Shown here: piece by piece, positions 1 through 64,000 of the stretch
Layout: every line of letters starts with the position of its first letter
Numbering within the stretch: the first letter of the stretch is position 1
Assembly (NCBI GenBank): GCA_010356995.1
Contig: ML996695.1
Location: 71,061-135,060 of the forward strand
Source of the DNA: Trichodelitschia bisporula
Lineage: Eukaryota
Reading direction: 5' to 3'
DNA: 64,000 nucleotides
The notes under the pieces: model-generated
Databases searched by the model: none
Seen by the model: only the letters and a program-made list of their open reading frames with translations
Told to the model about the DNA's origin: nothing
Program-made: the position numbers and the translations under genes

Positions 1-899
1 GCCAATGGTACGCTAGCCAGGGACGGAGAGGCGGAGTATCAAAGTACACGAAAGGCGGCAATCATATGAAGGAAGCAAACTCCGATGGACATCTTCGGAT
101 GCTGGGGGCTTGCAGCTTCACATTCAGAGCAGCACTTCTCCGTGTCTTTGAGATCACCTCGCAACCTCTACAAAGTAAGCAACCAAAGCCCGCCGTACCG
201 TGCAATCTCCAAGTTGATGTGCAAGTCGATTTCCTTCACCATGGGGATACTCAACGGACGGCATCAATCAGATTCTTGTTTTCCAGGTCTCCGTCAAGAG
301 AAGGCGTGCTACCTTCTTGAATTGACGGACCATTTTAGGACTCCGGTGATTCTGTATGCCACGAGCAGCCCTATCCCGGTGGTCATGGGGGAGGTTGAAC
401 GTACGAGGAATACAGGTGTAAGAGTGCGGCCACAAAGTTCCCCACACTCCGATTCCGGTGGCAAGCTGACGAGCAGTAGCCTTAAAGTCCTCTCTTGCTC
501 CAGCAAGCCAATTCAGCGGACCCGCCAAAAAACAACCAGTAAGTCATGTCTCCACCATCAGTTCAACTAACAACCCTACAGGAATGGGTGCTCCAGCCAA
601 CTTGCTGTCTAGCTCTCCCGCATCTCGGGTGAAGCTCCCACCGTACATAATGGGCAGGCTGGCGGCAATTTGTGCAGAAGACATTCGTGTCAGCAACGCC
701 CACGTCGGAGACAACACCCAGCCTCCGTGGCCCCACGGTCTACCTTGGCCGCAATGGCGGGTCGCGGCTGTGGTACTACGTGGAATACTCAGCCGCCCAT
801 ACGAGGAGCAGCGTTACACCTCATTTCGTTCCTCAGAGGACCTCCCGGGATATATTCCGCTCGACAGCTGGCGATCGCAGCCCTCCTCAATAAGTCGAG

Positions 900-1487
900 A
901 TGATTGAGACAGTTGACAGTGACCCCGAGACCAATCTCCCTGGGCCCCGCAACTCAGCCGAGCCACCTGAACCTTCGGAATCATCACAGCCCTCACTGTT
1001 AGCGCACGCCTTCAGAAACTCAACAGGCCTTTTGGGACGTCCGAATCAACTGGCCTCTGACAACCATAGCCAACTGTCTCCAGAGTACCCATATCTCTCT
1101 ACCCATCAGGAGCATCCTCAACCACTCTCCCGGCGCAGTGCCTGGCTGTGCTGTCCTCAAGCCACGTGTGACCCTCATCATATTGATTACAGTCCGCCAG
1201 TCTATCCTAACGAGCATACACTCCTTCCAACGCCGACCGCCCTTTCATCGGCGACCGGTAATCCCTGGCTTTGTCCCCAGTCCCAAATTTTTGTTTGTAT
1301 CTGCGGTGCTCAATCTGCGGTGCTGGAGGTCGAGTCCGACACTGACATGCCGGAGGCAACCAACCAAGGAACTGATGGTAGTGCTGAGGAGAACGGCGAA
1401 GGCAGTGATGATGATGGCGAGGAGGGGTGGAGCAGCTTCTTTCGACAGCTGCGGCTCCAGTTTGGGGACCGGGCTAGGCGACACTGA
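900..1487 (+). CDS. Hypothetical Ser/Pro-rich protein with Cys clusters and an acidic C-terminus (start codon uncertain)
   Basis: The 195-aa ORF opens at a TTG, contains CCPQATC and WLCPQSQIFVCIC clusters, and ends in an acidic tail. No recognisable family; it may be an exon of a spliced or decayed gene. Confidence 0.25.
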   Translation: MIETVDSDPETNLPGPRNSAEPPEPSESSQPSLLAHAFRNSTGLLGRPNQLASDNHSQLSPEYPYLSTHQEHPQPLSRRSAWLCCPQATCDPHHIDYSPPVYPNEHTLLPTPTALSSATGNPWLCPQSQIFVCICGAQSAVLEVESDTDMPEATNQGTDGSAEENGEGSDDDGEEGWSSFFRQLRLQFGDRARRH

Positions 1488-2077
1488 AAGTGGAGAAGAG
1501 ATGCGCGGCATCGAACGGACTGGTTGATGACGGCCAAAGGCGTCTGCTTTATCAAGGAAGTCTACCTTAAGGTTACGCGTTTCTAGATGCTGTGAGTTTT
1601 GATTCGGGGTCCAAGTTTCTTCAATTTCTACTCGTTTCCGGTTGAAATTCACTCGCGGCATTATCATCGGAGGTCCTGATGCAGAGCTAATGTTGTGGCG
1701 CTGTGGTGGTTGGATGCGTGGGTTACTCAACCCGGGAAGGCTAGCGGCTCGGCCCGCTTCCCGCCGCCACTAGGTGCAGATGCGGAAGGGTATCATGACA
1801 TCACACATGGCACACCACACATCACAAATACAAATGCCTCGGTTCACTGATCCATTGACCTTAAGCTATCCATAGAGGACTGAACCTGGGACATGCACAC
1901 CATCTCCATAGCCCTTAAACGAAGATCATGGTAACCGAGTTTTTCCGCGGACTTTTAGCTTTTCATGTGTTTTTGCTGGAGGTTTAAACTTTTTGGTTCG
2001 AGTTAAGCCTGAAAGGACCTCTGAAGCCCGTTAGCGTCGCTCACATACCACAGGAGAAACTTACAACATACGACCTA

Positions 2078-2965
2078 CTAACTCCGCTTGAAAATGCGCT
2101 TGGCTAGCACACGAACACGGGTCAGTAACTGCAGGCGGCTTCCGCGCGACGGCTGAACCGCCGTATCATCATAAGCGAACTCCCAGCGCGCAAACTGTTC
2201 CATCGCAAGGACCGGCGGGAGGGGGGCCGCCCACATTGCCTCAATCCGCACCCGAGGTGTCGCCGTTGAACGACCCCACCCCCGACCCAAGTACGGGTTG
2301 TCGCGGGCTGCGGGGATGGGAAGAGGGTGCGGCTGCAAGGTATTCAGTGCTTCCTGAATGTCCATGCGGGTGCCACCTGGAGCAACCACACCCTGCTCGT
2401 CCCATCCCATCATGGTCATCGGGCGCCCGTTAGCCAGAGAACGAAATCCACGCCGCGCGGGTGAATCTGGGGTCGGCATACGTATCGGACCTTCCCAAAC
2501 GTCCCCGGAGAGCCCCAGAAATACAGCCGACCCCCCAGGGCCAGCAATGGTTGCGCGGCGAGGAGTCGGGATGTCCTGAGACTCCATGTTCAACGTACTG
2601 GGCGGATTAGCAGGTGATTGAAAAGATAGGGGCGGCTTACCCAAGCGGAGCCTCCTGTTCAGCATCATGTGCAGGCGGAGTTGCCATGCCACCACCACCA
2701 GGGCCAGCATTTGGAACCAGCTCCTGAACTTCGATATCATTTGCAGCACCAGGCAGAGCAGGTTCATCCGGGTACCTAGCAAATTGGTTAGAGTCATTAC
2801 GGACAGAGGCACGAACACGCACTCGTTATCGAAATGATTCATGGCCAGATCGAATTCGCTCATATCAACGGCAAAGCTGGTGTTCGACGAACGAGAATGC
2901 TGATACCCTGATGGACGACTGCCACCCCCCTGGCTGGGAGACCATTCCGCAATGTTAGAGTCCAT
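2078..2965 (-). CDS. Orphan three-exon hypothetical protein (~265 aa spliced)
   Basis: ATG at 2965. Canonical introns at 2776-2822 (GTGCGT...CTAAC...TAG) and 2598-2640 (GTAAGC...CTAAT...CAG) preserve the frame. The product is disordered-looking with no known domain. Confidence 0.55.
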   Translation of the reverse strand: MDSNIAEWSPSQGGGSRPSGYQHSRSSNTSFAVDMSEFDLAMNHFDNECVFVPLSVMTLTNLLGTRMNLLCLVLQMISKFRSWFQMLALVVVAWQLRLHMMLNRRLRLGKPPLSFQSPANPPSTLNMESQDIPTPRRATIAGPGGSAVFLGLSGDVWEGPIRMPTPDSPARRGFRSLANGRPMTMMGWDEQGVVAPGGTRMDIQEALNTLQPHPLPIPAARDNPYLGRGWGRSTATPRVRIEAMWAAPLPPVLAMEQFARWEFAYDDTAVQPSRGSRLQLLTRVRVLAKRIFKRS

Positions 2966-3235
2966 ATCTTCTGATCTGGTTCAGCTTTATAATATCGATA
3001 TACCGGTTATACTGACCGAAAATGAACTGCGAAGTGAGAGTAGGAGGAAATATTGAAAGTTGGAGGGCTGAAGGCTAATGAAACTTTCGAAAACTGGGTA
3101 ACAATGCACGATTGTTGATGTTCGCGTTGCAAAGAGTTCATGAAAGCAAACTGGAACCTGATCTTTCCGACCATCCACACTGATTACCGGATACTCACTA
3201 GCTTAAAAATTGTTAAGCTCTTTCCCCCGCCGAAT

Positions 3236-3311
3236 AAGGCGGGTGCGACGGGGCGGGGGTGAGCGCCCGCCTTTTTTGGAAGCCCAGTGGGGGTGCCCGC
3301 CTTCTTGGAAG
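3236..3311. repeat. Cluster of inverted and direct repeats (CCCGCCTT core)
   Basis: AAGGCGGGTGC (3236-3246) is inverted relative to GCGCCCGCCTT (3263-3273). The unit GCCCGCCTT(T/C)TT(T)GGAAG is present twice, at ~3265 and ~3295. Confidence 0.6.
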
Positions 3312-4625
3312 TTAAGTGAGTGAGTGGCCCTCAACTTGCTGGCACTGGACTCATGGCCAAATCCTTCTCCATTCTTTTACCATGCTCTCCATCTTTCTCT
3401 TTTGCACAGTGTGCCCTCACCTTCACGCAAATCAACCACTGTCCAACTTCTCCTCCACGACACACTGCTATACCTTAACTCCTCACCATCGGTCACTAGC
3501 CTTGCCTACCTCCTCGATGAGATTCTGAAAAATCCAAACCATAAGGAGTGGCTCCATTATATTTACAACATTGGCGGCTAGCATGTTCCGGGTCCCGGGA
3601 CGGCTGAAACTCAGCCGCGTATGTGACCTATTATACACGTACAACATGTCAGCTCCAGTTTGAAAACGAGGGATGGAGTACTAACAGATGACAGATATCC
3701 CATTTCGCATTCGCAAACCCCTCGCTGGTGCTGTGTTTGCCAGCGAGACGGTTATAGTGTGAAATTACCTCACTCAAAACCCTATCACCAGTTGAGCGAT
3801 TTGCTGCGATGTCTCGGCAGCCTGATGATGGCGATGGCCATATACGACAGGGGGTCTCCGGAAGAGCAGCTGCGTCCGCCAGGACGGTTCGCGCAAACCT
3901 GGAGCTATACCGTCTTTCCATGGGGTACTCTATAAGGTAGGAAAAAGTCTATCTACACCTCCGGCGAAAGCGGGGAAAACATGTGCTTGTGTACCGACGT
4001 TCTAACACTGTCCAGACTATACCATTGGGGCTCGAGTCCATATTCTATATACTTCGAGCGGCTGTGCCAGCACAGCTTCGTCGAGCGTTGAGGCCTCGTC
4101 CAGCACTGAGAGGGCCTCGGACAAGACGACATATATAGCCCCCGCGGGCAGATCGCAGCGTCGAGGAGCGGCCCATCTCCCCTCAGATGGCCCTGCGCTT
4201 CGTGATCTTGTCGGTGCTTTGTTGCAGGCTCACAGTCATGACCGCCACCGCGCATGGTCAACGTACTAGTTCTGAGCATCTTCAAGAACATCACTGATGA
4301 CAACCTTTGAACTCTCGGCTTGGACCAAGCCTCGCCGGCTATAGCTCCATCGTGCATGATGAGTTCTGGTATCGACCCGAAAGGTAATACTGTCAGCCGC
4401 AATGGTTAGAGAGAAAGTTTTATTAACACCGGGAGCAGTACCACCACTGACAATGAATCACCTACGTTGGCTTCCGTCTTCACCCCTGCCGGGCTCTTAA
4501 GCTCTCATCGCATTATAACGACTCCCGCTCTATACTTTTCAATCCATCTTCGCAGTCCTCTGAAGCTGAAGTCGTTTGCCGTATACAAGCCAGACGTGGA
4601 GCAAGATGAGGCGCCCACTTCGACA

Positions 4626-4895
4626 AAGGCAGTCGACATCCTCGCCGGCCACCGCAGAAACTTCAGCTCCTCGAATCCAGTGCGCTGACTAGTGATCCCG
4701 GAGAACCTGAAAAAACTCAGCATGTATATGCTTACGCTGCTGAGGTGCCGTACCTTCCTGGGTGGTCGTGAACCTTCCGATCGCCGCATCCACGACGTGC
4801 GCCTCCTGCGTGCCATTGGTTCCGGCGAACTCTCCATTGACAAACCGCGCACCATCGCGCAACACGACTTGGCCGAAGGCGACGGCTTTGCCAAC
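4626..4895 (+). pseudogene. Sec24-family (COPII, SFB3/Sec24C-D-like) gene fragment
   Basis: Translates as VDILAGHRRNFSSSNPVR*LVIPENLKKLSMYMLTLLRCRTFLGGREPSDRRIHDVRLLRAIGSGELS...HDLAEGDGFAN, matching the recalled Sec24 helical-domain pattern (QLVLPENLK.FSMYML...K.RAF.GG.EPSDRR.HD.R). There is an in-frame TGA at 4686-4688 and the rest of the gene is absent. Confidence 0.7.
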
Positions 4896-5324
4896 ACTCG
4901 TGTCTCGTATATACACAAGTCAAAAGGTGGTGGCCCTGAACGCGCATATACCTCTCGCTCTATCTCCACGACGTCTTCTCAACATTCAAACAGTTCCTGA
5001 ACGATCTCGATGGCGGAATACTTCTATATATCTCGCCGCACCCCGTATATGCACAATCGCGACACCGCGCATCTCCGGCTCACGGCCTCTACGTTATACC
5101 TGGGCGTTCGGACCTACACCACTCGCGTATGCATTCCTCGCGCTTTGCAATCAAGCTTTCGGGCCAGGATTGGGCCGAATGCAAAGTCACTGCAGCTTCC
5201 ACGGGAGATATATACAAGAGAAGGAATCTCTGTATAGGCCGTGGAGGCTCTTTCGACCCCGCGTGGTCCTCCTCCTCATCTTGAGCACATTCGGGATCTT
5301 CTTTATAACATGTGCGCCACTCCA

Positions 5325-5430
5325 ACTGACATGAAGGTATACAAAGCCTCGCAGCATATGGTGGACGTTCACACTGGCGAGCTGAAAGGACCCGGAGCTT
5401 CTTTCTTCGGGATCAAACCTGAACGCGTCA
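5325..5430 (+). pseudogene. Possible DUF2458-like gene fragment
   Basis: TDMKVYKASQHMVDVHTGELKGPGASFFGIKPERV resembles the recalled fungal DUF2458 motif D.KVY.AS..M......EL..LG.PFF. The match is short and no full gene is present. Confidence 0.3.
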
Positions 5431-8400
5431 CTAAGACCCCCAGCAATGACCCGAACGACACCTAAGAGCGTTGTAGAGCGGAAAAAGTTCCCACCTTCTC
5501 CCCCGCAGTTCGCCGGCAAGCTCCCAAAGTTGGAGGAGCCAGTTATATGGGTAGGTGGAGCCGGATGGAGTCCCATATATTCAACGCTACAAGGCCTGGG
5601 TCCACTTCGGTTACAATATCGGCGGCTGGCTTGTTCCTGGTCTCGGGACGAATTACGGAGCGTATGCTCGGCCACGATCATGAGCGCAGTGAGGTAGTCA
5701 GCCAGATGTACCCGGCTCCCACGTAAGCTATACTTCGTCGTTCTCCGCGGATTGCTGGATCGGAACTTCCCTATACACGGACTCTCTCGCGGTGCGGAGC
5801 GCGCTTCTGCACCCGCAAGTCTGTTGTCACCTTGAAAGCAACTCCATCTGGCGGACAGATGCTTTTGATTATATACCAGGAATGCGGACTAATAGCGCTT
5901 CGCAAGGCTATATACGGCTCTGGCAGGCCTGGAAACCTTGCTGTCTTCCTCGTACTCAGCTGGAAGAAACTCCAATCTGGCTTATGGATGCGTACGACTC
6001 TCAGCTGGGGAACATTAACGAAGGAATGGAGACAAATGATACCTAGCGACTATACTATAAGCCCTGGGAGCTGCGCCCTGAAGACACGAACCAGATTGAA
6101 GAGCAGGTTGCCAGCGCCAAAGTCGAAATTGAGGCGGAACTCGCTGCCCTGGAGCAGCGCCGCACCGAACAGTCCAAGGCAAAGGAAAACAAGGCGCACA
6201 CGACCAACGTCGCGGCACTCCCCGATGACCTCGCGATGATGGCATGTAATGGGCACGCTGTCTCAGCAAACGGTATACCAGCAGGAGTCGGCATCCTTGA
6301 TCTTCCTGCTCAAACTACTAGCAAAAACGGCCATTCGGAAGAGTTCCTAACCTCAAGTGTTCAATATATCTCACTGGCGCCTGGGAGCGCAACAACCCAC
6401 TGGTGCTGTATAAGTACTCCGGTTTCGTATACTTAATTACGCTTCCATTTCCCACCATTTCTCGCGCACAGAAAAGTGCTTCAATACATTGACATGCCAT
6501 TCGTCCTAGCCGGCGTGGCCCTCCTGACCGCTCAGAGCTGTCCTCACCTCCTATACCACTCGGACCGTCGCCACTGCCATATATACGTCGGCTTGTTTCT
6601 CTTGGCTTCACCGTAGCCTTCCGCTTGATGATCATTTCGTCGATTATAGCGGCGTCATCGATTACGGGGGCGCTCTAGCGCCAACGCGGTCACCTTCTAT
6701 AAACTTCGGGCGGGCCAACGTCTTGCGTCGTATATATCGTCGCATTGCTGCGACCAGTATATATACCTGGCCTCAAAAAACAGGCTCAGCATTCAGCCAT
6801 AGCGAAGGCTCTCCTCATGCAGAAAAAGCCCTATTCGCTTGATACGGTTCCCAAGGTTGAGACGCGTTTGCGCCACCAAGTGCGCGATGACGACGAATAT
6901 ATACGGCCATCAAGCCTTCGGCAATGTGGCGGCGCCCACCGGGCAGACTCAGCTTCCAGTGCACAGCTTCATCGACTTCAATGAATAGTCCCCGGAGTTG
7001 GTCATGAGCACCAAACTCCGCCTCCGCATTCCGCCTCTCGTATAGATATACCGCGGTCCGGTCCCTAATCCAGGTCCGACCCAGCACCGCCGCTATCCGA
7101 GCGTATATTTCCGTATACATCGGAGGCCTAAGTGCACCGAAGTTCCTCAAAAACATTCGCAACACGAAGGAGCGGCGCGGGTGCCTGCCTCGAGAAGCCT
7201 TCCACGTCCGTAACTGCCTGCGATATACTTATATGACCGCCGGAGCAGCCGGGGGGGGCATTCCTTCAGCAGTCCCCCTATATACCGGGCCTCCCCGCCC
7301 AGCTCCTGTATATACATCTGATTTCTTCGAGCGGCCGACATCCATATACATGAAAGCAGCAGTACTGTTTCACAACAAAAGTATTGTCATCAAGGTGTTG
7401 TCAATCGCGCTCGCCATGGTCGCCATGAGTTTGCGCAATCCCTCGAGCAGTTGGCTAAGGCCAGGCAGATGGATGACGGCTTTGAGTTCGGCAGCATGAT
7501 TGACGCTTCTCAAATCGACGAAATTGCGGAAAAGTTTAATGCTTGTACGGTTGTTATATCAATGCCCCCCGAGGCAGCCGAAATCTCGCCTCACGACATC
7601 GGCATCACCTCCGCGCGGGAGAGGGGCGACCTCCGGAGCGAATGCAGCATTTTCATCTGAAATCAACGCTACCAGTTCAAGTTCGGTTACGATGAGTGGA
7701 CAATTCAACTTCCCACCTGCGTGAGCTCATCACTGTCGTCTCCGCTGAGGATTACCTCGTTATATTCGACTACTGTTCCCCAGTCTCCGAGCTTAACGAC
7801 AGCACCTCGGGGTCGCCTGTCCTATATTCGACGATCACAGCAAGGTCATCAACCGCGCCTCCCGTATAACTATATAGAGGCACCGCCGCCAGTCACCGGG
7901 CCGAGCATCACTACCATTTCTATCGCTATACCCTCCAAGTTGCGGTCGACCCCAGGTCACGCAAATGGTATATACCGGCCTTTGTACCGCGCATTGTACA
8001 CGTCAACTCCACCCTCCCCAGCATTTAAGACGTCACACGCCATCCTGCTTTTCGTTGGTCCTATATAGCGCAACTATATGCGCATTTCGTCGCTTGTATC
8101 CGGTGGTACCGGTACCGCGGAAGCGCTACTCTGCGATTCCGCTGTCGACGCCGGGGAGGCTATACATGTATATCACAAACATGTAGTTCACAAAGCTCAT
8201 CCTATTCGGTGGCACGGCCGCTCGCTTCATTGGCGCCTCCCGTATATACCGAAACTTTCAGTCCGTCCCGAATCTGCTTTCACCCGGCTCAAGGAGCGCA
8301 CATAGAAGATCGGGAACCCCGCCAACGATGCAGAAACCAAGAAGGATCCGGAGGGGAAGTGCACCTGGCGCCATACTACCATACACCAGGCTCAACCCGC

Positions 8401-8808
8401 GCGGCTCGCACCTTTTCGACCCGGAAATAGCGCCCTACCCTCGCGTCGCCTCTAGCGAACCCACTCTACCAGTTCCCAGCAGGCCTCGCGGCCCAATCTA
8501 CGGCCGGTATATCCCGCCCCTATACGCACTTCGTCCTTTCAGACGGCTCCTACCGCCTCGGGACAGACGGCGCCTCAGTTCACCCAGCCTGCTTCTCATC
8601 AGCACGGACGGTCAGCGCTACAGTACGGACAGTACATGGCGCAGCATGGACAACCGGCTGGTAGTCGCTTCGGCCTAACAGCGGCGCTATGTAGTGCGCA
8701 CATCTTCGACTTCCAATTCTTAGCGCGCGCGCTTTTGCGCTCCTGTCAACTCGGGCTCCACATTCTGCCAACTCTCCGAAGTCGCCCTGCCAGCCAGTGC
8801 ACTTCTTC

Positions 8809-9275
8809 GGCGTATACGACACTCCCGAGTCAACTAGCCCTCTCCCCGCCGCAAAGTGGGACGAGATCAATCTTCTATATAATGACTTCGCCCCGAGAGG
8901 CCGGCAACAGCAACAAAGCTCCTGCGAACACTGCCGCGACTGGTGATACAGAAATGCGCGACTGGTGCGCCGCATTCTCAAGCATTCCCGAGAGGAGTGT
9001 ATGTTCGTCGACGCTCCGGTAGGATTCTGTCGCTGCGGTACCGTTTATCCGAAGCTCCAGCTTGTCGCCACTTGCCCTTGCTCGATGGATTACGGTTTGG
9101 ATCATACTTCGAATCAAGCACCGGCTTAGACACCGGGAAAGAGCGCACGGTGCCTCGGAAAACGCCAGCAACAGCGCCACGACGGCTCCGGGCGCCTTGA
9201 ATGGTATATACCGTCCCTATACGCACCCCCGGGGCATATACAACCACCCTGGCCGACTAGCCCTCTCCCCGCTGC
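8809..9275 (+). repeat. Dispersed ~44-bp direct repeat pair
   Basis: Copies at 8809-8852 and 9233-9275 share an exact 17-mer, ACTAGCCCTCTCCCCGC (8833-8849 and 9256-9272). Most flanking mismatches are G/A or C/T transitions. Confidence 0.65.
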
Positions 9276-10864
9276 GAGCCGTCAGTGCCGGCTTATAAAA
9301 AGGACCAATGCACTTCCAGTCAACGGCCAAGATTTTCAACGCATACACGCTATTCTACCGACGCCGGTCGTCCCTTGACTCCGCTCAGCCGCCGGCTGTA
9401 TACTATATACTATATATCGGCAAGGCCCCAACGGCAAGCGCCCTAAGACCGGCTCCTGGCGCAACTATTCTGAGGTCTCTCAAGCGCGAGTATCTTTCGT
9501 CAAAGCGTGGTATTGAGACGCTCCGGCTCGCATGGCGCATTACGAACGCGGCCGCCGGCCCCGGTTATATAACCCGGTCTCATTTCAGTTCTTTATATAC
9601 TCCTGGTGGACAATCACCAAGTCCGTCGTCAGCGTTACGACCTCTCCGCCTGTCAGGAACTCCCGGTATATCTTCCGCTTCAATCAACATGATCGACACA
9701 ACGGACGCTCTCCCGGCCCCTTCTTTCCCTACGCAGCAGGGCAAGCGATCATTGCGCAAGAGATGGGTTATAGGACTTTGCGTTATCTACTTCTTCGGCA
9801 CGCACTTCTAGCTGCGGGCGCCGTCTCCGCCTGCTTTTCCCTGAATCGCCGCCGAAATCCCAGCTTCGCGCGTTATACATCTTTGGGCGCCGGCTCCGTC
9901 TCCCTACTACAACATCATCTCTCGTCGGCAATATAGCGGCAATATACGCGCCTCCAATTGCCGCGGCGAGGCTTCCGGCAGCATATCTCCATCTCTTACT
10001 CTTTTTATAACTTGACCGCGGCATGCTCCGCCCATCGCCGCACCGGGTGCACTCTCCACATCCATCCTCTGCACCCAAACCCTTCCTTTGCCATTCACCA
10101 AAAGAGGGTATATACCCATCCCCGCCTCTTCTCAAACGAGAGCGAAGTGCCGCAAGAAAGCACGTATACATGTGCATATACAACCCACAAAAACATGGGC
10201 ATGTACAACCATCCTCCCCCCCCCGCCGCAGCAGCAGCACCAGCGGTAGTATAGCGGTGCAGGGCCGGGGGGGGGGGGGGGGTTCGTGTGGTTGGAGCAA
10301 CGAACGACGTTGAAATGAAGGGTGCAGCGTCGCCCAAAGCGACTCACGAGCCCATCGATACCATCAAAGTGGCGCCACGGGCGTGGGCTCGGGACTGCGC
10401 CCTGGTACGACGCCACAGGGTGCGAAGGACAGTGAGCTCTGCGGAGTGGTTTACTATACGGATGGCAGCGGGGGCGGGGGGCGGGGAACAACAATGGCTT
10501 TACAGCAGCGACGCTGGGTGGGGGGTGATGGTGGGGGCGCAAGGCTGAGGACTTCGGAGGCGTATAATGGGAAAAGTGGAGAGTATATACCAGCCCCCGC
10601 TCACAGCGGACACCACTTACCGGATTAGAACTACATTGCGCTTCCGCAACAATGAAGGTCGATGGTGCGGTGCGTCCCACAGATACGAAAAGTACGCCGC
10701 CAAACTATTTTCTTTTCCTTTCTTCTTCTGACCATCACCAGCCTCTTCCAGGCCGCGGTGGCCTCGGGTGCAGTATATAGCAGACACGCGAACGGCGCTT
10801 AGATAGAACAAAGAAGAAACACCAATCTATTTCTACGGTACAACCCATACAAATCTAATCTGAT

Positions 10865-12142
10865 CTACAACTCCTTCCCCTCCTTCTGCCCCGCCACACT
10901 CGCCTCCCGCGCCCTAGCCTTCCTCTCCTTCTCCACCTTTTCACGGCGATTCATAATACCCTCCGCGCCCACCCCGCCAAACACAAGCCCAACCCCCAGC
11001 CACTGCATCCGGCTAATCGAGTGCCCGAACCACAGCACGCTGACAACCATAGTCAACATCTTGCGCGTCACGGTGACAGTGACGAGGAGCAGGCTTGAGA
11101 ACACCTGCAGCGTGTGGAATATGAACACCTGCCCGACGGCACCGCACGCCGCGAACCCGAGCACATCCCACCCGACACTGGGATGAGCGCGGATGAACGC
11201 GAGCGCGTCGCGCAGTTCGGTGGCGTTGATGCCTAGATACCCCGTCAAAGCCGGGGGGGCGAAGGGTGCGAGGAGCAGGAATGACGTGGTCAGCGCGGTG
11301 GAGAGCAGGTTCTGCGCGCACATCATCTGCGGGCCGGAGTACGGGCGAAAGCTTGTAAAGATCTGGTCCTGCGTGCTGTTGGTCAGGCCATCGAACAGCA
11401 GATTAACGCCGAGGAGAAAGAGTCCCCAGCCCGGACTCGCAGCTGCCTGCTTGGAGCCGTGTTTCGCGGCCTTAGACGCGGTGGAGGGATGGTGCAGGGT
11501 GAAGACCGCGACGCCGAGCGTCACCAGCGCAACGACGGCGTATTTGTACAAGCTGTAGCGCTTGCGGAAGAGCGTTACGTGTAGGAACATCACCGGGAGC
11601 AACTTGCACGACTTGGCAAGGATGAAAGTGATGTAGTCGATATGCTCGAGCGCCGCGTAGCCAAACGGCGACGCAAGCGAGCTGGTGAGGCTGATGAGCA
11701 GTAGCGGGGCCAGGATGCGGCGGGACGGGAATATAGGCGCCGGGCCGCGGCGGTGCGGGTGCGAGGTCGTGAGGAGGAGGTAGGCGAGGCCGCTGACGGC
11801 GGCGAAGGCGGATTGTACTGTGTTTAGGAAGACGGCGTGGGTGAAGCGGGAGCCGCGGTGGCCGTAGGGTGTTGTTGTTATGCGCTCTTGGAGGACGGCC
11901 CAGGTTAGGCTGGGGGGTTAGTTGGGATCTGCTGGCTGGGGGGGGGGGACGTACAAGGAGGCGTAGATGCCGCCGACGCAGAAGACGAGACTTCCGAAGC
12001 CGGCTTCGGCTTTTGGTGTGGGAGCTGTGGGTGCCGGGCGCGGCGCGTGCGGCGCGGGCTTGATATCGTGGACGATGCCATTGGATTGCATGACCAGGTC
12101 GGAGGGGGTGCGGTAGACGGCGGTGGGCTTTGTTCGGGCCAT
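10865..12142 (-). CDS. HUT1: UDP-galactose transporter homolog 1 (UAA family, SLC35B1-like)
   Basis: Spliced motifs CVGGIYASFLTWAVLQERI, LAKSCKLLPVMFLH, NLLFDGLTNSTQD and TVTVTRKMLTM. Intron at 11910-11954. Confidence 0.93.
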
Positions 12143-13352
12143 GGTTGAGGTAGGGACTGTGGGGAGGGAGATGGGGAGTGAGAGAGTGTGTCAGCGTGAC
12201 ATCAAGAAGCGGCCGTGGAGGTGAGGGAGTTGATGAGAGGTGGCACCCATTGGGCGCTAACCGCATGCGGGAGAATGCGTTCAGCCTCGATGTGGCGTCG
12301 AGGCGGAGATGTGGCTGGTTGCGGAGAAGGATGTCACGGGATCATGACAGCGCTTTGAGTGGTGGGGTTGCTTTGACGTCTCCATTGTAGTGTTGAACAA
12401 GATCTAAGCTCTCCAACGCCGTATGACTGAAGTACAAACGTAGAACAATATACACACGTGACGTAAACTACCTGCGCAGTCAAAAAGACGAGATGCAAGG
12501 CGCTGCGATGCGATGCGATGCCAGCGGGGTTGTTGCAAAGGATCAACAGATATGCGATGCGACGGGACGGGATGGAATGGGATGGGAGCTGGTGAAGAGA
12601 AGAAATGAAGCAGAAGAAGTAAGTACAGCGTACATGCAGCATGCACGGTATATGTGTGCAGCGACCAGCAGGAGCGTCAGTGAGAGAGAGTGAGAAGGAC
12701 TGGTCGGCCGTGGAGAGAGAAGCGACACCAAGACACAAGCGAACGAAATGCACCTGCAGTTGCCTGCACCACCCGCTTTCCCCCCTCCCCTCCCCCTCAC
12801 CTCCTCCCTTCGCTCTCGCCTCTCTTCTCCTCTCCTCCCACTTCTCTTTCTCGCTTCGTTCGCCTCTCATCGCCTCTTCTCTCTTCCACTCTCAATTCCC
12901 CCACCTGCACCAAGCGATCCAAGAACTACCCAATCGCAGGCCACTCGCTCTTCCCTCCCCCTCACTCCAACCAACCACTCACACCCCCCACCCACCACCA
13001 GCACCCCCGCAGCGAAAAACCAGCTAAAACCCCCCCAACCTAGACGCACCACCCAAACCTCCTCCACCTTTCAACCTCTTTCTTCCCACACAACAACAAC
13101 AACCCTTCACCCTCCTCTCCCCTTCACCCTCTTCGCTCCTCTACTTCTGCTCCCTCCTCCTCCTCTTCCTCCTCCTCCTCCCCTCGTCACCCCGCCTCTC
13201 CCCTCAATTCCATCCCCCCGCCGCTTTCGCCCACAAAGCGCGCAATTCCAGACCCCTCCTCCCATCATCCCTCTCCCCACCTTGCACTTTCTCCACCTCC
13301 ACCTACAACCCCCACCACACCCCGCTACCTCAATCAACACCAAACAGTCATC

Positions 13353-14467
13353 ATGTCTGACGAGGCCAACATCGACGACCTTCCGTCCTTCAACCGTCTC
13401 AATGTCGCTGACGACGACGCTCCCCTCCGTACCGATGAGGAGTACGCGCAGGAGCAGCTCACTCTCCGCGCCATCGTCTCCTCCAAGGAAGCCGGCGTGA
13501 TCATCGGCAAGGCCGGTAAGAATGTCGCCGACTTGCGCGACGAGACGGGCGTGCGTGCTGGCGTCAGCAAGGTTGTGCCTGGCGTGCATGACCGCGTTCT
13601 GACCGTCACCGGCGGGCTTGCGGGCATCTCCAAGGCCTACCGCATTGTGGCCAAGGGCCTGCTGGAAGGTGCTCCGCAGATGGGTATGGGTGGACTGGTG
13701 CATCCCACCAACACGCATCGTATGTTATTTCTTACTGATCAATCGGGTCTGGCCTAATGATGCTAGCTGTGCGCCTTCTTATCTCTCACAATCAGATGGG
13801 CACTATCATCGGTCGTCAGGGACTCAAGATCAAGCAGATCCAGGACGTGTCCGGCGTGCGCATGGTAGCGCAGAAGGAGATGCTGCCGCAGTCGACGGAG
13901 CGCATCGTCGAGGTCCAGGGCACGCCCGAGGGCATCGAAAAGGCCATCTGGGAGATTGGCAAGTGCCTGATCGACGACGTGGAACGTGGCTACGGCACCG
14001 TCCTCTACAATCCTGCTGTGCGCGTCCCGTCCGGCAGCGGCGGCTCGCCGCCCACCAACGGCAACGGTAACAGCGCTAGCACCCCGCGCCCCTTCACGCG
14101 CACGGGCCACGGTACCGACTTCAACGAGTCGCCGCCGAGCTACCGCCGCAACAACAACGGCAACAACGATTCGGCTCCGCGCCCGCCGCCGCCGACTCAC
14201 ACGGAGGACGGCGAAGAGATCCAGACTCAGAACATCAGCATCCCCTCGGACATGGTGGGCTGCATCATCGGTCGCGGCGGCAGCAAGATCTCGGAGATCC
14301 GCAAGTCGTCGGGCGCGCGCATCAGCATCGCCAAGGCGCCGCACGATGAGTCTGGCGAGCGTATGTTCACCATCACCGGCACGGCGGGGAGCAACGAGAA
14401 GGCCCTGTACCTGCTGTACGAGAACTTGGAGGCGGAGAAGATGCGGCGGCAGAACTCGACGGAGTAG
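13353..14467 (+). CDS. rnc1: Three-KH-domain RNA-binding protein (Rnc1/Hek2(Khd1)/Pbp2 family)
   Basis: Three KH GxxG motifs: GVIIGKAG, GTIIGRQG and GCIIGRGG. Intron at 13720-13766 restores THPVRLLISH. Confidence 0.92.
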
Positions 14468-16215
14468 CCGAAATGCTATTCCCGGGCTGCCTTCCTCGCG
14501 CACGCGCTTGACGACGAATCATGACTTATGCTTGATATCCGCATTGTCCACACCCACGCATCTCGGGCAGCCCCCTTGGCCGCGTCGCGCCACCACCACC
14601 GGGACAACAACTCGACTACTCTCACGGAAACCACCCACACCCTTTTGGCTGCGTCAAAAAACAACTTTGCCCTAATATCTCGAGCTGCGGATTATTGCCA
14701 TTTCTTTTCCTCTCTCACTGTCTTCGGTGGAGCTTCACTGCTTCTGCCTTCCCTACCCTCCCTCACGTACTCTACTCGACCAATCGACGACGAACCTCAC
14801 AACCTCTTTCCGACCTCCTTAACTCTCGACGACTACAACAACAACCCCTCTTCCCCCCAATCGACCGATCAGCTGGTGCAAGTGGCGTGGTTTAGGGAGT
14901 GTTTGTGTGCGTGGGGAATTGGGGGCGTATGCTGGGCTGGTGCTAGGCTGGACAGGTTGATGGTTATGCGCGCTGTTGTAGGCTAGCTGTAGTTACCCTG
15001 GTTGCCTGGCGGCAATGGGTGAGGGGAATTGATGCTTGCTTTTGAGGCCTTGATGCTGCTGGAGTGATACTGGTGATGTCCGGTGTCGGTGTCGGTGAGG
15101 GGACTGGATGTGGTTGGGATAAATGATACGCCGATGCCGGTGGGCTAAGGGATAAAAGGCAAGGGTTACGTCCAAAAGTCATGGCTGCCTCTGTCCGCGA
15201 TACATGCAGGAATGGTGGCCACAATATCTTTTGGGTGGCCCCAGGAGATAGTGGCGCCGACAAAGGAGCGACGAACCTAAACAGGTAACAGGTAAAAGAA
15301 GCATTCTTCTAGACTCAAGGCGCTAGAATAGATTATAGATATCACTCTCCGGATTGCAGCAAATTGGATAAGTACGTTGCGTACGACAAGAAACCAGGTA
15401 GATAGGGCAAACCCAAGAATGAGGGCAGCACTTTACACCGGTGAGTGCCTTCCGATAGGATGCTACGGTGTACCAACGGAGTCTATGTACGCGTCCAAAT
15501 AAACCCTCTCAGTCTCTCAGGTCATAATCTGGTTACGGCAGTCGCCTCAAGGTACTCTGTCTGATGCTGCGCCTGTTCGTGCAAAGCCATGGCATGGCGA
15601 AGCAACAGCTGCCCGTTTGGGGGAGTCGCTTCGTGGGGGCCAATCGGGGCAAGTCGCTGTTTGCTGGCGTATACAGATGTCGGCTTTAGGATGGTGAGTG
15701 AGATGATGTCAAGAGTATGCGGCGTGGTAGTTGACAGGGTGTCCCATGCGAAACCGGCTCGGAGGAGCGATGCGGATCGGCGCTGGAGCCTGTACGTAGA
15801 AGCTGGTGACGAGGGCCTGGGGTGGGGGGCAGGTGGACGGACCGTTGGGCTGGCGTGCAGTGAATAATGTGAACCGGATGCTCAACACTATTTTGTCATC
15901 TCGCTTTCTCACGATTACATCTCGTCGCGAAGGAGACGGATTGTGTTCGCCGCCGGAATCAGAGAAAAGGACGCCTTCCGCCATCCCACCCGGACCCTTG
16001 GCCTTTCAGGTCCCCTAGGAAGCACTCGTCCGCCCCAGAAAAAGCGGCCAACCCAGCCCCGTGTGCAGTTCGTAGCCACCCGTCAGCCGAAAAAAAAAAC
16101 ATCTCCTCAACTCTCACGCCTACAACCCGCCTTCATCGCTACGTACACCTTTACGCTGTAGATGCGATAGTCTCTGTCTCTCCAGTTCACTGCCCGCGCG
16201 GCACCCGCTCCCGCA

Positions 16216-19200
16216 ATGAACGCCGTGCGCCAGCGCTGCCGCCCAAAGCACCAGGTCCTCGTCCTCAAGTGCTACCCGCGCCACCAGAAAAACAATGTCG
16301 AGGTCAAGCCTAACAGCAGCGAGCTGAGCTACCTGCTTTACTATGCGAGCACGCGCCGGAGTAAACTGCAGAAGGTGGGCGACTTTCTTGACAAGCGGAC
16401 GACGAGCGATGTGTGGAAGGGGCGCATCGGGTATGTTTTCCGGAGCACCGAGTGAGGCGAGCTGACACCGCGATAGTCATGTCCAGGTTACGCTGCATAT
16501 ACTTAAGGCTCTCATCGATAAGACGCCGCGCGACTTGCCGCTTTATGCGCCGGCCGTGCTGCGCATCTTTCGCACCATTCTGAAGTCGGACGATGTTACT
16601 ATGATCCAGGAGACGATTTCGGCGTTTGAGACTTTCTGCGCGCATCAGGACCCCGCTGTGCTCGCTGCGGACCAGGACTACATCCGGCAGTATGAGGAGA
16701 TCGTTCAGCTATACTCATCGTTCGCGTCGAAGGATACGCCCGTGCAAACCAAGGCGGCAAAGAGCGTGCCGGTGTTGATTCGCTACCGCAAAGCGGGCCT
16801 GGCCGCGCTCAAAGCCGTCGCGGGCTCCGAGTCGCTGCAGTCCGAGACGAGTCGCCAGCTCGCCATCATAGTGCCGCCGATTCTGGAGAACATTTACGGT
16901 GATAGCGGCCGGCATCTTTCGCTGCTCGAGCACCGCGAGGAGGAAAAGGTGGAGTTTGAGAAGGAGCTCGCGGTGCGTCGTCGGCAGAGCGTGTCCACCG
17001 TGCGCACGGCTGAAACGGCCGAGGGCGACGCTATTGCCGCGAGCGGGACCATCGAGGCGGCAGACAAGCTGGCGGAGCAGGAGACGGGCGTAATTGCGCT
17101 GCAGGCGCTGCGGACGATTTTTTCACAGGTTCCCCGTGGACAGCTTCGGCTCGCGGTGAACGAGGTCCTGCGCTTCATGGCCGCGCGAGTCAAGCCCGCT
17201 GAGCACTTTCCCTCGGCTGGCGGCAGCCACCTGCAGACGGGCAGCTGGCCGTGCACGCTGTTCCGGATGCTGTGCGGGTGGGCGCCTGTGCAGGACCGGT
17301 ACATTATAATGATCACGACGATGGAGGCGCTGGTGCAGGCGCCGGTGGTGGAGCACGATCTGGAGAAGCAGTTCGTGCTCGCGGTGATCATCGGGTGGCT
17401 GCTGAGTTCGGATATCAACTTCATCGGGCTCAGCGTCATGGATGTTCTGGTCGGATTGATGCAGCGTATCCTCCTACTCCTCCAGCTCGGCGGCCACTGG
17501 ACCATCTCCGAAGACGAAAAGACCCCCGACGTCGTTACAGAGACCGTGCAATCTGTATCGCCGGCACGCATCCAGCTGCTCAACCAGCTCAAGCGCTGCA
17601 TCGGCAGCCTCGCCGTGCACATCTACTACTCCGACCAGATCAGCGACATGATCGGCGCGCTGCTCATCCGCCTCAAACCTTCCCCAACACCCAACCCCGC
17701 CGCCGCCGCCTCCGCAATCGAAAACCCAGCTGCGACAGCCTCGACCCTCGCTTCCTCCGCCAGTCAAGTCGATCCCCCCCGCAGCGACGGCTTCTTCAGC
17801 TTCGACACCGCGCGTATTGCGGCCCTGGACTCCGTCCGCGCCATCCTCGCCGCCCGCCCGGACACGCCCTCCCGCTCCCCCGTCGCGATCAACACGTGGG
17901 ACGGCACGCAGTGGCTCCTCCGCGACAACACGTGGGACGTGCGCGTCGCGTACGTCGACGCCCTCCTGACATGGACAATGACCGAGCTGCGCCCCTCCGC
18001 TCTCTCCGTCCCCGACGACCACCACCCCCGCACCGAGAAAAGCACCCTCGCCCGCCGCGCCGTCTCCAACGCCTCCCAGCGCGAACGTTCCCCGCGTCGC
18101 GGCGGGCCCTTCCTCCCCCTCCTGCACCTCGCCATCTTCGAACAGGCGCTCACCCACGCCTCCTCCGCCCCGGACATCCTCCTCCTGCACCTGCTCCTCG
18201 TGCGCCTGGTCCAGAAACTCGGTGCTAATGCTGCGTCCCACGGGTTGCCGATGATTTATCGTTTAGCGGCAGAGATTACGCCTGCGTTGCCGGTGCCGGT
18301 GCAGATGAACCTCGCGGCGCTTGTGCTTGGGTACCTCTGGGCGCTGAGCGTTTATTTTGCGTTTGACGCTGCGCCGCTCGGGCGCGCCATTGCGCGCACC
18401 GTGGCTGCGCGGATTAACGCCGGGGCGTGGTTGCCGGGGCTCAAGTTGCCTCCGCTGGACATAAGTGGTGTGCGTGCGCGCGCCGCTGACGCCCCGCCCG
18501 CATACCCCGCTGATATGGTACTCGCACCCCTCGAACTTCCCGCGCGGCAAGCGCTGGTTGATAAGATTGCGGCTGGTTACGCCGCCGCGCTCTCCTCCCC
18601 GCCCTCCTCACCCCCCTCCTCGCCCAGCCGCACGTTCTCGAATTCGTACTTGCCCACGACGACGCGCCCGCTTCCGCAGCGTGTGCGCGATGCGTTGCTC
18701 GGCGAGTGGTCCCGTGAGGCGGTTGTTGCGGCTACGTCGAGTGGGGGGAGGGATGGGAGTAGGAGTGGGAGTTTGAGTGGGAGTCCGACTGCTACTGTGG
18801 GGACGGGGAGACATTTGGCTGCGCCGCCTACCGCTTTAGCGGAAAACGGACTGCGCTCCCGTCCCGCTAGCGGTATTGGTATCGCCGTCTCAGGGGGTAT
18901 GAGCAGCACGGGCCGGTCCGAGGGGGCGGTGAGGGTGGGCGACCTCGTGCGTGTGCTGGGGGGGGCGGCGCTGAGTCCTGAGGAGGTGGAGGGGGGGAGT
19001 GAGGAGAGTTTGGTTACGTTTGACTCTGCATCCGCGTCGGAGGAGGACGGGCCGGACACCGAGCCTACACCTACGGCGGAGAACCCGCGTCCACTCACGG
19101 CGCGGTCACTGCAGGCGTTGCAGGACCAGGCGGATATTCCCCCCGTGCCGCCGCTGCCGCTTGGTTTGGCGGTGGGGGGGAGGGCGAGGACGCCGCCTGG

Positions 19201-19426
19201 TATTGCGCGGAGTAGTGGGGGGGAGTGGCGGTCTCAGTCCGTGAAGGCGCGGAGTGCGGGAAGTAAAAGGAGGCCGGGGACGAGTACGGGGCATGCGGAT
19301 GGGATGGTAGGAGGCGGGGCAGGAGGAAGGGGGACGTGGGTTTATAATGCGAGGGAGTTGTTGGAGGGGATTGATGATGGGCCGGTTTGGGGGGGGGTGA
19401 AGGGGGGGGGAAGGCCGCCTTATTGA
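16216..19426 (+). CDS. EFR3: Protein EFR3 (plasma-membrane anchor of the Stt4 PI4-kinase complex)
   Basis: N-terminus CRPKHQVLVLKCYP...PNSSELSYLLYYASTRRSKLQKVG and internal LAVHIYYSDQISDMI. Intron at 16431-16476. Confidence 0.93.
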
Positions 19427-20225
19427 TTGAGGGGGGGAGTGGGTTGGTGTGGGTTGGGGAATATTATGTGGGTTAGGCTTGGGGTTGCTTATAGGGTTGA
19501 AGATGGCGTTTTTAAGCCTGGTGTTAGTGTAGCAAAGGATGGAGCAATACTAGTGTTTGTTTGTGGTGGCTACAGGCATATGTGATGGTTCCTTCGCCCT
19601 GACGTGCTCTATGTCCACTGTCATCGTTCCTGTGCCTGATGTCACTGGGCGCGCGAGGTCAATCCGATATCTGACAATGCCGTCCTGGATACAGTATCGG
19701 CACGCACAGCGAGTACACTACTGTGCGTCTCTTACGCGTCCTCGGGGTGCCCGACGACGCTGCGGCCGCTGACACGGGGGCTACAACGCGGTCGGAGCGG
19801 CGCAGTCAGCGGGATTAATTGTCAGTGCCGAGCGCGTACCTCCTACTGGTATTTACGATGCCCGAATGACGATGCCAAAGGCCTTAGATTCGCGGGTACG
19901 TAGTCGCTGTCGCAATCCCGAGTCGCGATCGACTAGATCTAGCGCGCACCCTGGCGCCGCTCGGGAGCGGTGGGCCGTGCGCGGTGCGGGGGACAGGGGT
20001 GGACTGCGAGGGGCTGAGCCGGGAAGCGCGGGAACGTCAGTAGACGACACGCATGCTCACCGCGACATCGTCATCTATAGCCTCGATTCCAAATCGGCTG
20101 TTACATATCCCCTTTATCTGCGCCTCTGGGCTACAGAACGCATTGCCAGCACCATTAGCACCACGACACGCCAGTTCGCCGACGAGACCTTGGACCAGCA
20201 GTAAAGACGAGACGGTATCGTGAAG

Positions 20226-21149
20226 ATGGTGTCCACCCGCTCCCACCCCTCCACTTTCCCAGACGGTGACATGTCGCCGTCTAAGTCGCCTTCGAAGCGC
20301 ACGTCCCGCGCCGGGACGCAGGATTCGCCTACGAATGGCGCGCTGGCGCTGGCGGGGACGGGGCGCGCGCGCGCGGGGAGTAATGCGTTTGGCGCGTACA
20401 CGTGGAGTCACGTACCTAACGCGGTGATTGTGGCGTGGTTGGCGATTAGCTTGCCGTTGGTGGTTTGGGTGCATTGCGCTTCCCCTTCCTCCTCAGAGCT
20501 TTGCTAACGGTGCAGGATTTCATGTATATCTTCCTTCGCCCGTACAGCATGCCCGGCGGGGCATGGCACGCGCCGATCTGGAGCCCGTACGCATACTACG
20601 TGGACGTGGACTACGTATACGGGTTCCCGGCGCTCGAGGCCGGGAGTGGGTTTCCGGCGGCGCAGAGCGCGCTGAATGCGGTTGAGACGGCGCTTTATGC
20701 GGTTTATCTGGCGTATGTGTATCGTGGGCATAAGGTTGCGGATGCCGGGGTTGTGGGCAGGAAGCTGGTGGGAAGGGATGCGGCGCTTGCTGTCACGGTG
20801 GGGTTTGCGGCGGCGGTAGGGACGGTGTCGAAGACGGTGCTTTACTGTGAGTTTCTCTTTTCCGGGGATGCGGGTTTCCCTTTTTCTTTGGGAAGGGGCT
20901 AATGAGAGTAGGGCTGATTGAGTATTTTGGGGCGTATTCGAATATTGGGCATAATGAGCCTTGGACGCTGTTTTGGCTTTGGATAGTGCCGAAGTGAGTA
21001 TTCTTTTCGGTGTGTGGGGTTGGGTGGCGGCTAATGTGGGCAGTGGTCTCTGGCTGCTGTTCCCGGCGTATATGATCTATATCCTTGGGGGTGAGATTGT
21101 GGATGGGCTTGAGACGGCGGCGGGGAGGCCTAGGAAGAAGGTTCTGTGA
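20226..21149 (+). CDS. EXPERA/emopamil-binding-like multi-pass membrane protein
   Basis: Four exons (introns 20469-20515, 20847-20911, ~20993-21043). Spliced protein contains PLVVWDFMYIFLRPYSM, IWSPYAYYVDVDYVYG, GFPAAQSALNAVE, SKTVLYWLIEYF and WIVPNGLWLLFP. Confidence 0.75.
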
Positions 21150-21834
21150 GCACTGGCGTGGGAGGCTGGGAGCATAGGGGTTGAGTGATGTAGGGCGGAC
21201 TGGAGTAGGAAGGACGTTGGACGATTTTGGAAGTATAATTTGTGGGCACGGGATATGGGAGCGGATGGGCAACATGGGCGGAAGATTCATGAGGTTGGAT
21301 ATGCGGTTCTGGTGTCTGGGTTGGCTTTCTTTTCGCGGATACTCGTATCCCTTCGTTGCAATACAGTGGAGTTTTCGGGTTAGGGCCTGTGCCTGTGGAC
21401 GAGCCGTGCCTGACGTCTTTATATCGACATGAATCTCTTGGTGTAGATATGAGGCGGGAGCATTGTTATGTCAGGAAGGAATAGGTGGAGTATGATGTAA
21501 TGTGCGGTGCGCATGATGGGAGGAAGGAGCATCCGACGACATCGGTTATATATACCCTCGTACCTGAGCGTCTCTCGTCTTTCTTCTCTTCTCCTCTTTG
21601 TCTTTGTCAAACTCTTCCCTTCACACCGTAGCCTTCTGCACTTTCAAGCCTATGCTCCATTGGCTCTGTAAGGTTGGTCTCAAGACCCAGACACCACTCG
21701 TCGCTGTTCCTCCGGCGGCGAGACTCGGCACTGCAAACGAAAGGTATCATCATCCACTCAGGACACCACAGCGCAGCTTACTAGATTGCAGGTACATCTA
21801 CTACGGGTATTGTAAGCCCGCCCGCCAGCCCGCG

Positions 21835-23217
21835 CTATGCATAGTACACCTCCCCCCCAGTCTCATACTTGTAGCACAGGAAGCCCTCGCCATTGCGATT
21901 CAGCGGGTCCATGACAGCCCGCACAGGCCGATCTGGCGCCGCAAAGCCCATCCATATCGGCGTTGTCAGGCTGATCTTGCCCGTGTTCCAGAAGCTGGCC
22001 GGGTTGCTGGCGTCGTAGCGCCGCTTTTCCGGCGCTGCGTCCTGCCAGATGGACCAGATGCGGTCGAGGTTCCCGTGGTGCAGCCAGAAGATCGGGTCGT
22101 TGGGCGAGGTAAACACGTCCATCATCTGTGGGGGAGGAGGGTGTTAGCTGACTGCGCAGAGAGGAACGGGGTAGGGAAGAAGGCACATACCTCGCCGCCG
22201 ATGCCCCCGTGCCCAATGGTGTGCAAATCTCCTCCATCGGACACAATCCCGAAGCTCCCATTCGTAGCCCCGAACCTGACCCGGGGTTGCTCGATCGCGA
22301 CACGGAACTCGCCAAAGTCCTTGCTGGCCAGCACCTTGCGGATGTTCTCCTTACTCGCCGCGGAATCCATGATGAACTGGTTGAACCCGCGCGTCAGACA
22401 CCGCCCCTTCTCACCGGATATCATCCGCCCCATTGGCCCGACGTGCAGGGTGATGTTCTTGAAGGGCCCGTCCTGGACACAGCCCCCCATCATCGCCGGA
22501 TCAAACATCGGCATCTCGAACCCCGGGATATTCGCCGTGAGCCAATCGAGCATCGGATTCTTGGGCGGCGGAGGCGCCGCGGGCACGCTCACGTTCCGCG
22601 CAACCCGCACCCCATCCCCGCCAAACCCGATCACGGGATCGAAAACCGGACTCGCCTTCAGCGTCGCATTGTGGTCCTTGGTATCAATATTCCAATCCCA
22701 ATAAGGCTGTCCCTCCGTCCACCCACACTCCTCCCGCAACGCCGTCTCCCACGTCCATACCGCGTAGCGATGCCATGGCAAGAAAGTGCCCGTCCCATGA
22801 ATCCCATTACTCCCCATTTTCATGGCGCTTGCGAAGGACGTCATCAGCGACTCCACGCCACGGAAGTTGGTGAGGTTCATGCCGCCCCCCGTCGCGTTGA
22901 TGTGCAGGGCCACAAAGTCTTCGTACCGGTTTGTAAGGGGCGGGAAGTGTACGCGTGCTTTGGAGGGCGCGGACAGCATGCATTGCATGGCGGAGAGATA
23001 TTTCTGGCGTTGGGGGATGGAGAGCGAGCGCCTGCGCCTGTCAGCTTGTTCCCGACCCGGACCCGGGGACATACCACTCCCGCCTCAACCGCGGAGTCGT
23101 ACACGCCGCGCCTTTCACGGCCGGCACTGCAGCCGGCACCGCAGCTGATCCCGGGGCTTGCGCGCCCACGACCGCGAGCACAGCGCCCAGCAGCAGCGAA
23201 AGAGAGACGCGGACCAT
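21835..23217 (-). CDS. Secreted short tyrosinase-like di-copper (type-3 copper) protein
   Basis: Signal peptide MVRVSLSLLLGAVLAVVGA followed by C..PRLRREWRSLS. CuA: DFVALH...IHGTGTFLPWHR. CuB: LHTIGHGGIGG...SPNDPIFWLHHGNLDRIW. Two introns; no C-terminal shielding domain. Confidence 0.9.
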
Positions 23218-23787
23218 GATTAACGAGAGTCGTGTCCAACCAAACCCTACCCGGGCAGCCGGCGGTACTTAAGCCGATCGTCCGCAAATCAGTCCATTAG
23301 CCCTACCCCGGATTCACTCTCCGCCCGCAACTTCGCTCTCCACACCCCACCGGACCACGCAGCTCATCTGGCTTTTTCGCCGGCGCACCGGGCTTACATC
23401 GATCTCCGCCTGCGTGAGCTGGCTGGTCCCTGGCGGGGGATCTTGTGCCCACAAAGCGGGATTCCCGGCGTGGTTCGGATTTCCCGCGCACATGATTCCG
23501 GGGATAGGGCGTGGATGCGGGGCGGGGAGACAGAGCAATATAGACAGCGGGGACGAAGCGAGGGATGTAGTTTGTTGGGCAGTGGGGTTGGGTTCTCTGG
23601 ATGGATATTTTGCGGGGTTGGGTCCGGGGGCGGAGGCGTGGCGAGGCTTGGTTAAAGTATGGGGGACACCTGAAACACGTATATTGATATTGGCCGTAGG
23701 GCGGCACTTCCGCGGCCCGTGGGCACAGTTTTCGTTTCTGAGTACCGTATTGAGTCTGGTTCTGCTTGTGTACCTGATCTGCACTGC

Positions 23788-25095
23788 CTACGCCCGGCCC
23801 TGGAAGATGACCTTCTGCGCCTTCATCTTGTCGAAGATGTCGTACCCCTCGACGGCATCGGACAGCGGCATGATCTTCTCGGACATGAATCTACGGGTCT
23901 CGGTGTTAGCGACTGCTTCCTGAAGGAGAATGGGGAGCGACGCACCCGAGCAAATGCTGCGTCTTCTCGAGCTTCTTCAGCGCCTCTGGGAAGATGGACC
24001 GCACGGGACACCGCCCCATCTGGATGCGCAGGTTCTTGCCGTACGCCTGGTTGCCCGTCCAGGGGATCTGGTGTCGTCAGCATTCCCCACCACAAACAAC
24101 GCAATATCATCAAGGCGCAACTTACTTCCCCATTATGCACGCCCACACTGCTAAGCACGCCCCAAGGCCTCAGCAGCTCAAACCCCATCTTAAGCGCCGG
24201 ACTCAGGCCCACAACCTCAATCACCAAATCCGCGCCGCGCCCCTCCGTCAACTCAAGAACCCTCTTCCCAAGCTCCTCCCTCTGCGTCTGAAAATTCCAC
24301 GGCTCAGCCCCAAGATTCTTCGCCAGGTCCAGCCTACTCTCCACCCCATCCACAGCCAGCAGGTTCTTCGGCTTATACTCGAGCACATTGACCAGCGCAC
24401 ACAACCCCACGGGTCCACACCCGATCAGCACGACGGTGGCTTCGGAAATCTGCTCGGGGGTGAAGTGCTTGAACCCGTTACTCGCTGCGAAGTACCCGGT
24501 GGGGAAGATATCGGCCATGAGCACGAGCTTGTCCTCCTCGATACCAGGGGGGGCTTTCATAACCGTGGTATCGGCGAGCGGGACGCGGACGTATTCGGCC
24601 TGCGCGCCGTCTAGGCCTGCGGAGCCGAGGAGCGCGCCCTTGGAGCAGCGCGAGGAGAAGGAGTTCTTGCAGTAGAAGCATTCGCCGCTGCGAGCGTTAG
24701 CGAGCCGTTAGCCAGCGAGCTTCTCTATCTGGAGATGGGAAGGGAAGGGAAGGGAAGGCGGGGAAGCGTACCATGACAGCGTAAACGGACAAACAATCCG
24801 ATCGCCCACCTTCACCGTCTTCACATCATCGCCGACCTTGTCCACCACGCCCGTGAACTCGTGGCCCATGATGAAGCCCGTGGGGGAGGGCTGGTGGCCT
24901 CTGAAGACATGGAGCTCGCTGCAGGGCGGGTCAGCTTTGTCCACCGAGGGCGCAACACAACGCTTACCTCCCGCATAGAGCGGTATACTCCACCTTAACA
25001 ACAATATCCTTCGCATCCTGAATCGTCGGCACAGGGCGCTGCTCGACGGCCACTTCGTGCGGGCCCTTGAACACAACGGCGCGCATGGTAGCCAT
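23788..25095 (-). CDS. Zn-dependent medium-chain dehydrogenase (alcohol/formaldehyde dehydrogenase-like)
   Basis: Motifs TALCGSELH, MGHEFTG, structural-Zn cysteines (CGECFYC...C), DIFPTGY and Rossmann IGCGPVG. Four introns; ends KVIFQGRA*. Confidence 0.9.
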
Positions 25096-25709
25096 TATTC
25101 CTCACAAAAACCTTCTCGAAGAGACAATGAACTCAGTGTGAAAAAGTGACAATAGACAATGGAGAAATTAGACACAAGAACCAAAGCTCTTTGCGCAAGA
25201 ATCACTGCCATAATTACTGTTGTCCGGGTATAAGCCCCTCCTCCCGCAACCCCGCTCATCCCCGAGGCTCAACGCCCCCCGACCTCGCTGAAGCGGGGTC
25301 GCTAGACCACGCCGCCTAGCACATTGTCAACTGCCAACACGCGGTGCCGACCAGGAGGGGGTCCATCGCAACGATTATCGCCAGTGCAGCCCCGCAAAGG
25401 AAAATGTGCACCGCTCAATTGGTAGACATGATGTATCAGCCGTTCGCCAACCATGTGGCTTCAAAAACCCCGCTCTCAAGTTCGTGATGAGGCACAGCCT
25501 CCCCCGCGCTCCCAAACGCCAGTTCCCGTCTAAAGATACCCTTCCATCAATCCTCACATGTGGGGACCCCACATTCGCCGACACAAATTCCCAGGCTTCC
25601 ACGCTACTGATCATCCGTATTCCCCGCTTCGCTCTCACTCTTCCGTTGCCCCGCGCGCGTATCCCCGTCCGATGTCTTCACATCACTTCATCACCAAACA
25701 ACCCCCCGC

Positions 25710-26093
25710 CTACGTCACCACGCACAACAGCTCAGCCTCGAGGATAAACTTCCCCTCCTTGTACTTCTCGCTCGCCTCATACGCCTTGTCGTACTTCCAG
25801 CCCACCGTCTCCCTGCACTGCCTGCAGTAGATGTCACGCACAATGTGGCGTCCAGTCGTCATACTACGCTCGCCCGGATCGCCCTGCGTGACATTGACAA
25901 CCGTCTCGAAGAGGTACGCCTTGCCATGCTGGCCACGGAAGTTCTGCTCTGGGTTAGCTACGTCCACTGGCTACGAGAGGGGCCAACCGACGCGGCTCAT
26001 GATGTCGTCGTGGTAGCCCAGGTGCGTGTGGCAGTTCTTGCACCCGTAGACTTTGCTCGTGCAGTTGAGGTAGACGTTCCACGCGAGACCCAT
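25710..26093 (-). CDS. MOH1: Yippee-family zinc-binding protein
   Basis: MGLAWNVYL...YGCKNCHTHL...NFRGQHGKAYLF...MTTGRHIVRDIYCRQC...GWKYDKAYEASEKYKEGKFILE, with two CxxC motifs and one intron. Confidence 0.93.
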
Positions 26094-27895
26094 GGCTGCG
26101 GCTTGCGGCGACGTGTGATGCGGAGGCGCGGGCGGAGACGTAGCTTGTAAACGGAGCTGTTGGCCAAGTGCGGGGTCGAGGCTGTGTTAGCTACGCCTAG
26201 TGCTGACAGGCGCGTTGAGTATCTCTTCAAGTGCTTTCGCAAGTGCTTGATGTTGCAGAAGGAGCTCTGGTCAGCTGGCCGTGGAGGTTTAAGATAACAG
26301 CTGGGCCGGGGGGGAGGGGGTTGGCTGCAGCTGACACAGGTGAAACCTGCGTCTTGGACGTGTCTGTCGGGGAGGCCTCCAAGAGCCGCGCGCGCTTAGT
26401 GGTCTTCGGCCTGGTGATAGTGGGCCTTGGGTGAGACCACGTGATAGGCGGAGCTCTACCAGTACCGTAGCGATAGAGTTGGAGATAGAGCGATCTTGGA
26501 GGATGGATGGATGTGGGGGTTGTGGGTGGAGTAGGGTGGAGCGATGGGAGCTTGTCGGGCGGTACTGTGGATTGTTCCCGTGAGGTTTGTTTGACTGGCT
26601 GATTCACCTGGAGGCAGCAAGAGACTGTCAAGAGAGATGGACACAAAGCGAAGCAGATCGCGCACTGAAGATGGAGAGTGGTCTCTGGAAGAAAGACCAC
26701 GATACTGTGGAAGTCAGTGACGAGGAAGCAAGTAGAGAATGAACACGCTAGAAGCCAGTGATGAGGAGGGCAGCAAGGAGGAGAGCAAGTGAGGGGAAGA
26801 CTGCAGGGGAAGGAGTGAGGCAGTGACGCGGTCAGCTGCTATCCAGCTCTCACCAGCCACAGCATCCCGTTGTCGTCTGTGGCGCACATAATCGTCGGTG
26901 GCGTAACAGTGGTTCTTCTCCACATTCCGACGGTTTGCAGCCTTTTGCTCTCTGTCCATCTCGGCCTCTACTGCGATAACCTCACAGTTAGCCATCTACC
27001 GGAGAGTCGCGGCTCCTCACCAGAAGAAAGCCCCATCCGTGGACGGACGTCGCCATTTGCTTCTTCGCCGTACTCATGACGTCGACGCAATTTAAGATGG
27101 AACCAAATCCACGGAATACGGCTACATACTGTAGTACACGGCTATCACCATATTGTCATGCTGCTATTCAGTTGTCCAGACCATTTCGACCAGAAGGGCC
27201 GCGACCGTACTACGGTAAGGCCGGATCTCGGGCCTAGAAGATGCCCGCCTTGCATGCTCGATCCTCCTCAACTCGACATACTGAGCCGCTGTCTAGGTCG
27301 TTGCTTTAGCAAGCGCTTCTTCTACGGATGTACTATCCCTAGCATCTTACCACGGGTTCTTCTTTTGCCGGTGTCCAAGGTAAGGTTGCATCTGATGATT
27401 GTCGCGAGCATTGCCGATGCATGGCCATTGCCGGCCAGCATATCAAGGTATGGTAGCGATTGCCCTGGTGCTCACACTAAACCTACGCGTCAACCAGATT
27501 TCAATTGATCGCCTGAGATCAATTGGCATCGGTATCAGCCACTTCACGACCATATTCCCATATTTCAACCGCGTTTTCCCACTCTTGCAGCGAATTTGCA
27601 TCCAAAGTTGCCTCGGCGACGCATATCTGCGCCACACCGCCGGACCCCGGCCATCCATCAACACAGCGCGAACACCTCCAAAACAAAACCACGTCTCCTC
27701 CATTAAAGCAACTCTCGTACCTCTACATCCGTATCCCGCGTCCGAAAGTCAGAATCCAAACAATTCAAACCCACCCACCGTCAAAGCACGCGCCCAAACC
27801 TACCCAGCCCCAGCCGCGCCGCACAGACCTCCTCCCCCCCCCCCCCCCCGCGCTCCGACACCATCGTGCCCCAGCTTCAACCTCCCACCACCAAG

Positions 27896-28059
27896 ACGCG
27901 CCGCTCCACAGATTTACCGCGTCCACAAGCCTAAACGCGACGCGCCCTCCCGCCTCTCCAAATCACGTCTCCAGCCGGCGGTATATATTCCCAATTGACA
28001 TCACCCGCCCTCCGCAGCAACACGCAATTGCGCCCTGTTTACCCGTGTTTACCTACGCG
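27896..28059 (+). promoter_or_regulatory. Cluster of MCB-like (ACGCG) cores and tandem forkhead (TGTTTAC) sites upstream of the Nrm1/Whi5-like gene
   Basis: ACGCG at 27896, CGCGT at 27918, ACGCGACGCG at 27935-27944 and ACGCG at 28055. TGTTTAC at 28036-28042 and 28046-28052. All lie within 220 bp of the ATG at 28115. Confidence 0.55.
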
Positions 28060-28114
28060 CCTCACCACCAACCCACCACACGTCCCATCTCCAATCCTCA
28101 CCAAACACCACAAA

Positions 28115-28991
28115 ATGGCAACCCAAACCCGCCCGCCCCTCACCCCCCTCCCCCCCAACATCCACACCACCTCCGCGAGCGCGACTTCACCCCTCAAGCA
28201 CGCCTCCCGCCCTCTCACGCCCGCTACTCTCCTCGCACGAAGCACATCCTCCCCCCGCAAGCGCCCCATCTCTGCCGTCTCCTCACCTGAGCAAAACACC
28301 CGCGTCTCTGCCCCGCCCGCACCCTCACACGCGTCTCAAACACCCTCCGCACACGCATCCCAAACACCCACACCAGCGCCCAGCTCCCCCGCCCCTGCAC
28401 CCTCAAACTCCTTCTCCTCGCTCATAGACTACGATCCCACCACCTCCTCCAGCAGCGAGCGGTGCGCGTCCAGCAGCCCGCCCACTATGAGCGCCCCAAC
28501 ACCGACCCAGGCCACACCTGCGTGCCGTCCCGTGCGGGGCGCGAGATCCGTGGGTTTACTCGAGTGTGTTCTTGGGACAATGCTAATGAAGTTAGAGTAT
28601 TGAGCTCATGCGCCTGCGCCTACGCGTCGCGATCTTCAAAGTCGAGACCGGGCAGACTACCGTCCCGCTCGCAAATCTACGCCTGCCCACGCCTCCTCCG
28701 CAACGCGAACACGTCGCATCCCCCAAGGTCGCGAGCCTCCTCCCCGCCCCGGATCTGGCCCCACGCCGATGCGCGCTGCCTTCGAGTCCGCCCGCGGAGC
28801 TGAGACGGGACGAGAGCTCGACGACCCAGGATAGTGAGCGGACGGTGGAGGATACGCCGCGGGAGGCGGCGGCGTTGCTGGAGTTGGCGATGGGGAGGAC
28901 GACTGGGGGACTGGAGGGGAGGACGACTGGAGGACTGGAAGGGGGGGCGGCAGCGGGGCTGATTGAGCTTATGAGGAGTGGGTCTAGGTGA
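28115..28991 (+). CDS. Nrm1/Whi5-family G1/S transcriptional repressor-like protein
   Basis: Intron at 28550-28595 joins two track ORFs in frame. Contains a GTB-like motif ELMRLRLRVAIFKVETGQT, many SP/TP (CDK-type) sites, SFSSLIDYDP and a C-terminal AAAGLIELM. Confidence 0.75.
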
Positions 28992-31035
28992 TGGGGTTGC
29001 GGGTTGGGCATTGGGATTTATGAGAGATGATAGGATGGGTTTGGTTTGCTTCTTGGTTGGGGGTGGGGGTTTTGGATTGGAGTGTTATACCAGGTGTGTC
29101 TTTTGAGCTTTTGGGTAGGAATGCATGAGTTATGAGATGCGGCGGTGCGTGAGGCGTGGTGACTTGGGTGGAGTGGGTGAGGAGGGACGCGAGCCTGGAG
29201 AACAGTGAGATATTGCGCTCATCCTTCGCAGTTCACGCAGCACAGACTTGATCGGACTCACGAGGACGAGAAAAGCGTGCGTGTCGGGATCTTAAGATCA
29301 TCCCGTCAGCATGATGGCAGTTCCTGCTCCTCCAAATCGAAGATTGAAGTAGAAGACAAAGAGAGTCAGAGAGTCAGACTCTCGATATTTAAATACACTA
29401 TGTCAAGTATTCTCCTTTGCTCCTTTCTCCAACTATGCGCTCATTACATCATGACCCTTAGGATGTACTTTCCTTGACATAAGAATGCTCCTTCCATGTC
29501 CACATCACTGTGGGTCTGGAGCAGAATATGGGACGGAGAGGATCGCAGGATCTGTAACTACGACTCAACAATCCACAAGAGAAAGCTTGCAACCTGCGCG
29601 CTGTTCACGACATCCCCCGCCAACATGAACAGTCCCCATCACCCTCGGTGAAGTCAGCCCCAGCGAGCCCTTCCACACCGATGAACAGCTCTCCACCTCC
29701 CCCATCCCAAACGCTCCGTCGTACAACATGCGGCTCCGCCCACGTTCCGAGCAGCGTAGCACAAAGGGGAGGCGGCGACCTCGTCACGAAGCCTCAGGTG
29801 GAGAAGAACGGAAAATACATCGACGGACAGCCTGTAACTTGCGGCGCGAGGCTGGATCGATCACGTAACCTTAAAGGTGCACGCCTATCCGCGCTGCAGC
29901 CTACAATCTCAAATGCGTAAGAGGCAAGAGGCATGAGCGCGCCCTCCTCCCGTCCGTCGCGCCGCCCTCATCAGTCGGGAAATTGATGCCATGCGTCGCA
30001 AACATCCTCAAGCTCACACCCCCAGACTGCATGTGCGAAGGCTACTTCCGGGAGGCCGTCATTGGCTCATCCGGGCGGGACTCGAAACTGCATGAGCGTG
30101 AATGCGTACCCGATGTTCCTCGGGTTCCCTGCAGCGGCTCTGCGAAACGTCTGGGATGGGCGGTTGGCCGGGGTGTTTTGAACCGTACCTTGCGGCGCCA
30201 AGGCGGGTAGGTGCAGCGGGCTCGGCGGCTGCGACGTCGGCGGTTGAGGCGGGGAAGAGTATCAGTTCTAGTGAAGATGGAGGATAGTGATCATAGACTT
30301 TGAAGTCTTATCAAAGATGGGATGAACAAAAGGGATGTAGGATTTGGGGATTTAGCAGAGGAAGTTGAGGTTGAGACGAGATGGTTGTGGTGAGCGAAAA
30401 CTTCACCATCGCGACTTTACCACCACTGACGGCATCTAGGCGCCATCGCGGGGGTTTCCGGCGGTTAGAACGCAGGGGCATCCGATCTTCCGCGTGGCGG
30501 GTGCAGAAACGCGGGGTCGAGACTATCAGCCTTGCGAACCGGATCTGCGTCCTCGGACGATGACCCCCCGCGCAGGGTCGAGATATAAAGACCCCGCCTT
30601 TGTCTCTCGAGACACAACCACATCCCAGACGGACGAATCGACGGTTAGCGTTCACTCTCTCGCTCTTTTGAACAAAAGCTCTCTTGCGCTGGTCGCCAAG
30701 GGTTTTGTTTGCTGTTGTCGTTCTTTACCCCCAGTGTCCGGCGAGTGAGGGAGAGGCTTCGATTACTGTCCTTCGGCACCTGTCTCCCGCAACGACGCGT
30801 CCACTCACTATCGATCTGTTCCACGGCCTTTGTTCCGCATTGTCTGGCTCAACTGTGACCGTTTGTCAGTTCACTCCTCGGCGGTTCTAGAGGTTCTTAA
30901 ACGCCACCACCCTCCCCTCCCTTCCAGCATTCTCCTTTCGCGACCCTCGTTCTACGCAAGGACCTTTTACAGAGTCCATTTTCAAACCTTTTTAACTTTT
31001 ACACTCCCTTTACAACCACAACCATAACCGCAAGG

Positions 31036-32535
<1,500 letters not shown>

Positions 32536-33953
32536 GGTGTGCGATCTTCGATGGACTGTGTTAGCTATGGATTTTGTACCATAGTAGGAGATGGAGTCGA
32601 TTGTTTCGATATGCATTCTCGGTGTCTGGCGGCTGCATTGTTGGCGCTAAAACGGTGTGTTCTTTGAGAAAAGAATGAATTGATGATTTGTGCGATTATG
32701 CGGTGCTGTGACTGGCTATGTGCTGTGAATGAGTCCCTGGACTTGTGGCAGTAAGTGATATGTCCCAATTCTACAGTAGTACGAGTCTGCCCAGACCAGA
32801 CATACTCTATCACCTCCCAGGCCATGCCTAGAGAGTAGAGTCATGAAACGGACGAAGGGCTAGGTAAAAAAAGTCGTGGCAAGCTTTTCATCGGTGGCCT
32901 CTAACAACACCCGCCAGAGAGGTGACACGACTTTTTTGCCCTGGCACTTGAACCCTTAGTCGCAAAGTGATATGCCCCAGATTCTCGTCTGCTCGTGCCT
33001 GTGATGTAGACGAGGCAGGAGCATCTCTTACTCTAGGGAAGGAACATGATGTAAGGCGCACATGAGAGGAGGAAGCAGCGTAGGAGGATACTTCGCATCG
33101 TGGATTTATTCTCGAGACTCTCTCTCTCACCCTCTCCTCTCCGTCTCTTTCATCGACCTTTCGCTTTACACCATAGCCTTTACGCGTGTCGAGTCTATGC
33201 TCCCATCAGCCTGAACGCCCAAAATCAACGACGTCCGCTGCCTGTGTCACACGTCCAGGCAGCCGCATGTGGCACGAACATCCACCTCTCACGCCGACGA
33301 CAGCCTCCGACCTCACAATCATCAAGATGCATCGTGCAGTCAATATTCCTCGGCCGTGGGCTCCAACCCCGTGGTGCAGTCAAACGAGTCCAGAGCATGA
33401 ATCGCCAAGCGCGTTTGATTGGGTGGCGATGGTCGTTTTGCACGGTGCCTGTCCTGTGGTGAAGTTCGGACTGGGATCGGATAGGCTGGAGAAGAGAGTG
33501 TGCGGTCGAGTTTCGCCCCCGTAAGTTAAAGTGCTGGGGTTGCTTGGGAGCAGGTGATATCGCGCTGCCTACGCGTGGCAAAGTGGAACGCCGTGTGTCG
33601 GCCGTGTTTGAAAAGCGCGTAGTGCGCGGGCGAGACCGTCGGACTTTTGGACTGAGCAACCTCAGAGCAACGTCCAACCTTCAAAATTTAGCACTCGTGT
33701 GCGCTGATCCCGAAGCGCTGCGCACTGCACGCCACGGCACGCCCGCCGACGGGCCGGACCGGTTGTCTCGGGCAACGGGCGATCCGATCGCGCATCTCAG
33801 ACCGCCTTCCGGTGGGGAGCGCCACCCGCGACAACGTTCTCGTTGCCGGGAAACCACAAGGCAGCACGATGTACCACGGAGATTGCGAAATAACGAATTG
33901 ACGGCTTATGACCCTTTAACGACTCGACGGCTGCGATACTGGATACGGACGGG

Positions 33954-35566
33954 ATGGTGATGCAAACGGGCTTGCTGAAGGTGCCGTTACGCCCGCGGGT
34001 GAAGGGGGTGAAGACGGCGCCTCCAAGGGTGGGGAGGGAGAAAGAGGAGGGTGTGGTTTATCCTACGCTGCCGGTTGTGGAGGGTGAGGATGAGGATATG
34101 GTGACGGCTGGGGGGGAGGTGTGCCCGACTTGTATGCAGGTGCTGTCGGCTGGCGTGAAGGTGCTGCCGGGGATGAAGATGTGGAAGAGCGAGGAGAGGG
34201 GGACGCTGAAGGGCCACAGAGGGGATTCTGATGAGTCGGATGAGAAAGACTGGGTTACCGTTGCTGCCACCGCGGACGGTACGATGACACATCGACACAT
34301 GCACAAGACCAACGCTGCGGACCAAAAACCTAAAACCGCACCCCATCCCCAGCCTCGCCAACGCCCTCACCCCGCCGCTCCTCACCCCGCCGCTCCTTAA
34401 CCGACTATCCAAGTCTCAGCAATATCCCTCCTAACCGCCCCTCCCTCCCCAGAGCCCACCAACCTGCCACCAACAGAATCCGGCTCATCACTACCGAACC
34501 TCCATCCCCCGCACCCCTCGCCCCCTCTTCCCTCCGCACACACCTCGCCTCAACCCTCCCCTTCAACGCCCTAGCCGGCCTCTTCTTCCCGCCTCACCCA
34601 CGACACCCAACCCATCAACCCTGCCTCAGCACCCTCACCCCCTCGCTCTCTCCATGCCCGCACGCAACCTCTGCCCCCACGGTTAAGAATTGGGTCCGTG
34701 CGATGCGGATCGTGGAATTCAAGCCTAACCCGGCGGGAAGGAACGTCTCGGAACGCCAGCCCCTGACCAAGCCGGCGAGTCCGCCGAAGGGAAAAAACGA
34801 TGCCGGGGAACGCCGCGCCCCCGCGAAAACGGAGAGCCAGCCGAAGGACAAACGCCCCGAACCGACGACACTTGCCTTCCGGCCCCGCGCACACGCAGCC
34901 TCGCCCTTCACCCAACTCACCGCAGCCCGGCTGGCCCCCTTAGCCATCATGTCCCCGCCAACCGACTTCGCCGCGACGCGCCAACCCCCAACCGCACCCG
35001 CACCAGCACTCACACCACCTACTGCCCCCGCCCCCCCCCTCCAAACCCGTACCACAACCCTCACAACCATCGCCATCCCCACCCCCCGCCGCTCAGACTC
35101 CACCCTCGTCACAACCCTCACCGCCGCAATCCCCTCAACCAATCCACCCCCCACCTTCCGCACAACCCCCCCCCCAAACCCGCCCGCACCCGCCCTCCTC
35201 CCCCACACCCAACAAGCCCTGCACTTGCTCTGCTTGGCCGTACTACCCGAGGACTTGCTTTCGCTCCTCGAAGCCGAGCCAGAGCGGTGCGTAGCTTTCC
35301 TGCCCACCGGGCCTCTCCCACCCCCTTATTCCCTCCACCCTACTCAGCCGCCCCTCCCCCAGCCCTCCCCGCCGCTCCCGCCCCGCCCACGGCTTCAACC
35401 GCCTCACGCGCGGGATCCGCCACGGCTGGCTAAGGCTATGGCGGGACTAGTGAAGGGCGTGTATCGTCTAGGGGGCCATCGGTATGCGGGGTGGCTTGGG
35501 GTTCGGAGGGTGAGGGGCTTCCTGGGAGCGGGAGATGAGGAGGATATGAGGGTTGTGAGGGGGTAG
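33954..35566 (+). CDS. Pro/Thr-rich hypothetical protein, two-exon model (~510 aa)
   Basis: A putative intron at 34279-34352 (GTACGA...CTAAA...CAG) joins ORF 33954 in frame to the open frame that runs into ORF 34703-35566. No recognisable domain. Confidence 0.45.
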
Positions 35567-36277
35567 ACTGGGAGGGTTACGGGGGGTTTGGTGAGGGATG
35601 AGGATTTGGGGGTGCCGGGTTGATGGCCGTCAAGGGAGGGCGGAAGGCGGAGATGGGCAAGGGAGGAGCAGGCAATCGTATTAAGTACAGCCCGCGGTTC
35701 TGCTGACGAGCCTTGACGCCCCGGCTGTCGCCTTTGAGGTAGCAGATGTCCTAGGCGCACTTATGACGATGTTTTTTGCGGGCGTCTTTGCTATAACCAT
35801 AACTGCGTTCGCTTCGCTGTGTTCGTCTCGCCCCGCGGCGGTGTTTTGCCGTGTTTTCTGCTTCCCAATCCCTTGTCGCTCGTTCCCGGGCCTGGGGGTG
35901 ATGGAAGCTAAGCTCTAACACGTGCAACGGCAACTGTGTAAACTGAAGATTGAAGCAGAAAGACTCAGAGACTCTTCGAGACTGAAGTACACGATGCCAA
36001 TTATCATACTTTGCTCCTTCCATGTCCACATCAGGGGGAGAGGTTGCGATCCATGCATATTCTATTCCCATGCTAGAATCCATATATACACTGTACCGGT
36101 ACACCGAAACCCACCCACGTAGTGGAAAACTTGAAGAAACGAACCCGAACAACCGCAGGTACCGAACGCCAGCCGCAAGTGTCTACGCGCTCCAAACTCC
36201 GTCTGCCTCTCTCCCTCTCCCTCTCCCTCTCCCTCCCTCTCACCCCCTATCCACCCTCCCCCCCACCCCCCCCAAAC

Positions 36278-37691
36278 CTAAATATGCTCCACCGGCCCCT
36301 CAGGCAACAACTCCCCCTCCCTTTCCCCAAGACACGCCTTCAACGGCGGCCTAACAATATCATTAAACAAAAACGTCCCATACACCAGCAGCGCGAAACC
36401 CGCGACCTGAAGCCACTTAAAGTGTTCCCACCCCAGTCCCAGACTCACAATCCAAATAAACAGCGTGCGGCACGTATCAATCGTGCTCCTGCTCGTCGCG
36501 CTGACACTCCTCGTCACGGAGAGGCCAAAGAAATTGAATCCCCTACACCAGTTAGCCCCCTCCTCAAACCCCACACCTCAACCAGGACAGGATCACTCAC
36601 CCAATGCTCACCATAATCGCCAAACTACTCCACCCAATCGCCGGATAATGCGTAATCTCCCTCAACCCCTCCCTCATATCAAAATACGAGTACTGCCCCG
36701 CCTCCGTCCGCCCATACACCGCATGCCCCACCCCCATCCCCAGCACCGTAACCACAAACCCCCACAACCCCTCCCACCCCACCGCCCTCAACGGCTCAAC
36801 ATTATAAACCTCCATAATCCGCTCCTCAAGCACAAACTGACTCGCCGTGAACACCTGCGCCGCAGCAATGAGCCCCACGCCCAGCAGAGCCCTCAATGCA
36901 AACACCGGCTTCTTCACCCCCACCGCTTCCCCCTTAACCCCATCCTGACTCAACGACCCCGCAAGCCCAACAAGCGCCACACCCGCCACAACCACAAACA
37001 ACGCAAACCATTTATACGCCCCCAGTCTGCGCTTCAGGAACACAACACTAAAGAGCCCGACGAAGAGCACCAAGGCGCCACGCGTCATCTGGTAAATACT
37101 CGCCGCGACAAACAGCAACCCGACATTCATCAGCGTCGTCCCCGCGATATCGGCGCAGGCCGGCAGCGCCAATAACCCCACCCTCCACCCCGTCATCGGC
37201 TTCCTGTCCCCACCGTGCGAGATCAGACTCGCGGAGAGCGGGTCCATTTCATCGTCGTCTAAAGTGGCTGCGTCGGCGTCGGCGTCGTCGCCCAGCGTGG
37301 CCCCGTCGTAGGAGTCCGAGGCTGGGGCGGCGAGGAGCGGGCTTGTTTCGCCGCGGGTGGGCTTGGTGAAGGGGAGGGTGTGGCGGCGGCGCCAGAGGGC
37401 GACGAGCCCGATGACGAGCCAGGAGCCCATTTCGCCGATGAACATTTGGGCGGTTTGGAGGACGGGTTGGGAGAAGAGGATGTGGTTCGATGGATCCGGG
37501 TCGGTGCAGTTGCGGACGCATTGGTTGTCCTGGGGTGGGTAGGTTAGTGGGTGGTTGGGAGGGAGAGGGTTAGAGGGTGAGAGGGAGAGAGGGGGGGTGG
37601 TACGCACTTGGTATTTGGTGAGCAGCGTGTTGCACACGCCTGTGAACAGCATCATCCCGACGAGGAACGGGATCGTGCCTTTAGCAGGCAT
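36278..37691 (-). CDS. SLC35F6-like drug/metabolite (nucleotide-sugar) transporter
   Basis: Motifs TGVCNTLLTKYQD, FSQPVLQTAQMFIGEM, LPACADIAGTTLMNVGL, SIYQMTRGALVLF and FNFFGLSVTRSVSATSRSTIDTCRT. Two introns. Confidence 0.9.
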
Positions 37692-39172
37692 GATGGCGAG
37701 CGTAGCGAGCCTCGTCTACGTGATTGTCGTTGGGAAGTTGGACGTCGAGCGAGTGAAGTGTAGTGAAGCGTAGTGAAGCGTAGTGGAGCGTGGAGTGGAG
37801 CAGACCGTAGGCAGTGGAGTTAGAGTCAGCGTAGCCGCCGACTAACGAGAACGTCTATCAGCTTCTCGAATTCGAACAATGATGGGATGAATGAAGGAGC
37901 AAGAGAAAGCGAACTGTCGTTGTCCACGCGATGGGAGCTGTGAGCTGTGAGCTGTACCTGATCCTGGGCCGTCGTGCAGCGGTGGCTGACGTAGTCATCG
38001 GACCTGAACGTGGCTGGGGCCAGATGAGCCATGCACGTGATGCAGCCTCGCTTTATCCGGCCAAAGTCCGGATATAGAAGTGGGCCATGGCGATTAAGAG
38101 AAGATCTCGAAAAGATCAGAAGGCTGCCATGCCTTTAGTTACCGTAGCGTCCCGAACAGCACCCTTGAGCGCGACTGACATCCAACTTCACTTATCACTC
38201 ACAGCAGCAGGACAGCAGAGCAACGCTCAACAAAACGGACACACATCCGCATTGAATTCCACCAGGCCACAGCCGGCTACACTACCAGCCTTCCGCAACC
38301 TATTCCGCCTCGACGGCCCACAGCAACCTGTCATATCCTATTTACCCACCTCCTCTTCCCTGATCCCATAACTAAGCCAGCAAACTCCAGCTTCTCTCTC
38401 CCACACTTCCCCCTCTCCCCTATTCCCACAACCAAGCCTCAATCTCCATCTCCAGCTTCTTCCTCTCCTCCTCCCTCTTCATCCCCGCCGCCCAACACAC
38501 ACAACACCCCGCAACACACCCCGTCTCCCCCACCATCTGCGCGTACGACCAGCCTACAATTCCCTCGTCAGTCCAGTTCAAAACTCCCCAGTCAGTCCAG
38601 TCAGCACTTGACAAGCCCAGCTCGGGAAACACACAGTGCGCTTGCAAAAGCCCAGCGGACAGGAAAACAACGCCACAGCCCAAAAAACCACAATCCCGCA
38701 TGTGCATGGTGATAGGAACGGAACCACCCCACCTCGTCCCGGAAATATAGCGTAGAAGCAAGTAGAAGAAAACACCCCCACCCCCGGGGTAATGAGCGTC
38801 AAGAACGAAACCGAAGTCTATATGCCGAAAAACAAAGGGCAGAAAAGCCACCGCTCCCCCACCCAGTAGAGACAGACGTAAAAGCCGCGTCCCAGTCCCG
38901 CCGCCCCTCGTCAACGTATGCCGTTCACGAGTCCTCCCAAAAGCCCAGTAACCCAGTATCCATATGTTCCCATGTCCCAGCCCCGAAACCCAGAATGAGA
39001 AAACGCCGCGGTATCGACCATTCCCACCAGAGTCGAACGAAAATAAAATAAAAGTGTATAAGTGGGCCACCACCCAAAAACGTTCCAGTTGATGGACAGA
39101 GGCGATGCTCAACGAAAAAAAGCGGAGAGTCGTGTTCGCGGCCAGCACGGGACGAGGAAAATATAAGATCCT

Positions 39173-40354
39173 CTACATGCTCCCCATGCGCAGGAGCGCC
39201 TCGACCGCCTCCTTCTCTTCCATAGACCCGCAGGTCGCAACGAAAACGCCGTTACTGATGCTCGTACCCGTCCCGTAAGACCCCCCAGACGCCGATTTCT
39301 GATCGCTCCTAGATTGCCGTCCGAGATTGCCGTTGATGTTGCTCGTGCTCTGCGGCACCGAAGACCCCGCCCGCGGCGACGCGCCCGCCCGCACCATGCT
39401 CCCCGTCAGCGTCATCGTGAGCATATGGTAATTCCGCAGCCTAGCCTGCGGAGTGTCCCACTTTGACCGGAGGGCCTGTGGTCCCTGCTGAGCCCAGTCC
39501 TCCTCGTCCGTCGCGTCGCTCGGATTATCGGAAACGGCGTCTGCAGCGTATTGGTCGCCGTCCAAGCTCATCTTGTCGGCTTCGTGCTCGGCCATGTCCA
39601 CATCATCCATGTCCTCGTCGGGCGCCGACATGACTGAGTCGTTCCAGCTCGCGCCGGAATAGATATCGCGCCGCGTGACGTTGTTCGGCCGCGCCCCTTT
39701 CGGGATCTGCAGACCAGTGCTGTTGAATGCCGGCGGCATGGGGTTGGACCCTGGCGTCGGCGCCGAGCCCTCCGAGCGGCGGTGCGCGGTCCAGCGACCC
39801 CAGCCCGTCTTCACAAACTGGACATCGCCGTTGGGACCACCGCCGTTGGGAGACTCAAGAGCAGCGACGACGATACGACGCGCCTTGGCCGCAGGGAGCT
39901 TCGAAAACCCGGGCAGCACTGCCGTGAGATGCGCGAGGATGAAGCGGATGGCGAGCGCTTCCTCCTGACCCAGGAGCGCAGCCGGGATGTAGTCGCGAGC
40001 GAGCATGGCCGCCGTTATCTGGCCCGCGGCCTCAACACCAGAGAGCGCAGCGCTCGACAGCGCCTGCGGATGGCCCTGACTGGCTTCGTGTGCGACGGCT
40101 TCTTCAAGGTCAATATCGGAGTCGACGTGTGGTGGTGGATGGCTGGAACTAGCCGATACGGAACGGACTTTGTGTGGAGGGAGCGTGGGGGATATAGAGT
40201 TTGGTGGAGTCGGAAGCATGGCTTGATGCTTGGAAGGAACGAGATACGTGCTCGGATGGCCAGCATCACGAGTCTTTGGGTTATTATAATGACCTTGCTG
40301 AGCGGCGAAGGCAGCCGCGATGTTGGAAACTGGCTTCATGGTGTTGGAAGACAT
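39173..40354 (-). CDS. STB3: Stb3-like Sin3-binding / RRPE-binding transcription regulator
   Basis: Stb3 domain ITAAML...LAIRFILAHLTAVLPGFSKLPAAKARRIVVAALE...FVKTGWGRW, plus TDEEDW and a C-terminal EAVEALLRM. Intronless. Confidence 0.88.
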   Translation of the reverse strand: MSSNTMKPVSNIAAAFAAQQGHYNNPKTRDAGHPSTYLVPSKHQAMLPTPPNSISPTLPPHKVRSVSASSSHPPPHVDSDIDLEEAVAHEASQGHPQALSSAALSGVEAAGQITAAMLARDYIPAALLGQEEALAIRFILAHLTAVLPGFSKLPAAKARRIVVAALESPNGGGPNGDVQFVKTGWGRWTAHRRSEGSAPTPGSNPMPPAFNSTGLQIPKGARPNNVTRRDIYSGASWNDSVMSAPDEDMDDVDMAEHEADKMSLDGDQYAADAVSDNPSDATDEEDWAQQGPQALRSKWDTPQARLRNYHMLTMTLTGSMVRAGASPRAGSSVPQSTSNINGNLGRQSRSDQKSASGGSYGTGTSISNGVFVATCGSMEEKEAVEALLRMGSM

Positions 40355-41078
40355 GGTTGCGGTTGAAGGCGGATGATTAGGCTGTCTGTTGCGCGTTGTG
40401 AGTCAGCCTGGGAATCGTCGGACAATGAGAAGCGGAGCGGGTTCGGGAGAGAGGAGGGAAAGGAGGCGCGCACACTTTGTTTGGATAAATAGTGGCGACG
40501 GTAAAGTGAGAAAGAGCGATTGCGCAAAGGGAGCAGAGACAGCTGGTGCAGGGTAGGGAGGAATGAAGCGTGTGGAGAAGCGGCGTTGTCCGAAGAGATG
40601 GGGATTAAGGGCAAGCGCTAGGTAACTGGGGTATTCGCGATAAAGCGGGGAGCTGGAGGTGCAGCGCGAAAGGAAAGCAGCGACGAAGATGCGCGCGTGT
40701 ATTAAGAAAGTGTATAGGGGCCTTTGGATATACTGACTCTGACGGGACTGGGACGATTTGTTGGATAGCAGTTGACGGAAACTCGATGATGTTGGTTGTT
40801 GATGTTGATGTTGAGGAGAGGAAGCAGGCAGGGCGGAGGGCGGAGGCGGAGCAGTTGAATGGAATGCGCGCACGCTACGCCTGCGGGCCTGTTGATGGGT
40901 GCCAAGCCCTGTCTTCTGGCTCACACTCACTTTCACAGCCAGGCAGGCAGCCAGGCAGGCGCTCATTTGCGGCGTGCACACCAGATCACTCAATTCACTC
41001 TCACCACACAAACCCCCCAGTCAGCAAGAAAGAGTGTGTCCAGCTGCCAACCCACCCACGTCCACCACACTACCACAC

Positions 41079-41138
41079 CACCACTCCACCACTCCACCAC
41101 TCCACCACTCCACCACTCCACCACTCCACCACTCCACC
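41079..41138. repeat. Octamer tandem repeat (CACCACTC)7
   Basis: Seven perfect copies plus a partial copy, in the region upstream of STB3. Confidence 0.95.
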
Positions 41139-42469
41139 GCACCACACGCCCACTACTCTGCCACTCTCCAGCAACCACACACCCGCCTCCACCCGCCCAC
41201 ACATGCCCACGGCCACCCACACATGGCTCCAACTGGTCGATTGCGACTGGTGTCTGATTGGCTGATTAGGTCCACAACCCTCGCACCTTGCTCTTTTTCA
41301 AGCCTATCCTGAGAAAGGACGGCCCGTGCCATCCCCGCCTTTATGGGCTCTGCATCATTTTCTGGTTCCCCAAGGAAGACGAAACCTAATTCCATAGCTT
41401 CCTACTTAGGATAACGGCCTCCTTCCGACCCCACTCCGTTCCTTCCCTGACGAGTAAACTAGACGTGACCATCGCTAAATTGAAGCCGAGATCGGATCTG
41501 GTGGTTTATTGTCAGAAAGCCTAGTCACCGGCATCGAGGTCCCGTGTTCTATCGCCAGTTCCTTGTTGGCTGACGAAAAGCGACATCTCTCGGGCACTTG
41601 TCGAACAAAGGAAGACAGGCACGACAGGTTATTCAACAAGTGAGCCCGAAAGAGAGCGAACCCGATAAAGCGATCAGGCAGACCAAACCCGGCCATGCCG
41701 GCCTCTCTGCCATCCAGTGCATCGCCCATGCCTCGCATGCTACACCATCAAGGTACGCGTACCTCACTTCTCCATCCTCTCGTAAACATCAATAAGTTCG
41801 CATCTCATCAAACGTCATCGCCTTGTCATCCGCCCTCCGCGTACCCCTTGCCCTGAATCACAATCACCTTGCTTGCAGTGTCCCTTGTCCCCAACGCTTC
41901 TGCCGAACCCAGACAACGAACAAAGACCCTCGGCCCCGGGAACCGCACTCCCTCAACCAGCAGCTGCGCCTCGCCCACGCATCAGCCTCAGCCTTCAGGT
42001 ATGACGTTACAATGCATCTTCGCCACTTCTCCCTCGCATCGTGCTGCCAACGCTGTCTTGGACGCCTGGACGTGGTACGTACGGTAGCATCTCAACCACC
42101 CGTCCCCAACGCGCTCTCGTATCGTGCTCCAAGCACACCCTTCCACTATCTTCCATCTCCACAACTGCACATCCCCAGCCCCTCCCCTCCGTCTATCAAA
42201 CAGCATGTCCGTCCGAGGCCACGATGCCGATTTCACCCTTATCTGCACCTTCCCCAGCCTATCAGCCACACAGCCAAGTCTGCACCACATCCGCAGACCT
42301 CAACCGAGCGACCCCAGCGGGTCTGCCCAGTCCAGCCAGCGGGATTTCTTGCAGCTGCGAGACGCCAGGCAAGCAACTGTGCGCACTCACAGACACCACC
42401 CCGCAGTGCACGAGCAACTCCATGCACACTGCCCATCATCGACCTCTCCTCTCCCCTCATCCGCCCTAG

Positions 42470-42517
42470 GCCCGTCCCTAGCCCGTCCCTAGCCCGTCCC
42501 TAGCCCGTCCCTAGCCC
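42470..42517. repeat. 11-mer tandem repeat (GCCCGTCCCTA)4
   Basis: Four perfect copies. The minus strand reads (TAGGGACGGGC)n, giving regularly spaced GGG runs. Confidence 0.95.
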
Positions 42518-43044
42518 ATCCCACTCCACCCCACCCCGCTCGCTCCCGATCCCGATCCCGGATGGATGCACTTTACCACCCCGCCCCACTCACTCCCACA
42601 TTCCGAAATGCCCCTCACCTGTCTCCACGAAGCCCATGTCTCCACATCGCGCCCGAATTGGCCAGTATCCAGCCGTCTCAGCCAACGTCGTCTGACCCCA
42701 CTCCCCCGCTCTGTTCTCGAACCCCGCACTCCGCAACGAACGAACCAGCGATGCAGCCCACGCACAAACAAAGTGCAAAAATGCAATATTCAGCTCAAGT
42801 GCCAGCCAACGGGCTCTTGCTAGTAGACCACTCGCCTTTGCAGATAATGCGATTCGTAAATCCTCCTCGAATCCACGCTGCATGTCTCCCCGCGGATGAT
42901 TCCTCCCTCTGAGCAGCTTCCCGCGGCGCACATCACACCCTCGCCCGCGCGCACCCCGCGCATATCGCACCGCAAACCGCATCCCCCACCCACCCTCACC
43001 CTTAGAATCCCAACCCCACCCCCCCACAAACCCCACCAAGCCTC

Positions 43045-45648
43045 CTACCCCCCAGGCACAACATACTGTCGCACCGCCTGCCCAAAAAATCAATAACTCG
43101 TCCCCACGCGCAACATTATCACTCCACTTACCGTCTTCAAAACCCCCAAGTTCTGCGTCGTCCGCGCGTACACGGCGCGATACTGGTCTAGGCTGGCCGA
43201 GACGACGTCTCGCCGTGTGGCGCGCCCGGCGCAGATTTCTTTCATTTGGAGCTCCATCTGGGGGGCAGCTTGGGTTAGCGAGGAGGAAGCGGGGAGCGGA
43301 AAGGGATTCGGGTGTTTGTGGGTTGGGGATTAAGCGCATGGGGGCCAGTACAGCTGCCTTGGTCGAATGGACCCGCCGGCTAATATCAGTGACGCGGCCG
43401 TGGCCAGGTCATGCCAAGCGTCGTGGATATCATGTCGGGACACCACGTATCCGCGCCGCCCGCGTCAACACCCGACCCGAACCATGGGGCCGCCGATCGC
43501 TCCCGATGCAGACAACCGCCCATCGCCGATCGGCGCGGGCGGGTTAGGGTACACTACCGCCATACTCTAACCGAAACGCTGAAGGGATCGGAGGGGAGTG
43601 TGGGGGCGCTTTGTTTGAATGCGGCTTACCTCTTTGCGCAGAAACGGCTTGCTGAGACTCGTTTCAAAGGCCAGGTTCTCGTACCCTACGATTAGAGCCA
43701 TGCCTAACGTCGTCGGGATGAATTCGTCAACCCCGCTCCCGCCGCCGCTGCTAGTGCGGGTTGAGCCTCCTCCTCCTCCGCCGCCGCGGCCGCCCCGCCC
43801 ACGACCTCGGCCGCGCGTGGCTGTTGTTGTTGTTGTGTCGTCGTTGTCCCCGTCGCCGGCGGCGGCAGCACGCCCCGCGCGCTTGCGCGTCACGACGTAC
43901 TGCCGCTCCTTGATCTTAGCAATATGCTCCGCCATCGTCGCATCCGTGCCAATCCCATTCGCATCCATAAGCGCAATAAGCTCCGGCTCCGTCAAGTAGC
44001 CGGGCGGAGCCGTCTTGCCCTCCGTCATCTTCGCCTCCGTCGGCACGAAATACTCATCGACCTGAAAGACGGGCAGTTGCTGACTGCTCTCCCACTTGTC
44101 GTAAGGGTACACGTCGAGGTAGTTGCGTTCTAGGACGAGAAGCCCGGATGCGGTGAAGACTTCGCTCCCGTATTGCATTTCCACGGTGCTGAGCTCGCCT
44201 TTTGCGTCTTCGGCGCAGCAGGCGAGGAAGCGCCGGACGACGAATTCGTAGACGCGTCGGTCGGTGTCGCTGAGGGAGCTGGGGAGGACGTAGTTCACGG
44301 GGTGGATGGGGGGGTGGGCTTTGTCGTTGTTGCGCCCCGAGCGCGGCCATTGGAAGCCGCCGTCCGCGAGCCTGAGGTGTTAGCGAGGCTAGCATAGGGG
44401 TGGGGGACATACCGCTGGGCAAACGGGCCCCAGTTGGCGTCTTGTGTTTGTTTCCGCACGAGGCCCATGAGGTCCATGCCCTTGTCGAATTGATCGGTTT
44501 CTGTGCGCGGGTAGCTGATCCAGCCTTTCGTGTACAGGTCTTCTGCAATCTGTCCCGTTAGCCATGGCCGTCGGATATGCTACGGCAAGCGTACCTTCAT
44601 AACCGTCTGACTGTCCATCCGCAGAAAGCGGCTTCCATTCTTCTGCAGCTCGACCGTGGTCAGCGGTAGCGGGCGCCACTTGCTCGTCGGCCGCTTCTGG
44701 ACTTTGGTGATACGTGCTGTGCGTGCTGCCAGACAGCGCTCGTACAATATCGTGACGGTCATGCGATCGAACAAATGGACGCGCTTCCAATTAAACGCGA
44801 CCTTGACATCGTCCTTAACCTGCATGACCTTGATGGCCCAGAACGTCTCTGGGATGAAGTTCTGCACGCGGAAGTAGCGATCGACCACGAAGCCCAGGGT
44901 GGGGAACTGGCAGGACCCGTAGCTGATGACTTTGATGCTATCGTCGACGGCCTGGATCAGCGGGCGTAGGTTTAGGGTTAGGTAGCGAGTGAAGGCGGCG
45001 CCGACGCGGAGGTCGAGTTCCATACGGGCGGCTACGGCGTCGGATTGGAGTTCGTCGATTTCGATGGGGTTGTTGGCTGCTTGGACGATGTGGCTGGGCC
45101 CTTAGCTGTCTATACACCAGAAACACACGAGGGCGCCTTACGCTCGCTCAATGTTATTGAACATGGCCCGCTTAACCGTCATGCGCGAATTGACCTTCAG
45201 CGCAATATTGCGTATCTCAGCGCCGATATTCTCCCCCTCCCGATCACAATCCGTCCATATATACAAGATATTGCAGTACCGCGCCTGCTGCTCGATGTTC
45301 TGCGCAATGGACTTCTTATCCCCTTTGATTTGCACCTCGATCGGCGCGTCGAAGAGCTCGCTCGGCTGGCAGGTTTGCCAGTTGCTGTACCGCCCGCCGA
45401 AATCGTGCTCGATGACATGTCCAGCTACGCTCGTGAAGGTCACCTCGCACGGCCCCCAGGGCCCGAAGTTGTAGTTGAACACATAGTTCTTGAGCCACCG
45501 CAGACTCGGCACGTTACGCTGTTTCTGTGAGTGGAAGTGGGGGTGCGGGCGGGGGTACTTTACGTACGGCGGGCACGCTGCCGCCCAGATGGTTGGCGAC
45601 GGCTTTGGCAATCGACGGCTTCTCCGCCACGCAGAGGATTTTCGTCAT
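43045..45648 (-). CDS. TOP3: DNA topoisomerase III (type IA)
   Basis: MTKILCVAEKPSIAKAVA; Toprim IWTDCDREGENIG; ELDLRVGAAFTR; SYGSCQFPTLGFVVDRY; catalytic LYTKGWISYPRTET; GIGTDATMAEHI. Last exons read MELQMKEICAG... and AVRQYVVPGG*. Confidence 0.96.
43330..43612 (-). ncRNA. Candidate structured RNA inside the 372-nt TOP3 intron (43258-43629)
   Basis: Nested complementary segments 43361-43369/43469-43477, 43390-43397/43460-43467 and 43422-43431/43439-43447; a hairpin at 43514-43545; a closing pair 43332-43337/43606-43611. The intron is about 8x longer than the local norm. Confidence 0.45.
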
Positions 45649-45910
45649 GGCTCGCCGTAAAGCAGCGGAGTTACCAGCGGGGACGGATCGGTGGCGAAGA
45701 GATCGCAGCAGTCATGACGGTTTGATGCGCCGCTTGCGCCGATGCACAGTTTCCCTGCCGCGCGCCGCTCATCGGATCGCCGTGCCCGTCGCGCGGTCAT
45801 GTGATACGAGTCGTGGTTCGACGACCTTAAGTCAAGAACAACAAGAACAACGCACGCCCGTCCGTCCAACGCCGCACCACCTCCCCGCCCATCCCGCTGC
45901 CGTATCCACC

Positions 45911-47066
45911 ATGGTTGCGCTCTTCATGGACACCGCGCTGCCCCTCCCCCTCCTCAAGGAGGTCTCCTCCTACGCCGACTTCTCGCTCACGGTCCGCCCC
46001 TTCCTCGGGCAACTCGCGGCTCTCTCAGCGAATATCGTCGCCGCTTGCTCCACGGACGCGCCGCTCGTGTCCCTGGCGCAGGTGTACCTCACTACAAACC
46101 CGCTGGTGTCCGCATTTGCTCTCTCGCTCGCCTTCAGCGTCTTCTTCCTCCTGCTCTCCGAGGCGACGCGCAACCACTCCCAGGTCGACCGCGCGTGGAG
46201 CATGCTGCCCCCCATCTACGTCGCACATTACGCACTCTGGGCACGCGGAAACGGGATCCCGGCGCCGAAGGTGGATAACGCGCTCGTCGTGGCCGGGGTG
46301 TGGGGCGCGCGGCTCACGTTCAACTTTTGGCGGAAGGGCGGGTATAGTTCTGGGGGGGAGGATTATCGGTGGGAGATTATTAGGGGGTGGTGGAATGCGC
46401 CAACGATGTTTGTGTTTAATGTGTTTTTCATTGCGTTGGCGCAGAATGTGAGTACTGGCCTGGTGAAGGGGGTGGTGTGAGGCTGACGGGATAGGTGCTG
46501 CTGTTTTTGATCACGACGCCGGTGTATCTGCTTCTGCTGGTGAGCCGCGAGAATCCGACGATGGAGTTGCCGGATATTATCTTCTCGCGCGTGCTCATGG
46601 GCTTGATCCTCGTGGAGACGTTCGCGGACCAGCAGCAGTGGAGTACGCACCCCCCCCCCTCCCCCCCTCCTCCACACATCCGCTAACCCCCGCAGACTTC
46701 CAGCAAGCAAAGAAGCAGTACAACGCCACCGCAAAGGTGCCCCTCAAATACAGCCGCGAAGACCTAGACCGGGGCTTCGTCGTCTCCGGTCTCTGGGCCT
46801 GGTCGCGCCACCCCAACTTCGCCGCCGAGCAGGCCATCTGGCTCGTCTTCTACCAGTGGGCATGCTACGCCACGCAGACCTTCTTCAACTGGACCGTTGC
46901 CGGCGCTTTGGGCTACCTCATGCTCTTCCAGGCGAGCACCCGCTTCACCGAGCAGCTGAGTGCGCAGAAGTATCCGGAGTATGCGGAGTACCAGCGCCTT
47001 GTGGGCAAGTTTATCCCGACGTTCCTGGGCCGCGGGAGTGAGGGGAAAGAGGAGAAGAGGGAGTAG
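45911..47066 (+). CDS. DUF1295 (steroid 5-alpha-reductase-like) membrane protein
   Basis: Motifs NHSQVDRAWSMLP, WGARLTFNFWRKGGY..GGEDYRW, ETFADQQQW, RGFVVSGLWAWSRHPNFAAEQ and KYPEYAEYQR. Two introns; divergent from TOP3 with ~260 bp between ATGs. Confidence 0.9.
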
Positions 47067-47260
47067 GGTGTGCGTGGAGTGAGTAAGGGGACTGCGGTTG
47101 AAGTTATTTTGTTGTAGTGTCTGGTTTCAGGCCAGGGAGCACGCGAGTGCCTCCCTTCCTCGGCCTGATGTTCACTTCTGGTGTGCTCGGTAAAAGCGGC
47201 ATTGGTAGTCCAAACAAGCATGCTTCAGTCAACGCATATCCCTCACTCTATGTACATCCC

Positions 47261-47416
47261 TCACGGCGTCGGCGGCCCCCCATCCCCACCCCCCCCACTC
47301 ATAAGCCCACTCGTAAGCCCACTCATCCTCCTCCCAAGTAAATCCTCCTCACTCGCCAAACCAACCATACTCCTCCCCCTCCTCACAACCCCCCTCTCCC
47401 GCTCAACCCTTTTCCC

Positions 47417-47478
<62 letters not shown>

Positions 47479-49409
47479 CCGCCCCCATCATCTCCAACGG
47501 CCGATCCTCATCCCCCGAAAAACTCCCCCCCCTACTCCTCCCCACCTCCTCCTCCTCCTCCCGTTCCGCCCTCTCAAACCCCTCCCCAATCCACCCCGCA
47601 CATCGTTCCATCAATCTCCACGCTAGGGGAAACACACCCGCGAACTGCAGGAACCCGTGTGATATACCGGGGACCAGGACTACCTCCACTACATCCCGCT
47701 CGTCGAAGCCCCCGCGCTCGATGCCCAGCTCGCGGCGTGCTTTGTAGGCGGCGGCATGCGCGGCCCGCAGCCGCCCGGCGAAGATAACTGTGTCGTCGAC
47801 CAGCGGGTCCCGCTCGCCTGTCAGTACGTACGTTCGTGGGAAGCGCGCGAGCAGCGAGTCCGGTGCGAGGAGCGGGCTGAGCAGGTAATCGGTGCTGAAG
47901 TCCGGTCTAGCGTGGGGGCCGATGTACAGGATGACCATGGCGCGCATCATTTCCGGCGTCAGAATCCTATCGTTAAAGTAGGAAATCATGCTGCTCATCG
48001 CCAGACGCGTGCGCAGCTTCGGCTGCTCCGGCTTCGTCTCAGACACCGCCTCCTTAACAGGCGGTACATGCGCAAACTCCGCCTCAGGCATTTTGGTCAG
48101 CGGCCGGACGGTGGCTTGACTATCAACGCCATAACCATCCTCGTCATCGCTCCCATAGGGCGTATCCGGCGCGAGCGCGCGATAATCCTCGCTCTTTCTT
48201 CGCAAGACACGCGCGTTCGTCCCCCTGGCCCTTCGATCACGTATCAGCGCCATCTGGCTATCCGTCATCCAGCTCCCGATATTCATATCCAGCGCCGGAT
48301 ACACCAGCACCACGGCCGCAGGAGGCGGGAGCGGTTTATGCCCGAGCTCGCGCGGCGCGAGGCCCGCTTGGAGGACCATGAGCACCGTCCCGACGGCCAG
48401 GGTGCCGCCCGCTGAATCGCCCGTGATGATAATTTTGGGGATGTGCTCGCCAGAGAGCCCGACGCAGCGGCCGCGAGTCGCGTGCAGGGCGGTGTATGCG
48501 TCGAAACACTCGTGCAGCGCGTAGGGGTAGGGATACTCGGGTGCTTTCCTGTAGTCGAGGCTGAGGATGGGGAGCCGCGTGCTGCCGGCCCAGGAGAGGA
48601 GCTTGTCGTCGTGGGTGCGCGGGGACATGGCGATGAAGCCGCCGCCAGGGATGTCGAGGACGATTTTAGTGTGGTTTTTGAGGGCGCTCAGCGGGCCGTT
48701 GAAGTACAGCCACCCCGATATGGGGTCGGTGTATGCGGACCCTTTGGGGCGGGGAATGCGGATCGCTCTAGGTGGGTAGCGCGTGAAGCGCGGACGGAGA
48801 AGGGCGGTCAGGAAGGAGAGATACGTCGTTGTGCCTTTGTTCCAGGAGACGCGCAGGTGGTCGACTGTGAGGGAGGCGCGGATCTTGCGCACTTTTTCGT
48901 CTGCCTGCTCGGCGGCGAAGAGGTAGTAGATGCTGAAGACCATGGAGGCGGCGTCGCGGAGCCAGGGCCGTCGGATTCGCATCGCGGACCAGAAGCCCGC
49001 GTCCAGCGCGGTGGTTACCCATGTTGCGCGGAAATAGGGCCGGGTGTAGAGGTTTGCGAGGGGCTCCGGGCACTCGAGGTTGAGTAGCTTGCCGAAGTTG
49101 CGCGCGATGTAGAGCCAGAGGAAGGTCAGGACGACAGTTTGCCAGGGCGTGATGCGCGTTGCTAGGAAGCGCGAGAGGCGCCGGAGGGAAGGGGGGCCGT
49201 GGCGATTACCTCTGCTCTAGTTAGGGGTTGGGGCTGCGGGTTAGGGATGGATGGGGCCGCACTTGTACAGATATGCGGACCAGAAGGAGACGACGAGGAA
49301 GACTTGGATTTTGCGAAAGCGGACCGAGGGTCGGCCTAGGACATGGTCTGGGTGCGGGAGCTCAGTTGGTGCCGGTTCTCCTCATTCCGGCCGACTACGT
49401 ACCTATCAT
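47261..49409 (-). CDS. Hormone-sensitive-lipase-family alpha/beta hydrolase
   Basis: Spliced N-terminus MIDHVLGRPSVRFRKIQV; oxyanion loop DIPGGGF; LDYRKAPEYPYP; nucleophile GDSAG; GERDPLVDD; SHGF. Confidence 0.9.
47418..47475. repeat. 58-nt poly-C (poly-G on the coding strand) tract within the lipase CDS
   Basis: Uninterrupted C run, translated as poly-Gly. Confidence 0.9.
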
Positions 49410-50312
49410 GCTTCTATCAAGGGACTGGGACCACTCCACGCTTCACGCACGCGGAATTGTGGAAAGGGGAAACGGTCGGACGGATTGAGGTGGGAAACGT
49501 GCTGATGCCACGCATTGTGGGCAAAGGGGGCAGGACACGAGGTAGCATTCTCAGCATCACATGTCTGAATGCGGAGGACATGTCGTGGCATGTGATGGAC
49601 GCCCGCCGTCTCTACCCGCCCCTGTCATCCCTGCTTCCGCCCCGCTGTGGCACGTGCGGCTGCCCCGCCAGATATCCGAGTAGGGCTGACTTGCCGGATT
49701 GGGACGCACTATGAAGGAGATAGTGGAGCTTTGGTATTTAAGCATAAAGAAGCGAGCGGAAAGCTGTTGGGTTTGCGGGTGATGTTGGGGACGGACCGCA
49801 CCTGGTACCGTAATGGTGTTTTGGCGTGGCGGATGCTCCCGAGGGGTTGTCCAGCGAACAGTCCTCCTCGAGGTGAACTCTGCCTCTGACCATAATTGCA
49901 TGTGTTCCTCCTCTTGTCCGGCACTAGCTCTAAAATAGATGAACGTTGCGCAGATCCCCGTCTGCTACGCCACAGCCTTATCTTGGGATTTTCCCTGACG
50001 AACGTCAGTTCAGGCTCTGAGATTAGGAACCCCGAGGCACGAATCTGACGGCCTCACAAAGACTACCACAAAGACAACACGCTCCATTCAGCAAACAATG
50101 TGCTTCATTTTTCCATTGTGACCTAGTCTTTGGCGGGGTAGTGCCCCGCGGCTCCGTAGCCAATAGGCCCACCACCCGTAGCCCAGCAGTCACGCTGCCA
50201 CGTCATGGCTGCCCAACTTGATATTCCGCAACGGCCTTCCCAAAAACCCCCTCCCCATCCCTCCACACCTTCAAACCCACATCCAAAACTTTCCCTCACA
50301 GCCTAATCCACC

Positions 50313-50984
50313 ATGGCCCCCTCCGCCTTTCCCCACGCCCCAGCAGACGACATCGACCTCCTCCTCTCCGGCCTAACAACCTTCCACCTCGACATCCCCA
50401 AACCCGCCCCCGAACCCACCGCCTCCCCCCCTCAAAGCATCTACACCTCCACCCCCCTCTCCCCCACCGCCCCCGAACTCCGCCTCCTAATCCTGCACCC
50501 TGGCTCCCCACCCACAGCTCCGCGCTGCACCTTCACGCGCACCTACCTAACCTGGCCCATAACTTACACGCTCCTCCACCGCGCCCGTCTTGCACGCGAA
50601 ACCCACGCGCTCGCACCAAAAACCCTCGTCCCCATCACCATCGAGCGAACCACAACCCTCATCCCCTCAGACCTGCTGGGGGCACTCACAACCCTGCGCC
50701 AGCCCGACCGGCCGGTCCCCCTCTTCGTCCCCGAGATATGCGTGAACTGGGCGGATGCGCGCGAGGCCGAGGAGGCGCAGTGGGCGGAGGGCGAGGTATA
50801 TCGGCGCGCCGGACGGGTGGCGGTGTGGTTGGATGAGGGGCAGTGGGAGGGGGGGGATGTTTGTCTAGAGGTTAGTTATCGCGCGCCGGATGCGCGGGTT
50901 GTGGTTTGGGTGGGGGGGGTGGGGTGGTTGGATGTAAGGGTGCCGGAGGGTGGGGGGTTGGATGGGGATGCGATGGTGCAGTAA
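50313..50984 (+). CDS. Stand-alone, degenerate HET (heterokaryon incompatibility) domain protein
   Basis: IYTSTPLS...ELRLLILHPG...LLGALTTLRQPDRPVPLFVPEICVNWADAREAEEAQWAEGEVYRRAGRVAVWL follows the HET pattern (Y..L..EIRLL.L.PG; L..AL..LR; LWIDAICINQ.D..E...QV..M..IY..A..V.VWL), with core residues substituted. Confidence 0.7.
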   Translation: MAPSAFPHAPADDIDLLLSGLTTFHLDIPKPAPEPTASPPQSIYTSTPLSPTAPELRLLILHPGSPPTAPRCTFTRTYLTWPITYTLLHRARLARETHALAPKTLVPITIERTTTLIPSDLLGALTTLRQPDRPVPLFVPEICVNWADAREAEEAQWAEGEVYRRAGRVAVWLDEGQWEGGDVCLEVSYRAPDARVVVWVGGVGWLDVRVPEGGGLDGDAMVQ

Positions 50985-51110
50985 CTTTGGATGGAGGGTT
51001 AGGGTTAGGGTGAGATTTAGGTTGTTGTACGTGAGCATAGCGTGGAGTCAAAAGCATGCGCAGGCTCGCGAGGCTGAATACCCCTGCATATCGTATCATA
51101 CCGTACATAT

Positions 51111-52576
51111 CTACTTTTCAAACACCGCCTCCATCGCCTCGCCCAGTATCCGCATCCCCTCCTCCACCTCCCGCTCGCTAATCACCAGCGGCGGCACAAA
51201 CCGCAGTGTATCCTTCCCGCACGTAATAATCAGCAACCCCCTCTCCCTTGCCGCATTAACAATAGGCGTCGGATCCGCGTTCAACTGCAACCCAAGCAAC
51301 AACCCGCGGCCCCGCACCTCGCCCACCTGCTCAGGGAACCTCTTCTGCAACTCCTCCATCGCCGCCCGGAGCTGCGCGCCCCGCTCCGCGACCGCAGCCG
51401 CCATTTCCGGCGCCGCCAGCCGCTGCACAATGTGATGCGCCACCGCGCACGCGAGCGGGTTGCCCCCGAACGTCGTCCCGTGGTCACCTGTCGCGATGAG
51501 GCTGGATACGCGCTCCGTGACAATCGTCGCGCCGATGGGCACGCCGTTGCCCAGCGCCTTGGCCGTGGTGATCATATCCGGGTGCGCAGAGGCGGGGAGC
51601 GCGGCATGCGCCCAGAACTCGCCGGTCCGGCCGAGGCCACACTGGATCTCGTCGTGGATGAGCAGAGCTCCCACCTCGCGGCAGCGCCTCGCAAGGGCGG
51701 TTAGGAACTCCGGGGTCGCGACGTTGACGCCGCCCTCACCCTGGATGGGCTCAACAATGACACCGCACGTCTTCTCCGTCACAAGGTGCGGGATCGCATC
51801 GATGTCATTGAGGTCGCCGTAGTGGAACCCCGGGACCATAGGCGAGAACGGCTGCTGGTATTTCGGGTTCGGCGTCGCGGACAGCGAGCCCATCGTACGG
51901 CCGTGGAAGGAATTGCGGAAACTGACGACTTCGTGCTTTGCGCCGGACGGGTCGGCGAGTTTGCCCGCTTTGCGCGCGAATTTGAGTGCCGCTTCGTTGG
52001 CTTCCGAGCCGCTGTTGCAGATGAACACGCGGCTCACGCCCTCCATGCCGCCAGCTTCGCGCGTCTTTTCTACTAGCAGCTTGGACAGGGCGCCTGTCCA
52101 GGGGTTGTGATACAGATTCGAGGTGTGCAGGATGGTGTTCGCCTACGCGATTAGCCTCTGCCTTAGCGGTCGTGCTCGCGTAGCACTCACCTGTTGGTAG
52201 ATCAGATCTGCAATCTGTGGATCGCTATGTCCTAGCGCTGTCACCGCTATCCCCGCTGTGAAGTCCAGATATGCGCGCCCGTCTGCGTCTTCCACGTGGC
52301 AGCCCGAGCCGCGCACAAACATGGGCGGTGGCCGCACGTACGTCGGCACCATGTAACGGAGCTGTTCATCGACAAGGCGCGCGGTGCGGGAGTCAGGTGT
52401 AGGATCGGGATTCGGGACTTTGGCACTCTGTGATTGTTAACCCATGCTCAATGCTTCGCGGATGCGCACACCTTTGTCGCGGTCGTCCGCCCGGCCGCTG
52501 CAGCGGCACCGGACGCGTAGCGGCGCGAGGCGCGCGAGAGAGCGCCCAATTGGCGCAGAGGGAGGCGGAGGGCCAT
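51111..52576 (-). CDS. ARG8: Mitochondrial acetylornithine aminotransferase
   Basis: Arg/Ser-rich presequence; YLDFTAGIAVTALGH; NSGSEANEAALKFARK; SFHGRTMGSLS; VEPIQGEGG; DEIQCGLGRTG; PLP lysine in TAKALGNG; HGTTFGGNP. Two introns. Confidence 0.96.
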
Positions 52577-52654
52577 GTTTGACATCCCTCGTTGGAATGG
52601 GGAGGTGAGGGTGGAGACGAGAGGAGCGTGGAGGGGTGATGGCGAAGAAAATCT

Positions 52655-52697
52655 TGAGTCAGAAGGTGAAGGTCTGACTGGGGGGCGTTATCGATAA
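52655..52697. promoter_or_regulatory. Gcn4/CpcA response element (TGAGTCA) and overlapping GATA pair in the ARG8 upstream region
   Basis: Perfect TGAGTCA at 52655-52661, ~80 bp upstream of the ARG8 ATG. TTATCGATAA at 52688-52697. Confidence 0.65.
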
Positions 52698-52953
52698 GCC
52701 TGGGTCAGCCTTGTTTCGTCATCCCGCTACTCGAATTTTCAGACTGGGGGTATCTGCGGGGATGGAGGGGCATGTCGACCGATCCACTCTGCATTATCAC
52801 GACATGAGTGCATTCGAGTACATCCGTGGAAGAAAACTTTCGTCACATAAACTCGATTCTTCAATGGGTATCTCAAGATCACTAGTCCTCCCATACATAC
52901 CAAATGCCGATGAAAGATCGAAACTGTACATGGACAACGTCCTACACAAAATC

Positions 52954-55900
52954 TTACCGCCAAAAATCACCAGTCGACTGTATCCCCTTCAGGCCTGAAC
53001 TCGAGCTAGCGCGCGACATGGGCCGGCTCTCGCTCCGATCAAAGTGTTCAACAAAGGAGCCCAAGAGCATCTTGTAGATATTACCATCCGCTGGCTCCGT
53101 GTCGACGATGTCCCTAACATGTTAGAGCTACTCTCAGCGAGAGCCGCAGACTTACGGTATGCCTTTCAGCTTCACCAATTCATCGTCCAGCCTCTTCAGC
53201 CGCTGGGTAGCTTCCAAATCGTTCCCGAATTGGATGAACTGGATGCTGAATGACCGGTCCTCGTGGCCTCCTGAGACCCCCATCAACCACTTAATGAACA
53301 CCTGAATCTTCTCTTCCACATCTTCCTTCACTTCCGTCCCCTTCCATACACCATCAGTGAGGATGATCAGTGTCGTGCGCTTCGGAGGCTTTCTGAATCT
53401 TGAGGAGTTCTGGTACTCGCCGAAGATGTTGCCCAGCGCTGCTTTGATGTCCGTGTACACCAAATCCTGGGGTTTAGCCCTCCTCATGGCGTTCTTAAAC
53501 CACCCATGCCAGTTGTGATTTGATACCGTCTCACTACTGTTTGTGAAAACTAGGTCCATGCCGTCCTTATCGAGCCCCACTGCCAACTGCGCCAGAATAT
53601 CGATCAATTCTGTCGCTTTGTCCCAATGCTCGGTCATAGTAGACCCGTTGTCCACCAGAAATTTCTGCGCCAAATCAGAGTCGTCGCCTTCAGTGTCGTT
53701 TATGAACTTACAATATCTCGCTCCTTGAAGTGCTGCTTCAAAAAGACATCCGGCTTGTTGAAGAAAGGTACTTTCACCTTTTTGCGCAACTGAAGCCGAG
53801 CTTCTTCCACAGTCATCTTACGAACGGTAAGTGCGAGTGAGATCGAAGAAGATGTGGGCGGCTTGTCAGGTGATGTAGGCGGCGTCAAGAAATTGATACT
53901 CAGATTCGAAACCTCTCGGCTCGGGACTTCCTCACCAGACGTCGGGCTTTCTTCGCGTGTGTACTCAATCACAGGCGCAGAGGTCTGTCGAACTGGGGTT
54001 GCCGGTAGCGAGTCTAGCGGTGGGTACTCGGATTCTGCTATCCGCAGGCTCTGGAGATATTCAGAGCGGCCGATGGTCTGCATCGAAGGGATAAACTGGC
54101 GGCTCTCCTCACGCGAGAGATCGACCGAGGAGTGGAGACCACGCTGTTTCTCATACGGTACTTTCAGGCTGAGCGGCCGCGTCTTGGCTTGGTAGCAACT
54201 AGTCCCGTTTGCCGCGACAGTATCGTATTCGAGCAACGCCTCGGCCACGCTCGCAGAAATGACTGGCACGTCGTCCAAGTTGTCCATCTTCTTCTTAGCG
54301 CCGCTGAGAATGTCATCCAAAGCCACCACCAGGTCTTTGGCGTGGATCCGGTCGTCCGGAACACTGACGAGCATGTATCTATCGACAAGGTCCAGAACCT
54401 GGCCCGTGATCTCGTCAGTGCGCCGCATCGATTGCCGCAAGAATATGTGCCACTCTTTGATTTCTGGCAGCACAGATATCCCGTTGTGGAATCCATCGAT
54501 GCACAGATTGTCGTTGGCCTTGCCAGATTGAAGCTTTCGTAGCTTTTGTATCTTTTCAATGGCCAGACTTCGTAGTGTCTCAAACTGGTTGATCCCTTGG
54601 AACCCAAGGACAATCCACGTCGCTGCTACGGAGAAGACGCACCCAAGTGACCATACGTCGATTCCTTGATGCACTACTTTGTTTAGAGTTTGCCGAGGCT
54701 CGCTCCACTCCGGAGCGCCTAGGAAGTTAGATAGTTCGATGAGAAAATGGATGGCTTACTGTAGGTGTTGATGGCTTTTTCAATTGCCGTCAAAGGTGCA
54801 ACCCCTGAGTCTGCTTCGGGCTTAGATCGTGATAGCCGAGAGGGCATGAATTTGAACTTGAACTGCACATGCGCAATATGTGTCGGGTTGATTTCGGCAT
54901 GCCACCTAAACTTTCAGCGACGTTCAAGCTTGCTACTGAGACATACCCATTGTAGTACTCGAAGCCTCCACTAGAGTGATCATGTTTGGCGAACAGGTGG
55001 AGCCCCTTCAGCGCCTCTGCGAGACCGAATATTTTGCCCCAGAAATCGACTAGTTCGCGCGGTAACACAGGTGGCACATACTCGGTAAAGCACTCATCGA
55101 GATGCATGTCTGAGTATTCAAACACAATGTTGTATGTCCTTGGCGCTGTGCGGTCCTTGAAACGTGGTGATGTAGGGCTGGCGTCTGACGGCAGCTCTTC
55201 TTCGTAGTGGCAGATGTATTGCACGAGATGCTTTGATGTCGTGGTTGAAACCAGACCGCAAAAGTTCTGGAAAGCCTTGCGCTCTTGGTCGAAAACCTCG
55301 TAATCTCGCCCCTCATACGTCTTGAGCGCAAACGCATAGCACTACAGCAGTCAGTAGGAGGAGTAGATACCGAAATGTTCCATACCGGTCCAAACTTCTC
55401 GTGGTATATCTTCGAGCTCGCGATGAGGTTGCCGTTTTGCGCCTTACTCAGTCTGTGACCGATGAAATCTTCCTGGACCAGTATCCGAAATAGCTGCACT
55501 CCATCTTCCGTTCTAATCCATTCCCGCTCACAGATGGGCATAATGCGCTGCATCTCACTGCCGGGTTTCTGCTTGGACCTCACAATTTCGCCAAGGTCAA
55601 AGCTGACGGGACAGAACCGCGACTGCTCCTCGACGAAGCTCCTGGCTATTTCGTCCCCGCCTCGAATCCTGTTGTCATCGAGAATGGATAGAATGTGAGG
55701 TGTCGTCATCGGGAGGTAAAAGTCGAAGCCCTGCTTGCTCTGCCAGAAGTGGCCGATGAGGTGGCCATGGTTGATGTTGAGCAGGATGCAGAAGATGAGC
55801 AAACAGCATTTGTCGCCCATCGTGATATGGGCGGCGGTTACAGGTATAACCGGTCTTCCTTGCCGCTTGCTGTGCGCCGCTTGGAGGAGCTTCTCCGCAT

Positions 55901-56069
55901 TGGTGATGCGCCGTCCATTGTGCTCAACCGGCTCGCGGAGCCAAGAGCGCAGCTTCTCGGTGAGCACGAAGGGTTGGCGACCGACGGGTCTCACGGTGAA
56001 ATCTTTATCTAGCTTGTGACGGAATGCGCCGATGTCATCGTTGTCGTCGCGATACGACCTGTCGGTCAT
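52954..56069 (-). CDS. Pseudokinase (protein kinase-like fold) fused to a C-terminal von Willebrand factor A domain
   Basis: Five canonical introns preserve the frame. Kinase landmarks: FALKTY, DQERKAF, YNIVFEY, GWHAEINPTHI, TYSAPE, IDVWSLGCVFS. vWA landmarks: KFLVDNGSTM, DKDGMDLVFT, LIILTDGVW, SIQFIQFGND, PDIVDTE, KMLLGS. An alternative upstream ATG lies at 56111. Confidence 0.85.
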
Positions 56070-56874
56070 GAGCGGCCCGGCCCGCTGGAGGACTCGGGGT
56101 TGCGGTTGCATCGAAAGCAGTTAGCGGGAAAACCCGAGGAGAGCTGCTGTAAAGAGGTGGGAGATTGAGCGCAAAACTAGAAAGAGAATGGGCATTCAAA
56201 GCGCGACGTTGAAACTAAAGAACAGTAGGTGGGGCGGTTCATCTCCAGCTCATGCGGCTCTGACCAGCGCAGACATCTCCCCCGCTGCCCCAACCCCTCG
56301 CGGAGGAGGGATTGGGCTGACCAATACCAAGCAACTCTGCCTTGGTCCATCACCAGGGAGAGATGATGAGATGCGTGGAGCCAATGGGCGGTAAGGCTGG
56401 CCCGGGAGGGCCATCGAGTCATCCCGCAGACAGTTCCGTCACCAGAAATCAGGCTGAGCCCGCAGTGACCGCAGCTCCGGGGCAACCAATTAGTTGGGTC
56501 AGGTGCCACATGTTCGATGCGTTGTTGCGTGTCTTCATCACATCGGAAAGCAGCGGAGAATTTTCATGAGTTGGACATCCGGTCGACATGAGGCCGGTGA
56601 AGCTGCAAAGATGTTCCTCATGGCCGCGTACTTGGCACCCCCACACTCTGCCCTCGCTTCTTCCCGTCCGCTAACGCCCCACTATGGTCCCGATTTAGCT
56701 CGGCGTTAGCCTCGCTTTCAAACGTCACTACTGCATGGGAAAGGCACCCACTCGTTCGCATCGCCCATCTCTGACAAGATCGCAAGAGGCAGCCAACGCC
56801 GCGTCAAGTCAGCCCTTCTCTTATATACAGGCCAAACCGTCCCGGACCGGTATACGCGGAGAAGGGCCATCATC

Positions 56875-58761
56875 CTACCGAAACTTGACCGCATCTCCGG
56901 GCTCCTGGAACGCGCCCGGGAACTTCTCTGGATTCCCTTGCTCCACGGAATCCTGCGTGTTCCGCCGCTGCTTACGCTTTGCATATAGCAGTCCAAAGCA
57001 TCCTGCTGATAAAGAAAGAAAAATGAGTGGAATGGCCACTGCAAACCACATTTGCAGGGCGAGCCGGGAGAAGGAACCACTCCCATCAACTGGTTGGTAT
57101 CGAACAACGTCGGTGCTGAAGAATGTCTACCGTTATTAGCTTTGTACTGCAATCACAGATGCCCACTTACCGAGACAAATGTTGCAGGCAGGAATATCAA
57201 AACTACGATGGCGACGACTCGCATAAGCAGCGACTCTTTCTGCGATGAAGGACCCATCTTGTGCGTCTCGCCAGCAAGACGCAAACTGCTCTGAGTCAAG
57301 CGCTCGATTCTCTCCGTGGCTTGACTTTGAAGGTGTTGCAGCACCTGCTCGCTTAGCATTCACGATGACGTCTACGGGAAACAACATACCAGCCTTTTGC
57401 CGTCCGCGATCTGGGTCGCAAGGAGCTGCGCCCGCTTAATCTGGACGTTCAAGTCGTGCGCCACATCATTGACCTGCGCCGCAAACGAGCGCACGTCGTT
57501 GTATGCACCCTGACCAAGAGACACGTCTCTGTTCCCAAGCAGTCCTTCATAGAAACTGCGCAGCGACGACATGACGTCGACATTGGACTCCAGGACCATG
57601 CCGATCTCTTTCGTTCGGTCCTCGTAGAACTGGAGATTTTGCAGGTTGTCGGTCGTATAGTTCCGGACATTTCTCCGTCCACGGAATTCGGCGCTGGTGT
57701 TGCCCAGACGAATCTGTCTCTTTAGCTGGAGCTGGATGGACCGTTGAACCAAACATACCTCCTGGTGGACAAGCCCCTCGATCCACTGGATGTACCAACG
57801 CCACTCCCCAGCTGCCCACTGACAGCAGAGCAAGTGCGTCGACAAGCTCGTTCTGAAGCAATCACCCAGGGTGGAAAAGGCTTTGGGGTCCTTATTCAGA
57901 AGCTCACCGGCCATTTCCTTCACCAGGTCCTGGACGTCATGCTGGCTTTCCGTCACGATCCACACGGCAGTCCCTTCCAGCACATCGAACTGGTGGTGGA
58001 AGGCCGCTTGCCGAATGTTCCATTGTCTCGCTTCCGCAGGCACCTCCGGGCCATCCTCCGGCGTCACCTCACCCACCGACTTGAGATTGTAGCAGAGTTG
58101 GTATTGGCAGCCGCTCCGGCCAAAGCCGGGTATGCTGAGTGCACGTTCCGGCGGAGCAAGGAGCACCTGTTCGCGGAAACCGCTGACCCTGAGATCCTGA
58201 AACTCATTCTGCGAGCCAAATACCAGGACGAAGTCGAGATAGGATGGCATCACCTGATGGTAGGTGAAGATCCGTGTCATCATTTTTCGTGTGATCTCCA
58301 ACGGGCTCTGGGAGTCCCTCGCGCCGATCAGACTGCCCACATTAGCAGGGAGAATGGCAGCAGTATGGCGGCTTACACAAAGCGGCATTTCGGATCTCGT
58401 TTTGTCGCCGGCTCGCCAACAGATCCTCTCCTATCCAGGGCGGCGCCGGATTCGTCTCCTAACCAGTCCTTGAGATAATCGTCGCTGCGAATGTTGTATT
58501 TCTCCAGCTCTATGAGATGTCAGACTGCGAGCATCGTATCCCATCTGACATACCTTCGCCATGTTGTCCACGAAAGTCCCTGAACAGGACTTCAGTATCC
58601 AGTTCATCTTCGCTGAAGATTCGGAACTCCGCGTCATCCAGGCGCTTTGCATATGTCCGCAGGGCACCTGCATAGGTTCCTTTGTGAATGAGATTTGTGG
58701 GGTACTCCTCAAAGTTGTAAAGCGAGTCGCTGAAAGCGCTCGGTATCTTCCTCGTAGCCAT
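56875..58761 (-). CDS. Fungal CorA-like protein (large soluble N-domain, coiled stalk, two C-terminal TM helices; no GMN motif)
   Basis: Six exons with canonical introns. Motifs RDPKCRFV, IFTYHQVMPSYLDFVLVFG, YQLCYNLKSV and WNIRQAAFHHQFD. TM1 MRVVAIVVLIFLPATFVSTFFSTDVV; TM2 MWFAVAIPLIFLSLSAGCFGLLY, followed by a basic cluster. Confidence 0.82.
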
Positions 58762-59620
58762 TGGAACGCCCATTGGAATGCAGGTAGACGAGATGAATGA
58801 TGGCTATGCAATGCATTCCGGTCAAAGCCGAAGCCAGCATACTTAAGGCTCGCCCCAAATATCGCATTGCATGATCTTCTCTCCGAGTACCCGTGGCACA
58901 GGCATAGACAGCCACGCGGAGGTGTACATGTCCAGTGCGGCGTGGCTCCAATGGGCGTAAGGCTGCGATTGACGCCTTGGCGCATCTAAGACGAGGCGAC
59001 AGAGCGGCCCCAACTCACAGCATAAATACACTCTCCTCCGTCTCGGTTGGGCTGGTTTTACAGCCTGGATTGACAAGTGGGGCAGCGTGAGTGTTGGCCG
59101 TTGCGGAACGTTGCATGCAGACGTAAACATTGCTGAATGGCAGCGAGTTCTGTGTTGATACGACGAGAAAGGGAATTGTTGGCAGCCGGGTGGTGTGCTA
59201 ATGCACGGCACGATGATGAACTGGCCAATGCCTGTTGTGCCGGAGAATATCTAGCTTTGGCGTTAGTTGGTTGGTACAATTCGGCTTATATGCGCTGTCT
59301 TCAACTCGTGAACATCTTGCTGTCTGCATTTTGACCGGGCATGCAATGAGCGGGGTTTGTTTTAAACTCGTGGTCCCATGGAGACCTGAAGTTGATAGCC
59401 TGTGACTGCAGGTCATGATCTAGAGCCCGATGAGAAGGAACTGCAACATGCTAAGATGATCTCTAGCAAGACTGGCAGTCGACAAGAATGGGCGCGAGCA
59501 TCTCGACGCCGTCGGGGCAAGGAAGGGACAGATCATAATTCATTGGTATCCAACCGTCCGCGCCTTTGTACCACCTCGCTGGACAACACAACCGCAGAGT
59601 GCACGGCCATTCCTCTCCCT

Positions 59621-60076
59621 TCAACCAGTCTCGGGCTGCTTCCCCTCCTCAATGATCTTCAGCAAGTCGTCGCGCTTAAATATCTTCGCCGCATCGGCCG
59701 CGCTCGGCCGTCCCGCCTCGCTGTCCGCTCCCCCCTTAACCAGCGCCTTGACAACCTCAGTATGGCCCTTGAACACCGCGCCAGCAATAGGGCTCTGTCC
59801 CTTGTCGTTGAGAGAGTTGGGATCCGCGCCACGTTCTAGCAGCAAAGTCACCGTCTCGGCGTGTCCATGGTAGGCCGCCAGCATGAGCAAGGTGTCACCG
59901 GCGTCGTTGGTGAGGTTCGCAGAGATGCCGGCGTCGACGTAGCTGGCGACGGCTGCGGTGTCACCGTTGCGAGCGAGGTCGAATATTTTGTGGGCGAGGT
60001 CGAGGGCTTCGGGGGGGAGTTGGGATGGGTCGGGCTTCGAGGTGGTTGCGGGGGGAGGGTTGCCTGGGTCCGCCAT
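59621..60076 (-). CDS. Small ankyrin-repeat protein
   Basis: Repeats GDTLLMLAAYHGHAETVTLLLERGADPN and GQSPIAGAVFKGHTEVVKALVKGGAD. ATG at 60076; intronless. Confidence 0.92.
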   Translation of the reverse strand: MADPGNPPPATTSKPDPSQLPPEALDLAHKIFDLARNGDTAAVASYVDAGISANLTNDAGDTLLMLAAYHGHAETVTLLLERGADPNSLNDKGQSPIAGAVFKGHTEVVKALVKGGADSEAGRPSAADAAKIFKRDDLLKIIEEGKQPETG

Positions 60077-60533
60077 TGTTAATGCTGGGCTCAAGGTTCA
60101 AAGGCTGGGGGTGTAGATATTTGAAGGCTTCCTGTTTCTTTCTCCTCGTGGCAAGCTGCAAGATTGATGGGCTATGGCGGGCCAAAATCGCGTGCTAGCT
60201 CCATCGCACGGTCGAAAGGCCTGAGCTACCCGAAAAAGTTATGTTGCCCCTCCTAGCCAAATTAGGGTGGAGGGAGCGACATCACTTTTTCCATTAGCTC
60301 TTGGTGAGGGGCTGTGGGGTAGGGGTGCGCGGTCTAACTGCTTACAGAAAAGTTGACAGGCACGGACCCTTGGACGCAGGCGACTTCGCGATTGCCAAGA
60401 ACTCAGTGACCGCGCCTCAACTCCGTCACCAACATCCACACTCCGCGTCAACGAACATCCACCCGCCCTCTCTCTTCCCACTCCCACACCACTCGTTTGT
60501 GCACTCAAATTCCACACCCGCACCATCGCCATC

Positions 60534-61541
60534 ATGGCATCCTCTCCGCCTTCGTATGGCAACTCGCCGACCATCCCAAACCTCACCCTCCCGAAGAAGC
60601 GCGGCTCTCTCTCCATCCCCCCAGGCGCGCTCCCAAAGCGTCGCAAAGTCTCCACTGCCGGACCCTCGCATCTACGCCAGACGTCTTTCCCACCAGAGAC
60701 TGCACCTGATGCCTCCGTTGACTATTCCAGCCGCGAGCCTTCGATCGAGTCGAGCGTGGCCGGTCCCATGAGCGCAGTCAGCGGTGCTGGGGGACGGAAG
60801 CGCAAGGGAAAGCGGCAAGAACGCTTTGGAAGTGTTGCGAACAGTGTCGCTGACAGTGTTGCTGATAGCCCCGCGGATGATGGTGCGGGCAAGACACCCG
60901 AGGCGGGCGAAGGCGGTGATGGCGACGAGGCGGATCCGGCGAAGGACGATTTTGCTGGCGCGATGGACCATCTCTTCCACGATACCATTCCTGAAGAGGA
61001 CAGGCAGGAACAGAACAGGCGCATGGAGTAAGGCTTACGCTGCTCTTACGGTGCCATGCTAACAGATCTAGTGTGCTCATGTCGGTGTTCACCCCAGAAC
61101 AACAACAGCGGTACACCATATGGCGCCGTGTCCGCCTTCGGTTTGACAAGGTAATTATTCCGTTAAAGAGAGACCGTAGACCAACAGCCCTAGGAACACG
61201 GTTCTCCGATCCCGAAGCAGTCCCGTCCGATCGCAGTCACTCTGAACGCCGCAGCGAAGAACTTCATCGGCGAGCTCGTCGAAATGGCTCTCCAGGTCCG
61301 GCTTGAGTGGCTGGCGGCCTGTGCAGAGCTCCCCAACAGCGAGCCTCTACCACCAAACCTGACACTTGCCCAACGCACAAGACAGGACCTCCGGGGTCCC
61401 CTTACGCCAGACCACTTGCGCGAAGCGTACCGTCGGTACAAGTTGGCGCGGATGGGAGGCACTGGTGGCATTCAGGGGCTGAGTGGGAATAGGCTGATTC
61501 AGACGAGGGCTGCGGTTGGTGGGAAGCGCGTATTCCGTTAG
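60534..61541 (+). CDS. TAF11: TFIID subunit 11 (TAFII28-like histone fold)
   Basis: HLRQTSFPPE; FTPEQQQRYTIWRRVRL; KNFIGELVEMALQVRLEW; RGPLTPDHLREAYRRYK. Introns at 61028-61071 and ~61151-61193 (second acceptor uncertain). Confidence 0.85.
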
Positions 61542-64000
61542 ACAGGTGACTCTGCATGGATTTCGGGCTTAGCGGGGATGGGTTTAAGGCAAAAGGCTGG
61601 CGTTGAAGGTTGCTCGGTGGGGCATGGCTGGCTTTGAGGGTTACTGGGGGCGACTGTATGCATGGCAGTGGAGTCTTGATGAGAATTTGAGATGGCATTC
61701 CGCCATTTTCCACATCATTTGTGCGGTGTCTTTCTTCACTTCCGGTGTCCCCTAGTGGAAGCGGTACTATCGGCCATCTCCAACGCCCAAGGCGACGCGA
61801 GCGACTCTGCAACGTCTTCGACATTTTTTCGAGACATATTGCGATCGAGAGCCGAATCCCTCAGCGGTCTCGGAATGACCATGAGCCCTCGGGCCGTGTC
61901 ATCAGATGGGCACATGCCGAGTGACAGAACCAGACCACAAGCATCGGCTTCCATCCTCTCTGGCTACCCTTGTGAGCAGTTACCCGGCATCACATTGGTC
62001 GTCTCCTACTGGTTTATCTAGCGGCTGAATCAATGCCGCTGACTTCGGCTGTGCGTACAGGCACTTCCTCATCTCAGGTCTGGACGTCGGACAGATGCCT
62101 ACGGCGGTTCTTTCTCTTGAACTCAGTTCTTTCTCTGAGCTGGGTGATGGAGGTGCCTGACATGCGGCTATAACTGAATACTGAGCTATCGGCCGAGTAA
62201 TCATGGGCGGACGCGATGTCCACGTCGTCCTATCCCTTCTACCAGGTAACCTCGTCGCGGGGAACTATCATCGCAAGCAAATTGGCAAAATTTGTGAAAT
62301 CAACACGTTAGAATTGAAGCGTTCAATTGCCAGCAGCCGTGAGGAACAACATCATGCCATTCCTCTCGTTGACAGATGAACAAAACACATCCAGCATGAC
62401 CCCGCTCCCCCCACCCCTCCCACTCAGACAACGTCAACTTCATACATCCCAACGATAGGCACATAGACCAAAAACAAAAAAGAACCACCCGCAGCAGTGA
62501 GTCGAACACTGGACTTGGAGATAAGTCGCGCTATCCACGCTGCAATCTCCCACTCTACCACTGAGTTACTACGGGTTCTCAGTGTCTGATTCGATGACAA
62601 CATTTTCCAGCCTTTCATCCTTAGAGTAACTTCCTTCCCTCCCCCTTCCCCAACCCGATCCTGCATCCGCCCTCCTCCTCCCCCTCCGACCTAAACCCCA
62701 GACCCGCCTGCAGCACACCGTCAGCTGCATCGCCCGCATCATGTCAACCCCCCCCTCTAGTAAACGCGGGGTGCAGCCGCAGATCCCCTCAACCGCGCCG
62801 ATCAGTCTGCCTTCGCCGCGCGCAGGGCTACAAATGCACCTCTAGTTCTACTCTGCGCAACCCCGCACCAGGTCGTCATCGCACCTGGCACTTCGACAAA
62901 CGCAATTGACCATGCCCGGCCCGCCCACCCCCCGCTCATCCCCGCCGCAACGCACCGCATGCCCAGCTCTACTCACGACGTCATAGCAGTGTAAGGCCGC
63001 AACCTCCGCAGGCGGGGTGCATTATCAAGGCTCCCAGGTAGGTTATGCGCGTGACACTAGCGAGAGGCACAGTTCAAGGCCCCGGGGAGGGGTTGCTACT
63101 TCTTGCGATTCGCAAGCTGGCTGCCCGCCAGGCGACATCCCCTACAGTATCCCGTTCCTTTCTGTTCCTTTCAGCTCGGTCCCTCGATCCCTCCGTCCCC
63201 CCGTCTCCCCGTCCCCCCCGACCCCGCGCCGGCACACTCCGCCACCGATGGGCCAGTCTTGGGTGGCGGCCTGGCTGGCTTCTCCCGCGGGCGCGCCGGG
63301 CGGGACGGCTCCGCGTCTGGGGTACGGGGTGCCGGGTGTGCGGCGGGGAGGTGGGCTGGCGGTGCTATATATTATCGTATCATCGAGTGACTAATGGGCC
63401 GAGAATATATATTGCTTCGGGGGGGATGGAGCAAGGAGGTAAGGTCTACGTTGTGGGCAGTTACGGGCGATGAAATTATCCGAACGGGGAATTCGGGAGT
63501 GCAGTTGTCTGTTGTTGCGAACTGGTAATGAGATGGAAGGTTAATTGGCATGCGCTGGAGAGTAATTGGCATGAGCTGGAAGATGGAGTGTAAGTTGGTG
63601 GTTAGTTTGCTTTCTGCGTGAGGAGGCTTGCAGACAATGTCGCGTGGGCTTCTTGCGCGTGCGACGTGCGACAACCCCGGGACGTGGACGCGGAGAGTGG
63701 GTTCTGGAGCCAGGTGCTGCGTGGTGCATGGTGCTAACTCTGCTTGGTTGAGGGAGGAACGTCGTCCGACGAAGAGAGGGCGAGTTCCTGTGATCCTCCC
63801 GCGTCGCTCGTCGTTCGTCGCGATGCCGTCGCGACGTTCAATCTGAAATCTGAAATCGAGAGCGCGGCTGCGACATGACATGGGGACCCGTGCCGCGCGC
63901 GCCGCTCCATCGTCCACATCCGCGCCCGCCTCCGCATGCCGTTGCGCCATACGCACGCTCGGGGACGGATGAGCCCCTAACGTTGAGAGTGTGGAGATGG

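Follow-up and report, generated by a model that had tools for sequence, protein, structure and literature searches.

The TRPM6 and TRPM7 'chanzymes' hold a TRP-type cation channel and an alpha-kinase in one polypeptide, and vWA domains are protein-binding modules. In type III CRISPR, a CorA-family membrane effector is described as being activated by SAM-AMP (PMC12255297, PMC10600005). Kinase-vWA fusions are reported to have arisen at least three times in grasses, where they are tied to immunity (PMC10260399), and in Morchella importuna mimpvic32, which carries a CorA-like (PF01544) domain, is reported to be polymorphic between incompatible strains (PMC8940278). Here we describe two genes that form a conserved cassette in filamentous ascomycetes, found in Trichodelitschia bisporula within a window of 64,000 nucleotides (the whole stretch of DNA that was analysed). 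A literature search found no published description of the gene pair. On the minus strand, the pair extends from 58761, the start codon of the CorA-like gene (gene B), to 52954, the stop codon of the kinase-vWA gene (gene A).

56875 to 58761, minus strand: gene B, CorA-like membrane protein, 554 amino acids, gene model with six exons (58761-58554, 58509-58377, 58332-57759, 57713-57390, 57344-57171, 57126-56875)
56112 to 56874, minus strand: spacer of 763 nt between the gene B stop and the gene A start, with gapless coverage by transcript-like contigs
52954 to 56111, minus strand: gene A, N-domain, kinase-like domain, linker and vWA, 980 amino acids, gene model with six exons (56111-55386, 55341-54947, 54905-54760, 54718-53712, 53664-53156, 53113-52954)

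The tandem of intact, multi-intron genes proposed in the initial annotation was borne out, since both models could be built with open reading frames and all introns were skipped in the contigs examined. The gene A product is identical at every residue to KAF2400193.1 of T. bisporula (P0017). The ten introns (five per gene, 41-47 nt, GT..AG) were all absent from contigs belonging to two runs of a single sample, taken by guess to be RNA runs; we read these contigs as transcript-like because every intron is removed, as in cDNA. Both genes thus appear to be expressed in T. bisporula. One contig of 5770 nt covers 52773-58979, which does not in itself prove a single transcript for the two genes.

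Recurrent linkage of homologues, by which the initial annotation proposed to judge the pair, was found in nine further genomes or contigs, where the two genes were adjacent or annotated as a single fused gene. Consecutive GenBank accessions were recovered in all three species for which both partners were retrieved, Peltula sp., Venturia nashicola and Xylariaceae sp. FL1019 (the three pairs being TID14704/TID14705, KAI1260870/KAI1260871 and KAI9776787/KAI9776788); adjacency is here defined solely by accession numbers and locus tags, in which orientation is not seen. Fused CorA-like, kinase and vWA models, with the CorA-like part N-terminal, made up 4 of 188 proteins and came from Colletotrichum fructicola, C. 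siamense and Variospora sp. Three metagenome contigs were informative in that a kinase-vWA homologue had 3 kb or more of sequence ahead of it, and all three carried the CorA-like gene immediately upstream on the same strand, at a gap of about 1.05-1.35 kb. No ORF other than the pair was common to these three loci, and their flanks were unrelated. This census comprises ten genomes or contigs drawn from search hits, two of them from closely related Colletotrichum, and counts linked genes only, kinase-vWA genes lacking a CorA-like neighbour standing outside it. That the two genes lie side by side in many ascomycetes of distant relationship suggests a two-protein module not described so far. The conserved order, orientation and spacing (0.76-1.35 kb), as well as the transcript-like coverage of the spacer, would also be expected if the linkage had no other purpose than to co-regulate, by a common promoter or chromatin, two proteins acting in the same process without touching each other; this could be cation homeostasis, the CorA relatives being cation channels by the names of the PDB matches.

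In both gene trees the T. bisporula gene has Peltula as its closest relative, Xylariaceae FL1019 clusters with Colletotrichum and Venturia clusters with Chaetothyriales, and the two topologies agree for the paired taxa. The gene A family falls into two main kinase clades, of DFG and DPG type; the pair occurs in both and is therefore older than their split. The T. bisporula branches are long in both trees (1.33 where the median is 0.81, and 0.98 where it is 0.46). AU tests on the kinase tree rejected monophyly both for the Dothideomycetes (three members, p 4e-5) and for the Chaetothyriales (three members, p 1e-4). The surroundings of the pair include the following genes.

Flank of the pair: aminotransferase class III gene, ARG8-like (E 2e-97)
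Flank of the pair: ankyrin gene (E 6e-16)
Flank of the pair: TAFII28/TAF11 gene (E 1e-9)
50307 to 50984: weak HET-like ORF (21.8 bits, slightly below the Pfam cut-off of 22.5)

The degenerate HET gene announced about 2 kb away corresponds to an ORF that does lie at this distance but scores under the cut-off. The lower GC first noted by eye was confirmed by computation, the coding sequences of genes A and B reaching 0.533 and 0.552 against 0.61-0.65 in the flanking genes; GC3 is likewise lower, at 0.65-0.66 compared with 0.82 for the large exon of ARG8. The decrease is modest, and the window is just as poor in GC over its first ~8 kb. RIP indices indicated no RIP.

The accessory-gene behaviour revealed by the AU tests, the unconserved flanks, the GC3 below that of the neighbours, the two long branches and the HET-like ORF would all suit an immune-like or non-self-recognition cell-death system, with the (pseudo)kinase-vWA protein as the sensor of a trigger and the CorA-like one as the effector that permeabilises the membrane. 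In addition, an NLR-like gene (NPHP3_N + ankyrin) lies 2.7-5.5 kb from the pair at one of the three metagenome loci, and parallels are described in the CorA-family effectors of type III CRISPR defence (PMC12255297, PMC10600005), a CorA-like candidate vegetative-incompatibility gene of Morchella importuna (PMC8940278) and the kinase-vWA fusions of wheat immunity (Lr9; PMC10260399). However, one NLR-like neighbour in three loci is at chance level for fungal genomes, and the Morchella gene is a mapping candidate only. HET, NACHT/NB-ARC, patatin, HeLo and gasdermin domains were absent from both proteins and from the 25+23 homologues scanned. The N-domain of gene A matched no cell-death domain, PADLOC returned generic kinase matches only for gene A and none for three CorA-like proteins, and the pseudokinase state, key to the analogy with MLKL/ZED1, is limited to one species. 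We regard such a system as rather unlikely.

The membrane-associated part of gene B contains three recognizable segments.

57171 to 57224, minus strand: first TM helix, MRVVAIVVLIFLPATFVS (translation)
57109 to 57126, minus strand: TFFSTD motif at the position of the GMN signature of CorA (translation and alignment)
56983 to 57045, minus strand: second TM helix, followed by a basic KRKQRR tail (translation and alignment)

The gene B protein is 35-46% identical to 11 aligned homologues, and PF26616 is present in all 16 homologues retrieved (11 of which were aligned). It belongs to the fungal PF26616 subfamily and is predicted to be a membrane protein with a CorA fold, in which a large cytoplasmic domain and a stalk precede two TM helices at the C-terminus. 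The basis for the fold is twofold: PF01544 matches that fall below the gathering threshold in 6/6 homologues scanned, and the Atlas model of the homologue P0003, rather than of the gene B protein itself, which shares an alignment of 311 residues with a bacterial CorA cluster (TM 0.66 by target, 0.46 by query). A profile search also aligned the family segment containing TM1 with the first TM helix of Thermotoga CorA, although weakly (E 0.32). At the GMN position, nine of the 11 aligned homologues carry TFFSTD, one TFFGTD and one TIMSTD; including gene B, FFSTD or a close variant is found in 12/12 sequences and GMN in none. The description of gene B as GMN-less is correct, but it does not denote a loss in this gene, the replacement being invariant in the subfamily.

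The following features were delineated in gene A.

55542 to 56033, minus strand: N-terminal domain, ~aa 27-190, conserved in the family alignment
54306 to 55529, minus strand: protein-kinase-like domain, ~aa 195-560, three introns within, catalytically degenerate
54872 to 54904, minus strand: degenerate catalytic loop WHAEINPTHIA (family WH[AGCS]D[IVL]KP[DES]NIL; alignment)
54833 to 54856, minus strand: degenerate DFG segment FKFMPSRL (family FKLAD[FP]GF; alignment)
53062 to 53717, minus strand: C-terminal vWA-like domain, ~aa 757-945, one intron within, D763, T767, T829 and D862 retained

The N-domain gave no significant Pfam match, Atlas feature scores of at most 0.76 and structure TM-scores of at most 0.36; it is a new, family-specific domain matching no known family. 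A long, low-complexity linker separates the kinase-like domain from the C-terminal domain. The latter is most probably a vWA domain, sub-threshold in every family member: Pfam VWA reached 15.6-17 bits in gene A and E<=0.01 in 7/23 members (best 22.6 bits, cut-off 23.8), the top three PDB matches of a 5-sequence profile were a solved vWA domain (E 0.11), and the alignment indicates D-x-x-x-S/T as the usual state of its motif.

The kinase domain is of the Ser/Thr type; the family profile matched TTK/Mps1 at E 4e-15, and TTK/Mps1 and CDKs are its nearest solved relatives. Pfam Pkinase was detected at E<=0.01 in 22/23 family members, gene A itself scoring 14.7 bits only (cut-off 31.7). K249 and E262 are retained, but D378E, K380N and N383H in the catalytic loop replace residues that are each conserved in 22/22 homologues, and the Asp of D[FP]G, equally conserved, is missing. 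Since catalytic loop and D[FP]G are intact in each of the 22 aligned homologues, the pseudokinase state is no feature of the system. Loss of canonical residues was rightly noted for both proteins; only that of the kinase is species-specific, the missing GMN and the vWA D-x-x-x-S/T being family-wide. The T. bisporula protein differs at 17/126 family-conserved positions, all 17 in ATP-binding or catalytic-core motifs of the kinase (residues 203-423), and its identity ratio to relatives drops to 0.48 for the catalytic segment, the C-lobe and the vWA both standing at 0.94. The number of altered positions (18 of 127 in this comparison) is not peculiar to this species, two homologues showing 23 (P0185) and 14 (P0152); only their placement is distinctive. 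In the alignment, kinase degeneration is confined to T. bisporula and selective for ATP-binding and catalytic residues.

Destroyed catalytic motifs, low GC and long terminal branches for both genes could also mark a decaying relic without function, the more so as gene B is altered at 12/82 conserved positions. These changes are mostly conservative (V/I, S/T), with the TM-loop motif intact, while those of gene A fall exclusively in active-site motifs, its vWA and C-lobe keeping 94% of their usual identity. Moreover, 980 + 554 codons have stayed open and ten introns are correctly spliced despite terminal branches of ~1 change per site, and decay is in our opinion very improbable. The retention of a kinase-dead gene A with intact N-domain, C-lobe and vWA argues that its non-catalytic (binding) functions matter. 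This, the protein-binding nature generally known for vWA domains and the lack of the GMN cation filter in 12/12 sequences speak against linkage for co-regulation alone, which we consider improbable.

We think it somewhat probable that the CorA-like and kinase-vWA proteins of this conserved cassette work together. The soluble kinase-vWA protein would use its vWA, its N-domain or both to dock on a CorA-like oligomer at the cytoplasmic part of the latter, and would either gate this oligomer or be switched by it. In most species this may involve phosphorylation. In T. bisporula, where only ATP-binding and catalytic residues are replaced, the gene A product would be a pseudokinase scaffold or switch working through binding alone. 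Profile-profile comparison of the two families yielded no common interaction motif. Contact between the proteins, the direction in which they signal, an activity as channel or pore and the biological role are all points that we infer; a role in ion or stress signalling is conceivable, as is one in regulated cell death.

As in TRPM6/TRPM7, a cation channel would be joined functionally to a protein kinase, but this is an analogy only, the channel and kinase being unrelated to those of the fungal pair. MLKL of animals and plants and the fungal HeLo/HELL-kinase proteins likewise couple a (pseudo)kinase to a membrane-acting executioner, and the T. bisporula gene A product is predicted to be a true pseudokinase. 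However, the membrane part of MLKL is an N-terminal four-helix bundle, whereas the fungal pair employs a separate CorA-like gene; the gene A N-domain matches no HeLo or 4HB family, and the 22 homologues look catalytically competent.

The CorA effector of type III CRISPR, as outlined in the cited sources, resembles the proposed pair in layout, being a CorA-fold membrane protein that is both encoded beside a cytoplasmic sensor or signal generator and under its control; it is prokaryotic and nucleotide-activated, whereas the partner in fungi is a kinase-vWA protein. Wheat Lr9 (WTK6-vWA) shares with gene A the order of kinase then C-terminal vWA (PMC10260399). The plant kinases are nevertheless of the receptor-like-kinase type, another lineage, the gene A family being of independent origin with no Vwaint domain detected, and the plant study reports no CorA-like partner. 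Like gene B, mimpvic32 encodes a Pezizomycotina CorA-like protein, of 765-773 aa, described as a candidate from bulk segregant mapping only, the second candidate gene of that study having no recognised domain (PMC8940278).

The CorA/MIT-family Mg2+ channels (Thermotoga maritima CorA, PF01544) differ from the gene B family in three respects, the latter having FSTD-type residues in place of GMN (12/12), Pfam scores below the gathering threshold and the fungus-specific family PF26616 as N-terminal domain. In overall layout they match gene B: the N-terminal domain is large and cytoplasmic, the helical stalk is long, and two TM helices lie at the C-terminal end. The sequences of TM1 can be aligned (…LPxTF…), and the predicted model of the homologue superposes on bacterial CorA.

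The six-exon model of gene A (minus strand, 56111-52954) encodes 980 amino acids that are letter-for-letter those of KAF2400193.1 (EJ06DRAFT_420275; 100% identity over exon 1), and the model of gene B, also of six exons (minus strand, 58761-56875), yields 554 amino acids. The ten introns of the two genes are 41-47 nt long with GT..AG ends, and the same ten intervals are skipped exactly in contigs from two runs of one sample. One of them (gene B, 57758-57714) is 45 nt long and in frame, and the reading frame alone could not reveal it. The runs, taken as RNA by guess only, were used for intron joints alone, and their contigs are read as cDNA because every intron has been removed. One contig covers 52773-58979, the 763-nt spacer between the genes included; a contig across both genes is no proof of a single transcript, nor is contig depth a basis for ranking expression. 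The ARG8-like gene intron 52428-52471 also falls within 41-47 nt and is spliced cleanly in the contigs, and uniformly very short introns appear to be a feature of T. bisporula, a species of the Dothideomycetes (Phaeotrichales). The features to which the text refers are listed below.

Features of the window
10868-11917, minus strand: UAA/nucleotide-sugar transporter gene, the first recognisable gene of the window
50307-50984, plus strand: HET-like ORF (HET match 21.8 bits, E 2.7e-4, cut-off 22.5; the usual motifs look degenerate)
52954-56111, minus strand: gene A, kinase-vWA protein
56875-58761, minus strand: gene B, CorA-like membrane protein
Flanking the pair: ARG8-like class III aminotransferase gene
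Flanking the pair: small ankyrin protein gene
Flanking the pair: TAF11 (TAFII28) gene

With open frames and all ten introns skipped in the contigs, the two genes are intact, multi-intron and in tandem on the minus strand, as the initial annotation had described them, and their ARG8, ankyrin and TAF11 neighbours also agree with that description. The degenerate HET gene that it had placed about 2 kb away was confirmed in part: a HET-like ORF does lie 2 kb from gene A, with the ARG8-like gene in between, but its score is under the Pfam cut-off. No extra copies of the pair genes were found in the 64-kb window.

The lower-GC island claimed for the pair corresponds to a real, yet modest, dip. Coding GC is 0.533 for gene A and 0.552 for gene B (GC3 0.65-0.66), against 0.61-0.65 in flanking genes and a GC3 of 0.82 in the large ARG8 exon, and the first 8 kb or so of the window is as low in GC as the pair. 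No evidence was found that a transposon or RIP gave rise to this composition: RIP indices are normal, and no repeats longer than 25 nt flank the pair. The second low-GC stretch (window 1-10700), in which 1-kb bins range over 0.50-0.58 in the first 11 kb and 0.50-0.57 in the first 8 kb, gave no Pfam match at E<=1e-3 for any of 20 scanned stop-to-stop ORFs of at least 130 amino acids.

An exhaustive search with exon 4 of gene A returned, at E<=1e-3, 1150 representative proteins, of which 520 reach E<=1e-10. Twenty-two full-length relatives (927-1101 amino acids) were aligned with P0017, the T. bisporula protein, and all 23 share one architecture, namely a conserved N-domain of about 160 residues, a kinase, a variable low-complexity linker and a C-terminal vWA-like domain. 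The family profile matches TTK/Mps1 at E 4e-15 and then CDKs, which accounts for the 'MPS1-like' labels in GenBank. Pfam Pkinase is matched at E<=0.01 by 22 of the 23 members, the exception being T. bisporula, whose protein gave only sub-threshold matches (Pkinase C-lobe, E 0.02; VWA, E 0.02, 15.6-17 bits with a cut-off of 23.8). For VWA, seven of the 23 members match at E<=0.01, all under the gathering score (best 22.6 bits), and one matches vWA-TerF-like. A single-sequence PDB search with the vWA exon gave chance-level matches only; with a five-sequence vWA profile, a solved vWA domain made up the three best PDB matches. Because their E value of 0.11 is not significant while the alignment matches up the Asp of beta-1, the Thr and the Asp of LTDG, we call the C-terminal domain a probable, not a proven, vWA. 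A MIDAS is made up of a DxSxS motif, a Thr and, after beta-4, an Asp. D763, T767, T829 and D862 are present in P0017; where DxSxS has its first Ser, P0017 has Gly and most of the family has Ala or Gly. The motif D-N-x-x-[ST]-M is usual in the family, as are T829 and D862, and this protein keeps all of them.

Residues 1-195 matched no Pfam family besides a chance-level DUF2905, and comparison of the N-domain with the Atlas (feature scores <=0.76, structure TM-scores <=0.36) pointed to no known family. The linker carries a short, basic, conserved motif at about residues 640-665 of P0017 (window ~53990-54070, minus strand), in which R640 and P661 are nearly invariant and are followed by …KT.HRSE.L.S; this could be a docking or localisation signal. 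Near P0017 393-398 the alignment separates a DFG clade from a DPG clade (Phe to Pro after the metal-binding Asp), a division that coincides with the two main clades of the kinase tree.

Gene B was queried with its 314-residue main exon, read through the small intron, against proteins of 551-2000 amino acids, and 16 homologues of 553-755 amino acids were retrieved from many ascomycete classes (E 8e-75 to 1e-39, 28-46% identity). The T. bisporula protein itself was absent from this search output (551-2000 amino acids), and exon pieces and the spliced gene model were used for it. All 16 homologues carry precomputed PF26616 ('CorA-like transporter domain') entries, from which the family assignment is taken; in a direct Pfam scan PF26616 matched no protein. 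The translation contains hydrophobic segments at residues 454-475 and 499-519, joined by a loop of 23 residues, and two C-terminal hydrophobic helices are likewise found in the 11 homologues aligned (35-46% identity with the main exon piece). At its end the first helix reads …YLPATFVS; next comes TFFSTD in T. bisporula and in 9 of the 11 homologues, and TFFGTD or TIMSTD in the others. The GMN signature is the CorA motif at the end of TM1, and none of the 12 aligned sequences contains it. Gene B therefore did not lose GMN individually, as the initial annotation had supposed; its absence is the fixed state of the subfamily.

Relative to CorA/MIT (PF01544), the transmembrane hairpin at the C-terminus is common to gene B, whereas the GMN of CorA is replaced by an FSTD-type motif. 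Exon pieces of gene B gave no PF01544 match; six of six homologues scored 14.1-26.3 bits, all under the 27-bit gathering threshold, and the CorA-like family profile matched Thermotoga CorA weakly (E 0.32), over TM1. The Atlas model of the homologue P0003 (pLDDT 0.77; not the T. bisporula protein) aligned, along 311 residues, with a cluster of bacterial CorA proteins, the TM-score being 0.66 by target and 0.46 by query. The likeness to CorA is thus weak by sequence and better supported by the predicted structure of a homologue. In P0002, the CorA-like protein of Peltula sp., a conserved block (alignment columns ~261-300 and 480-520) is swapped for unrelated residues and an insert is kept where the small in-frame intron lies; this deposited model probably has retained introns or frame errors.

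Recurrent adjacency of the two families was found in all three species for which relatives of both genes had been retrieved, the adjacency in Peltula, Venturia and Xylariaceae being read from consecutive accessions.

Species with consecutive accessions for the two families
Peltula sp.: KAI9776787/KAI9776788, locus tags M1816_005081/005082, on one 11.8-kb contig
Venturia nashicola: TID14704/TID14705
Xylariaceae sp. FL1019: KAI1260870/KAI1260871, on the same 440,902-bp contig

When a CorA-like HMM was run over 188 stored proteins, four kinase-family entries were seen to start with a truncated CorA-like part: P0068 and P0168 (Colletotrichum fructicola, two strains), P0072 (C. siamense) and P0175 (Variospora sp.). 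The transmembrane region is skipped in these models, for which reason we read them as merged neighbours, and in the same 90% cluster other annotations have two separate proteins, one CorA-like and one kinase-vWA. The fused homologues that had been suggested do exist as database models, but the Colletotrichum and Variospora entries are probably annotation merges, with the gene order of the window, and not true fusions. They bear misleading names such as 'MPS1-like' or 'mph1'.

Metagenomes gave the same picture. Thirteen loci were recovered, six with kinase-vWA-type relatives, and in all three of these with at least 3 kb of upstream sequence a CorA-like gene immediately precedes the kinase-vWA gene on its strand, at gaps of ~1.05-1.35 kb as against 0.76 kb in the window. 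An all-against-all ORF comparison of four loci found nothing else in common except a generic ankyrin match; the cassette, to judge by these neighbourhoods, moves as a unit. The linkage census comprises ten genomes or contigs, two of them close Colletotrichum relatives, and was drawn from search hits, so that kinase-vWA genes without a partner fall outside the count. Among distant kinases without a vWA (seven loci), both loci with more than 8 kb upstream are without a CorA-like gene, the rest being too short. On one such short contig (L008), a weak CorA-like transmembrane match (243-536, E 8e-6) lies upstream of a distant kinase (2287-3501, plus strand, ~22% identity), and the association may reach beyond the vWA-bearing subfamily.

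In both gene trees Peltula is nearest to T. bisporula, whose branch is long, Xylariaceae FL1019 joins Colletotrichum, and Venturia sits with Chaetothyriales. The pair is present in both main kinase clades, of DFG and DPG type, which implies that the association predates their split. Monophyly was rejected by AU tests both for the three members from the Dothideomycetes (p 4e-5) and for the three from the Chaetothyriales (p 1e-4); these groups were named after inspection of the tree. In these trees the kinase-vWA family is not a simple single-copy core orthologue, the status that the initial annotation had named as contrary to its module. Taken together, the retention of order and orientation across several Pezizomycotina classes, with changing surroundings, is strong evidence from comparative genomics for functional coupling of the two genes.

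The T. bisporula kinase differs from its relatives at the residues of catalysis. Its catalytic loop reads WHAEINPTHIA (D378E, K380N, N383H) where all 22 homologues have WH[AGCS]D[IVL]KP[DES]NIL, its DFG segment, in which the Asp of an active kinase binds Mg-ATP, is FKFMPSRL where all 22 have D[FP]G, and its glycine loop has EDGV versus GGTA in the family. The markers of the kinase fold are kept, namely K249 (beta-3 Lys), E262 (alpha-C Glu) and A424-P425-E426 (APE). Of 126 conserved positions, defined as identical in at least 20 of the 22 homologues, 17 are changed in T. bisporula, and all 17 fall in five kinase-core segments.

Changed segments of the T. bisporula kinase (residues of P0017)
203 and 205: glycine loop
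316-322: kinase-core segment
378-385: catalytic loop
393-401: DFG region
417-423: activation segment

The ratio of identity to the closest clade over the internal identity of that clade was 0.48 for the catalytic segment, 0.94 for the C-lobe, 0.94 for the vWA and 0.80 for the N-domain. Leave-one-out counts of changed positions were 18 of 127 for T. bisporula, 23 for P0185 and 14 for P0152, two of the relatives; on this alignment it is the placement of the changes, not their number, that is unique to T. bisporula. The terminal branch of gene A is long (~1.3 changes per site), but its frame of 980 codons has stayed open and its transcript is spliced, from which we infer that selection has been retained. 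Gene A is by these signs a true pseudokinase kept under selection, in which catalysis was given up, and no dying gene. The pseudokinase claimed at the outset thus stands for T. bisporula, but not for the system as a whole, in which all 22 homologues keep D, K, N and D[FP]G.

These comparisons show a putative CorA-fold membrane protein with an altered pore-mouth motif that is inherited with a predicted soluble kinase bearing two non-catalytic modules. We lean slightly towards a mechanism in which the kinase-vWA protein would bind the cytoplasmic part of a CorA-like oligomer through its vWA and/or N-domain, and would either gate this oligomer or be switched by it. Coupling would proceed through phosphorylation in most species, and T. 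bisporula would rely on binding alone. What chiefly argues for a role of binding is that a kinase-dead copy has selectively kept its N-domain, C-lobe and vWA. A docking motif shared between the two families was not detected by hhalign (probability 0.1%).

That the pair is an immune-like or cell-death system, as the initial annotation had suggested, seems unlikely to us. The family behaves like accessory genes, and linkage to HET or NLR genes was found in part: besides the sub-threshold HET-like ORF 2 kb from the window pair, one of the three metagenome loci (L004) has an NLR-like gene (NPHP3_N P-loop with ankyrin repeats; 11981-14305 of L004, minus strand) on the strand opposite to the pair and 2.7-5.5 kb downstream of it. 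Precedents can be cited on this side, in that CorA-family proteins are type III CRISPR defence effectors (PMC12255297, PMC10600005), mapping of vegetative incompatibility in Morchella yielded a polymorphic CorA-like protein as a candidate (PMC8940278), and kinase-vWA fusions act in wheat immunity (PMC10260399). However, HET, NLR, patatin, HeLo and gasdermin domains were absent from both families as scanned, and no HET, NACHT/NB-ARC or repeat sensor domain was found in P0017, 25 kinase-family homologues or 6 CorA-like homologues. PADLOC returned nothing specific, with generic Ser/Thr-kinase models only for gene A homologues and none for three CorA-like proteins. The pseudokinase on which the analogy with MLKL and ZED1 was built is limited to one species, and the N-terminal four-helix-bundle/HeLo domain of MLKL/HeLo executioners was not found in the gene A N-domain (Pfam, Atlas).

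Conserved pairing of genes outside metabolism is uncommon among filamentous fungi. No paper on PF26616 was found, and the conserved pairing is not described in the searchable literature, subscription journals being outside the search. The pairing is a first lead to the function of two orphan groups, the large fungus-specific PF26616 family and a kinase-vWA family mislabelled 'MPS1-like' or 'mph1', and it suggests a kinase-controlled channel or pore that is testable by ordinary genetics. T. bisporula offers in this respect a natural separation-of-function allele, with catalysis lost and the scaffold kept. The individual domains are of known kinds and the new part is their conserved pairing, which we liken to kinase-controlled channels and to a sensor with a CorA effector. 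A stronger version, which we hold to be rather improbable, is that the cassette is a eukaryotic regulated pore, in which an intracellular kinase-vWA sensor would open a GMN-less CorA-fold pentamer and so depolarise or kill the cell. If true, the T. bisporula version would be a naturally kinase-dead, binding-only form, and the cassette would be a fungal counterpart both to the coupling of a sensor with a CorA effector in type III CRISPR and to necroptosis under kinase/pseudokinase control.
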